A DNA stretch of 64,000 bases from Setoptus koraiensis. Its lineage: Eukaryota > Animalia > Arthropoda. Under the pieces are notes generated by a model. It worked only from the letters and a program-made list of their open reading frames with translations. It made no database searches and was not told the origin of the DNA. A program made the position numbers and the translations under genes. The stretch lies in the NCBI GenBank assembly GCA_048013815.1, contig CM106586.1, forward strand, positions 17,732,001-17,796,000. Reading direction: 5' to 3'. This document shows, one piece after another, positions 1 through 64,000 of the stretch (position 1 is its first letter; each line of letters begins with the position of its first letter).

Positions 1-608
1 GCTCGAAGAAAATTCAAGGCGACAGTCTCTAGGTTTTTGCTCGCAATGCAGTTTCTCGCTGCAAACCAGGCCAGTAATTGTCTTTTGCAGCCTACACTAC
101 AAGCTTCTGTTGTGGAGTCTTGCTCCTTGATCTGATATTGTGAATTTAAGCGGAGTTCACAAGTGGTCTAGCTAATGGCGAGGCCCTCAAGTGCGGAGCC
201 CGTGCACTTTCCCAATGTGAGTGGCCGCAAGCGCTCGATTTACCTGATACGGTTGTACAGGGGGATCGCTTGTGTGCGCATTTCGTAAGCCGGATATGAT
301 TGAACATTTTCAATCGTAGTCCGTTTGCAAAGTGGTTGTGCTCGAGTGCCGTTTAATATATGAAAGCGGGCCACTAATTTAACTCGTTAAATGTCGCCTG
401 CTTGTGTGTCATGTTGTAATTGTCTATGTGTCTAGTGTGTGTCTGGCGCAATCGATCAGATTCGCTGGGTTGCACAATTTGGAATTTTCTCCGACGCGAT
501 CTCTCACTCTGAATTCTTTCGCCTGTCACTTGCATGTTGATGTTGATCGACCTCCACTGATGGCAACAACAACAGCCTAGCCTTATGAGCGCCTAATAGC
601 GCGCCCCA

Positions 609-630
609 TTGTCGTTGTCGTTGTTGTTGT

Positions 631-679
<49 letters not shown>

Positions 680-686
680 GGTGGTG
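609..686. repeat. (GTT)n/(GGT)n trinucleotide microsatellite
   Basis: Directly visible; it explains the poly-L/V and poly-Q/H ORFs 609..860 and 504..803. Confidence 0.9.
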
Positions 687-2349
687 CGCTCTCTGTCGCG
701 CAAACAACGAAGCAATGGGGCGAGCGTTGGGTGGTGTGTTTGTGATAGCCATGTTTTGAGCCTGCTCCGCTCTTGGCCTTGTTCCTATATCACTGCACAT
801 CACCGCACATCACTGTACATCGCTGTATGTCGCTGTACATCACTGGGTGCTCTTGAATAACTTCGCGCATCTCTCACTGGGTGCTATTCGCTGCTTACTT
901 TTGCACACACGGTGCCAGCGCACTGTGACCAGCAGCGTGTGTGTGTGTGTGTGTGTGTACAAGGAAAATAAGAAGGTGCCCCAGTGTGGGTCGAACTAAT
1001 GCCGCCGCCATCTCCGACAAGCCGCCCACGTTAGATTAGGCTGCGTTGCGTTAGTGCGCCTAGTGCTGAGCGTATAGCGTGCACCAATAGTGTGTTGCGC
1101 CATTCACATGAGCGGCTATTGAATAATGAGAGCAGACTGGTTGAGGTTGTGCACCCAATGCACACAGCCACTGGGCTGCGACAATATAGTGCACACACAC
1201 TGTTGGAGCTGCACCAGCAGCACTGCTGACCATGCCCCGCTGTGCCCTCTACCAAGATAAATGGGTGCACACACACACACACACGCACCGCATATACATT
1301 GTAGTGCATTGTAGAAAACGTTCTAATGGTGGTGAGGCGCTGGCAGTTCGATTTGTTGTGCTATTATTATTAGATTCGATGTTGGTTGGTGCTGCTGCTG
1401 CTGGTTTGAGACACACAGACGCACAAAAATCGAATTTTGGCGCACAAGCGGGTTAAAATAGACATCTCGCACGCAGATGACACGGCAAGGTTCGTTCGAT
1501 TCTGCCATTTTGCTGCTATTCCGTTGCTATTCCGCTGCTATTTCGCTGCTATTTCGCTGGTGCTGCTGGCCAGGCCATCGCAGTGTACAGTGTATAGAGT
1601 GGTAGCAGCGCACAATAATAATTTATGGCGGACTGGCGAAAATGCTGAAACGATGACGGTGCAGCCGCGACAAAACAGCAAGGATTGCGCAAGAAAATGA
1701 GAATGAAAATAATTTAAAAATAATATTAGTCATACAAGCAAGTGTTACAAGCATAGCGCTTTTTAGATGAAGTGAAATGATGAATATTCAATGAATAACG
1801 ACGACATCGACAACAGTTTAACATTTAACTCGCTGCGCTTCGTGCCAAAATAGGTGCCAAAACGGATGAAACGGCCACAATGAGCGCCCAGGCCACCCAT
1901 TGAACACACATTCACAAATTCTATCATTTTATGTACCGAAATAGTTACGTTATGTAACGCCCTTGTAACGCCACACCCGCAACACTGACCATTCGACAGC
2001 AATCAGCAAACGACAGCAATAGTAAAAACAAGTAGCACCCACACAATAATACCCTTGTCATGTCCATCGATGTGCACGGCTCTAGCCGCTTATATCCCTA
2101 TGTATTGTTCGATTGGCGATTGATAGCCGAGCGCGGCTTGCGCGCCTACTGGCACTTGCATGACCCCCTCAGAGATGGCCGATACGTGGCCCACTGTGAA
2201 TTAGAGTTCCTCATCAAGGCAAGCATCAGTTTTGGCTACTACCGTTGATTAAAACTCGCTATACACACATAATCACCACGTTTTGTAGTTGCAGATTGTA
2301 ATCAACTCTTTCCATCTTCTAACCCATTTCCATCACACTCCATGTTTAG

Positions 2350-5300
2350 ATGTCCATCGAGGAGCGCCTCTCCATGGGAGCGCACGCGGCCAACAGCGGA
2401 CACTCTCAGGTGGACTATCATCAGCATCAAGACGGCCAACAACAACAGTGTTACTCTGATCAGCAGCCTAGTGCCAGTAGTGTCGCCTCCAGGACGGCCG
2501 ATATTGATGGCTGTCTGCAACGCTCAGCCACTAAAAAGGCGGCCAAATTTAGATGCTCAGGTGCCGTTAGGAAGGCAGGATTCTTATCTGTCAAAAAGTG
2601 GATACTCAAGAGACGCCAATCAATTGAATTAGCCAGGAAGAGGGGCTGGAAAAGATACTGGGTCTGTCTGAGAGGCACTACACTCTTGTTTCATTCTCTG
2701 GTCGACAATATACCCACATACCAGAAGCATCAAGATCAACAATCCATCAACGACCCCAATGGCTATATGGGCGACACACCAGATATAATGAGATACAATA
2801 ATATTGGTAGTTGTATCATTGAAACTGAACCGCGTCATTTAATTATCCTAGATGGTTCTATTGCGCAACCTGTGCCCGAGCACCCCAAACGAGATCATGT
2901 CTTTTGTTTGAGCACGACATTTGGCGACGCTTATCTGTTTCAATCTAGTTGCCAACTAGAAACCGACAATTGGATAGGAGCAATACATAATGCTTGCGCC
3001 GCCTCTTTAGCCAGAGATCAGGGTAGAAGTCTTACAATGAGATTGATAAATAGCCAATTGAACAAGATTACAATAGAGGCAGAACTCAAGACACGATTGA
3101 AACACAAATTGGAAATGAAACTGTCATCGATGCTTCAATGTGTATCAAACAATCAATCTATCAAAACAAGAGGCACGGCAAAAGGTAAAGGTGGTGAAGA
3201 TCAGCAACAATTGTTAGAAGATAGAGCTCAACTGTGTCATCAATTTCAATTAATCAATGTCAATTTGGAACAATTGCATTGCGAGTCCTATCAATTGCGC
3301 TGCTACCTGGCCTCATGCAAGAGTCTGCTAAGTAATAATTGTGCAGATACTGAAGTCTCTGCAAACACTAGCTCAGTTTGTGGTGTAGATTTGCCGCACC
3401 CTAAGACTCTGCTTATGCATGTGTCTAAACCAACTAAATTAATACTTAACAAATTGGGAGTGTTCACAGTGTCGTCATTCCACGCTTACGTTTGCGCTAG
3501 GGCTGGAGGTCCATATGCAATAATGAATCATCTTCATAGTCTTTTGACCAGTACTAACAAAGGTATTAGGAAAACTAAGCAACCGGGTGATTGTGAAATT
3601 CATCTTAGAGAACGATCATTGTCTTCGGCTGCATCATTGTCCTACAATGATAGATCAAGTGCTCAAAATAACGAAGAAAAAGATACATCTAAATTGAAAT
3701 CTTTACAAATCAGACTATCAAGGAAACTCTTAAATGATGACAATGACAACGGTGATATTGTGGAGGAGACATCTAAGTCAGATCTCATTGTGACCTTAAT
3801 TAACGTTAGTGATATGGACAGTCAACAAATTTTGAGTTTGGCGTTCAGACAAGCGAAACTTGAAGAAAGGCTCCACATGAATCCAAGTGATTACTTTATT
3901 CGCTTGATTAAATCAACCAAAGATGATTACATACCGACCAGGAAAGAATTAGTTGAGAAGTGGCCTACATATGATCAAGTACGGATTGAGAAAAAAATCT
4001 CCTATCAAATTCGTCTGGCACGAGCATCCTTGGAACAACGTTTCGGTTTTAGTGTTGAGGCTAGATTGGTTGAACAAGATTCCTATGACGAACTATGTGT
4101 TTATTGTAGTCGTGTTGAACAAGACAGTCTCGCTGAATCACAAGGTCTTCAGATTGATGATGAAATAGTGATCATCAACGGAGCACAAGTGAGCGATCTG
4201 GACATGATGTTTATTGAGAACACCTTACACGAAGAGCTTTGTCTAATAATGAAAATCAAGAGTTGTCGCATGAACAAACCACTTTCTGCTATGCGCGACG
4301 AAACTTTCGGTGACGATTACAGTCATGATGATGCAAACAATTATAGAACGTACGGAGGATCTTCTTCCGATGGCTCTAAGACAAAAGACGCTCGTGGAAG
4401 AAATGAAACAAATTCTGGTGATAATATACATCGACATTGTGGTGATAAGTCAAGTCCTCATACCCAACAACGCCAGAGAATAATCACAGATAATGAGCCT
4501 CAAACCAACTATATTTCCATCACTGATGAATATATAGCCTCATTAGTTTGTCCACCTCCACCACCATTGAATTCGTCGACTCTAAATGTGGAGGCTGATG
4601 TGCCAATAGACGAGCTCCCAACAAATCTATCTAAGGTTACATTATCTACGGATGAAGCAATCTCCAACACATCATTTGATGCGAAAAAGATGAATGATCG
4701 CACGACTTATGCTCATAATAACTTTGGTGAGGTATCTTCTCAAGCCTGTCATGATCTGGAGAGTGAGCTGATTCAAGATTTGACTCGTCAGCATCTACCA
4801 GAAAATATTAGATCTAGTAACGATAAATTTGACTGTCATATAAACTCAGATTACGTGAACAATAGTTCAAAATTGATACCGTCTCAATCTGAAGGGTCTG
4901 AAGCATCAAATAAACAAGACAGTTCACAAGACGTAAATAAAATGAAGATAAATCCTGATGGCCGAAGAGGTAGTAGAGATGTCTCCAAACCGGACATGTG
5001 CAACAAACCAGTCGTACCCGCCAAGCCCAATCACGTAAAGGAAGCCATGAGATCGCTGATTGATAGCAAGACATCTTCGAAGAAATCTAGCAATCTAGAC
5101 AAAAAAAGTTCGTCTCAAGGCTCTACTACTGTGGAAAGGTTAAGAAAGTCAATACTGGAAATTCTAGAGACAGAACGAGCTTATGTTGACCATCTTAATT
5201 CTGTGATAAGCCTATACATGGAACCTTTAAAAAACGCTGAGTATTTGCAGGTTGATGACATCAAGCAATTGTCAAATACAATAACAGACATAGCTTCATT

Positions 5301-7004
5301 TCAATGTACATTCCATGAAAACTTGAAGCAGGAAATTATCAACCGAGCATGGAATAGAAATGATAGCGATCAAAATAATAACATATCACTTTCGGATTTG
5401 AGCGCTCACCTCCTGGTGTTCGATTCAGTTGAGGAATTCAGCGAAATTCTACTCGGTATAGCGGACACATTTCTATCTTACGCTGACAAATTCAAACTAT
5501 ATTCCACATTCTGTGCCTCATATTCTAAATTACAGAAACTCTTGCACCCAACTTCGGTGCATCAATCCAATTCATCCGCATCTCTACTAAATGATACGTT
5601 CGCAGCAAATGGGAACTCTACGTTTTTATCTCATTTGACAAATAATTCATCAAATAGTCCGAATAGCCAAGCATTCATTTACGCTTACAAATTGAATGAA
5701 TTTTTCGTCAACTTAACATCTTCGTCAAGGAAGCAGACGCTCGGACAGAAACAGAATGGCATCAACAACAATAGTAATAATGGTAATAATTTAGATACCT
5801 CTACATTGAAAAAACATTTGCATCAACAACATTTCGAGTCTTATCTCATCAAACCGATTCAAAGAGTAGTAAAATACCCACTGCTCATAAGCTCTCTAGT
5901 ACATCTTGCTAAAGAAGATTCTTTTGAGCATAAGCAATTGATTGCTGCGATGAGACAGATGGAACAGGTTGCTGGTCACATAAATGATATGCAGCGTATC
6001 CATGAGGAATATGGTTTTATATTCGATCATCTTCAAAGACAGTACTGCCAACAACAAACTTTAAGTGAGAGTCATCAATCTCAGAATATAACAACGAATG
6101 TTGGTGCAACAAATCCTGTCGCATCGAATGGCGGTAATCATCAATCTTTGGTTGATTTAAGTGTTGGAGAATTGTTGTACTATGGTGATGTGGAGTGGTT
6201 GAACATGAATGAATTTTCTGGTAAAGTTAAGAAGAGTCAAGAGTTACATCCGATAATCTTTGTATTTTCTTCAGCTGTAGTATTCTTATGCAAGGAGCGA
6301 ATTAGACAAAAGAAGAAGCTATCAATACCGCTAACTACTAATAAATTGACGGACGTGGTGGAAATTATTCGGTATCAAGCACTCATTCCAGTCAGTGAAG
6401 TTCAAGTAAGATCATTACCAGCTTCGAACGGTAGCAGTCAACACAATTTAGTAAAAGACTACAGAACAGCTAGCATTGTCGAATCAGCGTCTTCACTGTC
6501 ATTGACAGCAGGAACAAATGTCAAAACTCAAACTTTATCAGAGGTAAACAAACAATCCAATGATATAGGACTTACACCACCCCCGACATCCTTCCAGTGG
6601 GAACTATTCAAGTGTTGTCCAGCAAATGTTAACGCTGGTCTTATCGCGAATGCCGGCGTAAGGAGAGCGGATGGCAAGGTGTACTTATTTTCAAACAGGT
6701 ATGTTTCTTAAGATTTCTCTTATATAAAATATATTGTTCATCTGTGTTGACACATATTAATTGTTACAACTATTTCATTACTCACTATGATCACTCCAAC
6801 AGTACCAACGAGTTGCGTAATGCTTTCTTGAGGAAGATCAGGTACATAATTAGGGAGAGTGTAAGAAATATGAATGTGCCCCTGGCCCGATCACCGTCTT
6901 CAAAGTCTGTCTCTTCGAAGAAAATGACGTCCTCGTCGTCATCATCATCAGTCTCATCGCCTTTGGCGCCACTAGACAAAAACAAAAAGAAAGAAGATTT
7001 ATAG
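2350..7004 (+). CDS. sif: Still life / TIAM-family Rac GEF (PH-RBD-PDZ-DH-PH); join(2350..6698,6803..7004)
   Basis: PH motif 'RKAGFLSVKKW...RKRGWKRYWVCLRGTTLLF', PDZ 'FGFSVEA...SLAESQGLQIDDEIVIINGAQV', DH 'RLRKSILEILETERAYV...YLIKPIQRVVKYPLL'. A GT..AG intron at 6699-6802 joins 'LFSN' to 'STNELRNAFLRKIRYIIRESVRNMNVP', which matches the Sif C-terminal PH end. Further upstream exons cannot be excluded. Confidence 0.9.
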
Positions 7005-7396
7005 TCAGAGCAGAATCAACTAATCACTCCAAGAAGTGTGATTGTCGCGAGCCCCAAGTGGATTGGATCAGATCTCAGTAGTTATGGTTTACACCAATAT
7101 TCAAGTCTAGTTGTAACCCAAGTTGTGTCAAAGAACAAATTAATTTGTCAAATGTCCTGTCGACGGCCTCGAAGTCTTCACTAGTAGCCTTTGAGTGCAA
7201 AAACAATATGCAATCTTAACCATCATTAAATGTTAATATATGTATATATCCATGATATATACGTATATACCATAGTTTATATTTGAGACGGTCACTATGC
7301 GACAATGAGTAAGTAAATGAATCAGATTAAATTATCATAAGCATAGTGGTTAAATTGATTTTATCCGAAATGACAGTCATCAGCAGGACATTCAGC

Positions 7397-8257
7397 TTAG
7401 ACATTGAACTTAGCTTGCAATGATTTTAGTTCTTCACGGACAGCTGCTTCCCGGCTCACTTTTGCGATTTGGTCTTGTTGTAACGCTGTCCTCTTCTTTG
7501 CTTTAAGAGATTTGATACCTCTCAACAAAGCTTTCACTTTTTTGATACGCCTTTTGACAACCGAAAAATCTTGTGTAGATTTAACGCCCTTTTTCTTCTG
7601 AGCTCCCTTAGCAGCAGGCTTGGCACCTTTTGCTGGCACTGACTTAACAGCGCCACCGGCAGCTGCCGCGGGTTTCTTTTTCTGTTGTTGGGGTTGCGCT
7701 TGTTTCTTATCACTAGCAGCAGCTCCTCCACCAGATGGTTTGTTTACTTGCTGTTTAGCTTGCTGGTCCTGCTTTGGTGGTGCCTTGGCAGCTTTTGGGG
7801 CTGCTTTTTTATCACCAGCCGCTGGTTTGGATTTGTTGTTAGCTTGTGCCTGGTTTTCTTTATTGGATTGACCACCCTTGTTTTGGGCCTTGGCGTTTTG
7901 TTGATTGGCTCCCCCAGTTGCTCCATCTTTTTTGTCTCCGGCTTGCTTAGCAGATGCCTTCTTGCCAGATTGTTGTCCTTTAGTCTGCGACGCTGGTTTA
8001 TCACCTGCAGAGGTTGTCTGTTGTTTATTTGATTGCTGTTGCTGCTTGGGGGGAGCTTGGCTGTCACCGCCCTGCTTCTGTTGACCAGCTTGAGCTTGAT
8101 TCTGGCCTAATTTGGCCTTCTTGGCTGGCCGAGCCTCGTACTTTGGAACCTCCTCTTGTGGTGTGTATCCTTCCTTGACTCTTCGCTCTTTTCTCCAGGA
8201 GCCATCCTTTCTTTGTGTGGCGGGTATGATGTTTTCCTTGGTTCCTTTACTTGCCAT
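7397..8257 (-). CDS. PYM1: PYM homolog (partner of Y14 and Mago, wibg)
   Basis: N-terminal Mago-binding motif '[31 protein letters not shown]' and C-terminal '[17 protein letters not shown]...DQIAKVSRE'. First ATG is 8257 (the ORF-track start at 8263 is TTG). Confidence 0.9.
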
Positions 8258-11200
8258 TATCAATTTTTGTGAGTCAATAAATTATCAACTATTTGTATTG
8301 GTTGATGTGGAGGAGAAACTGAAAAATTCGTGCGTTTATATATATTGTTCGCAAAATGATTTAAATTTTTGTTAAATTATAAATTATCCTGAATCTAACG
8401 TTAAAGTGTGTGCGGTTAAATGAACCGATATATAAGTTGATACAGGTGAAATAAAACAGATAATATGGTCAGTTGAGAGAATTCTAGGTGTTCTATTAGA
8501 TCTCAGAGATGTTAGCTAATATGATTTACGAATAAACAAATCTTACTTTTTGGTGACACTTATTTCTGGTGATTGGATATGAGAATCCTTCGATTGTTAA
8601 CAACAACTATTTGCTAACGCGGATGATCCCAAGGATCAGATATATATTGTAAAAATTACTTTTTATAGACAAACGGGCAAGTACATTGAAAGCCATGCAA
8701 GAGACAAACGCACAAGAAAAATTTGTTAGAGGCAGGAAATCGCATGACATGCGCTCCTTATTGTGTGTTTTTTGTGTGTGTCTGTGCCCTCTGTCGGTGA
8801 ATTGAGAGACGATTTCCTCAAATACTCGGCTATCTGAAGCAAGGGCGCCAGATTTGAATGAAAAGACGCGAATTTTGGCCGGGAGATACTGGTGTCAGGG
8901 GATGGTACTAAAAGTCCATCAAGTTTGGTGTACTAGTACAAGTTTATATAGTGAGCAGCACAGCTAGTGCAGAATTGCGATGGCGGCACAAAACAAGCAA
9001 CAACGATATGGATACATAGGTGACGTTTGGCAAGGTTTTTCAGATCGACGAGAGTCTATCGATTCCAGACTTCCGTGGAAATGCACGGGTGAATAACTCT
9101 ATGAGTGTATATGCACCAGGTATTCAAATCGAATCTGAATAGATCTTTAGAAATTAGCATCTACAAACTACAGACTCATTGAATTGTATGGTGATTCTGT
9201 GTCGGTGAGATTGGCCGCAATAAGCGAGCGAGAAAAGCGGCACACAATAATCTATACGTTCTATGCCTGCCGGCACAGAGTATGACAATGCGCAGCGCTT
9301 CAATTGTGGAGAGGAGGCTAAATCCTAACAATAGTTTCCCAGATTGTACGGTTTCCATCATCTTAAGCTAGAGGATCTCAGACGAATCATGAACGGAATT
9401 CAACGGTTGCCTCTAAGATTTCCAGCAGAAAAGAAAAATAACTTCCTGCGAGGTGTGAGAGCTTCTATAATGTTACGTGCTAGGCGTGAAAAAACTTGTT
9501 GTCGAAAGTCTCACAATTGAAGACTGGCCCGAGACGAGAAAACTGTTACGTTGCAAGTCAAATCGTTATGTAGAAGATATACAATAATTGATGCATCTGA
9601 GACAACGTGCCGCCTGTCTGGGTGCACGAGGCCACTTGTTGGCCAGTTGCTACCTGTTATCAAGTTTTTCGGCACACGCGCTCACTCTTCCAAACAGGAA
9701 ACAATAGAGCCAAAGTAATTGCTTCTGTTGTTGTTGTTGCTGCTGCTTTGTTTCAATTGTTGCTCACCTATTGAATATTTGAGTTATGCAGTTATTCATG
9801 CCTGACAAATGGCTAACACGAGCCACAAGACATCACCTTGGTCAGTGTCTCTCACATTCCTGAGAGTCAATCGCTGTTTTGTCTTGTTGCAGAATGAATT
9901 CACATAAGATTCAAGACGCGACGCATGATATAAATCGCTGTTCATGATCACAGTGAAGTTGATGTGAGCTAAATCTAGATAAACATTCATTCTATTCCTA
10001 TGACTAGCAACTTTGCAACAAATCAGATGAGAGGGCGGTTTGACTTGTCAAATCGATCATTCGAAGGATCTGTGGGCCAATTTGCTCATCTCCAGCAACC
10101 TTTTATCATGCAAGTGTGCATAGGTATCATGCAGCAATAATGTGAGCTACAATGTTTGCGATACAATGCATCATTAGCCGTTCTCGATAGGCATCATGTT
10201 TAATTGGCAATTAGGACGATCGGACATGACTATCGCAGCAACAAGAAGAGAGCCAGCGAAAAAAGAGAGCGGGTGACCGTAAGTCAAACTAACAAAACAT
10301 CAGACAAGAATTGAATCATTCTGCACTCAATACTGCACCGGATTGTGTGTAGAAAACACACAATGAGGGGCTCATGTCATGCAATTTCCTGCCTTCGCTA
10401 GACATGCAAAACAGAACGCCCGAGATATCCTCTGATCTGATGAGCAGCTATAATCGTCACCCCAATCATTTTAAGACTAGTGTCCAACTTGCTTAATCAC
10501 CGACAGCAGCAGCCTCAGCGGCAACCACAAAAACCTTTGGCACAACACGCAAAGCCAATTTCTCTACCATTACTGACCGTACCATGACCAATGTGTCCAC
10601 GCCGGTGCTGTATATTCTCGTCGTTTGCCCATAGAGGCGGCTAACTCGTTTCAACTAATAAAACAACAACTCTCCGACGATTTTATTGCACCAATCAAGC
10701 GAGATCAACCAATAAACAATCAATTGAAGCGCTAACCAAGCAAATAATGATAAAGCTATCTACTCATTTCACTGCTGTTTATTTCACTCTTTTCGCTTTG
10801 ATTCTGACATACGACAAACTAACAAGGAGATCCACCAGAACCAAGCCCTCTCTTCTCGAACTCTATTAGCCAGACTGGCATTGCTACACACTGTCACAGA
10901 TTGAGAGCTATCTAGTGGTTCTCTATCTCCTCCTCCTCCGTCAGTGTTCGTATATCTGTTGTCATGTTTGCAGTCAATAAGTCAAAAAGGTGCCTCGGGT
11001 GCGCGAGATGTACATAAAACACCACGAGCTGTTTGATCGAATATCTCAAGTCAGTTAAGCCTGCGTGTCGGAGGTACACTTCGAGACGAGTGATTTAGGT
11101 TTTACAACGGATATTTATCAGTCCATTCTGGCCGGTGGTTTGTCATGTCGCGTCAGCTGGGCCGAGCCAACTGTGTATCACTCAGTGAGCAAGCCTCAAT

Positions 11201-14200
11201 AACTGGCAAATTGATTGTACAACAATGTCTCGACCACCATAACAACGCCAGATAAAGTACGCGCCAAAAGTATGCTGGCAACGACTAGTGAAATCAATCG
11301 CTTATATTCCGTCAATCTAATTTTCAACTATTGTCAGTTGTGCTAGGCTACAAAATACACTGCCGATTTGTTTGATAATAGTAGGAACTCAACGAGCACC
11401 GCACTAACGGTCCCGGCGATTGTTGATGAGCACTCTAGCGTCAGAGGTGAGAGCAAATAAGCGAGCAATGTAATGTGGAACCTATTGCAACCTGATGCAA
11501 ATTCTTGGTCACTACATGTACTCATCAGCATTTGTGTTTATGTGTACTAATCTTCCATGTGGACAACCAATCCCTCTTGTAAACGAAAACAAAATAGCGG
11601 CCCAGATTGCTTCTAGATGGTTGGCAAAACGATTGTACCTGTTGGCTGTTACGTGTGTTCCAATGTGAGTTGGCGCAAGAACTCCAAGTCGTCGAAATGT
11701 AAAAAACAAATTTGTTTGTTTGTTAGTTGTGCTGTTGCAACAACAAGTGACTAATTGATCTTACGTTGCCATCTTATTCGCTTCTGACCATGCAGATTCA
11801 TCAGCTATTTTCTGGAGTTGATGGCGTGAGTATAACCATTAACGAAATGCCTGTTCCACTCTTAGAGTGTTTTCGATTGCAACAAAATATGATGAAAAAT
11901 GAGAATAAATGAGTTATTGCTAAAGTTGCGAGCAGTATCTTTGAACATACATACTGCTTCCATTCCATCTGCCCTGTCAAACGCAATTGCGGGTCGAATG
12001 AATCTAGTTGTGTGAAGATGTAATGCGATTCTTTACAGGTTTTGAATAATCTCTATAGCACAATTATCGAAATGTTGAGGAAGGTAAACGAGAATTGTAA
12101 GAAAATTGTGATGCGGGCCCACTGATGAACGTTCAAGTGGTAATAGTTAGGGTCATTTTAGGGGCATATAAACACTAAACACCGTGTGTTGAAGAGCACA
12201 CAAACCAAGTGAGAATCGATTCATTCATTCATTTTGTCCATGATAATATTGAATTGGCCAATGAATTCAATTATTGGTGAGTAAAACGAATAAACCATCA
12301 TCAAGATATGATTTACGTTAAGTCCAGTAAATAGACGCCGACAAATAGGCGGCGATAATCGTTGTTAGCTTTTTGATGGAAGCCGTTGATTTGCCAAAAT
12401 GCAGGCCTATGTATGATCTTGTATAAAAATCGATAGTAAAGAACAGTTTGCTTACTTTATCATTAAATCGGCGATACTTGATGAGCGCCTCGTAGAAAGC
12501 CCACGGCCTGAATGGTTCGAGGCTAGGGCAGTATCAACACCTCACCAAGAGTATGTGGTGGTGGTCCTTTGTCTCATATCATAAATTTATTGATGAATTT
12601 GAATTGAAAATTATTCAAAAATTAATGCCAGGAATAACCGTGCGTCATCTGATGACGGTGATGATCTTTGTCTTTAGCGGCAATTTTCTCTGTGATGGTT
12701 GAGTATGTATGTGTAAATAAATATGATAACCAGATAATAATGTTTATGAGCCGCTATCTCTCTCTTTCTGCAGATTTATGCATCTCCATTGAGCCATCTC
12801 TGAACCCTTCATATATTTGTATGGATGGATAAACATCAAACACATACATTGCATTCTTGTGGCCGTCAAAGGGTCAAAAGTTGACATAGAGAGAATCATG
12901 GTAGATTGTCAACAATTGCCAATCCTCTCTTAACGCTTTCGCTGTGCAAGCTTCAACCTCCCCTCAAATGGAAAACCTATATAAACAAAATATTAATAGT
13001 AATAAGTTTATATCTCTCATTCCTACATATATTCTTATTTGCTTCATATGGCAGCCACGGCTGTTTCTCTTTTTGGGTAGGCTCATCATCATCATTCTTT
13101 CTCAAGCCGATGTGCGCTTCGATGTTGTGCATAACCAACCGCACCGACTGTTTTCGTCTCTGGCCGGACTGTGGCTACTACAAAGACTGAAAACCGCAAC
13201 AGGTAGCAGACACATTCTTGTAATGAGGCATGATTTTCGCACCGGCACCGCCATAATGGGCATCAGCATTTGAGTCGTTTGCTTGTATAAACGGCCACTT
13301 GGACGACCACGATGCAAATACAGATAGGCGGCTCATAGGCTGGCAACGGTGTCTAGATGCCGATGCCAGGTCCCGGTGAACACACACACACAGGCACATT
13401 TTATCACCATTTGCTCCATAGTATAGTGGTGGTGGTGGCCACACGATTTTCCTATTAGTTTTATAGGTCGACTCATAGTAGATGGATGAGTGAGAGCATC
13501 TCATTAACGTGACACACAGTCACGATTACCTCACGCGTGGTTTACACCGCAGCATGCACCAGTATTAATAGATTAGTAGTAACAGAGTTGTTGTTTTTAT
13601 CAATGAAACTGACGACCACCGCCAACGTCCATCATTTGCTTTTTGTAGTATTTCTCAAACAAGTGTTTCTATGTGAGTTAATATTTCGCCGCCACATTTG
13701 ATTGATTATGAGATGATCAGGTTAGAGCATGAATGAATCAAACCGAGCGAAGTGTGCCTAGCCAATCAAGTGATTATTGTCCGATAGTGTTGTTGTGCTC
13801 CGATGTATTGTATGAGTATTGTGTGAGTGTGTGTTTGTCTGATTTGTGTCTGGAGACGAAAATCAAACTCAGGCCCATTGTTATGTAAGCGTCGTCCGCG
13901 AAGTTTTAAAGTCACTTGGTCTTTGTTTTGTGGTGGTCAGCTTGTGGAGGAAGAATTGCTTCAAAACAATGCGGCAGCAGCAACAACAACAGCAATAGCA
14001 ACAGTTATCCTCTAATCATTTCTCCATTCTATTAAATACAATTGCAACACCATCTATCCATTACTACTCCAGATATAACCGCCATACCATTTTACCATTC
14101 TGATGCTCTCTCTTCTATAATAATTCTGCGCTTTTTAGTGGAAATCTTTCAATTCCGGCCCTAGTGTGGCTCGCATATGAGAAGAATAATTTTCCTCAAT

Positions 14201-15730
14201 GAAATTAATATTTCATAAATTCAATAAAAACTAGTATGAAGAGAAGTAGAACTTTTTAAGTTGACCAAGTCAATCTTTGATAAGGTCATGAGTGGCCGCG
14301 GTCGTTGCTGCAACGACGGCGGCGGCATGTTGATTATGATCGCCAGATTTGTTGTTGCTGTTGCCGTTGTTGTATGCGTTGTTGGCTTATTTCTTGCTGC
14401 TTATTATTACTACTAGAAAGCATATCATAATCTTTACCAGTCGTTATAAATGATGATGATCATCCTGATCTGATAATATCAAGTGATTAGTACACTATCA
14501 AAGTGGAAACAATGTTCACTTAAGATAATTGAGCATGGATCCGGCGCTCATTATTACAAGCCGGCCTATACAACAACAAGCCAGCGAGCGTTGTTGTATA
14601 CCTGTTTGATTGTGATAGTGGCTATGCGTTTCTGGCGGCCCGTTTCTGCTCTATTTGCTCGCTAATCGCCAAGTCTCGGCTCTCTGGCCGAATATTCTCT
14701 CTCTCTCATCTTGCATTTTGGCAACCATTTTCAGTCTCAGTGCTATGTGTGATCTCGACTCCTCAGAGGTGTTCTTGGAAATCAATTAGATGCAATCAAT
14801 TTTTCTTTCTTGCTCTTCCTCAGTCATCCTGCATGTTGCATCTTTTGATCGCCTTCTCAGTGTCTTCAAACACTCGGTGCCGTCGATCAACCGGCCACTA
14901 TGCTAATCGAGCAGCAAGATATGCTATTTCAGCGCGAAACAGCTGTTTTTAGCGTCAGTGGCTATTCACGGCCGATCTGATTTGTCCGTTATTGTGGGGT
15001 CCGCTTTGCGAAAATGCAACATTGAATTTTCAACATTGCAATATTGCTAATATATTTGCTAATTATCGGCATAATTGTGCCAGATGATGTACGCGATTGT
15101 TGCTGACAAATGCAAATTCCGACACACAGACCCGGGTCCCGCTTGCTAGGCTTAGCGGCGGCTTACACGAGACACGCTCAGTGATGTTGTTGCCGCTGGC
15201 CCGGTCGGCTCACCGTGATTGGCCGGTGTTTTTGTCTTCTGTTTCGTCCGGCAAATAGAGCAAACGACGACAACGTCATTGTTTAATATCAGATAATGAA
15301 TTTAGTTTGGTTTGTTGTATTGTCCAGAATGCGTGTGTATTATTTGCACACGGAGCGCGATCAAAACGACGACGACGACGACGACTAATTATTCAACCGA
15401 TCCAATCCGAGCCAGCCAATATTCACCCTTGACGCCCCGAGCGATTCTGTGCCGGCCCGGGCCGCACTTTGCGCACAGTGAGCACAAAACTCTTTTTGTG
15501 TGCCGTCAATTTAGCAAGAATTCTAAAATGTTACACTTGGGCCGCCGTCACCACCAAACACCGTCCACTGTCCGTTTCATCCACAGGCTTCTCTTTTCGC
15601 TTCTCGTTTCACTTTTATTATTAATACCAATTTAACCCTAATAAAGAAGCGACGCTGTTTAAATGTATCCATTGTTTATAAATCCATTTGCGTCGCGCGC
15701 CCCGTCCACCAGTCAGCCCGCTCTGGTCCA

Positions 15731-15766
15731 GTTTATATAAACCGTGCGCGCCAGTGCTGTGCAGTG
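15731..15766 (+). promoter_or_regulatory. Candidate core promoter: palindromic TATA box GTTTATATAAAC with Inr-like GCAGT about 29 nt downstream
   Basis: TATATAAA at 15734-15741 and GCAGTG at 15761-15766, inside a GC-rich island. No protein-coding gene recognised downstream. Confidence 0.3.
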
Positions 15767-16379
15767 CGCTATAGGCTGCATTCACATTGAATAACAGCCA
15801 AATAATACAAATAAATAAATGTGCCAATTGAATGCCGGCAGCGGTTGGCGTTTGCGCCAGTACGCGCGAACGCGAACACGAGCACGCGTTCCGAGACGCC
15901 GCCACTAAACGACCAAAAGAACGCGTCACCCATGCCTGACATTGTCGGCCAGTGGAACCAGTAGGAACTAATAGAGAGGACACAAGCCAGCCGAGAGGCT
16001 TGGTTTCGGTTGTTGGCGCTGTGTGTTTGTGTGTCTTAATTGCGTGCATAAACTGGCCGAAAGCGAAACCAGCGAAAGCGAACGGGCAGGCGACGGGGCA
16101 ACGCGACGAACGAGAGAAGCGTTAAAAGGACATCATTAGTTGAGCTTGATTGGGCGCTCATTTTATTGATTGTTTATTGGTTTGTTACTTGCTGCCAATA
16201 GATTGTTAACACCAACATCGCCACCACTTTCGCGCATCCTATTCCCTCTTGCTGGCACCGCTCAATGCTGGTTGCTGTCGTGTGTCGTATCAATAAACGG
16301 TGCGACTCGAAAGAGAGCGATCATTCGAAATCGCCCCCAACAGCCGTCGATGTTGACCTTGCTTTTGGCCAGTCGCTGG

Positions 16380-16445
16380 ATCAGCGATGCCAGCCAAAGA
16401 GTGGGCCAATACTGATTCGCCGACTCTTTAGCTGGCATCGCTGAT
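16380..16445. ncRNA. Pre-miRNA-like hairpin (27-bp stem, 12-nt loop)
   Basis: ATCAGCGATGCCAGCCAAAGAGTGGGC / loop CAATACTGATTC / GCCGACTCTTTAGCTGGCATCGCTGAT; 25 of 27 stem positions are Watson-Crick paired. No known family recognised; strand unknown. Confidence 0.45.
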
Positions 16446-18938
16446 GAACTCGCATCGCATCTCAACGCGTCCCACAACTGGCCGTAACAACTTGTTGACA
16501 CACAAGGATGCTACAATCATTTGACTGCCCACATCACATCAACACAACGGAACATTGCAGCACCGGTACATAGGGCCAGTTATCTCAAACTGTTCGCTAT
16601 TGCCTGCCAGAGATATCTCATCATCTTCTCAATCTATTGTCTTTTGTGAAATTTATGATTTATAATGCTCTATTTACGACACTGCGCGAAGGGGATCCTG
16701 TTGCAATTGTTAAATTGTAAGCAACCTGTCGCTGCCGTTGATGGCGCTTGTTGTTTTAGCGCAAGCAGTCTGTGTATAGACAACAGGTTGCATTGTGTAT
16801 AATGGCCAAGCATAATAATGTTGCTGGTGGTGATCAATAAGAAAAGAATCGCCGTTATTTCGCTTGATTTTGACTCTCGGCTCCTCCTACTGTCGAAATC
16901 AATCTTAAATCTAGAAAGATAAAACATGCAAGAATAATAACGAGAAGAGAGGAATGCTTTTGGCCGCTACTGCTGCTGCTGCTGCCGCTGTCGAACGCAC
17001 ATAATGAAACATAAGTGAAAGAAGCAATCTCACTTGCTCTTTTGGCTGCTGCTTGCTTGTTGGCCTCTTTCCGATTGAAGATCGGACGAGAATCAACATC
17101 AGAATCCGCAACCCAATACATCCTCTTTCTCTCATGGTCCATGAATCGATGATGATCGATATAGAAGCGCTTTTTCCTTCTCTCGCACACACACACACAC
17201 ACACACACACTACAGCAAATCCAACAGGTGAGCTGCGCGTCAGTAAGTTCAATAAACTTACTTTGGACACACAAAACCAACTATTGGGCATGAAACGAAT
17301 CATATTCAAATTAATGCACACAGTGCGCCGATTGCAACTTGGCCAGCGATAGCCATAGTTTGGCTTTGCAATAACAACTTTTTCATTTCAACAATAATCG
17401 ATAGAAACGATATAAATCACGCAAAGATCAACCGGTAGTGGTAGGCAATTATTGATTAGCATACGCATCTAGTGTATAGCGCAGTGAAACCGCAATTATC
17501 ATTTTCTTTTATAGGTCATCGGACATAATCGCTAATCTAGCCAGCTATGAAAATCTAGAATTGAGCCCAGATGTGGCTTAGATTTTCATGGCAATATCGA
17601 ATCAATGAGGCAACTGCAACTCGTTTGATTCGACCAAGCTGACTCGAGCTGAGACAAACGAATAATGAGGCGACATTGTTTGGATGGTGGTCAACTTGAT
17701 CAACTCATCTCATGCGGCCTGGACTACGTTGGCCAAGATCAAACTCGATCGAATCGATTAGAGTGAGCGTTCGCTGGTTGACTAGACCGTCATAACTATT
17801 GAGGGCGAGACGATTCAATTCTTGTTTGCTGTTTAACTCGATCGGACGCTAAATTCACTGATAGTATCTCTGGCTCTTTCTTCGAGTGCTGCGATAATCA
17901 TGTGCCCGATCGACTTAATTGCCAATTAAACGTGATGGTTATCGAGAAATGTCGGCTAATGATGTATTGTACTGTGTCAGTATTATTACAACTTGGCTGC
18001 ATAACATTTTGAGATATTGATTGCTTGCACAGAGGATGAGTACAAACAGACAAATGTCGATCAATAGCGATAGAAAATTTGCATCAGGTTGCAGTGATCG
18101 CTCAACTTGTAACACTGAAGTACCCATCAATAATGGTGGGGACCGTTAGTGTAGTGCTCCACATTGAGCTCCTCCCACTATCAAACAAATCATTCTGTAG
18201 CATAGCTTACAAATTAGATTGATGGAATAAGAGATTGATTCCACTTGCCGTTGCCAGCGTTCCTCGGGCGCGTATTTTATATCGCTATATATACATCGAG
18301 CCACTGTAGTGCAAGCAATCGATCAGCTGCTGTGGCATACTTCACCGATACATATTGGTTGGCTGACCAACGATTGACCAGAGATCACGGGACGAGTCAT
18401 CAGTCAGAGCAGACTAATTGGTGTCCGTTATAATGGTTGCTGTGTCGCGTCAGATTATATTGTTGTTGACACGCATTGAGCGGGCACTTTATCTCTGGTT
18501 GGTCAAGGTGAAAGCATCAACGTTTTGCTTAGATTGAGCTGTCCAAACAGCTCGTGGTGTTTTATTTACATGTCGCACATCTCAGGCACCTTTACGACTT
18601 ATTGACTGCTAACAATGCAGGCAGCACACTCATATCACTTGAACACCGGTGGACAGAAAGAAAGAAAGAGAACCACTGGAAACGTCCCATTTTGTGGCTA
18701 ATGGAGTGAGCGACGAATGACAGTCTGTGGAGGCTTGGTTTTGGTCGATGTCCCTGTTGATAAAGCCGTTTGTCATATGTCAGATTTATAGTGAAAAGAG
18801 CGAAATAAACGGCGGACAGAAATAAAGAGGCAGCTTTATCATTATTATTTGCTTGATTGGCGCTTGAACTGCTTGTTTATTGATTGTTCTAGCTTAATTG
18901 GTTTAATAAAATCATTGGTAGAGTTGTTGTTTTATTAG

Positions 18939-23395
<4,457 letters not shown>

Positions 23396-23606
23396 AATTT
23401 CAGATTGCTAATTAATATTAAATTAAATGTCTAAATGTTTGACTTAATGTTTGTCGACTGTGATGAGATACTACTTCCTGTGCTGTTTCGATCGGATGGC
23501 CGATGTATGAGGAGAGTTCCTTAGGGTTTGCTTGACAGATTAAAAATGAATTCTTGCGGACAGTGGCGAGAGAATATCGTCGAACTTTGAGAGTCAACTT
23601 TTTCGG

Positions 23607-23616
23607 GCGCATGCGC
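23607..23616. promoter_or_regulatory. NRF1/Ewg-type palindrome GCGCATGCGC in the divergent KLF / RME-8 intergenic region
   Basis: Exact match to the known NRF1 core; a partial second copy lies at about 23701. Motif evidence only. Confidence 0.3.
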
Positions 23617-24325
23617 AAAGTTTGTAATTAGTTTAAACATCAGAAGGGCAGTCAATCATTATAGATGAGAAGAAGCCTTGCAAGTCGAGTTAGAATAGCG
23701 TCGCATGCGCCGCTAAAGTTGCTGGCCACCACTTGTTGTTTGTGAGCAAGGAGTTGCGCGCGCCACCTGCCGCCCGGACAACTAAACAGCTTTCAAAAGA
23801 GTGCACACGATTACATTGGGCGGCTACATGCAGCGCATGAACACAGTTGCATGAAGCAACAACAGTGGCGATTGTGTGTGCTCACTCGATCACACTGTTG
23901 TATAATGCTCAAAGTTCGCTGCCGTGCACTGCCAATAATGCAGTCTGCTATCGAATTCCTATGCAAGCGCATGACCAACAATTGTAGCAGCACACACAGA
24001 GAACCATGACACATTAGCAAAAACAGCCCATATGATCGAGCGAGCCGGGAGGGAGTAATTCGGCGAGCGTTGATTTGCATGGACGCTCACATTCGAATTA
24101 TCACCGTTATCATTGCTATTATTATCATTTGTTTCATTTACCATCGTATCCAATTCGTCACTATTACTATCTCTACTTATTGCTATTCGAATTCACATCT
24201 AGCCACTGCTTATTATTATCCAATCAATTAATATTGAGATCAGCGCCCGTCACATTGAATAAATTGGAAAAGCTGGCAGTCCCAATATTATCAGCAGCAA
24301 TATTCTAATAAGCGCTCGGGCAAGC

Positions 24326-27300
24326 ATGGACAACCAGCAGAATCGCTACATCAGTAGCTTCATTGTTGTCAAACACTCTTGGAAGGGTCGATACACCAGG
24401 GTATTGTCCATTGGAACAAGTCAGTTGTGTACGTTTGATCCGAAAAATCTTAGGCCAACCAATTGTTGGCTGTATAACGAGGTAGTGGATGTGGCACCAC
24501 TATTGCGCGACAATCCAAACAATTTGCCACCAACTATGACGACTGGCGTCAGTGAATTGTTCAAGTTGGTTGTATTTAAGAAAAAGTCCAACTCTACTGA
24601 GGTGCTGAAATTCTCATCAGATCACCGCAGTGACATACTATGTGATCTATTACAATTTAGAAGCAGATTTGCCTCTACGTCGATATCAAAATCTGTCAAT
24701 CAAACAAGATGTAGAACTGTGCAATATGAATGTAGAAAATTCCATTGGTCCAGGCACGAAATTCCAATTTATTTACAGTTGACCAGCAACAGTATTAATC
24801 AAATTGATCATTCAGGATACTTTATAAGCCCATTCTATTACAAAGACATCGAACAGATAGACCATGTTGCTAATATTCCTGGAGCGTTTGTAATTGTTAC
24901 AAGCGGATTTGGAAGACTTCATATGTTTCGCGTATTGTCTAAAGCAAATCAAGAATCAGCTAACAAGCAACTTATCAACATCGCCGAATCAACATCCAGC
25001 GAACTAGACACTTGTAAGCAAGATCTTATTAACACATTAATTGATTATGCATACAACAATTGTGGCGTTGTCATCAATGTTAAAAAGGATCCCATTGAAA
25101 CTGAACAATTTGCCATGAAGAAATTCGGCTCTAGATATAGTGATGACGAGGCAATGACATCTTTGCATGAATTTACCGTTTACAAAATTTCCAATAGGCA
25201 CCAGCACAGACCAGTTAGACGTATATTATGCCTCACTAACCTGTGCCTGGTTGAACGCGACCCGGAAACTTATCAAGCTGTCACAGTAAAGCCATTGAGT
25301 GAAATTTTCGCTCTTATTAGGTCCAGCGAAGATCCACAATTATTCATGATTGAATTCTCATTTCGGGGACTTATACTCTCCTATACAACCACCGAAAGGG
25401 ACTCCCTCATGGCATCTCTAGTCGATAGTGTTAGAGCATTCGGTAACATAGATGTTCATGTTAAAATGACGCCTACAAATAGAGGATGGCGTTGTGGACC
25501 TTTGAACATGCCTGTTGATGATGAAATCGAACGATGCCATTTAAAAGCGTTCCAAACATTACCCCTTGGATGGTCGTTCATGGATGCTGTATACAGATTT
25601 AATGCTAATTGTCCATACAGTGGTCTGACTCACACTGTGCCACAAGATACCAAACTCTTCTCTGAAAACAAAGCCAAATTAATTGAATTAGCTCTAATGT
25701 CATTCGTAGATCAGTCAGAGGGAGGGTGTATTGCCATGGACGAAGGCGCAACCAGTGGCCCAGTTAAACCATCGGATATAGAGCAATTGTTCCAAGCTAT
25801 AAGAAGATTGGTTGCTTCAAAGGCCGGATTCGCTTTATTCAATCAAAGTGACAGGTTCAGATCATATTTAGGACGAAGTATTGTGCAAACCATAAAACTA
25901 AATAATGATGCAATAACACATGCAGGCATCGACACTTTATGTGCTTTGATGCAACCCATGCACTTAGATTGTGATATTAGACACGAACAACTTAATAAGA
26001 GCTCTCTTCTAGCTTCTAAGCCATTCTTGGAAAGCCTCATGGAAGTACTCAGACTGCACATAAATCGCGGAACAGGCGCACTAGTCGTCGCATCTATGCT
26101 GGATTTCCTAACTTTTGCCTTATGTGCGCCTTATAGCGAAACCACTGAAAGTGGTTGTTTTGATAATTTACTTAATATGGTCGCCATACATGGGAGAGAT
26201 ATATTCAAACTTTTTCAACATCCTTCTCTGGCCATCGTCAAAGGCGCAGGTTTGGTCATTAAAGCTATAATAGAGGAAGGTGAACAGAATGTATCTAAGA
26301 GGATGCAAGAATTAGCTTTGGCCGAAGGGGCTTTAATCAAACACCTACAGATCGGTTTATTCTCTCAGTGCAGCAACGGTAGAACATTGGGTGTACAATT
26401 TTTATCTCGTCATCTGGTCGGCTTATGGTCGACCGGAAATGAAGAGACTCAAGCACTATTCAGGAGAATATTTCCCCTAGGTCTTTTGAATTATCTTGAT
26501 TCAACTGAAGCGCCGCCCCAGAAGATGTGTGGACTGACCTCACGAGATAATCTCAAGTTAGCAACGCAATCATCAATGGGACAAGTTAACGTAGTTACTA
26601 ATAAATTGAATGCCATTAGAGACATTCATCCATCAGTAAGGGTCGTGGAGCGTCAAATCGAAAGTGCCATAGTGCATTGGCGAGAACAAATAGGTATTCC
26701 GAAAAGGGATGAAAAGACGCCTGTTAGGCCTGTTGTGCTTCGACGGAGACGTGAGAGAGTCAAAGTTGCAACCAACTGGGATATGTTTTACTATCAATTT
26801 TTTCAGGATCATTCCAAGCCAGACCTAATCTGGAACTTAAGAACAAGAGAAGAATTGAAAAATGTAATAGAAAATGAACTCAGACTCTTCAAAACCGATC
26901 GCGAACTTGCCTCAAACCAGGCATTAATTTCATGGAATTATCACGAGTTCGAAGTCACTTATCAATCATTGATGGATGAAGTAAAGATTGGTGACTACTT
27001 TTTGCGACTATTACTAGAAGACTCTGAAAACTTGATGAACAAGATTCAGATACGAAGTCCGTTCCACTTTTTGAGTGATCTTTATCATAGATTTCTATTG
27101 AGCAAAAGAATTGACATGCGATGCATTTGTCTGCAAGCGATGGCAATAGTCTACGGTAGTTACTTGACTGAAATAGGGCAATTCAGCGACGTAAAATTTA
27201 TTGTTTCCATGCTCAAGGATTGTCAGCATCGTTTAGAACGCGATCGCCTTCTACTCCTCATTGAAAAGCTTATATTACAGAAAGACAACGCCAAAGATTT

Positions 27301-30300
27301 CATCGATGCCAATGGCGTGAGGGTTATCGTGGATATGATTACTTTGGCTCACTTGCATACTCAAAGAGCCTTCGTTCCGACCCAAACCAATGTAATAGAA
27401 GCATCGTCCGAGATGTTGGCTGCAGCTGCTTCAAAAGAATGGTTTTACAGTGACGACGAAGAGTTGAGCGCCTCCGAACACCCAAATGAAGAAAGTGAGT
27501 CTGAAACTAACGATAAGAAAAAGCATAATGGACCATACACGTTTCTAGATATTGAGGAGTTTTGGAAATCAGGAAAAATAAACCAATCGACTAAATTGTG
27601 GGCCCAGGGAATGGACGGTTGGAGGCTTGTGGCTGATATTCCACAACTGAAATGGAAGCTGCTCGCGGTGGGAGATTCTGTTATGAATGGAAGTGAGCTG
27701 GCTATTTGCATGCTCAACATCTTGATAAAATTGTGTGAGTATTATCCAAGTTATGACCTGGATGGAGCAATCATCAGACCATTTCCCAAAGTGAAGAAAT
27801 ATCTTTCGGACTCAACCTGTTTGCCTCATATAGTGCAACTGCTATTAACATTTGACCCAGTGATTGTAGAGAGGGTAGCGAACTTGATGACTATGGTGTC
27901 CGAAGAGAATCCAATTCTCAGCCAGCTGTATAGATCTGGAATTTTCTTCTTCATTCTTATGTATACTGGGTCCAATTTGATTCCAATAGGCAGGCTACTT
28001 CACCTCATCCACTTGACACAAGCATTCCGATTTGAAGACAACAGTAACCAGAAACCTCGAAGTTTTCTATCATACTTATTGCCTGAAGCTATGGTGTGTT
28101 ACTTGGAGAACTATGGGCCTGAGAAGTTTGCTCAGATCTTCTTGGGAGAATTCGATACTCCAGAAGCCATTTGGAATGGGGAAATGCGAAGAACCATGAT
28201 CGAACGAATCGCTTGTCACGTGGCAGACTTTACTTGTCGTCTTCAATCTAACAATAGAGCTACTTATGAGTACTGCCCCATCGCTCCAATCAATTATGCT
28301 CCGCTAGAAAATGAATTATTTGTGAATATTTACTACCTTCGTAATTTATGCAATACTGAAAAGTTTCCCAAATGGCCTATAAGGAATCCTGTCAATCTAT
28401 TGAAATCTTTGCTAGATGCATGGAAAGAAGAAGCTGATAGAAAACCCTCGAGCTTTTCTATAGAAGATGCTCTAAGAGTACTAGAGTTAGATCCCACTAA
28501 GTATGAACACCCCGAGGACTTGGATGAAAATACTATTCGAGTGTCATACTTTAAGCTTGCTAAAAAATATCACCCGGACAAGAATCCTGAAGGACGGCAT
28601 AAATTTGAGGAGATAAACAAATCATACGAATATTTGTCGAGTAAACAAGCGAGAGAAAAAGCTGCTGGACTCAATCCGAAGAACATGATACTAATCTTCA
28701 AAGCTCAAAGCATTCTGTTTGGCCAATGCAATGACGAGTTGCATCCATACAAATATTCAGGCTATCCTATGCTGATCAAAACAATCAAGAGCGAAATAGA
28801 AGATGATCGATTGTTCAGCAAACCCGATCCTCTATTGGCCTATGCTTGCGAAACAGCATATTACACTTTCAGGTGCTCCAATAAGAATGCCGAGGAGTTA
28901 AGGCGCGAAGGTGGTCTGGAGACGCTACAGCAAGCGCTATCTAGGTGCGCCTCAGTTTTGTCGGCTTCGTCTCAACCCGATGATGTTTGTGTGCAGATGT
29001 GTACTCATATAGTTAATTGTTTCACGGTCGCTGCAGAATTCGAGGCATGTCAGCAAAAACTTGGAGAGATGACAGGTATCATTCGCGATCTCAACAGAAT
29101 ACTTTATTATGGTCAATTACTTCAACTTTGTCTTGCAGCATCGGAATGTTTAGCTGCGTTCGCATCCTGCGCGCCTCTTCATGAACAAATCTACCAATCA
29201 GGTGTTTTGTTTAGTCTGATGTTGTTCCTGTTCAAATACGATTATACATTGGAAGAGGGAGGAGTTGACCGTAACGAAGGTCATAATAAGCAAGAGCTAA
29301 CCAACCAACTTGCCAAAACTAGCTTGAGGGCTTGTGCTCAGTTGAATGAAAAATGTCCTAAACTCTTCAAATCACCTACAGAGTCACTGCTCACAGTTTA
29401 TTTGGCCAAGCTTATGACCGTAAAAGATTCTGAGCTCCACGAGATACTCAAGACCTTGAACAGTAATGTTGAGATACCATATCTGATTTGGAACAATGCT
29501 ACAAGGGCCGAGCTGATCGATTATTTAGGATCTCAACAACGTGAGATCGTCCGTAGTGGCGAGTGCCCGGACACATCTTACGGTACAGATTTCGTATTTT
29601 CTAGTCATAAAGATGAACTCTTTGTTGGTGACGTGTTTATCCGCGTTTACAACCAGCAACCCTCATATCCTCTCGTCAACGCCTCACAATTTGTGCAATC
29701 GCTTTTGAATTATATCGGCACTAAGGCACAATACATCCATTCAGCCTTGTCGCTATCAGATGAAAAGTTATCCAACACTTCATTCGAAAATGTTCAGGAC
29801 TGTCTACAAGCTCTATCGCTTGCGATTAAATTCAATGCTGGAATTGAGGCAAAATGTATTGGACACTTCAAATTACTATTTAGTTTACTTAAGATCAATC
29901 AACTACCAAGTGTTCAAGATACCGCTTTGAATGTTATCCAGAATATCACCGGCAATCATGACTGTGTAGCTGATGTGGCAAACTCGGAAGTAATAGTTTA
30001 TCTTCTCATGGTACTATATTCTAGTCGTTCAATACCTTCCAATATAACGCCAACAGCAAGTCCGACAAAACAACAATCAAGTCACATACAAGAACAAAGG
30101 TCTCAAGCAAACAATAATGAGCCCGTCAATAGAACAATGATCGTTCTGGATACACTACTTCCACTAATGTCTAACGCAAAACTCGTCAAAGAAGCGATAA
30201 TGAAAGGTGGACTCGTCTACTTGATAGATCTTTTCTGTAACTCGACGGATTCTTCTATCAGAGTTAAAAGTGCTGAGCTCATTTCGAGAATAACTTATGA

Positions 30301-31354
30301 TAGACTTTCAGGATTCCAAGCCTGCTTGATTTTGAATCGATTTTTGCCGATGATATTTGTAGATGCTATGAAAGATTCCACTCGGGATGCGGTAAACTTA
30401 TTCGACAACAATCAAGAAAATCCTGAACTCATGTGGAATAGCTCTATTAGAGATCACGTATGTAAAAATACCTGCCGTCTCGCTCAAGAGATCTACGACT
30501 CACAGATGCAGGATCCCGCCTACTCCTGGCAAGTTCCCGATGATTTTAATCTAATTCAGTCCTCCAACAAAGACGAGATCATAGTAGCTGGTGTCTATCT
30601 AAGACTTTTTAATCAAAATCCTGGTTGGGTTCTTAGGAAACCCAAAGAGTTTTTGACCGAGCTGATGAATAGATTCCAAACCCTCATCAAAACGCCAACA
30701 TTCGAGTCTAGCGAAATGGAAGTAGTCAGTACGGCTTTAAAAAACCTCTTAGTCGCTCAACCTTCTCTACTGGATTTCATACCTGCAATGGGGCATATCC
30801 ACAGCATCATAAGTGCCATCTACTCTAAGAGCAATCGCGATGAAAATATATCCACTTCCTGTCTAGCAATCATAAGTGAAATGTGTAGTTCTCGCTCATG
30901 TGTTGACAATATGAGTTCGCACGATTCATTGCTGACTGAAATTAGGGGGGCGACTACCGCCTATCCAGACACCATAGGCATTGCTATTTACGCACTCAGA
31001 AAAATGTACGAATTTGCATCACTGAACGATCGTATAGTCCAACAGGCATTGGAATCAGATTTCATTACATTCCTACTAAAATTGTTAGAGTCGAACCAGT
31101 CGGCACAAACACGAGCACTCATAGTCAAAACTCTCAAATCAATGACCACAAACTATATATATGGACAACAAGTAGAGACAATATTGAGCAAATCCAAAAT
31201 ATGGGTGGACTACAGCGATCAGCGTCACGACCTTTTTATTTCAAATGAACCTTCAATTGCAGCTATTCAAGGACCATCGGCTAATGTGGCAGGTTATCTG
31301 ACCGGCACCACGCGAGATGGACCTGCTGAACCCCCTCCGATAAACAAGTATTAA
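24326..31354 (+). CDS. DNAJC13: RME-8 / DnaJ homolog subfamily C member 13, single exon, 2342 aa
   Basis: N-terminus 'FIVVKHSWKGRYTRVLSIG', IWN-repeat-like segments ('LIWNLRTREEL', 'AIWNGEMR', 'LIWNNATRAEL'), GYF_2-like 'GPYTFLDIEEFWKSGKINQSTKLWAQGMDGW', J-domain 'YFKLAKKYHPDKNPEGR'. Confidence 0.96.
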   Translation: MDNQQNRYISSFIVVKHSWKGRYTRVLSIGTSQLCTFDPKNLRPTNCWLYNEVVDVAPLLRDNPNNLPPTMTTGVSELFKLVVFKKKSNSTEVLKFSSDHRSDILCDLLQFRSRFASTSISKSVNQTRCRTVQYECRKFHWSRHEIPIYLQLTSNSINQIDHSGYFISPFYYKDIEQIDHVANIPGAFVIVTSGFGRLHMFRVLSKANQESANKQLINIAESTSSELDTCKQDLINTLIDYAYNNCGVVINVKKDPIETEQFAMKKFGSRYSDDEAMTSLHEFTVYKISNRHQHRPVRRILCLTNLCLVERDPETYQAVTVKPLSEIFALIRSSEDPQLFMIEFSFRGLILSYTTTERDSLMASLVDSVRAFGNIDVHVKMTPTNRGWRCGPLNMPVDDEIERCHLKAFQTLPLGWSFMDAVYRFNANCPYSGLTHTVPQDTKLFSENKAKLIELALMSFVDQSEGGCIAMDEGATSGPVKPSDIEQLFQAIRRLVASKAGFALFNQSDRFRSYLGRSIVQTIKLNNDAITHAGIDTLCALMQPMHLDCDIRHEQLNKSSLLASKPFLESLMEVLRLHINRGTGALVVASMLDFLTFALCAPYSETTESGCFDNLLNMVAIHGRDIFKLFQHPSLAIVKGAGLVIKAIIEEGEQNVSKRMQELALAEGALIKHLQIGLFSQCSNGRTLGVQFLSRHLVGLWSTGNEETQALFRRIFPLGLLNYLDSTEAPPQKMCGLTSRDNLKLATQSSMGQVNVVTNKLNAIRDIHPSVRVVERQIESAIVHWREQIGIPKRDEKTPVRPVVLRRRRERVKVATNWDMFYYQFFQDHSKPDLIWNLRTREELKNVIENELRLFKTDRELASNQALISWNYHEFEVTYQSLMDEVKIGDYFLRLLLEDSENLMNKIQIRSPFHFLSDLYHRFLLSKRIDMRCICLQAMAIVYGSYLTEIGQFSDVKFIVSMLKDCQHRLERDRLLLLIEKLILQKDNAKDFIDANGVRVIVDMITLAHLHTQRAFVPTQTNVIEASSEMLAAAASKEWFYSDDEELSASEHPNEESESETNDKKKHNGPYTFLDIEEFWKSGKINQSTKLWAQGMDGWRLVADIPQLKWKLLAVGDSVMNGSELAICMLNILIKLCEYYPSYDLDGAIIRPFPKVKKYLSDSTCLPHIVQLLLTFDPVIVERVANLMTMVSEENPILSQLYRSGIFFFILMYTGSNLIPIGRLLHLIHLTQAFRFEDNSNQKPRSFLSYLLPEAMVCYLENYGPEKFAQIFLGEFDTPEAIWNGEMRRTMIERIACHVADFTCRLQSNNRATYEYCPIAPINYAPLENELFVNIYYLRNLCNTEKFPKWPIRNPVNLLKSLLDAWKEEADRKPSSFSIEDALRVLELDPTKYEHPEDLDENTIRVSYFKLAKKYHPDKNPEGRHKFEEINKSYEYLSSKQAREKAAGLNPKNMILIFKAQSILFGQCNDELHPYKYSGYPMLIKTIKSEIEDDRLFSKPDPLLAYACETAYYTFRCSNKNAEELRREGGLETLQQALSRCASVLSASSQPDDVCVQMCTHIVNCFTVAAEFEACQQKLGEMTGIIRDLNRILYYGQLLQLCLAASECLAAFASCAPLHEQIYQSGVLFSLMLFLFKYDYTLEEGGVDRNEGHNKQELTNQLAKTSLRACAQLNEKCPKLFKSPTESLLTVYLAKLMTVKDSELHEILKTLNSNVEIPYLIWNNATRAELIDYLGSQQREIVRSGECPDTSYGTDFVFSSHKDELFVGDVFIRVYNQQPSYPLVNASQFVQSLLNYIGTKAQYIHSALSLSDEKLSNTSFENVQDCLQALSLAIKFNAGIEAKCIGHFKLLFSLLKINQLPSVQDTALNVIQNITGNHDCVADVANSEVIVYLLMVLYSSRSIPSNITPTASPTKQQSSHIQEQRSQANNNEPVNRTMIVLDTLLPLMSNAKLVKEAIMKGGLVYLIDLFCNSTDSSIRVKSAELISRITYDRLSGFQACLILNRFLPMIFVDAMKDSTRDAVNLFDNNQENPELMWNSSIRDHVCKNTCRLAQEIYDSQMQDPAYSWQVPDDFNLIQSSNKDEIIVAGVYLRLFNQNPGWVLRKPKEFLTELMNRFQTLIKTPTFESSEMEVVSTALKNLLVAQPSLLDFIPAMGHIHSIISAIYSKSNRDENISTSCLAIISEMCSSRSCVDNMSSHDSLLTEIRGATTAYPDTIGIAIYALRKMYEFASLNDRIVQQALESDFITFLLKLLESNQSAQTRALIVKTLKSMTTNYIYGQQVETILSKSKIWVDYSDQRHDLFISNEPSIAAIQGPSANVAGYLTGTTRDGPAEPPPINKY

Positions 31355-31379
31355 TGGTTCTGAATCAAATCAGTATTAT

Positions 31380-31928
31380 TTATTGTCTGTTGCCTCCGAG
31401 TGCTCCCTCGCGTGCCAACCTATCAGCGGCCTCATTTCCCGGATTTTTGCTGTGCCCGGCAACTTTCTCAAATGTTACATTAATACCATCCATTGAGCTT
31501 TTCAGATGTAAAAAATCTTGCTTGTTTATGACTTCTTTATTTTGTGAGTTGATGTACCCGTTTCTTTCCCAATTGGGCATCCATTTCTCCACGGAATCCT
31601 TAAGAAATTGGCTGTCGGTTTTCACAGTGACTGAGCTGTAACCCTCATTTTTTGCTTGTTGTATGCCTCGTGAAGCAGCTTGTATCTCAGCGCGATTATT
31701 AGTTGCCCGACCTGACAACCTTTCGCCGACGTTATTGGGATGACCCTCGCCCCAATAAACGCCGATACCTGCCGATGTGGCTCCTTGTCCGTTCTTTGGG
31801 CAAGAACCGTCGGTGTATATTGTTGCGTGTCTGTTTCTATTCATTCTGTTGAAGTTTGAGCTACCTCTTTTGATGACTGGCAAAGTAGTGTGTAGGGCGG
31901 ATTTGAGACTGAAGTTTGCTTGCTGCAT
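31380..31928 (-). CDS. RNASEH1: Ribonuclease H1 (catalytic domain only)
   Basis: 'IYTDGSC..NG....AGIGVYWG', 'TNNRAEIQAA', 'VKTDSQF...WMPNWERNG', 'VAGHS..PGNEAADRLAREGA'; all D-E-D-H-D catalytic residues present. Confidence 0.92.
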   Translation of the reverse strand: MQQANFSLKSALHTTLPVIKRGSSNFNRMNRNRHATIYTDGSCPKNGQGATSAGIGVYWGEGHPNNVGERLSGRATNNRAEIQAASRGIQQAKNEGYSSVTVKTDSQFLKDSVEKWMPNWERNGYINSQNKEVINKQDFLHLKSSMDGINVTFEKVAGHSKNPGNEAADRLAREGALGGNRQ

Positions 31929-32272
31929 GAGAACCTCTCAGTATTAGATAAATATTCAAATGATTGCATTCATCAACAGATGCCGGATTGGTTGATGCAC
32001 GAGCAACATTCAATTTTACGCCTGCCCGCCAGCTGGCTTGTCAATTACTGCTTCTCTAGATGTCCTGTAGAGTGCGCTAAAAGTTCAAGCGGAGGAACTT
32101 TATAAATCAGCCGGTTGCATTGATGCCAACATTCGTATTTGATTGGTCGATTGTTGCAACTTACAATACTTTATTTTGTAATCAGGTATTGTTGAAATAC
32201 TGTAAATCTACTTTCTCCTCATAACCTTTCCAAATACCATAGACTGACATTTAACTCACAGGATAGCCAAAG

Positions 32273-33325
32273 ATGAGTCAAGCATCACATTCCAGGAATA
32301 ATGACCGGGCATCTGGAAATAAAGACTTCAGTGCCGATGTCGCCAACCATTATAACAGTATAGAACAAACTTCAACTAGGGACAGGAGACAATCTCGAAT
32401 AATTGATTTGAGAAATTTCAACAATGCAACAAAAGACTATCTTCTTACTAAAACATTCGTGATGCTCCAGTCTAAATTTGAATCAACTCAATTCAAAGTT
32501 TTAGACATGTGCTGTGGTAAAGGAGGGGATCTTCTGAAGTACATTAATAAAAATGTAGGTTACCTCTTAGGAGCAGACATAGCCGACGTTTCGATCGAAC
32601 AAGCCAAGGGACGCTACGAGAACGCAAAGGGCAGAATGAAGTTTACTTCAGATTTTATTGTTTCGGATCTCACAAAAGACAATCTGAGAGAAAAAGTGGA
32701 AAAGGTTCTAAAGGACAAATCCACACTATTTCATATTGCCTCGGCTCAGTTCTGCATCCATTACAGCTACGAATCTATGGAACAGGCTGTGCAATTTATC
32801 AAAAATGCTCATAGTAATTTAGAACGTTTTGGTTTTATCGTTGGCACATATCCTGATGGACCTAAGCTCCACAAACTAGCCAGCATCAATAATGGAGTTT
32901 ATGAGGTGGAAGATCGTTTAAAAGTTGAGTTTAAGCAAGTGAAACTGAAACCAAAAGCATTTGGAACCAAGTATCATTTCTTCTTGGAGGGCGTAGTGGA
33001 CTGTCCAGAATTTGTTGTTCATCCAGATGTAATGAGATTACTTTTTGAAAAAAACGGTTTCATGTTTGTATATGACTACTCATTTGCGGAGTTTGTTCAA
33101 AATGAAAAAGATAAGATTAAAGATACCTATAGGAAATTTAGCCACTCATTGAAGAAAGTTCATAGAAAGGAGGTCGGTTCGAATCCTGAATACGAGCATC
33201 TCAGTGAATATTTGCAAAAAATGCCCAAAGATGAAGACGGCCGAAGTTCAGGTTTCGGTACATTGCCGAAGAGCACTTGGAACATCGCCTCCGTATACAG
33301 AGTTTTTTGTTATAGGAAGATATAG
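32273..33325 (+). CDS. RNMT: mRNA cap guanine-N7 methyltransferase
   Basis: 'VANHYNS...RRQSRIIDLRNFNN', SAM motif 'VLDMCCGKGGDLLKY', 'FCIHYSYES', 'FGTKYHFFLEGVVDCPEFVV'. AATAAA at 33340-33345. Confidence 0.95.
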   Translation: MSQASHSRNNDRASGNKDFSADVANHYNSIEQTSTRDRRQSRIIDLRNFNNATKDYLLTKTFVMLQSKFESTQFKVLDMCCGKGGDLLKYINKNVGYLLGADIADVSIEQAKGRYENAKGRMKFTSDFIVSDLTKDNLREKVEKVLKDKSTLFHIASAQFCIHYSYESMEQAVQFIKNAHSNLERFGFIVGTYPDGPKLHKLASINNGVYEVEDRLKVEFKQVKLKPKAFGTKYHFFLEGVVDCPEFVVHPDVMRLLFEKNGFMFVYDYSFAEFVQNEKDKIKDTYRKFSHSLKKVHRKEVGSNPEYEHLSEYLQKMPKDEDGRSSGFGTLPKSTWNIASVYRVFCYRKI

Positions 33326-33451
33326 GACATTTAAAGATTAATAAAAACGATATCACATGTTGTGATCTCTAAAGACGTGTTAGTCCGTGTCCTGAGCTTT
33401 GCATGAATTAGTGCGTACATATGGGTATCAACTTTGAGTTCATCAAAAATA

Positions 33452-34201
33452 TGTAGAGATCGCGGACAGTGGAAGCGTGTTTAGTATGTGACTGGGTAGA
33501 TGGCGTGAGGTCTGCTGATGTGAGATCGAGTAAGGTAAGGTATGCTGATGTGAGGTCGAGTACGGTAAGGCCAGTTGTGGTGAGGTCGAGTACGGTAAGG
33601 CCGGTTGTGGTGAGGTCGAGTACGGTAAAGCCGGTTGTGGTGAGGTCGAGTACGGTAAAGCCGGTTGTGGTGAGGTCGAGTACGGTAAAGCCGGTTGTGG
33701 TGAGGTCGAGCAAGGTAAGGCCTGTTTTGGTGAGGCTGCTGGAGGTAAGGCCTGTTTTGGTGAGGCCGCTGGAGGTAAGGCCTGTTTTGGTGAGGCTGCT
33801 GGAGGTAAGGCCTGTTTTGGTGAGGCTGCTGGAGGTAAGGCCTGTTTTGGTGAGGCCGCTGGAGGTAAGGCCTGTTTTGGTGAGGCCGCTGGAGGTAAGG
33901 CCTGTTTTGGTGAGGCCGAGGAAGGTAAGGCCTGTTGACGAGTGATGGGTTAGGGATTCGGTATGTAAGAGTTTATAATAGTACTTTATTGGTGACCTAC
34001 GATATAATGACAATGAAACAATAAAATCGGGTTGTATTTATACTAATTGCCCTGATGCTCCCTCTGACGGGAGAGGTTTACAACTGGTGGCGACTACTGG
34101 TGGCGACACTTGGTGGCGACACTTGGTGGCGACAGCTGGTGGCGACAATCTATTGCACCGCATGGATGTAATGTCTGTGCATGCGGGTTCGGATCATCAC
34201 A
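33452..34201 (-). repeat. 3' LTR (750 bp, TG...CA)
   Basis: Direct repeat of 39390-40019. Contains 14 x 30-bp units (33511-33930) and 5 x 13-bp units (34083-34147). Confidence 0.92.
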
Positions 34202-34203
34202 GT

Positions 34204-34216
34204 CCACCCTCTTTTT
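34204..34216 (-). other. Polypurine tract AAAAAGAGGGTGG
   Basis: Purine run on the element strand, 2 nt before the TG of the 3' LTR. Confidence 0.85.
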
Positions 34217-34219
34217 GGG

Positions 34220-35745
34220 TTAGGGGTTAAATCTTCCTGGCCTCTTAAGGGTTGTTCTCTCCCTAAGAGTTCTGGTGGGCCCTGGTGGTGGCTGTATTAT
34301 GATAGGTGGTGGTATGATAGGATCCGGCGGTTGTGGTTCCTCTGCAGGTGTATGGTCCTCCTCTGCTGGACGTAGTGTTACGTCGTTCCCGGGACTAAGT
34401 TCGATCATGGTTTCGTTATCACTTTGGGCGGAATGGAAGGACTCGTCCGCTGAATCGTAGGATTCGGGAATGCAAGATGGCCTTGGGGTCGATCCTTGGT
34501 TCGCGGCGAATGAGAACGCGTCTGATGGCATCTCGAGGTTGTCTTCGGGCTCCTCTTCTCTATCGTGCCGGGCATATAACCAATCCCTGTGGCCGTCCAC
34601 GGTGAGGACTTGGGGGTCGTTGTGTGAGATGATTGGAGGTGTGATTATCGGTAACGGTTGTTTTCGGCGAGTACCTGCTGTTGTGGGGATGTGATTTCGG
34701 GTATTCGTTCCTGTGGATCCATCCAAGTCAATGACTTGGCGTTGATGGAGAACGCTGGGATTTGTGGTTGTTCCATAAGTTGGGAAGTTTGGTACCGAAT
34801 CTGGGTCGGTCTGTATACTTGATATCGGTTCGTTGTGATCAGGGACTCGGCCTGTAGGTGCTGGGACCTGGTTTGTCGGTGCTGGGACCTTGTTTGTTGG
34901 TGCTGGGACCTGGTTTTCAGGGACTTGGCCTGATTGCGCTAGGGCTTGGCTAGCTTCGTTGTCATGGGTTGACTGATGATAGGTGTCTGAGGCTGGGTCA
35001 GACTGTGCTAGGACTGGGCTAGCTTCGTCGATAGGAGAGTCGTCGTAGAATTCTGAGACTGGGTCAGATTGTGAGGGACGAGCAGTTCCTGTTCCCGTTC
35101 TTGGTGCTTGAGGATTGTCCTCGGAGAGTTGCGCCAGAGTTTGCGCTATGTTTTGATTGTTGGATCCTTCCCTGAGTCTGTAGGGTTTTATGTCTTGTAA
35201 GGAGACGGACTTATTTCTGAGGTTTCTTAAGTCTAATACTATAGCGAATCTAGGTTCGCCTTCTGGTTCAGTTGGTAGTTTGAGGATGATCGCGGGACCA
35301 TCCCACTTGTAAGAAAATTTGGATACCTCGTCCTGGCGGACGGTATGTTGTTTGAGAAGGACCGGTTGACCCACGTGGAACTTGGCACGAGGATGGTCAC
35401 GATCGTGGAATCGTTTCTGGGTTTCTTTGGCCTTCTTGTTGTGGAAGACTATGTCTCGCCGTATTATTTGTCGGGATTCAGAGCTGTGAAGAGGATTGGA
35501 GGGTACGAGGTTTAATGGCGTCCTAGGTCTGTACCCGAACATGACCTCGTGGGGTGAGTATTTGAGGGATTCCTGAAAGGTGGTATTGTATACGAACAGA
35601 GCCCAACGGAGGTGTTCGTCCCAACGGTGTTGGTGCTGGTTGACATAGTTTCGTAGGATTTTCACAAGGGATCCGTTGAACCTCTCATCCATCCCGTTCG
35701 CCCTTGGATGGTATGGGGTAGTGAACTGGTTGGTGATTCTCTGTG
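34220..35745 (-). pseudogene. Integrase C-terminal fragment (third catalytic Glu, GPY/F-like region, long P/S/T tail), out of frame with pol
   Basis: 'FTTPYHPRANGMDERFNGSL...WDEHL..ALFVYNTT...YSPHEVMFGYRPR' and 'YKWDGP'. No HHCC zinc domain or first two Asp motifs. The left junction position is approximate. Confidence 0.85.
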
Positions 35746-38342
35746 GGATCGCTGGTGTCATGGTATACCTGTTGCATGAAGTATAAGGCATCGTCTCTTA
35801 TCTCGAACTGTTCCAAGGAATCGATGTCTTCGATTATCTTGAGCAGATCCGGGTCTTTTCCTTGTTCTTCCAACGATATACGTTTAAATGCAAGGAGCTT
35901 CTGGACTCGAGGGCAGAGGACGGACTTAGCCATCTTGTCCGCTTCTTCATTCCCGGGGTCATTGCAATGTCCTTTTGTGTATACCCAATCTATGGTGAGA
36001 TTCTGTTTGGCTCTTGCTAGTTCCAGGATAAGGGATTCGTTTGTCAGGGCTTTGTTCCTATTGTTCTTAAATCCTGCTGTGGTCCATCTGTCGAGCCATG
36101 TGGTTACCGCGTTTATCACGTACTTGCTATCTGATACAATAGTGATTGTTTTCCATTTCTGTTCGTTCGCGATGCGGCAGGCTTGTATAGCGGCGGTCAT
36201 CTCTCCGGTCTGGTTCGAAGGATTGTTCTTGACCTCTCCTTTACAGGAGAGCGAAGGGAACTTGGGAATGTGAACAGCCCAACTAGCACGACATGTGGGT
36301 TTTCCGTTGTGGTAAGAGGCCCCATCTATGTAGAGGACTGCTTCGGGTGGCGTTTTCCCGAGCAGGGACTGCTGTATTTGCTGTGTAGGTACGGGTTCAA
36401 CCACTTTGAATTTGGGGGAGACGTTGGGAGGTAGGTGTAGCATTAAGTTCTCGACCCTCTTGGGCTTATGTTTGAGGTTGAATGCTTTCTGTAGTTCCCT
36501 GGACTGGGTGACGAAGGTGGTCTTCGTTTCGGATAGAATAGGCCCGAACTTGTCGTATGCTAGGACCAGTGCAAGGAGGTTCTTCTCTACATTGGTGTAG
36601 TTGAGCTCTGATGCCGACAATGTCTTGCTGGCTCGTTCGAGGAGGTTGTTGTCCCCGTCGTAGCAGGCCACGTCGATTGATGCCTCGAGGGTATGGATGT
36701 GGACTTCCTTGTCTGATTCCTTGATCGGGATTTGCTGAGGTTTGGCTCCCTTTAGGATGGATTTGATGGTGTCGAGTGCTTGTTGATGGATTTCGGTCCA
36801 TTTAAATTGCTCATCCTTGGAGAGTAGAAGGTTAAGGGGATGAGTGAGTTCCGAGTACCTTGGAATGAAGCGGGCGTAGTAGACTAGGCTACCTAGTAGG
36901 GACCTGACCTCGTGGCGTGATTGTGGAGTATTGTTGGAGTTGAGAAAATCCAGGTGCTCGGGAATCGGTTGCATACCTTCACTGCTGACCTTCTTGCCCA
37001 AGAAGTCTATTTGGGTTTGGAAGAAATGACATTTTGAGGGGTTGATTTTGAGGTTGTATTGTCTGGCACGAATCAGGACCCACTTGAGGTTCGAGTTGTG
37101 TTCTTCTGGTGTCCTGCCGAATACCAGTATATCGTCGATGTACACTAGGCATCGTTCCCCTATTCCGCCTGCGAATATGGTATTCATGATTCTCTGGAAT
37201 ATGGCTGGGGAGTTAGTGAACCCGAAGGGTAAGCACTTATACTGCCAAAGCCCTGTGGGACTTGCAAAGGCGAAGAACTTCCTGGTTTTTGGTTGGAGTT
37301 TAACCTGATGGAATCCTTCTGTGGCGTCCAGCGAACTGAAGTACTTAGCTCCTTGGATGTGCAGCATCATGTCATTGAGGTTTGGTAAGGGATACTGGTC
37401 CCTTACGGTGGCTTGGTTAAGAGGGATGTAATTTACGACGAGTCTTCTCTTGCCATTCTTCTTGGCTACTGTTCTGCAATTTGCTAGGTATGGTGACTGC
37501 GAGGGCTCGATTATTCCGTTCTCTAGGAGCCTCGTTACTTGATCTTCGACCTGCTTTGCGTCTTCGAGGCTATGACGTTTTACCTTCGCGGATATGGGCC
37601 GGTAGTGTTGCAGGTTGATGTCTGGGAGTGGAAGTCGGATGTAGGAACCTCTAAGTTCGTCCGCGAAAACATCTTTGAAAGTATCCTTGAGGCACGCGAT
37701 TTCGTTGTTTGGGTTCGGGAACTGATTAGAGGAGCGGACTGTGATGTATGGTTTCCCTGGTTGAGGGGTATTTATTAAACGTTCTTTCGGAGTAGTACAA
37801 AGGTTTGGTAACTCGGTTGAGGCTGCGAGTGTTTCCTTCTGTGATGTTGAATGGTTTGTGTTCATTCCCGTGCCGGGTTTTGTTCCTGAGGATAGGGCCC
37901 AATTTACTTTAGCTGGTAAGGAATCGAACGATAGGGATCCTTTGAGTTTGTAAAGTAGTGATATCCCTACGACTAGGTCGCATCCTAGTACCTTGGAAGT
38001 GAGGTCGTTGAGTATGAGGAACTCCTCCATTATTGGGACTTGGTTGCTGTTTAGAGGTTTGATGAGTAGTTTGGTGGACTTGGAGATATGTATGGCGTGA
38101 TCTGCGGTTTGAGCTACGATGTTCACAGGTTTTAGGACGTTCTCGATCTCTCTCAGGATTCTGCCTTGACCCGGGATGAATGATGTTGTTGCTCCGCAGT
38201 CAATGACTCCTTTGAGAGGTATTCCTTGTATGAGAAAGGTTTCGGTGATAAGATCTTTGTGAACATCATCAAGGCACGATATGATGTGCTTTGTGGGTTT
38301 GGCCGAATTGCCTTGTAGATTCAGCGACCCCTGAAGTTTAAA
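35685..38342 (-). CDS. pol: pol: aspartic protease, reverse transcriptase, degenerate RNase H (tether), second intact RNase H
   Basis: ORF 35685..38399, entered by -1 frameshift at 38342-38336. Motifs DCG, YIDD, tether 'RASKTLSASELNYTNVEKNLLALV', then RNase H 'LYIDGAS...GEMTAA...VSDSKY...KGH...GNEEADKMA'. Confidence 0.92.
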   Translation of the reverse strand, partial: FKLQGSLNLQGNSAKPTKHIISCLDDVHKDLITETFLIQGIPLKGVIDCGATTSFIPGQGRILREIENVLKPVNIVAQTADHAIHISKSTKLLIKPLNSNQVPIMEEFLILNDLTSKVLGCDLVVGISLLYKLKGSLSFDSLPAKVNWALSSGTKPGTGMNTNHSTSQKETLAASTELPNLCTTPKERLINTPQPGKPYITVRSSNQFPNPNNEIACLKDTFKDVFADELRGSYIRLPLPDINLQHYRPISAKVKRHSLEDAKQVEDQVTRLLENGIIEPSQSPYLANCRTVAKKNGKRRLVVNYIPLNQATVRDQYPLPNLNDMMLHIQGAKYFSSLDATEGFHQVKLQPKTRKFFAFASPTGLWQYKCLPFGFTNSPAIFQRIMNTIFAGGIGERCLVYIDDILVFGRTPEEHNSNLKWVLIRARQYNLKINPSKCHFFQTQIDFLGKKVSSEGMQPIPEHLDFLNSNNTPQSRHEVRSLLGSLVYYARFIPRYSELTHPLNLLLSKDEQFKWTEIHQQALDTIKSILKGAKPQQIPIKESDKEVHIHTLEASIDVACYDGDNNLLERASKTLSASELNYTNVEKNLLALVLAYDKFGPILSETKTTFVTQSRELQKAFNLKHKPKRVENLMLHLPPNVSPKFKVVEPVPTQQIQQSLLGKTPPEAVLYIDGASYHNGKPTCRASWAVHIPKFPSLSCKGEVKNNPSNQTGEMTAAIQACRIANEQKWKTITIVSDSKYVINAVTTWLDRWTTAGFKNNRNKALTNESLILELARAKQNLTIDWVYTKGHCNDPGNEEADKMAKSVLCPRVQKLLAFKRISLEEQGKDPDLLKIIEDIDSLEQFEIRDDALYFMQQVYHDTSDPTENHQPVHYPIPSKGERDG

Positions 38343-39316
38343 CGGTTTGGCCGGCTGGGGCAGTCTGCGTTCCAGTGGTCCCCTTCGCAGTAATAACATG
38401 GTGTTGGTGGCGGACGGTTTGCTCGAGCAGGTGCGCGTTCCTCGTTTCTATAGTTCTGGCGGAATGGGACTCGGGAGTTTCCTTGGTTTAGCGCTGCCGC
38501 TGCGGGTCCTTTATTGTAGGAACTAGGTTGTTCCTTCTCGTCCTCATTTGTTGCTCGTACTGTTTGCTTCTTGAAGGCTGCGAGTATTTCCTCGTTTTGC
38601 TTCTCCTGTTTGGCAACTAGATCTTTAACCACACTTGACATAAGTTCCTTGAATTGGTTTACGTCGAGCCCATGGGACGTTTTCGGGTCCGGGACTTCGG
38701 GTTCTTGGTCGTAACGTCTGGTCAATTTCCTTAATGCTTCAACGGTTGTGACTTCCTTGAGGTCAGTCATCTGATTGATTTTGTGTCTTATGGCAGGACT
38801 GAGGCTTCTGACTATGGCTCGGACTGTTTCTGGTTCGTCCGCGCGGGGATAGGCTTTCTTGTATGTGTAAGAGTAATCGTCGAGGTATAGCGAGAGTGTT
38901 CCATATTTTTGTTGGTCGTAGGTCAGCTCGGTGAGCTTCTTGAATGATCGATCCTCCTGACTCTCTCCCGAGAATTGCTCGAGGATGAGTTTCTTGATGT
39001 CCTTCCAAGGCAAGTGTAGCTTGGGCCTGAGTGTTCCTTTAAACCACGCCCTTGCGGGATTGAGAAATGCTTTGTTGAGCAGTGCGGTCTTTTGATCATC
39101 TGGAAAGCTGCTTGTGAGTTGTTCCCATTTCTCGAGCCATTCGTGTATATTCTCATGTGGGGTGCCGGAAAATTGCGGAGGAGTGATGTGTAGCATAGCT
39201 GATGATAATGTCGCCGATGCCAATTGGCTGGTCACCTGAGTGAGGGACTCGGAAATTAGGGTCGTGAGTTCGGCTGCGTTCATTGTGATATTAGCTTGAG
39301 ATTCTTCGTTGGCCAT
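38321..39316 (-). CDS. gag: gag (capsid plus CCHC nucleocapsid), 331 aa
   Basis: 'PPQFSGTPHENIHEWL' capsid start and zinc knuckle 'CYYCEGDHWNADC'; begins about 50 nt after the PBS. Confidence 0.9.
   Translation of the reverse strand: MANEESQANITMNAAELTTLISESLTQVTSQLASATLSSAMLHITPPQFSGTPHENIHEWLEKWEQLTSSFPDDQKTALLNKAFLNPARAWFKGTLRPKLHLPWKDIKKLILEQFSGESQEDRSFKKLTELTYDQQKYGTLSLYLDDYSYTYKKAYPRADEPETVRAIVRSLSPAIRHKINQMTDLKEVTTVEALRKLTRRYDQEPEVPDPKTSHGLDVNQFKELMSSVVKDLVAKQEKQNEEILAAFKKQTVRATNEDEKEQPSSYNKGPAAAALNQGNSRVPFRQNYRNEERAPARANRPPPTPCYYCEGDHWNADCPSRPNRLNFRGR
38336..38342 (-). promoter_or_regulatory. -1 ribosomal frameshift slippery heptamer T TTA AAC
   Basis: X XXY YYZ in the gag frame (CGT TTA AAC), 4 codons before the gag stop. 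A -1 slip gives FKLQGSLNLQG, the pol frame. Confidence 0.85.
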
Positions 39317-39369
39317 GGTGATATCGTTGGGATTCGGGTGACTTAGGAGGATTGACGGACTGATGTTCT

Positions 39370-39387
39370 AACCACGCTCTGCTACCA
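39370..39387 (-). other. Primer-binding site TGGTAGCAGAGCGTGGTT (initiator tRNA-Met)
   Basis: 18 nt, 2 nt inside the 5' LTR boundary, complementary to the ...CTCTGCTACCA 3' end of animal tRNAi-Met. Confidence 0.9.
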
Positions 39388-39389
39388 AC

Positions 39390-40019
39390 TTTAGAGATCG
39401 CGGACAGTGGAAGCGTGTTTAGTATGTGACTGGGTAGATGGCGTGAGGTCTGCTGGTGTGAGATCGAGGAAGGTAAGGTCTGCTGATGTGAGGTCGAGTA
39501 AGGTAAAGCTGGTTGTGGTGAGGTCGAGTAAGGTAAGGCCTGTGGTGGTGAGGTCGCGTAAGGTAAGGCCTGTGGTGGTGAGGTCGAGTAAGGTAAAGAT
39601 GGTTGTGGTGAGGTCGAGCAAGGTAAGGCCTGTTTTGGTGAGGCCGCTGGAGGTAAGGCCTGTTTTGGTGAGGCCGAGGAAGGTAAGGCCTGTTTTGGTG
39701 AGGCCGAGGAAGGTAAGGCCTGTTTTGGTGAGGCCGAGGAAGGTAAGGCCTGTTGACGAGTGATGGGTTAGGGATTCTGTATGTAAGAGTTTATAATAGT
39801 ACTTTATTGGTGACCTACGATGTAATGACAATGAAACAATAAAATCGGGTTGTATTTATACTAATTGCCCTGATGCTCCCTCTGACGGGAGAGGTTTACA
39901 ACTGGTGGCGACAACTAGTGGCGACACTTGGTGGCGACACTTGGTGGCGACAACTGGTGGCGACAATCTATTGCACCGCATGGATGTAATGTCTGTGCAT
40001 GCGGGTTCGGATCATCACA
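39390..40019 (-). repeat. 5' LTR (630 bp)
   Basis: On the element strand: 5 x 13-bp U3 repeats (39901-39965), TATAAATA (39860-39853), AATAAA (39808-39803), then 10 x 30-bp units (39449-39748). It ends ...CTAAA rather than ...CTACA. Confidence 0.92.
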
Positions 40020-40094
40020 CTAGTATAGGCCATTTTGAAATTGGCGGGATGCGCGCGGTATTCGAAAGGGGTGTGTGGGTCGCACAGGCATAAC

Positions 40095-40432
40095 TAGTGA
40101 TGGGGGGAGATCTCCCGTCGTGGGTGAAAATCTCCCGCCCATGGGAGATTTCTCCCCGGGAGATCTCACGTCTCCCGCTTCTCCCGTCTCTCCCAAATCT
40201 CCCGGATTTCTCCCGTTTCTCTCGTGTGCGTTTTCAAAGGTATGTTGCGAACGAAGAGGCGCCCCTGGCGGAGAAGAACATACCTTCGAAAACGCAAACG
40301 GGAGAAACGGGAGAAATCCGGGAGATTCGGGAGATTTGGGAGAAACGGGAGACGCGGGAGCTCCAGGGGAAGAATCTCTCGGGGAGAAATCTCCCGTCTC
40401 CCGGGGCGGTAGATCGATCCCCCCCACCACTA
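40095..40432. mobile_element. Non-autonomous hAT-type MITE, 338 bp
   Basis: 14-bp TIRs TAGTG(A/G)TGGGGGGA, 8-bp TSD GGCATAAC / GGCATGAC (7 of 8 match), many subterminal TCTCCC motifs on the left arm mirrored by GGGAGA on the right arm. Confidence 0.85.
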
Positions 40433-40501
40433 GGCATGACAGAACAATTGTAAAGCGTTATTGCCAATAGCTCCATCCATCCACGTGTCACCTGCTTCGA
40501 T

Positions 40502-42559
40502 ATGAAAGCCATTAGATTGTTGCGTAAATCCAATTATAGAATACAGTTGAATAGCAATCAAATATTAAATAAATCAACGAGTACTATCAATTATATAATG
40601 ACTTCGAATAATCAAGGCGAGGAACTTCTGTTGCCAATTGAGGGTAAACGTAACATATTAATTACAAGTGCTTTGCCATACGTTAATAATGTGCCCCATT
40701 TAGGTAATATTGTTGGCAGTGTTTTGAGCGGGGACGTCTTCGCGAGATATTGCCGATTGAGGGACTATCAGACCCTGTATGTCTCAGGAACAGATGAATA
40801 TGGAACAGCGACAGAGATCAAAGCAATAGAGGAAAAATGTACACCGCAACAAATTTGCGATAAATATCACAAATTGCATGCTGAAATCTACGAATGGTTC
40901 AATATTAAGTTTGATCAATTCGGACGCACAACAACACCGGAACAAACAGAAATAGTTCACGAAATCTTCCAAAATTTGTACGATAATAACTATTTCAAAG
41001 AACAATCTATTAAACAATTGTATTGCGAACAATGTTTTCGTTTCTTAGCCGACCGTTTTGTTGAAGGTATTTGTCCACATTGCTCATACGATGACGCAAG
41101 AGGCGATCAATGCGATAAGTGTGGCAAGTTAATTGATGCGCCTGATTTGAAAGAACCTAAATGCAAATTATGTAAGAATCAACCTGTTATGAAAGAGTCC
41201 AAGCACTTGTTCTTTGATTTACCTCAACTACAGGAACGTTTAAAAATATGGTACGATAATATCAATGAAAGATCTGCTCCACCAGCCCGTCCATTACAAG
41301 AACTACAGTCAACTCAAGGTGATTCGTCGGTCAAGGAGATTGGATCCGACCAGAAAATAGTTACTGAAAGTAACGATGCTCCTCGCCATAGATTAAGCCC
41401 GTCTGACACACATTGGACACAGCAAGCAAAATCGATAACGGAAACGTGGCATAAAGCTGAGCTTAGAGCCAGATGCGTTACTCGCGATCTGAAATGGGGA
41501 ACCAAGGTACCATTGCCAGGGTACGATGACAAAGTCTTCTATGTGTGGTTCGATGCACCAATTGGCTATTTATCCATAACAGCATGTCGTACTAATAAAA
41601 CTGATTGGAAATTGTGGTGGAACAATCCAGATCTTGTGGAAACTTACCAGTTTCTTGGTAAAGATAATGTAACTTTCCACTCAATCATGTTTCCAGCAAT
41701 TCAATTGGCTACGGGTCAGCCATGGTCCATGGTAAATCATCTTATAGCTACGGATTATCTCAACTACGAGAATGAAAAATTTAGTAAATCAAGGGGCACT
41801 GGTGTATTTGGAACAGATGTCAAATTTACAGAGGACAAGATACCGGCTGACATTTGGCGTTTCTACTTGATGTTTATCAGGCCGGAGACAGGAGATTCGT
41901 CTTTCTGTTGGCTGGAATTCCAAAGCAGAGTGAACTTTGAGCTTCTCAATAATTTGGGTAATTTCATTAATAGGACACTGAAATTTGTTGATACAAATTT
42001 TGATCGAAAGTTGGGCCATTATGAGCCTAGTGAAGATGACAAGAAGTACCTACAAGATCTAAATCAACTTGTTATTGACTACATTGAGCGAATGGAACGA
42101 GTTCAATTACGTGACTCTCTTAAGATCATACTATCTATTAGTAGGTTAGGTAATCAGATGATGCAGGCCAACACACCTTGGGTTCTTGTGAAGGGGACCG
42201 ATGAAGACAAGTTACGAGCGCAAAGCGTGTTGTATTTGGCTGCAAACACTGTGGCTATCATTTCACTTCTATTGTCGCCATACATGCCCAAAATTAGCGA
42301 AGAAATAAGATCGCAGTTATGCCTAGATTCAGATAAATTAGTTGATGTGGAAGGTCTCGAATTGCTATTGCCAATCGGACACAGAATTGGAACTCCGAAA
42401 ATACTGTTCAACAGGGTGGAAACAGATTTTGTGAAGGAAATGCAAGCGAAGTTCTCATCGGCGAAACCAGATACAGTGACCGCGCAACCCGCCGGTCAAT
42501 CCGGAAAGAAAAAGAACAAACCCCCAAAAAAGAACAAAGACGAAGGAGTGAAATCATAG
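40502..42559 (+). CDS. MARS1: Methionyl-tRNA synthetase, cytosolic type (second in-frame ATG at 40598)
   Basis: 'RNILITSALPYVNNVPHLGNIVGSVLSGDVFARY', zinc knuckles 'CPHCSYDDARGDQCDKCGK', 'VFYVWFDAPIGYLSIT', 'KFSKSRGTGVFG'. Confidence 0.96.
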   Translation: MKAIRLLRKSNYRIQLNSNQILNKSTSTINYIMTSNNQGEELLLPIEGKRNILITSALPYVNNVPHLGNIVGSVLSGDVFARYCRLRDYQTLYVSGTDEYGTATEIKAIEEKCTPQQICDKYHKLHAEIYEWFNIKFDQFGRTTTPEQTEIVHEIFQNLYDNNYFKEQSIKQLYCEQCFRFLADRFVEGICPHCSYDDARGDQCDKCGKLIDAPDLKEPKCKLCKNQPVMKESKHLFFDLPQLQERLKIWYDNINERSAPPARPLQELQSTQGDSSVKEIGSDQKIVTESNDAPRHRLSPSDTHWTQQAKSITETWHKAELRARCVTRDLKWGTKVPLPGYDDKVFYVWFDAPIGYLSITACRTNKTDWKLWWNNPDLVETYQFLGKDNVTFHSIMFPAIQLATGQPWSMVNHLIATDYLNYENEKFSKSRGTGVFGTDVKFTEDKIPADIWRFYLMFIRPETGDSSFCWLEFQSRVNFELLNNLGNFINRTLKFVDTNFDRKLGHYEPSEDDKKYLQDLNQLVIDYIERMERVQLRDSLKIILSISRLGNQMMQANTPWVLVKGTDEDKLRAQSVLYLAANTVAIISLLLSPYMPKISEEIRSQLCLDSDKLVDVEGLELLLPIGHRIGTPKILFNRVETDFVKEMQAKFSSAKPDTVTAQPAGQSGKKKNKPPKKNKDEGVKS

Positions 42560-42665
42560 TGTCTGTAGCTTTGTAATACGAGAGACAATGTTGATATTGA
42601 ATCTCTGAGATTATCATCTTCTCTAATATATAATACAATCTAATATTTAAAAAATAATTCTATCA

Positions 42666-43340
42666 TCAACCGTTTTCGGTCGTATCTTCGGGTAGTTTCT
42701 TAACTTCGCTTCCATATATTTCTTTGAAGTGTTCGTAGAGCTTCCTTTTGTCCACTTGGAAATCTGCTCTCTCACCCCATTTGTAGAATTTCACTTCCTC
42801 GTCGTTGGTTTTCTTCTTTTCGGTAGTAAGAAATTCTTGTCTGTAGAATCTGTCTAAATATTTTTTTGCATTATCTTCGGGGCTTATACCAATCTTACTG
42901 AGAAGCATTATTAAATCTGGTTCGCTAGTCTCTGAGTTATTCGACATCTCTATTGCGGATAAAACTACAAATAACACAAACTGTTCATCGAGCACTTCAT
43001 CTGGAATGCAATTCAATGACTTCATGAAATCGCTGTTAACATTTGAGATATAATATTTAGTCAGGTCTTCTGAATTACCCAGCCTAAGTCCGAATATCTT
43101 TCTCAATTTCACGGCGGCCTTTTTGACAATCGGCTTCGTGGTGCGACTGTTTCCTTGGCACACAAGTTTTGTTATATCACTTCGTTTAACTGGCATACCT
43201 TTTTGGCTTAGAACGAGTAAGGCATGCACACATTGATTGACCATGTCTTCCACTTGAGCATTGGTATATTTCTCGAGAGCTTTATCGCTCGGAGTTCCAC
43301 CACATGAACTGCGGGTATCTAATGAGCGTCTCTGAGACAT
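42666..43340 (-). CDS. NSMCE3: MAGE-domain protein / SMC5-6 subunit NSE3, about 224 aa
   Basis: MAGE homology features 'PVKRSDI', 'LRKIFGLRL', 'RQEFL', 'FYKWGERA...V.K.KL'. Likely start is MSQRR at 43340; the upstream part of the ORF is not MAGE-like. Confidence 0.8.
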   Translation of the reverse strand: MSQRRSLDTRSSCGGTPSDKALEKYTNAQVEDMVNQCVHALLVLSQKGMPVKRSDITKLVCQGNSRTTKPIVKKAAVKLRKIFGLRLGNSEDLTKYYISNVNSDFMKSLNCIPDEVLDEQFVLFVVLSAIEMSNNSETSEPDLIMLLSKIGISPEDNAKKYLDRFYRQEFLTTEKKKTNDEEVKFYKWGERADFQVDKRKLYEHFKEIYGSEVKKLPEDTTENG

Positions 43341-43817
43341 TCCAAGTAAATAGTGGCAATAGTAGATATTGTAATATAATAAGTACAAATAATGATGATA
43401 GAAAGATTCTCTTGATGATTTTTTTCGTGATCCTCCAATGGTATGCAATTTAGTTTGTTGCTGACAATTCCGAATGGCTTTGCTTATTTGGAGACGAGAA
43501 ATTGTTGCGCCACCATGATATAATTTACATTTACAGATGACATGCAGTAACTGCGCCCTTGCGGATTTTTGTTGAACTTGATGTGAGAAGAGCATAACTG
43601 ACAACGCAATGTGAGTGAAACGCACACGACCGCGCCGCACTCGAAGGAATAAAATGGACAAGTTTTCAGTTGTTTACACTCGAATCGTTCCAATGATTGC
43701 AAGTTTTGTGCGTGCAAATGTGCGCCGATTAAAACGTGATCTATAGTTTCTACAGTATTGAATACAAAATATGCTAAATGAAATGTGTTCAAATACCAGT
43801 TAGCATAAACAGTCGAA

Positions 43818-46205
43818 ATGAAGCATGACATTTCGGAATTATCATCAATATTCAACAACCTCGTTGTAGACGACACATCAGGATAAGAATACACATCTTC
43901 AAATTGCACTATACAGAATAATATCACATTACTGCTATTGATATAAGGATGACATTCTCAATATTCACTCAAGGAACATAATTCATCTCAATCAGTGTAA
44001 TCTGTTACTTGGAAGGATACCTATTATGCAAGGTTAAACGACTTGGAAATTGCACAACCTATTGTGATATTATGGTACAGCGGGCCATATTTATACATCT
44101 TTGCTACTTAAATATTCATTATTAACGAATCACTTCTAATCAGCTTCACATATGTATACATATCTCGTGTATACTATATGTGAAGGCTGAAGTGATAATG
44201 ATAATAATGAGTGAAAAAATATTAAATTATTAATCAAATTAGCGGAGTGAATTATAAATAAATTCTAAAAAATTATATTGAAAGATATTAGATAGAGTAT
44301 TAAATAATTAAAATCATAGATGGATTATTGCTATTTATTGAATTGAAATATTTCCTATATATATAAATATATTAAATATAATTTATTATATGAAATAATA
44401 ATATATATATATATTTTATATATTGATTATATTAATATATATATTATGTAGATAAACTGAGATAAAATAAATGCTGATATAATATAAATAAAAATAATTA
44501 TATAAATTCGGGAAGTGAAATTTATTATAAACTTTAATTAGCAAAATGATTATTATAAATATTAATGAATTATTAAAATATGTTCATATAGCAATATAAA
44601 ATTAAATAAATATATTATATGAAAAAACTTTAAACAATGATTTTGATATAAATCACTAATGAAATTTATAATCATATTCAATATTTATTAATATACATTA
44701 TGATTGAAATTATACGCTTGATTAAATTTTGAATAAATACTAAATTATAAAAATTACTTATCTATATTATAATTATTAAGGTGAAAAATAATAACTGATA
44801 TATTAAAAATTATAATGAAAAATATTAATGACTTAATTAATATATGATAAAATCTGATTATATAATAAATGTAATTATGCAATATAGATTTAATGATATA
44901 TATATAATTATTAAGATATGATAAACATATTATAACAATATAACATATTTATGATAATGATATAAAATTAAATATAGAAATAAAAATATATTCAAATTAA
45001 TTTTGAGATTCTGAATTATTCAAGAGATGCTTAATGGGAGGTGGAAGTCGAACTAATAATATAATATGAAATGCTATATTATAAATTATTATAAAATATA
45101 TGAAAATATTATGAAAATTCGAAATTATCATATATCTGTTGTGAATATTAGATAGCTGTTTAATATAAATTCATAATATAAATATATCATAGTATTAATC
45201 TATACATCTATATAATAAAATTAATTATATAAATTAAAAATATTGACAGTAAAATATTATTGAATTAGTGATTATTAAAATACATAAAAATTATTCAGGA
45301 GTGCGAATTAACTATAAATAAAATAATATGTTAAATAAATATAAAATATATATTAATGATAGGAATATTAATTACAAACTGATAATTAAATAAATATAAT
45401 ATAAATTATATAGATATTGGAGTAAATTTTTGATTATAAAAAATATTACATATAGACAAAACAATAAATATTATGAAATGTGATGTAATTTTAAATGAAA
45501 TAAATTAATAGAAGTGTTTGATAGGTTATTTAAAATATTATGAATATTGAATACAAAATAATATAAAACAATTATAAAATTAATTTGATTACATATTTTC
45601 GGATATAACAAAATAATATACTGAAAATATAATATAAATTAAAAATTATTACTATTTATATATCTAAATTGATATTGATATTCAATTTATTATAATTGAT
45701 CAGAATCTTAAATATTCTGAATAATGAGTAATTCGAGCGTGGCAACGCTCGATGTGGAAGTCCTATTGAAATATTATAATTTATAATATATAATATTATA
45801 AAAAAATTAAATAATAAATAAATAAAAATATATTAAAAAAATATATTAATATTTATTATTAATAATATTATATTATTAAAAAAAAAAATTTAAAATGATA
45901 ATTAAAATTAAATATTAAATATTTTTAAAAAAAGAATAAATTAATATAAATGAAAAAAATAAAAATATAATATAAAAATATTTAAAAATATTATTAATTT
46001 TTATTATTATATAATTAAAAATATTATAAAAAATATAAAAATATTAAATAATAAAAAAAATAATATTATATAATTTAAATTATTATTTAAAATTATAAAA
46101 TTTAAAAAATAATAAATTTTAAATAAATTTTTAAAATTTATAAATATATATATAATTTAAATAAAAAAATAAAATTTATTAATTTTAAATAAAAAAAAAA
46201 TAATA
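43818..46205. other. Block of progressively increasing AT content ending in a nearly pure A/T tail at a contig end
   Basis: Composition falls visibly from ordinary host-like sequence to almost no G/C after about 45772; all frames inspected contain stops. Origin unknown. Confidence 0.8.
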
Positions 46206-46705
46206 NNNNNNNNNNNNNNNNNNNNNNNNNNNNNNNNNNNNNNNNNNNNNNNNNNNNNNNNNNNNNNNNNNNNNNNNNNNNNNNNNNNNNNNNNNNNNNN
46301 NNNNNNNNNNNNNNNNNNNNNNNNNNNNNNNNNNNNNNNNNNNNNNNNNNNNNNNNNNNNNNNNNNNNNNNNNNNNNNNNNNNNNNNNNNNNNNNNNNNN
46401 NNNNNNNNNNNNNNNNNNNNNNNNNNNNNNNNNNNNNNNNNNNNNNNNNNNNNNNNNNNNNNNNNNNNNNNNNNNNNNNNNNNNNNNNNNNNNNNNNNNN
46501 NNNNNNNNNNNNNNNNNNNNNNNNNNNNNNNNNNNNNNNNNNNNNNNNNNNNNNNNNNNNNNNNNNNNNNNNNNNNNNNNNNNNNNNNNNNNNNNNNNNN
46601 NNNNNNNNNNNNNNNNNNNNNNNNNNNNNNNNNNNNNNNNNNNNNNNNNNNNNNNNNNNNNNNNNNNNNNNNNNNNNNNNNNNNNNNNNNNNNNNNNNNN
46701 NNNNN
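46206..46705. other. Assembly gap (500 N)
   Basis: Directly visible. Confidence 1.
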
Positions 46706-47050
46706 AAAGATAAGATTAAAGATACCTATAGGAAATTTAGCCACTCATTGAAGAAAGTTCATAGAAAGGAGGTCGGTTCGAATCCTGAATACGAGCATCT
46801 CAGTGAATATTTGCAAAAAATGCCCAAAGATGAAGACGGCCGAAGTTCAGGTTTCGGTACATTGCCGAAGAGCACTTGGAACATCGCCTCCGTATACAGA
46901 GTTTTTTGTTATAGGAAGATATAGGACATTTAAAGATTAATAAAAACGATATCACATGTTGTGATCTCTAAAGACGTGTTAGTCCGTGTCCTGAGCTTTG
47001 CATGAATTAGTGCGTACATATGGGTATCAACTTTGAGTTCATCAAAAATA
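46706..47050 (+). repeat. 345-bp direct duplicate of 33107-33451 (RNMT 3' coding end and 3' UTR) without the LTR element
   Basis: Apparently identical by eye at an offset of 13599; continues CTAGTAGC at the point where the first copy enters the LTR. Confidence 0.92.
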
Positions 47051-47193
47051 CTAGTAGCTTTCAAATTTGCCCCGCAAATCCACCAACTGAGCATGCTCAT
47101 AGAAACATTTGTTGCTGATCTACTTTTGGACGTTCGATTGCTTTCACTGAATTGTATTTTCTTACACGAACATTATGAAATTGTCTTCAAAAT

Positions 47194-48984
47194 ATGCGTT
47201 TTTTAAGAAGGGCCAAGAAGCCCGTTAAATTCAGATTCACTCTATCGATTAGAGAGATTATGGTGGAAGGGTCGAGTCGTTGGCAGCCAAGAAGCTTGAG
47301 CGTCAGATTGCGACGAAGAAAAAGACAATATTCAATTGATCCTAAATCGTGGGAGCCAACATTACGCAACCCGTACCGAGGTTTGACATTTTGGTCACAA
47401 GCGGCTAACGTGCAATTTGATGTAACATTATACAAAAACTCTATAGATGCATTTGAAGAGAAATTGTGGAAACTAGATGTCCTAGATCATGAACACAATG
47501 GTAAAATAAAAAGGATTGCAACAATAAAATTGGATCTTAGTCTTCACACTACCTCAAATATCGCCCTTGATAGGTTGCCTTTAAAGATATTGGAGCCAGC
47601 CATTGAATCAACCATTAGCCTATCTATAGGTGTTGAACCAGTGAACAAATCATCCGACCATACCACTGAAGAAGCATCCGAAAAGTTACCCCAACCTGAA
47701 AAGTTATTCCCAGAAGTGTCTAAAGAACCAACCACTGCAATAGTTGTTGATAAAATTGTCGATAGCCCAACTAAAGAAGGAACATCTGAGGATGCACCCG
47801 AAAGGTTACCCCAACCTGAAAAGTTACCCCTACCCGAAAAGTCATCTCCAGAGGTGACTAAAGAACCAACCACTGCAATAGTTGTTGACACGATTGATGA
47901 TAGCCCCGCAACCAAAGAAGGAACATCTGAGGATGCACCCGAAAAGTTACCCCAACCTGAAAAGTCATCTCCAGAGGTGACTAAAGAACCTACCACTGCA
48001 ATAGTTGTTGATACAATTGTAGACCGCCTCGCACCTACAGAAGAAACCCCTGAGGAAGCCAGAGCACGTCAACTTAGAGAGAAAGCTAGACAACTTATTG
48101 CAACAGCAAGAAGAGGCGAGCTCGCAAAACCAAGTAGAGGCTCAATATCAGCACATTCCACGCCAAAGAAAGTCAAAAATGGATTTTCAAGTATATCCAG
48201 TTTTGAAACTGCCCGACAAAACTCAATTGAAATATACGATTATCCAACTTCCAATGATGAAGAGGAGGAAGATCGGTTAGATATAGCATTCAGAAGGAAT
48301 TCAGTTGCTACAAGATCGGCTAGAATGCGTAGATTCCGATTTTACCAATTCAGGCGGATTCATGATGACACTCAAGCTGCTGAAGCCTCAACAATAGAAC
48401 CTTCATTCAAATCCTGTGATTCTGAGCAATCTATCTTAGTACCAAGAGAAGATGTTATTAAAGGTAAAATACCTATGGGTCGCAAAGAGTCTTCTTGTAC
48501 GGGAGACGACCTCAAAAGTTTAGAGGAGGAACAGAAACAAATAGAAGAAAAAACAGTGTTGCTTAAGAATCAATTTATGGAACTAACAAATAACTGCCCT
48601 GAAGGATCGGACACTGAAGAGCAACAAAAGAAATTATTGAAAGAACTGTGTGAATTAGTGAATAAAAAGAACGATGTTATAAGGCGTCAGATGCAATTAA
48701 ACATATTGGAAAAGGAGGCAACATTGGAAAGGACATTCGAGCAGCTAGATAAAGAGTTGAGAAGTATCATGTTGGTTGAGGAATCCAAGAAAACTGAAAA
48801 TCAAAAGCAAAGGGAAAAATATCTTCTTGATGAGCTCGTCGCTTTGGTAGAAAAGCGCAATGAACTCGTCCACGATTTAGATGCCCAGGAGAAAGCTATC
48901 GAGGAAGATAATAATCTTAGAGAAAATTTGCGTCACGTCAAACTGGGAGATGTGGCCGATGATCAAAATTGTCGCATACACTAA
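47194..48984 (+). CDS. EHBP1: EHBP1-like protein (NT-C2 plus bMERB/DUF3585, C-terminal CaaX-like CRIH)
   Basis: 'KFRFTLSIREIMVE...WQP...WEPTLRNPYRG' and C-terminal 'LVNKKNDVIRR..QL.ILEKE..LER...KTE.QK.RE..LLDELVALVEKRNELV..LD.QE'. Confidence 0.88.
   Translation: MRFLRRAKKPVKFRFTLSIREIMVEGSSRWQPRSLSVRLRRRKRQYSIDPKSWEPTLRNPYRGLTFWSQAANVQFDVTLYKNSIDAFEEKLWKLDVLDHEHNGKIKRIATIKLDLSLHTTSNIALDRLPLKILEPAIESTISLSIGVEPVNKSSDHTTEEASEKLPQPEKLFPEVSKEPTTAIVVDKIVDSPTKEGTSEDAPERLPQPEKLPLPEKSSPEVTKEPTTAIVVDTIDDSPATKEGTSEDAPEKLPQPEKSSPEVTKEPTTAIVVDTIVDRLAPTEETPEEARARQLREKARQLIATARRGELAKPSRGSISAHSTPKKVKNGFSSISSFETARQNSIEIYDYPTSNDEEEEDRLDIAFRRNSVATRSARMRRFRFYQFRRIHDDTQAAEASTIEPSFKSCDSEQSILVPREDVIKGKIPMGRKESSCTGDDLKSLEEEQKQIEEKTVLLKNQFMELTNNCPEGSDTEEQQKKLLKELCELVNKKNDVIRRQMQLNILEKEATLERTFEQLDKELRSIMLVEESKKTENQKQREKYLLDELVALVEKRNELVHDLDAQEKAIEEDNNLRENLRHVKLGDVADDQNCRIH
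47679..48060 (+). repeat. Three imperfect coding tandem repeats of about 40-47 aa (EKLPQPEK..PEVTKEPTTAIVVD..)
   Basis: Visible at both DNA and protein level; boundaries approximate. Confidence 0.85.
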
Positions 48985-51352
48985 TACCACCCCAAATAAA
49001 GATCTTTATTTAATTTTGATACACTGCTTCTGGTGTTCTCTTACCCTCGCTTATCTATCTACAACGAATATCTAAGGTAACTTTCAAAGTTTCCAACAAC
49101 TAACCTCGACTTACTTTATACTCATCAAACAGAGTCTTGGTTAATGTACATCGTCTTTGCTTTGGTGTTTGATGACTGCATCTATATAACTGAACACTAA
49201 GCTGCAGTTATATAATTGCGATGGCATAACTAGCCAAATGATACTGCTTGTGCATACACAAAAGTACACAACGGAATAGTGCGTGAAAATACTGCTGTTG
49301 TGCGTATATGCAGTCGTTATGTAATCGCTGGCTTGCTAGTGAATAGTGATACAGTTGCTGTGTCAGTGGTGACAGTGACAAGAGAGGGACAACAATAAGC
49401 AGTATTTTAGGGTTATCCAGACAAGACAAACAAATCGAACGATTATTGTGTCTTTATTGCCCTCTATCACCACACACACACACTTCTTGCGCCCTGTGAG
49501 AAAGATAGGGTAGCATCGTCATCGCTAGCGCCATAAGCAGTTACTTCCTAGCGTCATAAAACTATTTTTGCTGGATGCCGAACCTCAGTGTATTAATATT
49601 GGATCTTAAGCTTGAAATTAGCAGTAGCAGCAGCGACGGCATCGTTTTCATCATCTATTGACGCACTGTTTGAAATATTATACAGCTGCGTATTGTAGGA
49701 TAAGAGTCGAGACAAGATAGCATAGAGATACATAAGAACACACATTGACCTCATTGTGTGTGAGAAGGGGGAAATAAAATCTTCGAGATCTTTGCTGTCG
49801 TTACGCAATCAAAATCTGTAGGATGAAAATTAGATGATTACGATGTCAACAACTCTGATTGATTGAACAACTTTCAACAATAATAATACGCTATGGTCAC
49901 AAATCAGAGGCGGCATAATTATGCAGTTCGCTAAAAGAATATTGCTATTGCAAATCGTCATTGTAATCAATATGAATGTAACGCTTATATATTTAAACAG
50001 ATGATATCAAAAGGGCATTGTAGCGAATATCAACAATACAAAAATAAGTATTAGTCGGAAATTTGCAGTTTGGCAAAACTCTGTGAATATCATTTAGTTT
50101 ATTGTCAAATAAGAGGACATTCTCTTATATTTTCTAATGACCGCAAGTTTAGGATATTTAGAATATTGGGTCCCACGATTATAGGATGATAGGAATGTAT
50201 TGGAAGGACCAAAAGGCATCTTGTCAACAGCGACCTATTGTTGTTGCATAACAAAATTGTCTCAGATTTTATCAGAGGACAATTTTTATTTATATTCAAA
50301 AATAAGAAGAAATTGATAATCAATTATCTCAGTATGAAATAGAAACCCATTCGAAGAAATCATTATTTTTTTTAACGCCAATTAGATAAAAACAAATATC
50401 AAGGATATATTAGAGGTGATATATAGATTTATGTTAGATATTATTGGCGCCCGGAAGAGAATGCAGCCAACAATATCGAAAAGCTTCGGCATGACAGGTT
50501 CGTTACATAGGTGGACACCTTCAAACAAGCTTAGGTGAGTCTCGTAACTATTCTAACAAAATAGATGCACATAGAAGAAATACAGTCGAGTCGCTATATT
50601 CGCGCCTGAATTTCAGTCGGATATAATAACAAGCGAGTGGACTTTTAAAAAGTCTTCATTTCAACGATAGTAGTTGGTCAATAGCAGATATGATGTGGCG
50701 ATATGCCATCTATTGTTTAGATCATCAATCAGAATACAAAGTTCACATGAATCGACAGATTGAACAATTGAATCAGATCACAACATAGACAACAAATAAT
50801 CGCTATCGGTTAAATCAATTTGTGCTGCTTTTTTTACTTCTGGCCATGGTAATAAAAAAAAGTTATGGATCATTACAAATGAGACACGCTGAAACTACAG
50901 TACACCACAAATAACAAGAACGCCGTTGCCCTGTCCTATCCGACTACTAGCTAACCACTCATTCCTCTATATATCTATCTTTCCATCTATCCATCAAAAG
51001 AAACATGATGATTAATAAGCACTAATATTTCAAAGACACAATAGACTATTTCAGCGTGCATTAGAATCAGCTGACTAGGACAGAAATTGCAAAATTATCA
51101 TTTGTGTATCCATCGTAACTAACAATATACACAAGCACACATATATAGAGGCACACATATACTACACGATTACACAAGTGAAAGTACCTGAACTGTTACT
51201 ATCACTATTACTTAATACTTCAAGATCATTATTATTATATTATTATTATCATCATTTTTGTCACTATTATTATTATTACTATTATTATTATTGATAAAAA
51301 ATTTAATTACATAATCAAACAGAGATACACCCAATATTATATACAAATCAAA

Positions 51353-53409
51353 ATGATGGGCCCCACATCAGATGAGCAAGCGCAACCTCAGGCGGATCAG
51401 GCCCAATCACAGCAACCACCATCATCACAACAGATTGTGTCAACTGCTGAAAATATATCACCGCCCTCTACAGATCTAGTGAATATCACCTCTTCCAATA
51501 GTCACAGTAGTGATAAAATCAAACTCGAAGATGAGGAGGCCAACGCTCTGGATAAATCTGCCGATGGAAGATTCTTGAAATTTGAGGAGATAGGTCGAGG
51601 CTCGTTCAAGACAGTATATAAAGGAATAGATGTACTTTCAGGAGTTGCAGTGGCTTGGTGTGAGCTTCAGGTAACATAACTGTTTGGTTCTGAACAGGAG
51701 GCTCTTTCGGGCTGGTCAAATCGATATTGGAGTCATACATTTGATGAAGCCACCCATTTTTAGAACTTTTCACTTATCTTTCTTTCATTTTATGCTTTTT
51801 TTTAACAATAGGAACGTATGAACAAAAACGAACGCCAGAGATTTCGTGAAGAAGTTGAAATGTTAAAAGGATTACAGCATCCGAATATTGTTAGATTCTA
51901 CGATTATTGGGAGGTTAACTCTTCGAAAAGGATATATCTCGTTCTCATAACTGAACTAATGACGAGCGGAACTTTAAAAACGTGAGTTGGCCACCAGCCT
52001 TATCGTCGTTTATCTTATCTGCTGCTGCAACATATCTCCATTAAGTATATGATTGTCTAACATTGAATCTAATCTAAACATGATCTTGTTATCATGTGCC
52101 ATCGTTATGTCTGGCAAAGTCATCGACCGCTGAGTTACTATGACGGATCTAAACACTCTCCATGATTGATAAATATCTAAAATATGGAAACTTTTTATTC
52201 TTATCATCTATCGTAATGATAATTTTAACTAATTATAGGTATCTGAGACGATTTAAAAAAATTAACCTGAAAGTTTTGAAGTCTTGGTGCCGCCAAATCC
52301 TAAAAGGGCTCAACTTTTTACATTCAAGAACACCTCCCATTATCCATCGCGATCTGAAATGCGATAATATTTTTATTACCGGCACCACGGGTTCTGTAAA
52401 GATAGGAGATCTTGGTTTAGCCACACTTAAAAATCGCTCTTTCGCAAAATCAGTCATAGGTACGCCGGAATTTATGGCACCAGAAATGTATGAAGAACAT
52501 TATGATGAAATGGTTGACGTCTATGCGTTCGGTATGTGCATGCTAGAAATGGCTACCAGTGAATATCCATACAGTGAATGCACAGGGCCGGCTCAAATCT
52601 ATAAGAAAGTAACGACTGGTGTGGCTCCGCAAAGTTTCAACAAGATTGAGTGCCTAGAGATTCGTGATATCATAGGACGGTGCATTAGGTTGAAAAAAGA
52701 CGAACGACCCACCGTCAAAGATTTGTTGAAAATGGACTTTTTTCAAGAGGACACTGGTTTCAAAGTAGAATTTGTAAATAGAGATGAAAGTGTCAACAAC
52801 TGTGATCCTAAAGTAGAACTTAGATTGCGTGTCACCGATCCAAAAAAACGTAAAGACAAACACAAAGAAGATGAGGCAATCCAGTTTGATTTTGATATAG
52901 ATAATGACAACGTTGATGAAGTTGCTGGAGCATTAGTTACAACAGGTATCATACTTGAAGAGGATGTTAGAACAGTTAGTGGACTCATAAAGAATCAAAT
53001 AAACCTACTTGTCAAAGATCGACACCAACAAAGCGATCATCAAAGTCATTCAGATGATCTTAAACATGAATTGGAGAAGCTAGGTCAATGTCAAAGCAAT
53101 AGGCAGCAGCATCAACAGCAGCAACAACCTCAACAACAAATACAGCATCAACAATCACAACAACAACCAGTTCAACAGCCAATTCAACAGCCAATACAGC
53201 AAGTACAACAGCCAGCACAACAATCGACACAACAATCAACGCAACAGTCATCACAACAAGAAACACATCAACAAACTCCGATACAGCAGCTTCAGCCGCA
53301 AACCCAAACAGAGCAACAGAACTCGATACAACAGCTTCAGCAGCAAATTCAAAACCAACAACACCCACATGAACAACTTTATTGTATTTGTAATCCCCCA
53401 ACACTATAG
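51353..53409 (+). CDS. WNK: WNK kinase, short form of about 552 aa; join(51353..51670,51812..51981,52239..53409)
   Basis: '[20 protein letters not shown]', 'VAWCELQ|[28 protein letters not shown]...[13 protein letters not shown]|TYLRRF', '[15 protein letters not shown]', '[16 protein letters not shown]', then the autoinhibitory PF2-like domain and poly-Q. Both introns are GT..AG with compatible phase. Confidence 0.93.
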
Positions 53410-53423
53410 CCATTACACAAAAA

Positions 53424-54518
53424 CTAAAAGTACATGTCATCTTCATAATAGTCATCATCTGGTATGGTATCAATGGGAGGCATAAGGTTGTTCTTAAAAA
53501 TAATCATAAATTTAGCTACAAAGGCTTCAAAATGATAGATTCTTTTTGACCCAAGTCTCATGTTGTGCTCATAGCACGCAGCTAATTCAAGCAACGAATG
53601 TTTTGTCCTTTCGTCGCCACATTTTAGCAATTCTATAACGATATGTTTGAATATTAATTCTGGTGGTATTAAATGAGCCTCGAGTTCATAGAATGCACTT
53701 CTAATTTCTACCAATTGCCGAACAGTTTGAGAATGTATTATCATCTTGGCGGTCCTCCGCACAAATTCCAACCAAGCGGGTTGAGCCAGTTCCTGATTAC
53801 CCGCCAAACCTCGTACTTTCATCGTTTCCAACATGAGTAAGGCTCTTCGAAGGTTCCTGTTTGATTCTTGGGCTATACGTTCAGCCAGTTTTCGATCTAA
53901 AAATTTGCATTGCTCTGCTGAACCAACAGTCATCAGTATTTTAACGATCTCTTCCTCTTTTGGGGCTCCTACACGTATCAACAGACATCTAGACTTAATG
54001 GGAGCAATGATCCTACTAGAAGATTCGGCACATAATATTAAACGGCATGTCGACAAATACTTTTCCATAGTCCTCCTCAGGGCATGTTGAGCATCTTTCG
54101 TTAGGCAATCTGCATTAACTATAACCACAGTCTTAAAGCTAATACTGTTGTTGTGCAATGAGGCACAACTGGCCGTTTGCTTGATCAATTCTTGAATGAC
54201 AATCTTGTCATAGATACCAACATCGCTGGGATTGACTTCTATGTGGTAGTTGGAATTTATAGTTTTCAATTCAATCTTCTTCTTTGATGGGGTCTCAAAA
54301 GTCTCATTCTGAAAGTGTACCTTTTCCACAGAAGCTCCATAGATTTCTTTGAGTATCAAGTCGATTCGGGTCTTTTTGCCGGCTCCATTAGGACCAAAAA
54401 TAAAAAGGTTTGGAAAGTCGCCGCTATTGATTAGGTTTTTCAGGTGAGTAGCCTGGCTCTTATGATAGTCCAAATTTGATAATGAGGTAGGTTTGTACTT
54501 ATCACAGAAGAGTGCCAT
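53424..54518 (-). CDS. RFC3: Replication factor C subunit 3 (38 kDa; yeast RFC5)
   Basis: 'MALFCDKYKP', 'GDFPNLFIFGPNGAGKKTRI', 'SNYHIEVNPSDVG', 'LTKDAQHALRRTMEKY', 'HNMRLGSKRIYHFEAFVAKFM'. Likely ATG at 54518. Confidence 0.95.
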   Translation of the reverse strand: MALFCDKYKPTSLSNLDYHKSQATHLKNLINSGDFPNLFIFGPNGAGKKTRIDLILKEIYGASVEKVHFQNETFETPSKKKIELKTINSNYHIEVNPSDVGIYDKIVIQELIKQTASCASLHNNSISFKTVVIVNADCLTKDAQHALRRTMEKYLSTCRLILCAESSSRIIAPIKSRCLLIRVGAPKEEEIVKILMTVGSAEQCKFLDRKLAERIAQESNRNLRRALLMLETMKVRGLAGNQELAQPAWLEFVRRTAKMIIHSQTVRQLVEIRSAFYELEAHLIPPELIFKHIVIELLKCGDERTKHSLLELAACYEHNMRLGSKRIYHFEAFVAKFMIIFKNNLMPPIDTIPDDDYYEDDMYF

Positions 54519-55557
54519 GACTGTTGAATGTGGTTGGTTACAATAATAAAATAATAATGATACTAATTTTTGATCCAACTAACAATAATGTGTAATGTAT
54601 TGAATCACGAAAATTGATTTCTTTAATCAGTTGAGATGGGCTATATCACACACGCGCAACAACTGTTGATAGGCGCATGTATTCAATACAATAGCAGCGT
54701 GTGCACCGAGCGCGACGAGTGCCGTTCGCCAGTTGTGCTTTTTGAATGACAGAGCCACAAGATAATCTCACTTTGGCGTATCGATGTGCGCCGGCATGCA
54801 GTTGAGCGCCATGAGATGGCGCGAACGGGCAAAAGATTGTGCTGCTTGTTGATTCACAATCAATTGTTGATGATGCCACCGATGATTATGTTGGCAAACG
54901 AAAAATATTTAAGCAGATGCGACAGGGAGATGTCGAATGTGTGTGCAGCAGCGCACACACAATGTTGAGTTATTAATCTGCGTGCGTGCATTTGTCCCCA
55001 CAAGCAGTTGGCGGCATCATTGATTTGTCCAACAATTCAGTTCAGTTTGGTTGTGAGTTTGGTTCAACTCGGCTCATCTTGCAAGTTGCAACCTTGGCCA
55101 AAGCGACCATTAGCGGGGAAGGAGGCAAAAAAAGAAGGAGCAAAAGAATTGGTCGTTGTTATACGAAGCAGCGGAGGGAGCAGCAGCGCGAGAATAAAGA
55201 CGCTAGCGGAGGGTCATATATTATGGCTGATTGGAGGACGAGTGCAAATTCCTTAGTTATCGTCTCTCAGTCGATGACCAGATGTCGTTGGTGGTGGTTG
55301 TGGTGGTGGTGGCGGTGGTGGTGGTGGTGCGAGTGCTAGTGCTGCTAGTGCATGATGGTGCCGTCGATGTTATTGTTGGACACAAACTTGATGCTGCTTC
55401 AACTGCTGCAATAATGGCAGCGGCAGCGGCAACAACAACAACAATGGGGGATGAAGGCGAAGAAGAAGAAGGAGACAACGAGAAAGCAATCGAGGGGGTA
55501 GGTGCAATTTGACCCTCGTTCAGCAACACGAACAACAACAAGGCATTCAAATGAGAC

Positions 55558-55582
55558 CGTGGGAACCATGTGATCGTGAGAA
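55558..55582 (+). promoter_or_regulatory. Two Su(H)/CSL consensus sites (CGTGGGAA, CGTGAGAA) flanking an E-box (CATGTG)
   Basis: Exact YGTGRGAA matches at 55558-55565 and 55575-55582, about 800 bp upstream of the Notch ATG. Confidence 0.45.
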
Positions 55583-56381
55583 TGCCTATATGGTGTGATA
55601 GTTGGTAGATGGTAGTGGCTGCTGGCGGTGCGGCTGGCGCTGCTGCTGCACACAAACACATAAACGGCACAGCCGTTGCCAATTGGACGTTGGAAGTTGT
55701 TGCTCGCCTGTTTATAGTTGTTGCTGTTGCTGATAGCAGTTTTCGTTCATTTCTCCCAATTCACTCTCTACAGTTTGTCTGTCTGTCGGTTTGTTAGTTC
55801 GATGGTCCGTCCGTCCCTCCAAGTCAAATAAAGTGTGTGTGTGTGTGTGCAAGTCTTTGTTCGTTGCACGTCCGTCCGTCCGTCTCTCGTTGTGTGTGTG
55901 TGTGTGCCTATGAGCGCAAGCAGGTCTGTCTGTTACCGCCGCTGCCACTGCCACCAAATCGAATTGAATTGAATGTTTTAGAATATAGAATATTGTTGTT
56001 CAATAATAGCAACACACACACACACACACACACACTACATATAACTTATCTGCCATCTTAATTCAGCCTTATATAATAACAATAATTAAAAGAAGAGACA
56101 TTAATACAAGTTGCATCACTTGAACAACCAAAAGAAAAATGTCCAACAACAATTATTCGATTAGAGTTTCGCTGCAAGCTAGTAGCTAATTCGACAACAA
56201 TAGTAATGCGTCTGCTATAGACCTAATATAATTAATTGTGCTATATCTCGCGTAAGCTAAGCAGAAATTTGATGATTTCAGCGCACACACACACAAATAA
56301 GTTCTATTAGTTCATAGTTAAATCATTCTATTCTTCCGTTATTGATCTATTATTGAGCACGCATTATCACAAATTCAAATC

Positions 56382-59300
56382 ATGAAGTTTAAACATCTTT
56401 TAACGTACTTTTGTACGATGTCATCGCTACTATTAACAGTAATATTATTTATAGTTGTCACCAATGGTAATGAAATTCCTAATTATAATTATAATCACAA
56501 AAACTTCAATCAAGCAAGAGATAATCAGCATTTCAGAGAGTCAAACGCCGAAAAGGAACTAGTGAAACTCGACAGAAATAATTTACTTCGGGCTTCGCCT
56601 CACACCTTACAATATCATACGGCATCACCGCAAGCTGGCCCCCATCACATTAGTCCAACTATAGTAACCAACAACAAAAATCATCATTACTCACTCTTGA
56701 ACAACAATCCATGTCATGATAATCAACAATGTTTGAATGGCGGCGAATGTATCCCAATAGTGTCTAATTACCAAAAATTATTCCCACTTAATTCGACATC
56801 ATTGACAACATCACAATCGTATCGCTCAACTACCAACGATGATGATCTATTCTATTGCAAGTGCCCAATTTCCTATGTTGGCGATTTCTGTCAATTCTCC
56901 AATCCGTGTTATTCAACAAAATGCCAAAATGGTGGCACTTGTATAGTACATCAATCGGCCAACATTTATGAGGCGCCTCGTTTCTCATGTAAATGTGCCA
57001 TTGGTTACACGGCCAGCTTATGCGAGATAGCGCAACCGTCCATATGTCGCAACAATAACCCCTGCCTTAATGGAGCCACTTGTCAACTAACAACATCCGT
57101 CAATGATTACAAATGCATTTGTGCCGATGGTTATCGTGGTCAACATTGTCAAGACATCGATCATTGTAAGCCAAATTCTTGTCACAATCAAGGCAAATGC
57201 ACCAGCACCGAAGATTCATTTTACTGCAACTGTACACAAGGTTTCACAGGAGAGACTTGTCTCGAAGATATTGATGAATGTGCACTTGAAAGTGATACAG
57301 ACAACCAACAACACGACAATGCTATTATAACAGATCTAAATTTGCATGCCTCTTTGAAGAATTATCATCACAAATTGAGCAACGACAATACCTCCTTAGC
57401 ACGTGTTGATCACGAAAAAGGTGTCTGCGGTCAACATGGAAGATGCTTCAATACATTGGGTTCATTCAGATGCGCTTGTGAACGAGGTTGGACAGGGCCC
57501 CGATGTGAAAGTCGCTACATACCTTGTGACCCATCGCCTTGTCTGAATGGTGGAACATGCTCTCAAGATCTCACCACACTTTTTTACAGGTGTTCCTGTC
57601 CATCGGGTTTCAATGGTACACATTGTGAATTAAATATAGACGATTGTGGATCACATCAATGCCAAAACGGAGCAACATGTATAGATGGTATTAATAGCTA
57701 TGCATGTGCATGCCCGTCTCAATTCAATGGAACTTACTGCGAGGGAGACGTAAATGAGTGCGAGCGAAGGCCTAACCTTTGCCGTAATGGCGCTACATGT
57801 TACAATAAAGTCGGCGGTTACGATTGTATATGTGTAAATGGCTGGACTGGACATGATTGTAGTGAAAACATCGACGATTGTGCAGCGGCTTCATGTCTCA
57901 ATGGAGCAACTTGCATAGATCGTGTTGGTGGTTTCGCTTGTGAATGCCCGCCAGGAAAAACGGGATTATTGTGTCATCTAGAAGATGGATGCTTCACCAG
58001 ACCGTATGAAAAAAGTCCTTGTAGCCCTAATTCAACATGTGATAGTTCACCGGTAGACGGTTCGCCGATTTGCACATGTCCACAAGGTTTCGAAGGTGCA
58101 GATTGTTCCACAGACATCGATGAATGTAAAGCCGGTTCACCTTGTGAGCATGGGGGATCCTGTGTCAATACTCCAGGATCTTTTAGATGTGACTGCCCGG
58201 TAGGTTTTAGTGGTGCACGTTGTGAAATCAATATCAATGAATGTGACGCTCATCCTTGCCAACATCTTGGAACATGCCTGGATGAACGCGGTGGATATCG
58301 CTGTGTTTGTGCTCGAGGTTACACAGGTTTACAATGTGAAATAGATATTGACGAATGCGCATCGAATCCGTGCCAAAATAATGCCACTTGTGACAATTTA
58401 GTAGATGCATTCAAATGCTACTGTCCAAGTGGTTACTCGGGTGAACGATGTGAGCTACCGAATATTCAGGAATTCAATAACATCGAGCCGCACGCCTTAC
58501 TTACCATTATAAGAGAGCCTGCTTATATCACCGAACATGAATCGTATGAATTGATACGAAAGCTATCTTCCGAAACTGGTACAATATTGACGCTGCAAGG
58601 CTTCCGAACAGTGGACAATGGAGGCAAAACTGAGTTGGAATTAAAAGTAGATAATGATAAATGTCGTGGAAAATGCATCAGCACAATAGAGGATCTTATA
58701 GAAAGAATTGAACGCATAACTGAGAATATCCCTAACGAACATTTGAGAATCAAATCATCATTATTGAATCCAGAACCTGAGCCTCCGCAAACTTATCAGT
58801 GGTTCGTTCTCACTTTAGCGCTCATTACATTATTCAGTGTTATATTTTTGGTCGCATCAGGTAACAGGCAAAAAGTCAAAGCGAAAGCCATCACATGGTT
58901 CCCTGAAGGTTTCTTCGAAACAAGTAAGTGCGCTGGCGCACGAAGAGATCCGACATCTAAGACAGGAAAACTTGGTGTGAGCACGCTTCAAGCATTGAAG
59001 GGTAATTTCTGTCGTCAGGGAGGTCGCGCTGATCAAAGAGGAGCCCGGACAGTATCCGGCCGAGGAATTCTCAAAACTAATACCACAGGTATGACTGAGA
59101 TCCCCCAAAATAATGGAGGCATTTATAATGAACCATATGAATCATATAGCGATTGGCAATCGCAACAGTATGAATCGTGCGGTAACACTGAAAATGAGTC
59201 CATGGCCACAAATCGACACCCAATGACACCACCCACAATGGACATTAATCCAGTTGACATAGAAGGGCCCCATGGTATGACTCCACTAATGGTGGCCTCA

Positions 59301-61337
59301 ACGCACGGTGCTCCCTTCGCCAGAGGAAAAGACGAAATGATTGATTTGGTTACTTATGGTACTACAGGTGAAGTAAAAAAAGGAATGATTGATGGAGACC
59401 CGTCTAATGGAATTGTTGAGGATCTCTTGAACAAAGGTGCCCAAGTCAATCGACCAATGGAAAAAAGTGGTGAAACCGCTCTACACATGGCAGCTCGCTA
59501 TAGACGCGTGGATAATGCACGTGGATTGTTAGAGGGAGGGGCAGACGTAAATGCTCAAGATGCTGATGGGAGAACTCCTCTTCATGCTGCCATTGGTGCA
59601 GATGCCAGAGGAGTCTTTGAGCTACTTATTAGAAATAGAGCCACAAATTTGAATGCTCAGGCTAAGGATGGAACGACACCGCTTATGATGGCTGCAAAAA
59701 TTTTAGAACAATCAATGCTTGAAGAATTGATCATGAATGATTGCGAGATAAACTTACATGATTGTAATGGAAAAACAGCACTGCATTGGGCTGCTGCAAC
59801 TGACTTCGCCTCTGCTGTTCGTATATTGTTAGCTAGTGGAGCTAATAAAGATTCGCAGGATCACCTTGGAGAGACACCCCTGTTCTTGGCTGCGCGTGAA
59901 GGGGCGAAAAACTCAGTCGAAATTTTACTGCAACATAACGCAAATCCGGATATTGGTGATGAAATGGAAGGATGCCCGATCGATATTGCTCAAAAAAGAA
60001 ATCATACAGATATTGTGCGCTTATTGAAAGAGCATGTCCCCAATTCTCACTCTTCTGTCAATCAACAACAGTCTAGACAGAATCTACTATGTCCACTCTC
60101 TCCAAGTAGTTACGACGAAAATAGTAATGGAAGTTCAGGACAGCAGAGCCATTCACAAAACTATCAGCAAAATCATTTTCACAGTCACAGTTCTGGAGGC
60201 CGTCAAATGCACAGCAAATCAAATTTGACACGAAGTAATTCGACAAAACCATTGCCACAGGAAAATGCTCATCCTAAATCTCAACACTGTAAATCAGTGA
60301 TGATGATAAAAACAGAAAACGAGCAAGATGAGAATCATAGCATGAATCAATCAATACTGGGCCGAAGAGCAACTCAGTCAACAAGTAGTAGTCATCAAGC
60401 TGTACATGCAAGCGGTCCAAGTAATCATTGCCGATCGAGTAGCACTACGGCTGGAAATTTCATTAGTAAATCAACAAATAATATCAGTCCAGCCAACGGA
60501 TACCATAACAAGCATCACCATCAATCTATTAACGTCTTGAACAAAAATAATTCTAATGGAAACCACCACAACATCCCTCCACCGTTGCCCCCTCCTCGCA
60601 ATCAGCCCCCTCCAATCAATACTCAATTCACTTATGACTATATATCCTATCCACCAGCATCTAGTGCACCAAATTCAGCCACATTATCGCCGTCACTTGT
60701 ATCACCTTTGGCAACTCAGTATGGAGTTTTAAACTCTAATCACGTAGTTATGCCTGCGACCCCGAACTCCTTGACAAACTCCTTGTCTCCTGTATCATCA
60801 TCCATGATGTCACCCCCCGCCAACTCATCGATAGGTTTATTGAATTCACCTACAAAGACAACGCCATCAGTTTCTATGCACCATAATCAAGCGGATCAAC
60901 AAAATCAAGCGCACCTGATCTCACCCCCCTCATATGAGGAATGTGTTAGGATTACCCAACAGCAGATGTTGGGTAACAACAATGGAAATAATCAACACCA
61001 TCAACCGCATTCGACACAAAATCGACCACCATATTGGACACATAATCAAGAACAGCATGCACACCCAAACGTCGGCAACTTGATTGATACAAGTCACAAT
61101 AACACAAATACGCTCATCAACAACAATAATAACAATGGCAATAATAACACAGCAGATCTTTACAATGTTCCGTCATTCAAACATTACATGACCCCATCAC
61201 CTGATTCTCCGTTTAGCATGGACTCATCCGTGGAGAGCCCGCCCGGTGCATATAGTGATCAACAATATCAAAATCATACTATGTCCTTTCCTCAAAACAA
61301 TGTAACTAGCCTTCAAGAGGCAGGAGTCTTTATTTAA
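56382..61337 (+). CDS. N: Notch receptor, miniaturised: signal peptide, 13 EGF repeats, no LNR, degenerate HD (NOD/NODP), TM, RAM, ankyrin repeats, PEST-like tail
   Basis: EGF8-12 are Notch-typical ('[26 protein letters not shown]', '[27 protein letters not shown]'); RAM 'ITWFPEGF'; ANK '[12 protein letters not shown]', '[12 protein letters not shown]', '[17 protein letters not shown]', '[10 protein letters not shown]'; PEST-like 'YMTPSPDSP'. Single 1651-aa ORF. Confidence 0.93.
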   Translation: [1651 protein letters not shown]

Positions 61338-62364
61338 ATTTTGTAACAAACCATATTTTGAGAGGTAATAAATCATCTCTTCTCATTAGGGAGGGATTGT
61401 AAATATCGTAATTTAAATCTATTATTCTGTTTAGGGCACAATTGATGGTTACTCGAGGGGCGAATATTCTTCTGTAGAAACGTGGAACACAGCTTATTTC
61501 TTGCAAGGCGTTATTAAGATGTGACTGGCAGAGGTCTGTGAGTTCCTTAACGATTGGTTTAATTTTCTCTGTGTCGAGTTGCTTCTTAAAGAAATCTCTG
61601 GGTTGGCAGTTGTGTTTTCTTAGAACGTCTTTGGGTATGTAGCAACAATTCTTCTTCGCATTGTATGGTATTCCTCTGATTATATTAGACAGTCCATGAG
61701 CAATACCCAAACTATGAGATATTGTCTGTAGGGTAGTAGCCAACCTGTGGCTGTCAACGTAGTTATATAGGATTTCTCTTACAAAGTGACATAGAAGTAA
61801 ATATATAGAGGAGTTGGACTTGATGCAGTAGTCTGTCAACTCATTGATATCTTCAAACTGCTGATAACCCAAAACTTTCGGACCTATTCGAGAGCCGAGT
61901 AAGTCTCTAACCCAAACTCGTGTGCTAGGATCTATTTGAATACATTCGAATACTTCAATCAGTTCTTTGGCTACTGGTGCAAATTTGTAGTAGGCGCTCT
62001 TCTTCTGTTCGTCAATGTTATATATATCTCTCTCTACCAATATTTCATCTAACAGTTTAGCCCAGAAGTGAAACCTCAGTTTAGCTCGATCAGTGTCTGT
62101 GGTGGCTTCTCTGACTAGTGAGAGTTCTACATTGAATGCTCTCAGAGCGAACGCAGCTCGTCTTACCCGAGGTTCGTCAATCACCAGAGTGTTGAGATAG
62201 TTTTCTCTATCGTACTTTTTGACATGGTTGATACAATATTGTTGTGAACTGTTCTCTCCGCTGTTTGCACTTGAGAGACCTCTGATCAATTTATGATGTG
62301 AGATTATCTGAGGAAAAAGGATATAAAAGCGTCGATTTGGCTGGCACAACATTACTGACATCAT
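61330..62364 (-). CDS. NDUFAF6: NADH dehydrogenase complex I assembly factor 6 (squalene/phytoene-synthase-like; sicily)
   Basis: 'YCINHVKKYDRENYL...RRAAFALRAFNVEL..VRE......AKLRFHFW' and 'IIRGIPY...CYIP'; basic N-terminus consistent with a mitochondrial presequence. Confidence 0.9.
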   Translation of the reverse strand: MMSVMLCQPNRRFYILFPQIISHHKLIRGLSSANSGENSSQQYCINHVKKYDRENYLNTLVIDEPRVRRAAFALRAFNVELSLVREATTDTDRAKLRFHFWAKLLDEILVERDIYNIDEQKKSAYYKFAPVAKELIEVFECIQIDPSTRVWVRDLLGSRIGPKVLGYQQFEDINELTDYCIKSNSSIYLLLCHFVREILYNYVDSHRLATTLQTISHSLGIAHGLSNIIRGIPYNAKKNCCYIPKDVLRKHNCQPRDFFKKQLDTEKIKPIVKELTDLCQSHLNNALQEISCVPRFYRRIFAPRVTINCALNRIIDLNYDIYNPSLMRRDDLLPLKIWFVTKFK

Positions 62365-62702
62365 GTAAGATTGTTTTCAGAGAAAATTTGACTCGTATCT
62401 ATTTTACATAACTGTACACTGGAATTTAACTTCATTTAGATTCGTCATCCACGTGATCGATTCGAGCTTCTCTGATGTAATGGACGAGTTCGCTATTTCA
62501 GCTGATTGTTTATATTTTTGAAAAACGCGCTCGGTCTAAAAGCCAGAACTATCTCATCCGCACTGATAGTTCCAATAAACGATTCTTGGATATAAATAGT
62601 ACAATACCTATTAGATTATTGCGAACAAATAAAGCATTTGTATTATAAGAATAGTTTATTATTGTAAAAATCAATTTATTATTCATATCGATATTACATA
62701 AA

Positions 62703-63785
62703 ATGTCGAATCCACGATCCGAGGCGGCAGCGCCTCGGTACATCAGGTATCTGCCAATCCAGCAAGGAGAGGAGGTCAGCAGCAATTCCAAACAGAGAAT
62801 CATACGGATGGTTGAAGCTCAGAAAGATCCTATGGAACCACCCAAGTTTAAGATAAATCAAAAAATTCCTCGTGGCCCGCCATCACCCCCCGCTCCTGTG
62901 ATGCATTCGCCACCAAGAAAAGTTACCAGCGAAGAGCAGGCCGCCTGGAAAATACCGCCCTTAGTATCTAGTTGGAAAAATCCCAAGGGTTATACTATAC
63001 CTCTTGATAAGAGATGCGCAGTTGATGGACGTAGTATTATTGGTAGCTCACAAGTGAATGAGAGGTTCGCTCAGCTATCCGAGGCCCTTTACATGGCCAG
63101 TAGCGTGGCCAGAGAACAAGTAGAGATGAGAGCTCAGGCGGAAAGAAAGATTGCACAAAAGGAGAAAGAGAAGAAGGAAGAAGATCTTAGATTGTTGGCC
63201 CAAAAAGCTCGCGAACAGCGAGCAAACGGCCAGCGGTCCGCCCTGGAAGGTCTAGAAGACTCAGATGACGACGACGCCATTCAGAGTAGCGTTGAAGAAA
63301 GGAACAGAATAAGAGAAGAAAGAAGTCGCAATAGAGTGAGAGATGTTAATCTTCAAATGCTTGCCCCCGATAGAAGGTCCAAGTTGGAAAGACAAAGAGA
63401 ACGTGATATAAGTGAACAAATTGCCCTTGGTGTTGCACGTCCCCAAACAAGCGACTCTGATTTTGTCGATCAACGATTGTATGACCAGGCCAGAGGCCTG
63501 AGTTCTGGATTCGGACAAGAGGACGACTACACTGTCTACGATCGACCCTGGAAATCTAAAAACTCTATGGCCAGTACTTACAGGCCGTCTAAAGAAATCC
63601 TTGATGAGATAGATGAGAGCAGACTGGATAAACAAGGTGAAAAGAGGCCTGCTGACTCTGGACCGGTACAATTTACCAAAGAAGAAGACCCGTTCGGTTT
63701 GACAGATTTTCTTAAACAAGCCAGAAATAGTAAGAAAAGTGATTCAGAACAAAAAGAAGATAGATCCAAAAGAAGAAGATCATGA
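62703..63785 (+). CDS. SNW1: SNW domain-containing protein 1 / SKIP / Bx42, N-terminally shortened, 360 aa
   Basis: 'YIRY...KQRIIRMVEAQKDPMEPPKFKINQKIPRGPPSPPAPVMHSPPRK...WKIPP..S.WKNPKGYTIPLDKR', 'DQRLYDQ', 'GPVQF..EEDPFGL'. Confidence 0.95.
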   Translation: MSNPRSEAAAPRYIRYLPIQQGEEVSSNSKQRIIRMVEAQKDPMEPPKFKINQKIPRGPPSPPAPVMHSPPRKVTSEEQAAWKIPPLVSSWKNPKGYTIPLDKRCAVDGRSIIGSSQVNERFAQLSEALYMASSVAREQVEMRAQAERKIAQKEKEKKEEDLRLLAQKAREQRANGQRSALEGLEDSDDDDAIQSSVEERNRIREERSRNRVRDVNLQMLAPDRRSKLERQRERDISEQIALGVARPQTSDSDFVDQRLYDQARGLSSGFGQEDDYTVYDRPWKSKNSMASTYRPSKEILDEIDESRLDKQGEKRPADSGPVQFTKEEDPFGLTDFLKQARNSKKSDSEQKEDRSKRRRS

Positions 63786-64000
63786 TATCCTATCTTGTGT
63801 GAGTCACGTTTATGTCATGTATGAAACTTTCCCAGCGATGATGCGAAAAGCATTATGCTTCGCCATGGAATCATGTTGAATTGTTTTGAAGTTTGCTATG
63901 AATGATAACTAATTGATCACAAAAGCAGATTTCTACATTATGCAACATGATTAAATGCTCCTAGTTACGTTCTATAACAACAGACCCATCTAAACAAGCC

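What the first reader, a model, noticed from the sequence alone, without database searches (positions are those of the whole stretch)
35916..36710. Ty3/Gypsy element with a retrovirus-like dual RNase H: dead native RNH tether plus an intact eukaryote-type RNase H1
Seen: after RT, pol has a typical Ty3/Gypsy RNase H fold ('RASKTLSASELNYTNVEKNLLALVLAYDKF', about 36710-36400) whose catalytic TDAS motif reads 'HTLEAS'. A second RNase H follows (36344-35916) with all D-E-D-H-D residues and the cellular RNase H1 basic-protrusion pattern 'WLDRWTTAGFKNNRNKALTN'. It aligns almost gap-free with the host RNase H1 at 31380-31928 ('WMPNWERNGYINSQNKEVIN'; 'KGHCNDPGNEEADKMAK' vs 'AGHSKNPGNEAADRLAR'). Established: tether plus acquired RNase H is the architecture of vertebrate retroviruses and, with an archaeal-type RNH, of plant Tat and oomycete Chronos/Archon elements; ordinary arthropod Ty3/Gypsy elements have a single RNH. 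Inference: this may be an independent capture of a fungal/metazoan-type RNase H1 by an arthropod LTR lineage, or a relative of the retroviral stem. I cannot tell whether the lineage is already described.
Basis: partly seen in the sequence, partly recalled or inferred. Interest (0 to 1): 0.88.

Follow-up and report, generated by a model that had tools for sequence, protein, structure and literature searches.

The report
Gypsy retrotransposon with double RNase H
A defective Ty3/Gypsy retrotransposon in a mite-like genome carries, as retroviruses do, a dead copy of its own RNase H followed by an intact cell-type RNase H, and it belongs to a sizeable family built the same way that I could not find described.

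Summary
One LTR retrotransposon lies on the minus strand at 33452-40019. Its pol encodes protease, RT, a Ty3/Gypsy-type RNase H fold (RNH1) and then a second RNase H (RNH2, Pfam PF00075, E 4e-26).

- **RNH2:** it keeps D-E-D-H-D. It aligns without gaps to the human RNase H1 catalytic domain and to the neighbouring host RNase H1, at only 25% identity.
- **RNH1:** it has none of the four acidic residues that 56 of 57 single-RNH relatives keep. Of 69 dual-RNH relatives, none keeps more than two.
- **Not a one-copy accident:** 62 RNH2-bearing proteins form an RT clade (200/200 NJ bootstraps) with none of 57 long RNH2-lacking relatives inside.
- **Second lineage:** a separate dual-RNH lineage includes a velvet-mite protein.
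- **Not retrovirus-like in RT:** the RT scores like an ordinary Ty3/Gypsy RT.
- **Host:** its MetRS is closest to those of eriophyoid mites.

The papers I searched list dual-RNH lineages only in retroviruses, lokiretroviruses, Odin, Tat, Chronos and Archon.

Verdict: a real, probably undescribed, convergent case of a known architecture. This copy is defective in its integrase. The donor of RNH2 and the host range are unresolved.

The parts
33452..40019 (-). whole LTR retrotransposon (6568 bp)
   Evidence: LTR pair found by blastn and MAFFT; ends read. No other copy or solo LTR in the window. No target-site duplication seen by eye.
39390..40019 (-). 5' LTR (630 bp), holding a 30-nt tandem array
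   Evidence: Array of 10.0 copies.
33452..34201 (-). 3' LTR (750 bp), holding a longer 30-nt tandem array
   Evidence: Array of 14.4 copies. Outside the arrays the two LTRs are identical at 326 of 333 positions.
39368..39387 (-). primer-binding-site-like stretch starting TGG, 2 nt after the 5' LTR
   Evidence: Read directly. The tRNA it matches was not tested; ARAGORN found no tRNA gene in the window.
34202..34216 (-). purine-rich tract directly upstream of the 3' LTR (polypurine-tract-like)
   Evidence: Read directly in alignment A1.
38321..39316 (-). gag, a 331-codon ORF with a CX2CX4HX4C knuckle near its end; no breaks
   Evidence: ORF and translation; weak Retrotrans_gag match, E 0.0094.
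34220..38399 (-). pol as one part: protease, RT, RNH1, RNH2 and an integrase remnant. Broken in the integrase portion only: 1 deletion and 1 change of reading frame, with no stop inside the PR-RT-RNH1-RNH2 portion.
   Evidence: About 170 residues are absent that in relatives hold Integrase_H2C2 and most of rve. Pfam finds only a sub-threshold rve_3 match (20 bits, cut-off 26.5), whereas 6 of 6 scanned relatives have both integrase domains.
36993..37466 (-). reverse transcriptase domain (pol residues 312-469), YIDD motif at residue 420
   Evidence: Pfam RVT_1 6e-35; motif. Best solved relative is Ty3 RT, 4ol8, E 2.7e-51.
36360..36800 (-). RNH1: native Ty3/Gypsy RNase H fold (pol residues 534-680) with all four acidic catalytic positions replaced (H569, N607, Q632, Q676)
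   Evidence: Pfam RT_RNaseH_2/RT_RNaseH. Predicted as a complete five-strand RNase H fold, pLDDT mostly above 90. Catalytic columns.
35922..36341 (-). RNH2: cellular (fungi/metazoa) type RNase H1 catalytic domain (pol residues 687-826) with D692, E733, D757, H811, D821
   Evidence: Pfam PF00075 4e-26. Human RNase H1 2qk9, 7e-18, gap-free over 138 residues. Foldseek TM 0.86-0.90 (normalised to the target chain), rmsd 1.5-1.6 A over 140 residues. Catalytic columns.
31380..31928 (-). neighbour, not part of the element: host RNase H1 gene used as comparator
   Evidence: Pfam RNase_H 1e-34; 25% identical to RNH2.

Best explanation
This is a Ty3/Gypsy (Metaviridae-type) LTR retrotransposon of a lineage that long ago placed a cellular fungi/metazoa-type RNase H1 catalytic domain between its own RNase H and its integrase.

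**Shown**
- The domain order is PR-RT-RNH1-RNH2-IN.
- RNH2 keeps the full D-E-D-H-D set and the basic protrusion across the lineage.
- RNH1 keeps its fold but has lost its acidic catalytic residues across the lineage.
- RNH2-bearing elements form their own RT clade.

**Inferred**
- RNH2 does all the RNase H work of reverse transcription: template RNA removal, polypurine primer generation and primer removal.
- RNH1 survives as a structural spacer, like the retroviral connection or tether domain, holding RNH2 at a set distance from the polymerase site.
- The capture was independent of the one in retroviruses. It did not come recently from this host's own RNase H1 gene.

The copy in the window cannot act on its own, because its integrase portion is broken (1 deletion, 1 frame change).
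For: - **Architecture in this copy:**
- **Same architecture in relatives:** 6 of 6 long relatives scanned by Pfam have it. So do 43 of 154 stored proteins by local phmmer. In the RT-region search, 48 of the 51 best rows carry PF00075; the 3 without it are fragments of 531-601 aa. None of the next 69 rows carries it.
- **RT tree:** 138 sequences, 226 columns. 62 RNH2-bearing proteins plus 2 short fragments form a clade in 200/200 bootstraps, with 0 of 57 long RNH2-lacking proteins inside.
- **RNH2 catalytic columns, main lineage:** D 70/70, E 69/69, D 69/69, H 65/66, D 66/66.
- **RNH1 catalytic columns:** 56 of 57 single-RNH relatives keep four invariant acidic columns. Of 69 dual-RNH relatives, 47 keep none, 21 keep one and 1 keeps two. 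The window keeps none.
- **Conservation:** RNH2 is better conserved than RNH1 in the lineage, mean pairwise identity 0.50 against 0.39.
- **Structure:** the AlphaFold2 model of both domains has pLDDT 94 and pTM 0.81, with two complete RNase H folds. Foldseek aligns the pair over 304-342 columns to foamy virus, HIV-1 and MoMLV RT chains. It aligns RNH2 alone to human RNase H1 at rmsd about 1.5 A.
- **Not a duplication:** RNH1 and RNH2 share no detectable similarity, E 0.28.
- **Not a recent host capture:**
Against: - No enzymatic or expression evidence exists here; the division of labour is inferred from residues and folds.
- The trees are neighbour-joining on 137 and 226 columns, with no likelihood method available.
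- I could not compare directly with retroviral, lokiretroviral or Odin sequences, so independence from them rests on indirect score comparisons.
- A Glu two residues before the catalytic Glu column is kept in 76 of 76 relatives. RNH1 is therefore still under some constraint whose nature is unknown.
- The window copy is itself defective.
- The source organisms of all but one relative are unknown.
Confidence: 0.8

Rival explanations
1. The element shares its dual RNase H by descent with retroviruses, lokiretroviruses and Odin. It would be a surviving branch of the retroviral stem, not an independent capture.
For: - The order tether-like RNH then His-type (fungi/metazoa-like) RNH is the same as in retroviruses and Odin (PMC10508981 passages; PMC9040795 parts 1-2).
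- The best Foldseek matches of the two-domain model are retroviral RT chains.
Against: - The RT+RNH1 part scores Ty3 178, foamy 78 and MLV-type 51 bits. An ordinary single-RNH relative gives 291/118/97, the same proportions.
- RNH2 scores human RNase H1 at 68 bits, E. coli RNase HI at 39-48 bits, and unmodified retroviral chains at 28 bits or less.
- RNH1 is a complete fold. The retroviral connection is described as a partial fold (PMC13524379 passage).
- A screen of 3,624 animal genomes, including 1,710 protostomes, for retrovirus-like RTs found only sea-anemone Odin (PMC9040795 part 1).
- No env is present. The last ORF ends 18 bases before the 3' LTR.
Confidence: 0.07
2. RNH2 was taken from the RNase H domain of a non-LTR retrotransposon, not directly from a cellular RNase H1 gene. 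The mechanism afterwards would be the same.
For: - One of the 59 non-pol RNH2-like proteins without a hybrid-binding domain also carries an Exo_endo_phos endonuclease domain, P0131.
- The RNH2 tree does not resolve a donor.
- RNH2 has no hybrid-binding domain, as expected for a retroelement-borne RNH.
Against: - 38 of the 97 non-pol library proteins in the RNH2 tree set carry the RNase H1 hybrid-binding domain.
- 0 of the 59 others carry RVT_1.
- The closest named ones are RNase H1 of sea urchins, sea cucumbers, brittle stars, snakes and turtles.
- Only the best 150 of 8982 hits were seen, so non-LTR domains may sit lower in the list.
Confidence: 0.12
3. RNH2 is peculiar to this copy: a nested fragment, a local duplication of RNH1 or an assembly artefact.
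For: This copy is damaged elsewhere, in its integrase portion, so rearrangement is conceivable.
Against: - RNH2 lies in frame in one uninterrupted reading frame with RT and RNH1.
- The same order and spacing occur in dozens of independent contigs.
- RNH1 and RNH2 are not similar, E 0.28.
- They match different Pfam families.
Confidence: 0.01

Closest known systems
Retroviridae, lokiretroviruses and Odin retrotransposons (tether plus acquired fungi/metazoa-like RNase H)
   Same: Order RT, degenerate native RNH, then an acquired His-type RNH with a full catalytic set. The two-domain model aligns to foamy virus, HIV-1 and MoMLV RT chains. Like Odin, it has no env.
   Different: The RT scores as an ordinary Ty3/Gypsy RT. 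RNH2 is much closer to cellular RNase H1 than to solved retroviral RNase H. RNH1 keeps a complete fold. The host is a mite, not a vertebrate or sea anemone. No direct sequence comparison was possible.
Tat (plants), Chronos and Archon (oomycetes) Ty3/Gypsy elements with an additional archaeal-type RNH
   Same: They are true Ty3/Gypsy lineages in which an extra cellular-type RNH was added and the native RNH lost its catalytic residues (PMC4408406 abstract and section 5; PMC5348765 passages; PMC10508981 passages).
   Different: Their added RNH is the archaeal type, marked by Arg at the position where fungi/metazoa-type RNH has His (PMC5348765 passage). Here it is His in the window and in 65 of 66 plus 6 of 6 relatives. 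Their hosts are plants and oomycetes.
Insect errantiviruses with RNase H plus a C-terminal pseudo-RNase H (PMC13524379, passages read)
   Same: They are arthropod Ty3/Gypsy elements with two RNase H-like folds between RT and integrase.
   Different: There the first copy is the canonical one and the second is a rearranged pseudo-domain. Here the first is dead and the second is a cellular-type enzyme domain. Errantiviruses carry env and this element does not.
Ty3 of yeast (PDB 4ol8, 7q5b)
   Same: It is the best solved relative of the RT+RNH1 part, E 2.7e-51. It has the same PR-RT-RNH-IN plan.
   Different: Ty3 has a single RNase H domain. 56 of the 57 single-RNH relatives examined here keep all four acidic catalytic columns, whereas this element's RNH1 keeps none and it adds RNH2.
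Eukaryotic cellular RNase H1 (human 2qk9; host gene at 31380-31928)
   Same: RNH2 matches the catalytic domain end to end without gaps, with D-E-D-H-D and the basic protrusion.
   Different: RNH2 has no hybrid-binding domain. It is embedded in pol and is only 25-30% identical.

Membership tests
Ty3/Gypsy (Metaviridae-type) LTR retrotransposon | two long terminal repeats flanking gag and pol | tested here: met
   LTRs at 39390-40019 and 33452-34201; gag and pol lie between them.
Ty3/Gypsy (Metaviridae-type) LTR retrotransposon | pol order protease-RT-RNase H-integrase, with the RT nearest to Ty3-type RTs | tested here: met
   Pfam order. Best PDB match is Ty3 4ol8, 2.7e-51. The integrase is only a remnant in this copy but complete in 6 of 6 relatives.
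Ty3/Gypsy (Metaviridae-type) LTR retrotransposon | target-site duplication at the ends | tested here: inconclusive
   No matching 4-6 nt flanks seen by eye.
Dual RNase H architecture (tether plus acquired RNH) | an RNase H-like fold of the native type between RT and a second RNase H | tested here: met
   Pfam RT_RNaseH(_2) at 534-656, then PF00075 at 687-826; two folds in the model.
Dual RNase H architecture (tether plus acquired RNH) | native RNH has lost its catalytic residues while the acquired RNH keeps them, across the lineage | tested here: met
   (counts in the text).
Retroviridae / lokiretroviruses / Odin clade | RT groups with retroviral RTs rather than with ordinary Ty3/Gypsy | tested here: not met
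   Indirect test only. Score proportions to Ty3, foamy and MLV RT equal those of an ordinary single-RNH relative. No joint tree could be made.
Retroviridae / lokiretroviruses / Odin clade | acquired RNH groups with retroviral or Odin RNH | tested here: inconclusive
   Solved unmodified retroviral RNH chains score 28 bits or less, against 68 bits for human RNase H1.
Retroviridae | env gene | tested here: not met
   No ORF room between pol and the 3' LTR.
Tat / Chronos / Archon (archaeal-type additional RNH) | added RNH of archaeal type, with Arg at the semi-conserved active-site position | tested here: not met
   His in the window (H811) and in 65 of 66 plus 6 of 6 relatives. Criterion taken from a PMC5348765 passage.
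Insect errantivirus bridge region | canonical RNase H followed by a C-terminal pseudo-RNase H, plus env | tested here: not met
   The order of live and dead domains is reversed and there is no env. Description from PMC13524379 passages.
Eukaryotic RNase H1 | type 1 catalytic domain with D-E-D-H-D and the basic protrusion | tested here: met
Eukaryotic RNase H1 | N-terminal hybrid-binding domain (Pfam Cauli_VI), free-standing gene | tested here: not met
   No Cauli_VI match in pol. 0 of 43 pol-embedded proteins matched the hybrid-binding domain.

The most novel reading that the evidence does not exclude
Two separate Ty3/Gypsy lineages, both with a member in acariform mites, each captured a metazoan-type RNase H1 on its own and then let the native RNase H decay. 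That would add two further independent origins of the retroviral RT-tether-RNase H design. They would be the first in animal Metaviridae outside the retroviral stem, and the first true Ty3/Gypsy lineages to use the fungi/metazoa-type rather than the archaeal-type enzyme.

Support: the two lineages are apart in both trees.
- **RT tree:** the lineages get 200/200 and 181/200 bootstraps. RT identity between them is 0.35, no higher than to RNH2-lacking elements at 0.37.
- **RNH2 tree:** they join in only 6/200 bootstraps. The second lineage is closer to cellular RNase H1 (0.39) than to the first lineage (0.36).
Probability: 0.4. Interest if true: 0.78.

Novelty: new variant of a known kind. Interest (0 to 1): 0.66.

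Why it matters
Replacing a retroelement's own RNase H with a cellular one, and keeping the old domain as a spacer, is treated as a hallmark step on the way to retroviruses. Each independent recurrence found so far (Tat, Chronos/Archon, Odin) has been used to argue that the design is selected for and is not a historical accident.

An animal Ty3/Gypsy lineage, possibly two, would add a natural replicate. It has the same design, an RT that is not retrovirus-like, and a metazoan-type enzyme. With many sequences in hand, one could ask by comparison alone:
- which parts of the dead domain stay constrained;
- how linker length and RNH2 features co-vary;
- whether the design correlates with copy number or host range.

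It also warns annotators that a PF00075 hit next to an RT in an arthropod genome need not signal a retrovirus.

Tried and rejected
**Readings tried and dropped**

1. *Recent capture from the adjacent host RNase H1 gene.* Rejected. Identity is 25%. The host protein ranks 98th of 101 in mean distance to the pol-borne set.
2. *Local duplication of RNH1.* Rejected.
3. *Other copies or solo LTRs in the window.* None found by blastn of the element or tblastn of its protein segments. The only outside hit is the host RNase H1.
4. *My first catalytic-column assignment for RNH1 was partly wrong.* The Glu I called 'site 2' (E605, kept in 76 of 76 relatives) lies two residues before the column that is Glu in 57 of 57 single-RNH relatives, where the window has N607. 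My 'site 1' column (E572) is also not the column that MAFFT pairs with the invariant Asp (H569). I use the counts.
5. *Naming the source organisms of relatives.* Of 20 pol relatives looked up, 18 come only from Logan, 1 from JGI/IMG and 1 from NCBI (RWS01320.1, Dinothrombium tinctorium).
6. *The word-index search with the RNH2 region* found only 4 proteins. The exhaustive representative search was far richer.
7. *ARAGORN* found no tRNA in the window, so the primer tRNA was not identified.
8. *A skewed-composition stretch at 18-20 kb* looked like a possible second element. It is a Gln/His-rich ORF.
9. *Not done.*
   - I ran no scan of genome contigs, which holds bacteria and archaea only.
   - I ran no metagenome scan, because that cap is zero.
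   - I built no likelihood trees, because no such program was on hand.
   - I made no comparison with Odin, lokiretroviral or retroviral sequences.
   - tables S1-S3 of PMC9040795;
   - supplementary files 3-5 of PMC13524379;
   - the supplements of PMC4408406 and PMC5348765.

Repbase and Dfam could not be consulted.

**Literature searches behind 'not found in print'**
- PMC9040795: passages and parts 1-2 of 4.
- PMC4408406: outline, abstract and section 5.
- PMC10508981, PMC5348765, PMC13524379 and PMC12440569: found passages only.
- All other papers: search listing only.


Full report
**What is there.**
The window carries one LTR retrotransposon on the minus strand, 33452-40019. Its LTRs are 630 and 750 bp long. 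They differ mainly in the copy number of an internal 30-nt tandem array, 10.0 against 14.4 copies. Outside the arrays the LTRs are identical at 326 of 333 positions.

A TGG-initiated primer-binding-like stretch follows the 5' LTR after 2 nt. A purine-rich tract abuts the 3' LTR. I saw no target-site duplication.

gag (38321-39316) is an unbroken 331-codon ORF with a CX2CX4HX4C knuckle. pol (34220-38399) overlaps gag in another frame. Relatives' pol proteins likewise begin at the protease, so I count that as the family's normal layout and not as a break.

**State of this copy.**
pol is broken only in its integrase portion, by 1 deletion and 1 change of reading frame. No stop interrupts the protease-RT-RNH1-RNH2 portion. 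About 170 residues have no counterpart here; in relatives they hold Integrase_H2C2 and most of rve. Pfam sees only a sub-threshold rve_3 match.

The protease motif reads D-C-G where 14 of 16 relatives have D-T-G. The RT has YIDD. There is no room for an env gene. No second copy or solo LTR lies in the window.

**The observation.**
Pfam places the domains as follows:

| Domain | pol residues | E-value |
|---|---|---|
| RVT_1 | 312-469 | 6e-35 |
| RT_RNaseH_2 / RT_RNaseH | 534-656 | 2e-09 / 5e-09 |
| RNase_H PF00075 | 687-826 | 4e-26 |

The host ORF at 31380-31928 is also PF00075, E 1e-34. RNH2 aligns to it over 139 residues without a gap, at 25% identity.

**What RNH2 is.**
The best solved relatives are the human RNase H1 catalytic domain, and then E. 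coli RNase HI.
- Human RNase H1: 8swb and 2qk9, 6e-18 and 7e-18, 138 residues with no gaps.
- E. coli RNase HI: about 1e-11 to 1e-9.
- Unmodified retroviral RNase H chains: far behind, 1e-5 and weaker.
- The two HIV entries near 1e-8 are engineered chains; one is named as carrying the E. coli loop.

RNH2 has D692, E733, D757, H811 and D821. His at the fourth position marks the fungi/metazoa type as opposed to the archaeal type, which has Arg (criterion from a passage of PMC5348765).

The AlphaFold2 model of pol residues 525-835 was built with 59 relatives. It has pLDDT 94 and pTM 0.81. Foldseek superposes RNH2 on human RNase H1 at TM 0.86-0.90 (normalised to the target chain) and rmsd 1.5-1.6 A over 140 residues.

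**What RNH1 is.**
The RT+RNH1 part is closest to Ty3 RT/RNase H (4ol8, 2.7e-51). In the model RNH1 is a complete RNase H fold with five strands and the flanking helices.

I aligned the region with 57 RNH2-lacking relatives and 69 RNH2-bearing ones. The single-RNH set has four near-invariant acidic columns: D 57/57, E 57/57, D 57/57 and D 56/57. 56 of the 57 keep all four. The window has H569, N607, Q632 and Q676 there.

Among the 69 dual-RNH relatives, 47 keep none, 21 keep one and 1 keeps two. HMMER's pairwise alignment to Ty3 instead pairs the first Asp with E572. Either way there is no Asp.

RNH1 and RNH2 show no mutual similarity, E 0.28.

**It is a family, not an accident.**
An exhaustive HMMER search of 1.84 billion representatives with RNH2 gave 8982 hits at E of 1e-3 or better, and 13 at 1e-30 or better. 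The best hits, 42-60% identical, sit at about residues 560-820 of proteins of 1300-1600 aa.
- All 6 of 6 that I scanned have RVT_1, RT_RNaseH(_2), RNase_H, Integrase_H2C2 and rve in that order.
- By local phmmer, 43 of 154 stored proteins have RNH2 colinear with RT, RNH1 or integrase.
- A search with the RT+RNH1 region listed 120 rows. 48 of the first 51 (E of 1e-82 or better) carry PF00075, and the 3 without it are fragments of 531-601 aa. None of the remaining 69 (E of 2e-68 or weaker) carries it.
- In an RT neighbour-joining tree of 138 sequences, 62 RNH2-bearing proteins plus 2 fragments form a clade in 200/200 bootstraps. 0 of 57 long RNH2-lacking proteins fall inside.
- Within this main lineage the RNH2 catalytic columns read D 70/70, E 69/69, D 69/69, H 65/66 and D 66/66.
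- RNH2 is better conserved than RNH1, mean pairwise identity 0.50 against 0.39.

**A second lineage.**
Six RNH2-bearing proteins form their own RT clade (181/200). They are no closer to the main lineage than RNH2-lacking elements are, RT identity 0.35 against 0.37.

In the RNH2 tree they are seven, counting a fragment without an RT match. They also stand apart:
- the main clade gets 171/200 and 169/200 in two runs;
- the second lineage gets 47/200;
- the two lineages join in 6/200.

RNH2 identity is 0.36 between the lineages, 0.34 from the main lineage to cellular RNase H1, and 0.39 from the second lineage to cellular RNase H1.

One member, P0138, is NCBI RWS01320.1 from the velvet mite Dinothrombium tinctorium. 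It has the full domain order. Its lineage also lacks the RNH1 acidic residues: 0/5, 4/5, 0/5 and 2/5 across the four columns.

**Where RNH2 came from.**
The source is not resolved. Of the 97 non-pol library proteins in the RNH2 tree set, 38 carry the RNase H1 hybrid-binding domain. The other 59 are RNase_H-only proteins apart from one with an endonuclease domain, and none has RVT_1.

The closest named ones are RNase H1 of echinoderms and reptiles. The host's own RNase H1 ranks 98th of 101.

**Relation to retroviruses.**
Foldseek's best matches for the two-domain model are foamy virus, HIV-1 and MoMLV RT chains, over 304-342 columns at high rmsd. The likeness in layout is therefore real.

The RT is not retrovirus-like. 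Its scores to Ty3, foamy and MLV-type RT are 178, 78 and 51 bits. An ordinary single-RNH relative, P0214, gives 291, 118 and 97 bits.

I could not place Odin, lokiretroviral or retroviral sequences in a tree.

**Host.**
The neighbouring genes are long uninterrupted ORFs. The MetRS at 40502-42559 is 87% identical to an unnamed Logan protein. It is 61-63% identical to those of the eriophyoid mites Aceria tosichella and Fragariocoptes setiger. Other acariform mites come next.

**Literature.**
The papers I could search name these dual-RNH lineages:
- Retroviridae, lokiretroviruses and Odin, with fungi/metazoa-like RNH;
- Tat, Chronos and Archon, with archaeal-like RNH.

Sources: PMC10508981 and PMC12440569 (passages), PMC9040795 (parts 1-2), PMC4408406 (abstract and section 5).

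Insect errantiviruses are reported to have RNase H followed by a pseudo-RNase H (PMC13524379 passages). That text has no occurrence of 'mite'.

Nine searches found no description of an arthropod Ty3/Gypsy lineage with a fungi/metazoa-type second RNH. Closed supplements, Repbase and Dfam could still hold one.

**Mechanism.**
Shown:
- the domain order;
- the live and dead residue pattern;
- the folds;
- conservation across the lineage.

Inferred:
- RNH2 carries out RNase H cleavage during reverse transcription.
- RNH1 acts as a spacer like the retroviral connection domain.
- The basic protrusion of RNH2 adds hybrid binding.

**Verdict.**
This is a new variant of a known kind, of clear interest to retroelement evolution. 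It is limited by the unknown host range, the unresolved donor and the lack of a direct comparison with Odin and retroviruses.

Noticed in passing
window 40143-40395: An imperfect palindrome (arms 40145-40246 and 40277-40378, 102 nt, 86% complementary) built of 9-nt arrays. It lies between the element's 5' LTR and the MetRS start codon at 40502. Its nature is unknown.
   Followed up: partly
window 33508-33938 and 39456-39755: Both LTRs hold a 30-nt tandem array with different copy numbers, 14.4 against 10.0. This creates spurious long ORFs on both strands.
   Followed up: partly
window 31380-31928 (-): The host RNase H1 ORF has the catalytic domain only. There is no hybrid-binding domain in the ORF, although 38 of the 97 non-pol library RNH hits have one. 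I did not look for an upstream exon.
   Followed up: no
window 24326-31354 (+), 32273-33325 (+), 40502-42559 (+): Host genes are long uninterrupted ORFs of 2342, 350 and 685 aa, packed tightly. This suggests an intron-poor, compact genome. The nearest named MetRS are from eriophyoid mites.
   Followed up: partly
window about 44300-46200: A very AT-rich simple-repeat tract; GC is 0.148 over 44001-46000.
   Followed up: partly
window 18939-19895 (-): A 318-aa Gln/His-rich low-complexity ORF. It explains the strong GC and AT skew there, which at first looked like a second element.
   Followed up: yes
proteins P0004, P0010, P0021, P0037, P0061, P0072, P0063: Some cellular-type hits carry two or three tandem RNase H domains, or up to four hybrid-binding domains, in one protein. 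They are unrelated to the element but unusual.
   Followed up: no
window 34853-34916 (-), inside the C-terminal part of pol: A 21-nt tandem repeat (3 copies) encodes a Pro-rich repeat in the long tail after the integrase remnant.
   Followed up: no

Follow-up and report, generated by a model that had tools for sequence, protein, structure and literature searches.

An LNR-less Notch ortholog in the eriophyoid mite Setoptus koraiensis, at one end of a graded series of LNR loss

The LNR repeats of Notch are generally pictured as a diagnostic domain of the receptor and as a clamp over the S2 site that gives way when ligand pulls, and work by Sanchez-Irizarry in 2004 reportedly tied them to the prevention of ligand-independent cleavage. 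LIN-12 and GLP-1 retain three LNRs despite their few EGFs. Together with the EGF and ANK domains, LNRs are considered diagnostic of the family, in which LIN-12 and GLP-1 carry about 10 to 14 EGFs (Gazave et al. 2009, PMC2770060). Work in synthetic biology suggests that the clamp might be replaced or might even be unnecessary, a conclusion that is disputed and rests on engineered receptors. SEA-like domains put in place of the NRR behave as ligand-dependent switches, CDH23 and PCDH15 domains are force-dependent switches in Notch chimeras, and SEA-like domains lacking a structured N-terminal neighbor (MUC1, IA-2) are constitutively shed (PMC6586460). Diverse domains substitute for the NRR in the fly wing (bioRxiv 10.1101/2024.07.10.602225), and human Notch1 without an NRR still depends on DLL4, ADAM10, and gamma-secretase (bioRxiv 10.1101/2025.11.11.685779). 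A natural ortholog with no LNR, set beside relatives with three, two, and one, amounts to a deletion series made by evolution for how much of the NRR is needed, and it could bear on the capacity of the HD by itself and on the control of basal activity.

We examined a window of 64 kb (the whole stretch of DNA analyzed) from the Setoptus koraiensis genome, which is about 40 Mb in size. The window holds a Notch ORF that runs without interruption for 1651 amino acids plus a stop codon. The encoded protein is laid out as a signal peptide, 13 EGF repeats, a linker of 12 to 15 residues, an HD-like domain, a TM helix, a RAM region, ankyrin repeats, and a tail rich in S, N, P, and Q (Table 1), with a low-complexity N-terminus of about 80 residues after the putative signal peptide. 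Like canonical Notch (Drosophila Notch, human NOTCH1-4, and C. elegans LIN-12/GLP-1), it is a type I protein with EGF8-12, an HD with two cysteines, a TM segment, a RAM WFP motif, and ankyrin repeats. In contrast to canonical Notch, it has no LNR-A, -B, or -C, just 13 EGFs, and a shortened HD that lacks the S1 loop and on which the Pfam NOD and NODP models are silent. The single TM segment is followed by RAM, with its WxP motif, and by an ankyrin domain on the scale of seven repeats, so that the WFPEGF motif and the Pfam Ank families bear out the retention of RAM and ankyrins claimed in a preliminary description of this DNA. The tail ends in an ...AGVFI motif common to other eriophyoid Notch proteins.

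Table 1. Features of the Notch locus, with positions in the window.
Feature	Residues	Position	Strand	Basis
Replication factor C subunit gene, upstream of Notch, synteny anchor		53424..54578	-	ORF list; F. setiger comparison
Notch coding sequence, complete, single exon		56382..61337	+	ORF list; Pfam EGF x13 and Ank families; best homologs all Notch
Putative signal peptide	~1-29	56382..56468	+	Hydrophobic core read from translation
EGF repeats 1-13	111-690	56712..58451	+	Cysteine parsing; mapping to 36-EGF NOTCH1
EGF1 loop insertion, 35 aa, Cys3-Cys4		56751..56855	+	Cysteine parsing
EGF5 insertion, 48 aa, Cys1-Cys2		57282..57425	+	Cysteine parsing
EGF8-12, ligand-binding core		57741..58337	+	Best matches EGF8-11; EGF12 second best for repeat 12
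Candidate EGF12 C2-xxxx-T-C3 motif CQHLGTC, O-fucose consensus position	626-632	58257..58277	+	Translation
Linker, last Cys of EGF13 to HD strand b1	691-705	58452..58496	+	Series alignment
HD-like domain, ~90 aa, b-a-b-b-a-b	706-793	58497..58760	+	Alignment A1, AF2, VIA-align
Conserved HD cysteines C761 and C765 in DNDKCRGKC		58662..58676	+	Invariant columns, alignment A1
Strand b4 and 9-aa juxtamembrane spacer; positional S2 equivalent	787-802	58740..58787	+	Alignment A1, secondary structure
TM helix	803-826	58788..58859	+	AF2 helix, hydrophobic sequence
Basic stop-transfer and RAM region; WFPEGF	839-844 (WFPEGF)	58860..59261	+	W, P, G, F invariant in alignment A1
Ankyrin domain	~1000-1220	59379..60041	+	Pfam Ank, Ank_2 to Ank_5
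C-terminal tail, S/N/P/Q/H-rich		60042..61334	+	Composition

The preliminary description had counted 13 EGF repeats, and two approaches concur with that count. The EGF region contains 78 cysteines, or 13 sets of six (C11, in the signal peptide, is left out of the count), and Pfam finds 13 EGF stretches in addition to the ankyrin repeats. The proposed colinearity with canonical EGF1-13 holds in part. Against the 36-EGF NOTCH1 (P0003), repeats 7 to 11 each match EGF7-11 best, repeat 2 corresponds to EGF2, and EGF12 is the second-best match of repeat 12; the block EGF11-13 aligns locally to approximately residues 410-527, which is canonical EGF11-13, in most full-length Notch proteins tested. Repeats 1, 3 to 6, and 13 are numbered by colinearity only. 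The tandem array thus includes the EGF8-12 core with EGF11-12. The large insertions reported in EGF1 and EGF5 are real, and the EGF12 motif CQHLGTC was located as described. As read from the translation, the calcium-binding motifs and the EGF12 fucose motif are retained.

Between C690 and the predicted TM helix lie 112 residues, close to the 115 or so estimated earlier, with just two cysteines (C761 and C765). Pfam gave no match to PF00066 (LNR), PF06816, or PF07684. When the juxtamembrane segment was searched by itself with the threshold relaxed to E<=10, the only hits were EGF tails and noise, and a cryptic LNR, NOD, or NODP at that threshold was therefore rejected. An LNR regular expression had no match in six frames across the whole window, and in positive controls it recovered 3, 3, 2, 2, 2, 2, and 1 LNRs. 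With Pfam and the control-validated expression both empty, the claim that the LNRs are missing stands and divergent LNRs are excluded; none of the three LNR repeats typical of the Notch family is present. The linker that joins EGF13 to the HD is indeed very short, as had been claimed. At the same site, the aligned relatives hold about five EGFs plus LNR-A/B/C, or LNR-B/C, or LNR-C.

The stretches described earlier as NOD-like and NODP-like prove to be homologous to the HD of relatives and vertebrates. In alignment A1, the segment matches mite and vertebrate HDs column for column; both cysteines are invariant, L, R, L, D, N, and A are near-invariant, and the motifs LR.LS and L..DN..C are present. 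Its predicted elements are b1 (706-712), a1 (718-732), b2 (735-744), b3 (749-757), a2 (769-781), and b4 (787-793). The protein therefore has an HD with two cysteines beside the membrane, despite the silence of Pfam NOD and NODP. AlphaFold-type modeling, which had been proposed as a check, gave block-mean pLDDT values of about 78 to 93 over the domain in both AF2 models, and VIA-align matched the modeled fold to the HD of the NOTCH2 NRR (Z 8.8) and to the NOTCH1 NRR (Z 7.2 and 6.8). It also matched CDH23 MAD28 (Z 9.1) and MUC16 SEA (Z 7.3), and a Foldseek search against the PDB returned weak generic ferredoxin-fold matches (best E ~1e-3) among which the Notch1 NRR ranked 18 and 46. Fold match alone is insufficient, and it is the sequence alignment that identifies the domain as an HD. 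Together with PCDH15 MAD12, these cadherin and SEA domains share its b-a-b-b-a-b fold near the membrane (Z 7.3-9.1) but have no detectable sequence relationship to it, whereas the mite domain shares its ancestry with the HD of Notch.

The S1 furin loop, which is not universal in the family, is absent here and in all acariform sequences of alignment A1. The preliminary description was correct in this respect but not in denying any RxxR site, since RIER (residues 775-778) fits that pattern; it sits inside predicted helix a2. Drosophila Notch does without S1 cleavage, and HD-core mutations are non-activating there (PMC13436963). Strand b4 aligns with the vertebrate '...KIEAV.SE' strand, and by position the S2 cleavage site would fall within b4 and the juxtamembrane spacer.

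Comparison with related mites places the gene at the end of a graded series. The relatives comprise at least eight other eriophyoid sequences with intact ORFs, one of them (P0122, loci L005-L006) from two independent samples. Three LNRs plus about five extra EGFs are present in Fragariocoptes setiger (KAG9510069, P0118) and in contig L001, two LNRs plus a remnant of LNR-A in P0124, two in Aceria tosichella (A0A6G1SNF6, P0135), P0122, and P0134, one in P0121 (L004), and none in the S. koraiensis gene. Across the series, EGF13 is always the last module before the deletion, whose far end coincides with the edge of another module. These proteins share with the LNR-less one the short S1-less HD, RAM, ANK, C-terminal motif, and break after EGF13, and their genes are likewise compact and largely intronless; they differ in keeping 3, 2 (one with the remnant), or 1 LNR, and most lack EGF1-6, which the LNR-less gene keeps. 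The reported loss of EGF14-36 is accurate in that the array stops at EGF13, but it was overstated as a special feature: because the relatives have only about five EGFs beyond EGF13, most of the EGF loss predates the S. koraiensis lineage. In the text of the Aculops genome paper, Notch is named only in two reference titles, and it is not named in the first 200 of the 225 supplementary files.

In the phylogeny, P0121 groups with the crown clade (support 99/96), while the LNR-less gene and F. setiger are basal, a topology that implies at least three independent reductions. A deletion shared with P0121 was rejected on this placement; the AU test also rejects a joint clade, marginally (p=0.046). 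Just one NRR intron was found, that of F. setiger, which lies at the boundary of LNR-A with LNR-B; in the two-LNR species, the deletion has its 3' edge at this same point. One might speculate that LNRs were lost exon by exon, and the idea stays speculative because the NRR of Leptotrombidium has no intron. Whether eriophyoids repeatedly and independently dismantled the NRR from its N-terminal side (3, 2, 1, and 0 LNRs), with S. koraiensis now running all of its Notch signaling without LNRs, is in our judgment an evenly balanced question. The series shows a receptor central to development being miniaturized at the level of its domains, in animals that rank among the smallest.

How the LNR-less receptor functions we infer from these features. 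The preliminary description had reasoned that it would be either constitutive or under a novel autoinhibition. We consider it probable that the gene encodes a Notch ortholog whose NRR is reduced to a bare HD-type domain and which is still ligand dependent, gated by the S1-less, SEA-like HD. Delta or Serrate would still be bound through EGF8-12, and ligand endocytosis would then pull on the EGF rod. Strain from this pull would fall on the HD, which is small and covalently continuous, and on its 9-aa spacer, exposing an ADAM10/Kuzbanian site around b4 and the spacer, after which gamma-secretase would free a normal RAM-ANK intracellular domain acting via CSL. What holds the receptor "off" may be the fold of the HD, in which the S2-equivalent strand is part of the sheet, rather than an LNR clamp, and LNRs could have become dispensable stepwise during the extreme miniaturization of eriophyoid mites. 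Identity to five eriophyoid relatives is highest in EGF8-12 (59-74%), followed by ANK (56-66%), the RAM region (42-55%), and the HD (30-40%); this top conservation of the ligand-binding core favors a ligand-dependent receptor. Weighing against gating by the HD alone, AF2 did not confidently pack EGF13 on the HD (pTM 0.44). The engineered delta-LNR receptors, SNAPS chimeras, and NRR-less human Notch or synNotch-type receptors resemble the mite protein in joining an EGF part, with no LNR clamp, to a segment near the membrane that is SEA-like or short. Since several receptors without an NRR or with SEA-like substitutes still depend on ligand, ADAM10, and gamma-secretase, cleavage does not have to become ligand independent when LNRs are lost. 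Those are laboratory constructs in heterologous cells or fly wings, whereas the mite gene is natural and, probably alone, runs development. If S. koraiensis does run all of its Notch signaling through this receptor after repeated NRR loss in eriophyoids, a bare S1-less HD would be enough to serve a living animal as a switch gated by ligand and force. The LNR clamp would then be an accessory that evolution can dispense with, and the pathway would not require it at its core.

As the main alternative, the receptor could be leaky or constitutive: S2 would be chronically accessible, the ectodomain would be shed, and basal signal would be high and merely modulated by ligand, with control moved to receptor transcription, trafficking, fast NICD turnover, cis-inhibition, or NRARP-type feedback. 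The textbook role of LNRs in preventing ligand-independent cleavage speaks for such a receptor, as do the constitutive activity of LNR/HD-interface mutants in Drosophila (PMC13436963) and the predicted flexibility of the EGF13-HD linker, whose residues 697-701 have an AF2 pLDDT of <50. The HD is also the fastest-evolving folded domain of the protein; relative to ANK it is somewhat more diverged here than in pairs at a comparable distance (ratio 0.46-0.62 versus 0.59-0.78), which could reflect relaxed constraint as readily as re-tuning. We nevertheless regard this reading as unlikely. The strongest constraint in the protein is on EGF8-12, a pattern difficult to reconcile with an irrelevant ligand; the fold of the HD, both cysteines, and core motifs are kept; and the published assays of NRR-less human Notch1 found it ligand dependent.

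A canonical, LNR-bearing paralog elsewhere in the genome could instead do the essential work, leaving this copy specialized or redundant. Planarians do have Notch-like paralogs without classical domains beside canonical ones (PMC10970066). We find a paralog improbable, since the gene occupies the syntenic Notch position: in F. setiger, an RFC-subunit gene likewise lies upstream of Notch in the same orientation (L003, 5533-6690). The LNR-less protein falls inside the eriophyoid Notch clade with support of 100/100, and by both phylogeny and synteny the gene is the positional Notch ortholog of an eriophyoid (gall or rust) mite. Arthropods without whole-genome duplication normally carry one Notch, and an HD+RAM query against 1.84 billion representatives returned only 11 proteins, with a single Notch-type entry for F. 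setiger. The exact protein is absent from the protein collection, which holds no near-identical match, so the collections are silent on any second Notch in this genome.

That the gene is decaying, non-signaling, or a decoy serving only as a ligand sink is more improbable still, and we give this reading very little weight. The large EGF1 and EGF5 insertions and the long low-complexity tail might suggest it, but the 4953-nt ORF is free of stops, 78 of 78 EGF cysteines are kept, the calcium-binding motifs and the RAM WFP persist alongside the conserved ANK domain, and the same allele of the LNR-less Notch recurs in several data sets as Logan contigs.

A collapse or deletion in the assembly at the EGF13/HD junction has next to no chance of being the explanation, since EGF13 and the HD meet in frame, where one module ends and the next begins, as happens in the relatives too, and since independent contigs that agree across the junction refute the artifact. 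These Logan contigs span 58372-58977 or more (X2/X3, 56200-59923; X4, 56200-59735; X7, 58372-58977), come from three separate data sets with different studies and organism labels, and show no differences, indels, or joints inside the gene and no loose ends across 58372-58977. The assembly of the LNR-less Notch gene is correct, and the gene itself is intact and has no introns. A 57-nt unitig from X2/X3 that joins 59923 to 60600 has its halves on opposite strands and no GT-AG, and it was rejected as either an intron or a simple deletion. The X7 contigs are fragmentary and confined to the gene, which is compatible with mRNA, though X7 may or may not be an RNA library; they cross, unspliced, an in-frame GT...AG interval (57292-57399) in the DNA of the EGF5 insertion.

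The Setoptus koraiensis window holds an intronless Notch gene, a single unbroken open reading frame encoding 1651 aa. In a Pfam scan this protein showed 13 EGF stretches together with an ankyrin domain, and cysteine parsing agrees, assigning the 78 cysteines of residues 111-690 to 13 six-cysteine EGFs (signal-peptide C11 excluded). Repeats 7 to 11 each score highest against EGF7-11 of the 36-EGF NOTCH1 (P0003), repeat 2 matches its EGF2 best, and repeat 12 has EGF12 in second place; when aligned with most of the tested full-length Notch proteins, the block EGF11-13 falls at the canonical EGF11-13 position. The array is colinear with EGF1-13, as the preliminary description had it. Also as described, EGF12 keeps the motif CQHLGTC in translation, and large loop insertions are present in EGF1 (35 aa) and EGF5 (48 aa). 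The Ca-binding D/N-x-D/N-E-C motifs of the EGFs are kept.

Between EGF13 and the membrane, C761 and C765 are the sole further cysteines. Pfam found no match to the LIN-12/Notch repeat (LNR; PF00066), NOD (PF06816) or NODP (PF07684) in the 1651-aa protein, and a separate scan of the segment from EGF13 to RAM gave nothing but EGF tails and noise at E<=10. LNRs were counted with a pattern validated on controls, together with an EGF12-to-RAM alignment, and this count likewise bears out the claimed absence of LNRs. Logan contigs from the sequencing data sets X2/X3 (probably one data set filed twice), X4 and X7 cross the EGF13/HD/TM junction, with zero differences inside the gene and no indel, joint or loose end at the junction. 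An assembly artefact at this position is ruled out by the agreement of separate data sets. The X7 contigs, which may be RNA or DNA, are fragmentary and limited to about 56034-61395, a pattern that would fit a low-abundance transcript; they run unspliced through an in-frame 108-nt interval of the EGF5 insert (57292-57399; 5' GT, 3' AG, pyrimidine run before the AG) that may be a mini-intron left unspliced or spliced optionally. In X2/X3, contig depth falls at 59923, from 55 to about 25, and a 57-nt unitig (depth 15.7) links 59894-59923 to 60600-60626 on opposite strands without GT-AG; a library chimera could explain this unitig, as could a structural variant of the ANK/tail region.

Coordinates of genes, predicted structural elements and supporting contigs (window positions, residues of the 1651-aa protein, or positions on relatives' contigs L001 and L003)
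Feature	Position	Strand	Remark
S. koraiensis Notch	56382-61337	+	
Replication factor C subunit gene	53424-54578	-	just upstream of Notch
Replication factor C subunit gene, F. setiger	L003 5533-6690		upstream of F. setiger Notch, on the minus strand
Notch, F. setiger	L003:8805-13387		
Notch intron, F. setiger	L003:10641-10729		about 90 nt
Notch, L001	L001:9527-14176		
HD b1 (AF2)	residues 706-712		
HD a1 (AF2)	residues 718-732		
HD b2 (AF2)	residues 735-744		
HD b3 (AF2)	residues 749-757		
HD a2 (AF2)	residues 769-781		
HD b4 (AF2)	residues 787-793		
TM helix (AF2)	residues 803-826		after a 9-aa spacer
Logan contig X2/X3	56200-59923		
Logan contig X4	56200-59735		different study and organism label
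Logan contig X7	58372-58977		low depth, third organism label

Between EGF13 and the membrane lies the heterodimerization domain (HD)-like stretch previously proposed. A 32-sequence alignment places residues 703-795 against the HD of mite and vertebrate Notch; in it both HD cysteines are invariant and an L (b1), the R of LR.LS (a1), L..DN..C (b-strand) and an A (a-helix) are near-invariant. The vertebrate-type long S1/furin loop is absent from every acariform Notch in this alignment, including the non-eriophyoid P0041, P0082 and P0125-P0130. An RxxR furin site had been reported as lacking; RIER exists at 775-778, inside helix a2, and an S1-type loop is indeed absent. AlphaFold models, run as the preliminary description proposed, predict a confident b-a-b-b-a-b domain (block-mean pLDDT about 78-93). 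EGF11-13 are also confident, the EGF13-HD linker (697-701) has pLDDT <50, pTM is 0.44, and the models predict no packing between EGF13 and the HD. Foldseek matches, taken alone, were weak and generic. Structural comparison with VIA ranked CDH23 MAD28 (Z 9.1) and the human NOTCH2 NRR HD (Z 8.8) at the top, with NOTCH1 NRR (Z 7.2 and 6.8), PCDH15 and MUC16 SEA close behind.

The top full-length matches of the protein are Notch proteins without exception, the informative relatives being short mite proteins: P0118 (Fragariocoptes setiger, eriophyoid), P0081/L001, P0121, P0122, P0123, P0124, P0134 and P0135 (Aceria tosichella). Because the gene upstream encodes a replication factor C subunit, as in F. 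setiger, this gene is the positional orthologue of Notch; a different downstream block, PSF3 and TSEN34, is common to relatives' contigs L001, L004 and L005/L006. Trees of EGF8-13 plus HD-to-ANK unite S. koraiensis and its eriophyoid relatives in one clade (support 100/100), with S. koraiensis and F. setiger at its base in unresolved order. This placement, with the compact genes free of introns, indicates an eriophyoid mite. P0121 groups with the crown clade containing Aceria (99/96), and an AU test on a clade of S. koraiensis and P0121 gave p=0.046; P0121 is apparently not the sister of S. koraiensis Notch.

Comparison with related mites reveals a graded series. After EGF13, L001 and F. setiger have about five EGFs, then LNR-A, B, C and HD; P0124 has an LNR-A remnant (CTFDGGDC) before LNR-B, LNR-C and HD; P0122 (recovered from two independent samples), P0134 and P0135 have LNR-B, LNR-C and HD; P0121 has LNR-C as its sole LNR before the HD; and in S. 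koraiensis the HD follows at once. Judged from sequence, S. koraiensis carries a natural Notch orthologue without LNRs, the end of a 3-2-1-0 series. The 5' edge of every deletion falls within a few residues of the EGF13 end (G-E-R-C-E-F/L), and the 3' edge is a module boundary. Three LNRs are present in outgroup mites and in the two eriophyoids that are basal or conservative, and P0121 is not sister, which together imply at least three independent LNR reductions (in the S. koraiensis lineage, in P0121 and within the crown); the P0124 remnant suggests a fourth reduction. EGF14-36 are absent from S. koraiensis Notch as claimed, and most of this loss predates its lineage, having occurred by the time of the eriophyoid ancestor. 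EGF1-6, kept here, are lost in most relatives: most other eriophyoid Notch proteins pass from the signal peptide to the EGF7 or EGF8 equivalent (L001, F. setiger, P0122, P0124, P0134, P0135), and P0121 keeps EGF2-3, followed by the tail of EGF7. Which end of this receptor was trimmed differs between lineages. The single F. setiger intron lies exactly at the LNR-A/LNR-B boundary, and because this position coincides with the 3' deletion edge in two-LNR species, it hints that LNR modules were lost exon-wise. In Leptotrombidium the NRR is free of introns, which keeps exon-wise loss speculative.

Removal of the LNRs is classically expected to cause ligand-independent Notch cleavage, which would make this receptor leaky and compensated downstream. 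Against this stands the distribution of constraint: in comparison with five relatives, EGF8-12 has the highest identity (59-74%), followed by ANK (56-66%), RAM (42-55%) and HD (30-40%), and because this ligand-binding core is the most constrained part, the receptor is arguably still ligand-dependent. Measured against its ANK domain, the HD of this gene has diverged slightly more than in comparably distant pairs, which is compatible with relaxed constraint or re-tuning alike. Drosophila Notch becomes constitutive through LNR/HD-interface mutations, in favor of leakiness, and is not activated by HD-core mutations, which the authors attribute to a lack of S1 cleavage (PMC13436963); the eriophyoid HD is also one covalent chain. 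SEA-like domains of dystroglycan, PCDH15, CDHR2 and, to a lesser degree, CDH23 can replace the NRR (LNRs plus HD), giving switches dependent on ligand, metalloprotease and gamma-secretase, and those SEA-like domains that lack a structured neighbor (MUC1, IA-2) are constitutively shed (PMC6586460). In the fly wing, many unrelated domains function in place of the NRR (bioRxiv 10.1101/2024.07.10.602225). Human Notch1 stripped of its NRR reportedly keeps its dependence on DLL4, ADAM10 and gamma-secretase (bioRxiv 10.1101/2025.11.11.685779). Given these LNR-less and SEA-like precedents and the constraint on EGF8-12, we consider it fairly probable that S. koraiensis Notch is an HD-only, force-gated receptor, in which the bare HD would keep the receptor gated and force would open the gate. 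Leakiness, the main rival to HD-only gating, seems rather unlikely. The observation behind the preliminary description (one ORF, 13 EGFs, an HD-like stretch, no LNR) is confirmed, and its interpretation, constitutive or force-independent cleavage or else a novel autoinhibition, is supported in part.

Our literature search found no description of LNR loss in eriophyoid Notch; the nearest precedent found is planarian Notch-like paralogues without classical domains, beside canonical copies (PMC10970066). With its ready-made natural constructs, the eriophyoid series opens to comparative experiment the question of whether Notch can be kept off without LNRs.

Elsewhere in the window, gene packing is extreme: the Notch stop and that of a convergent 344-aa ORF (61330-62364, -) overlap by 8 nt (61330-61337). 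Positions 44000-48000 are highly AT-rich and lack long ORFs, GC being 0.15 across 44-46 kb and 0.26 across 46-48 kb (about 0.41 elsewhere). At 34000-40000, where three minus-strand ORFs follow one another (34220-39316), GC is about 0.49-0.50, GC skew is strongly positive (0.21-0.27) and AT skew is negative; this tract is probably coding, repetitive and strongly biased.
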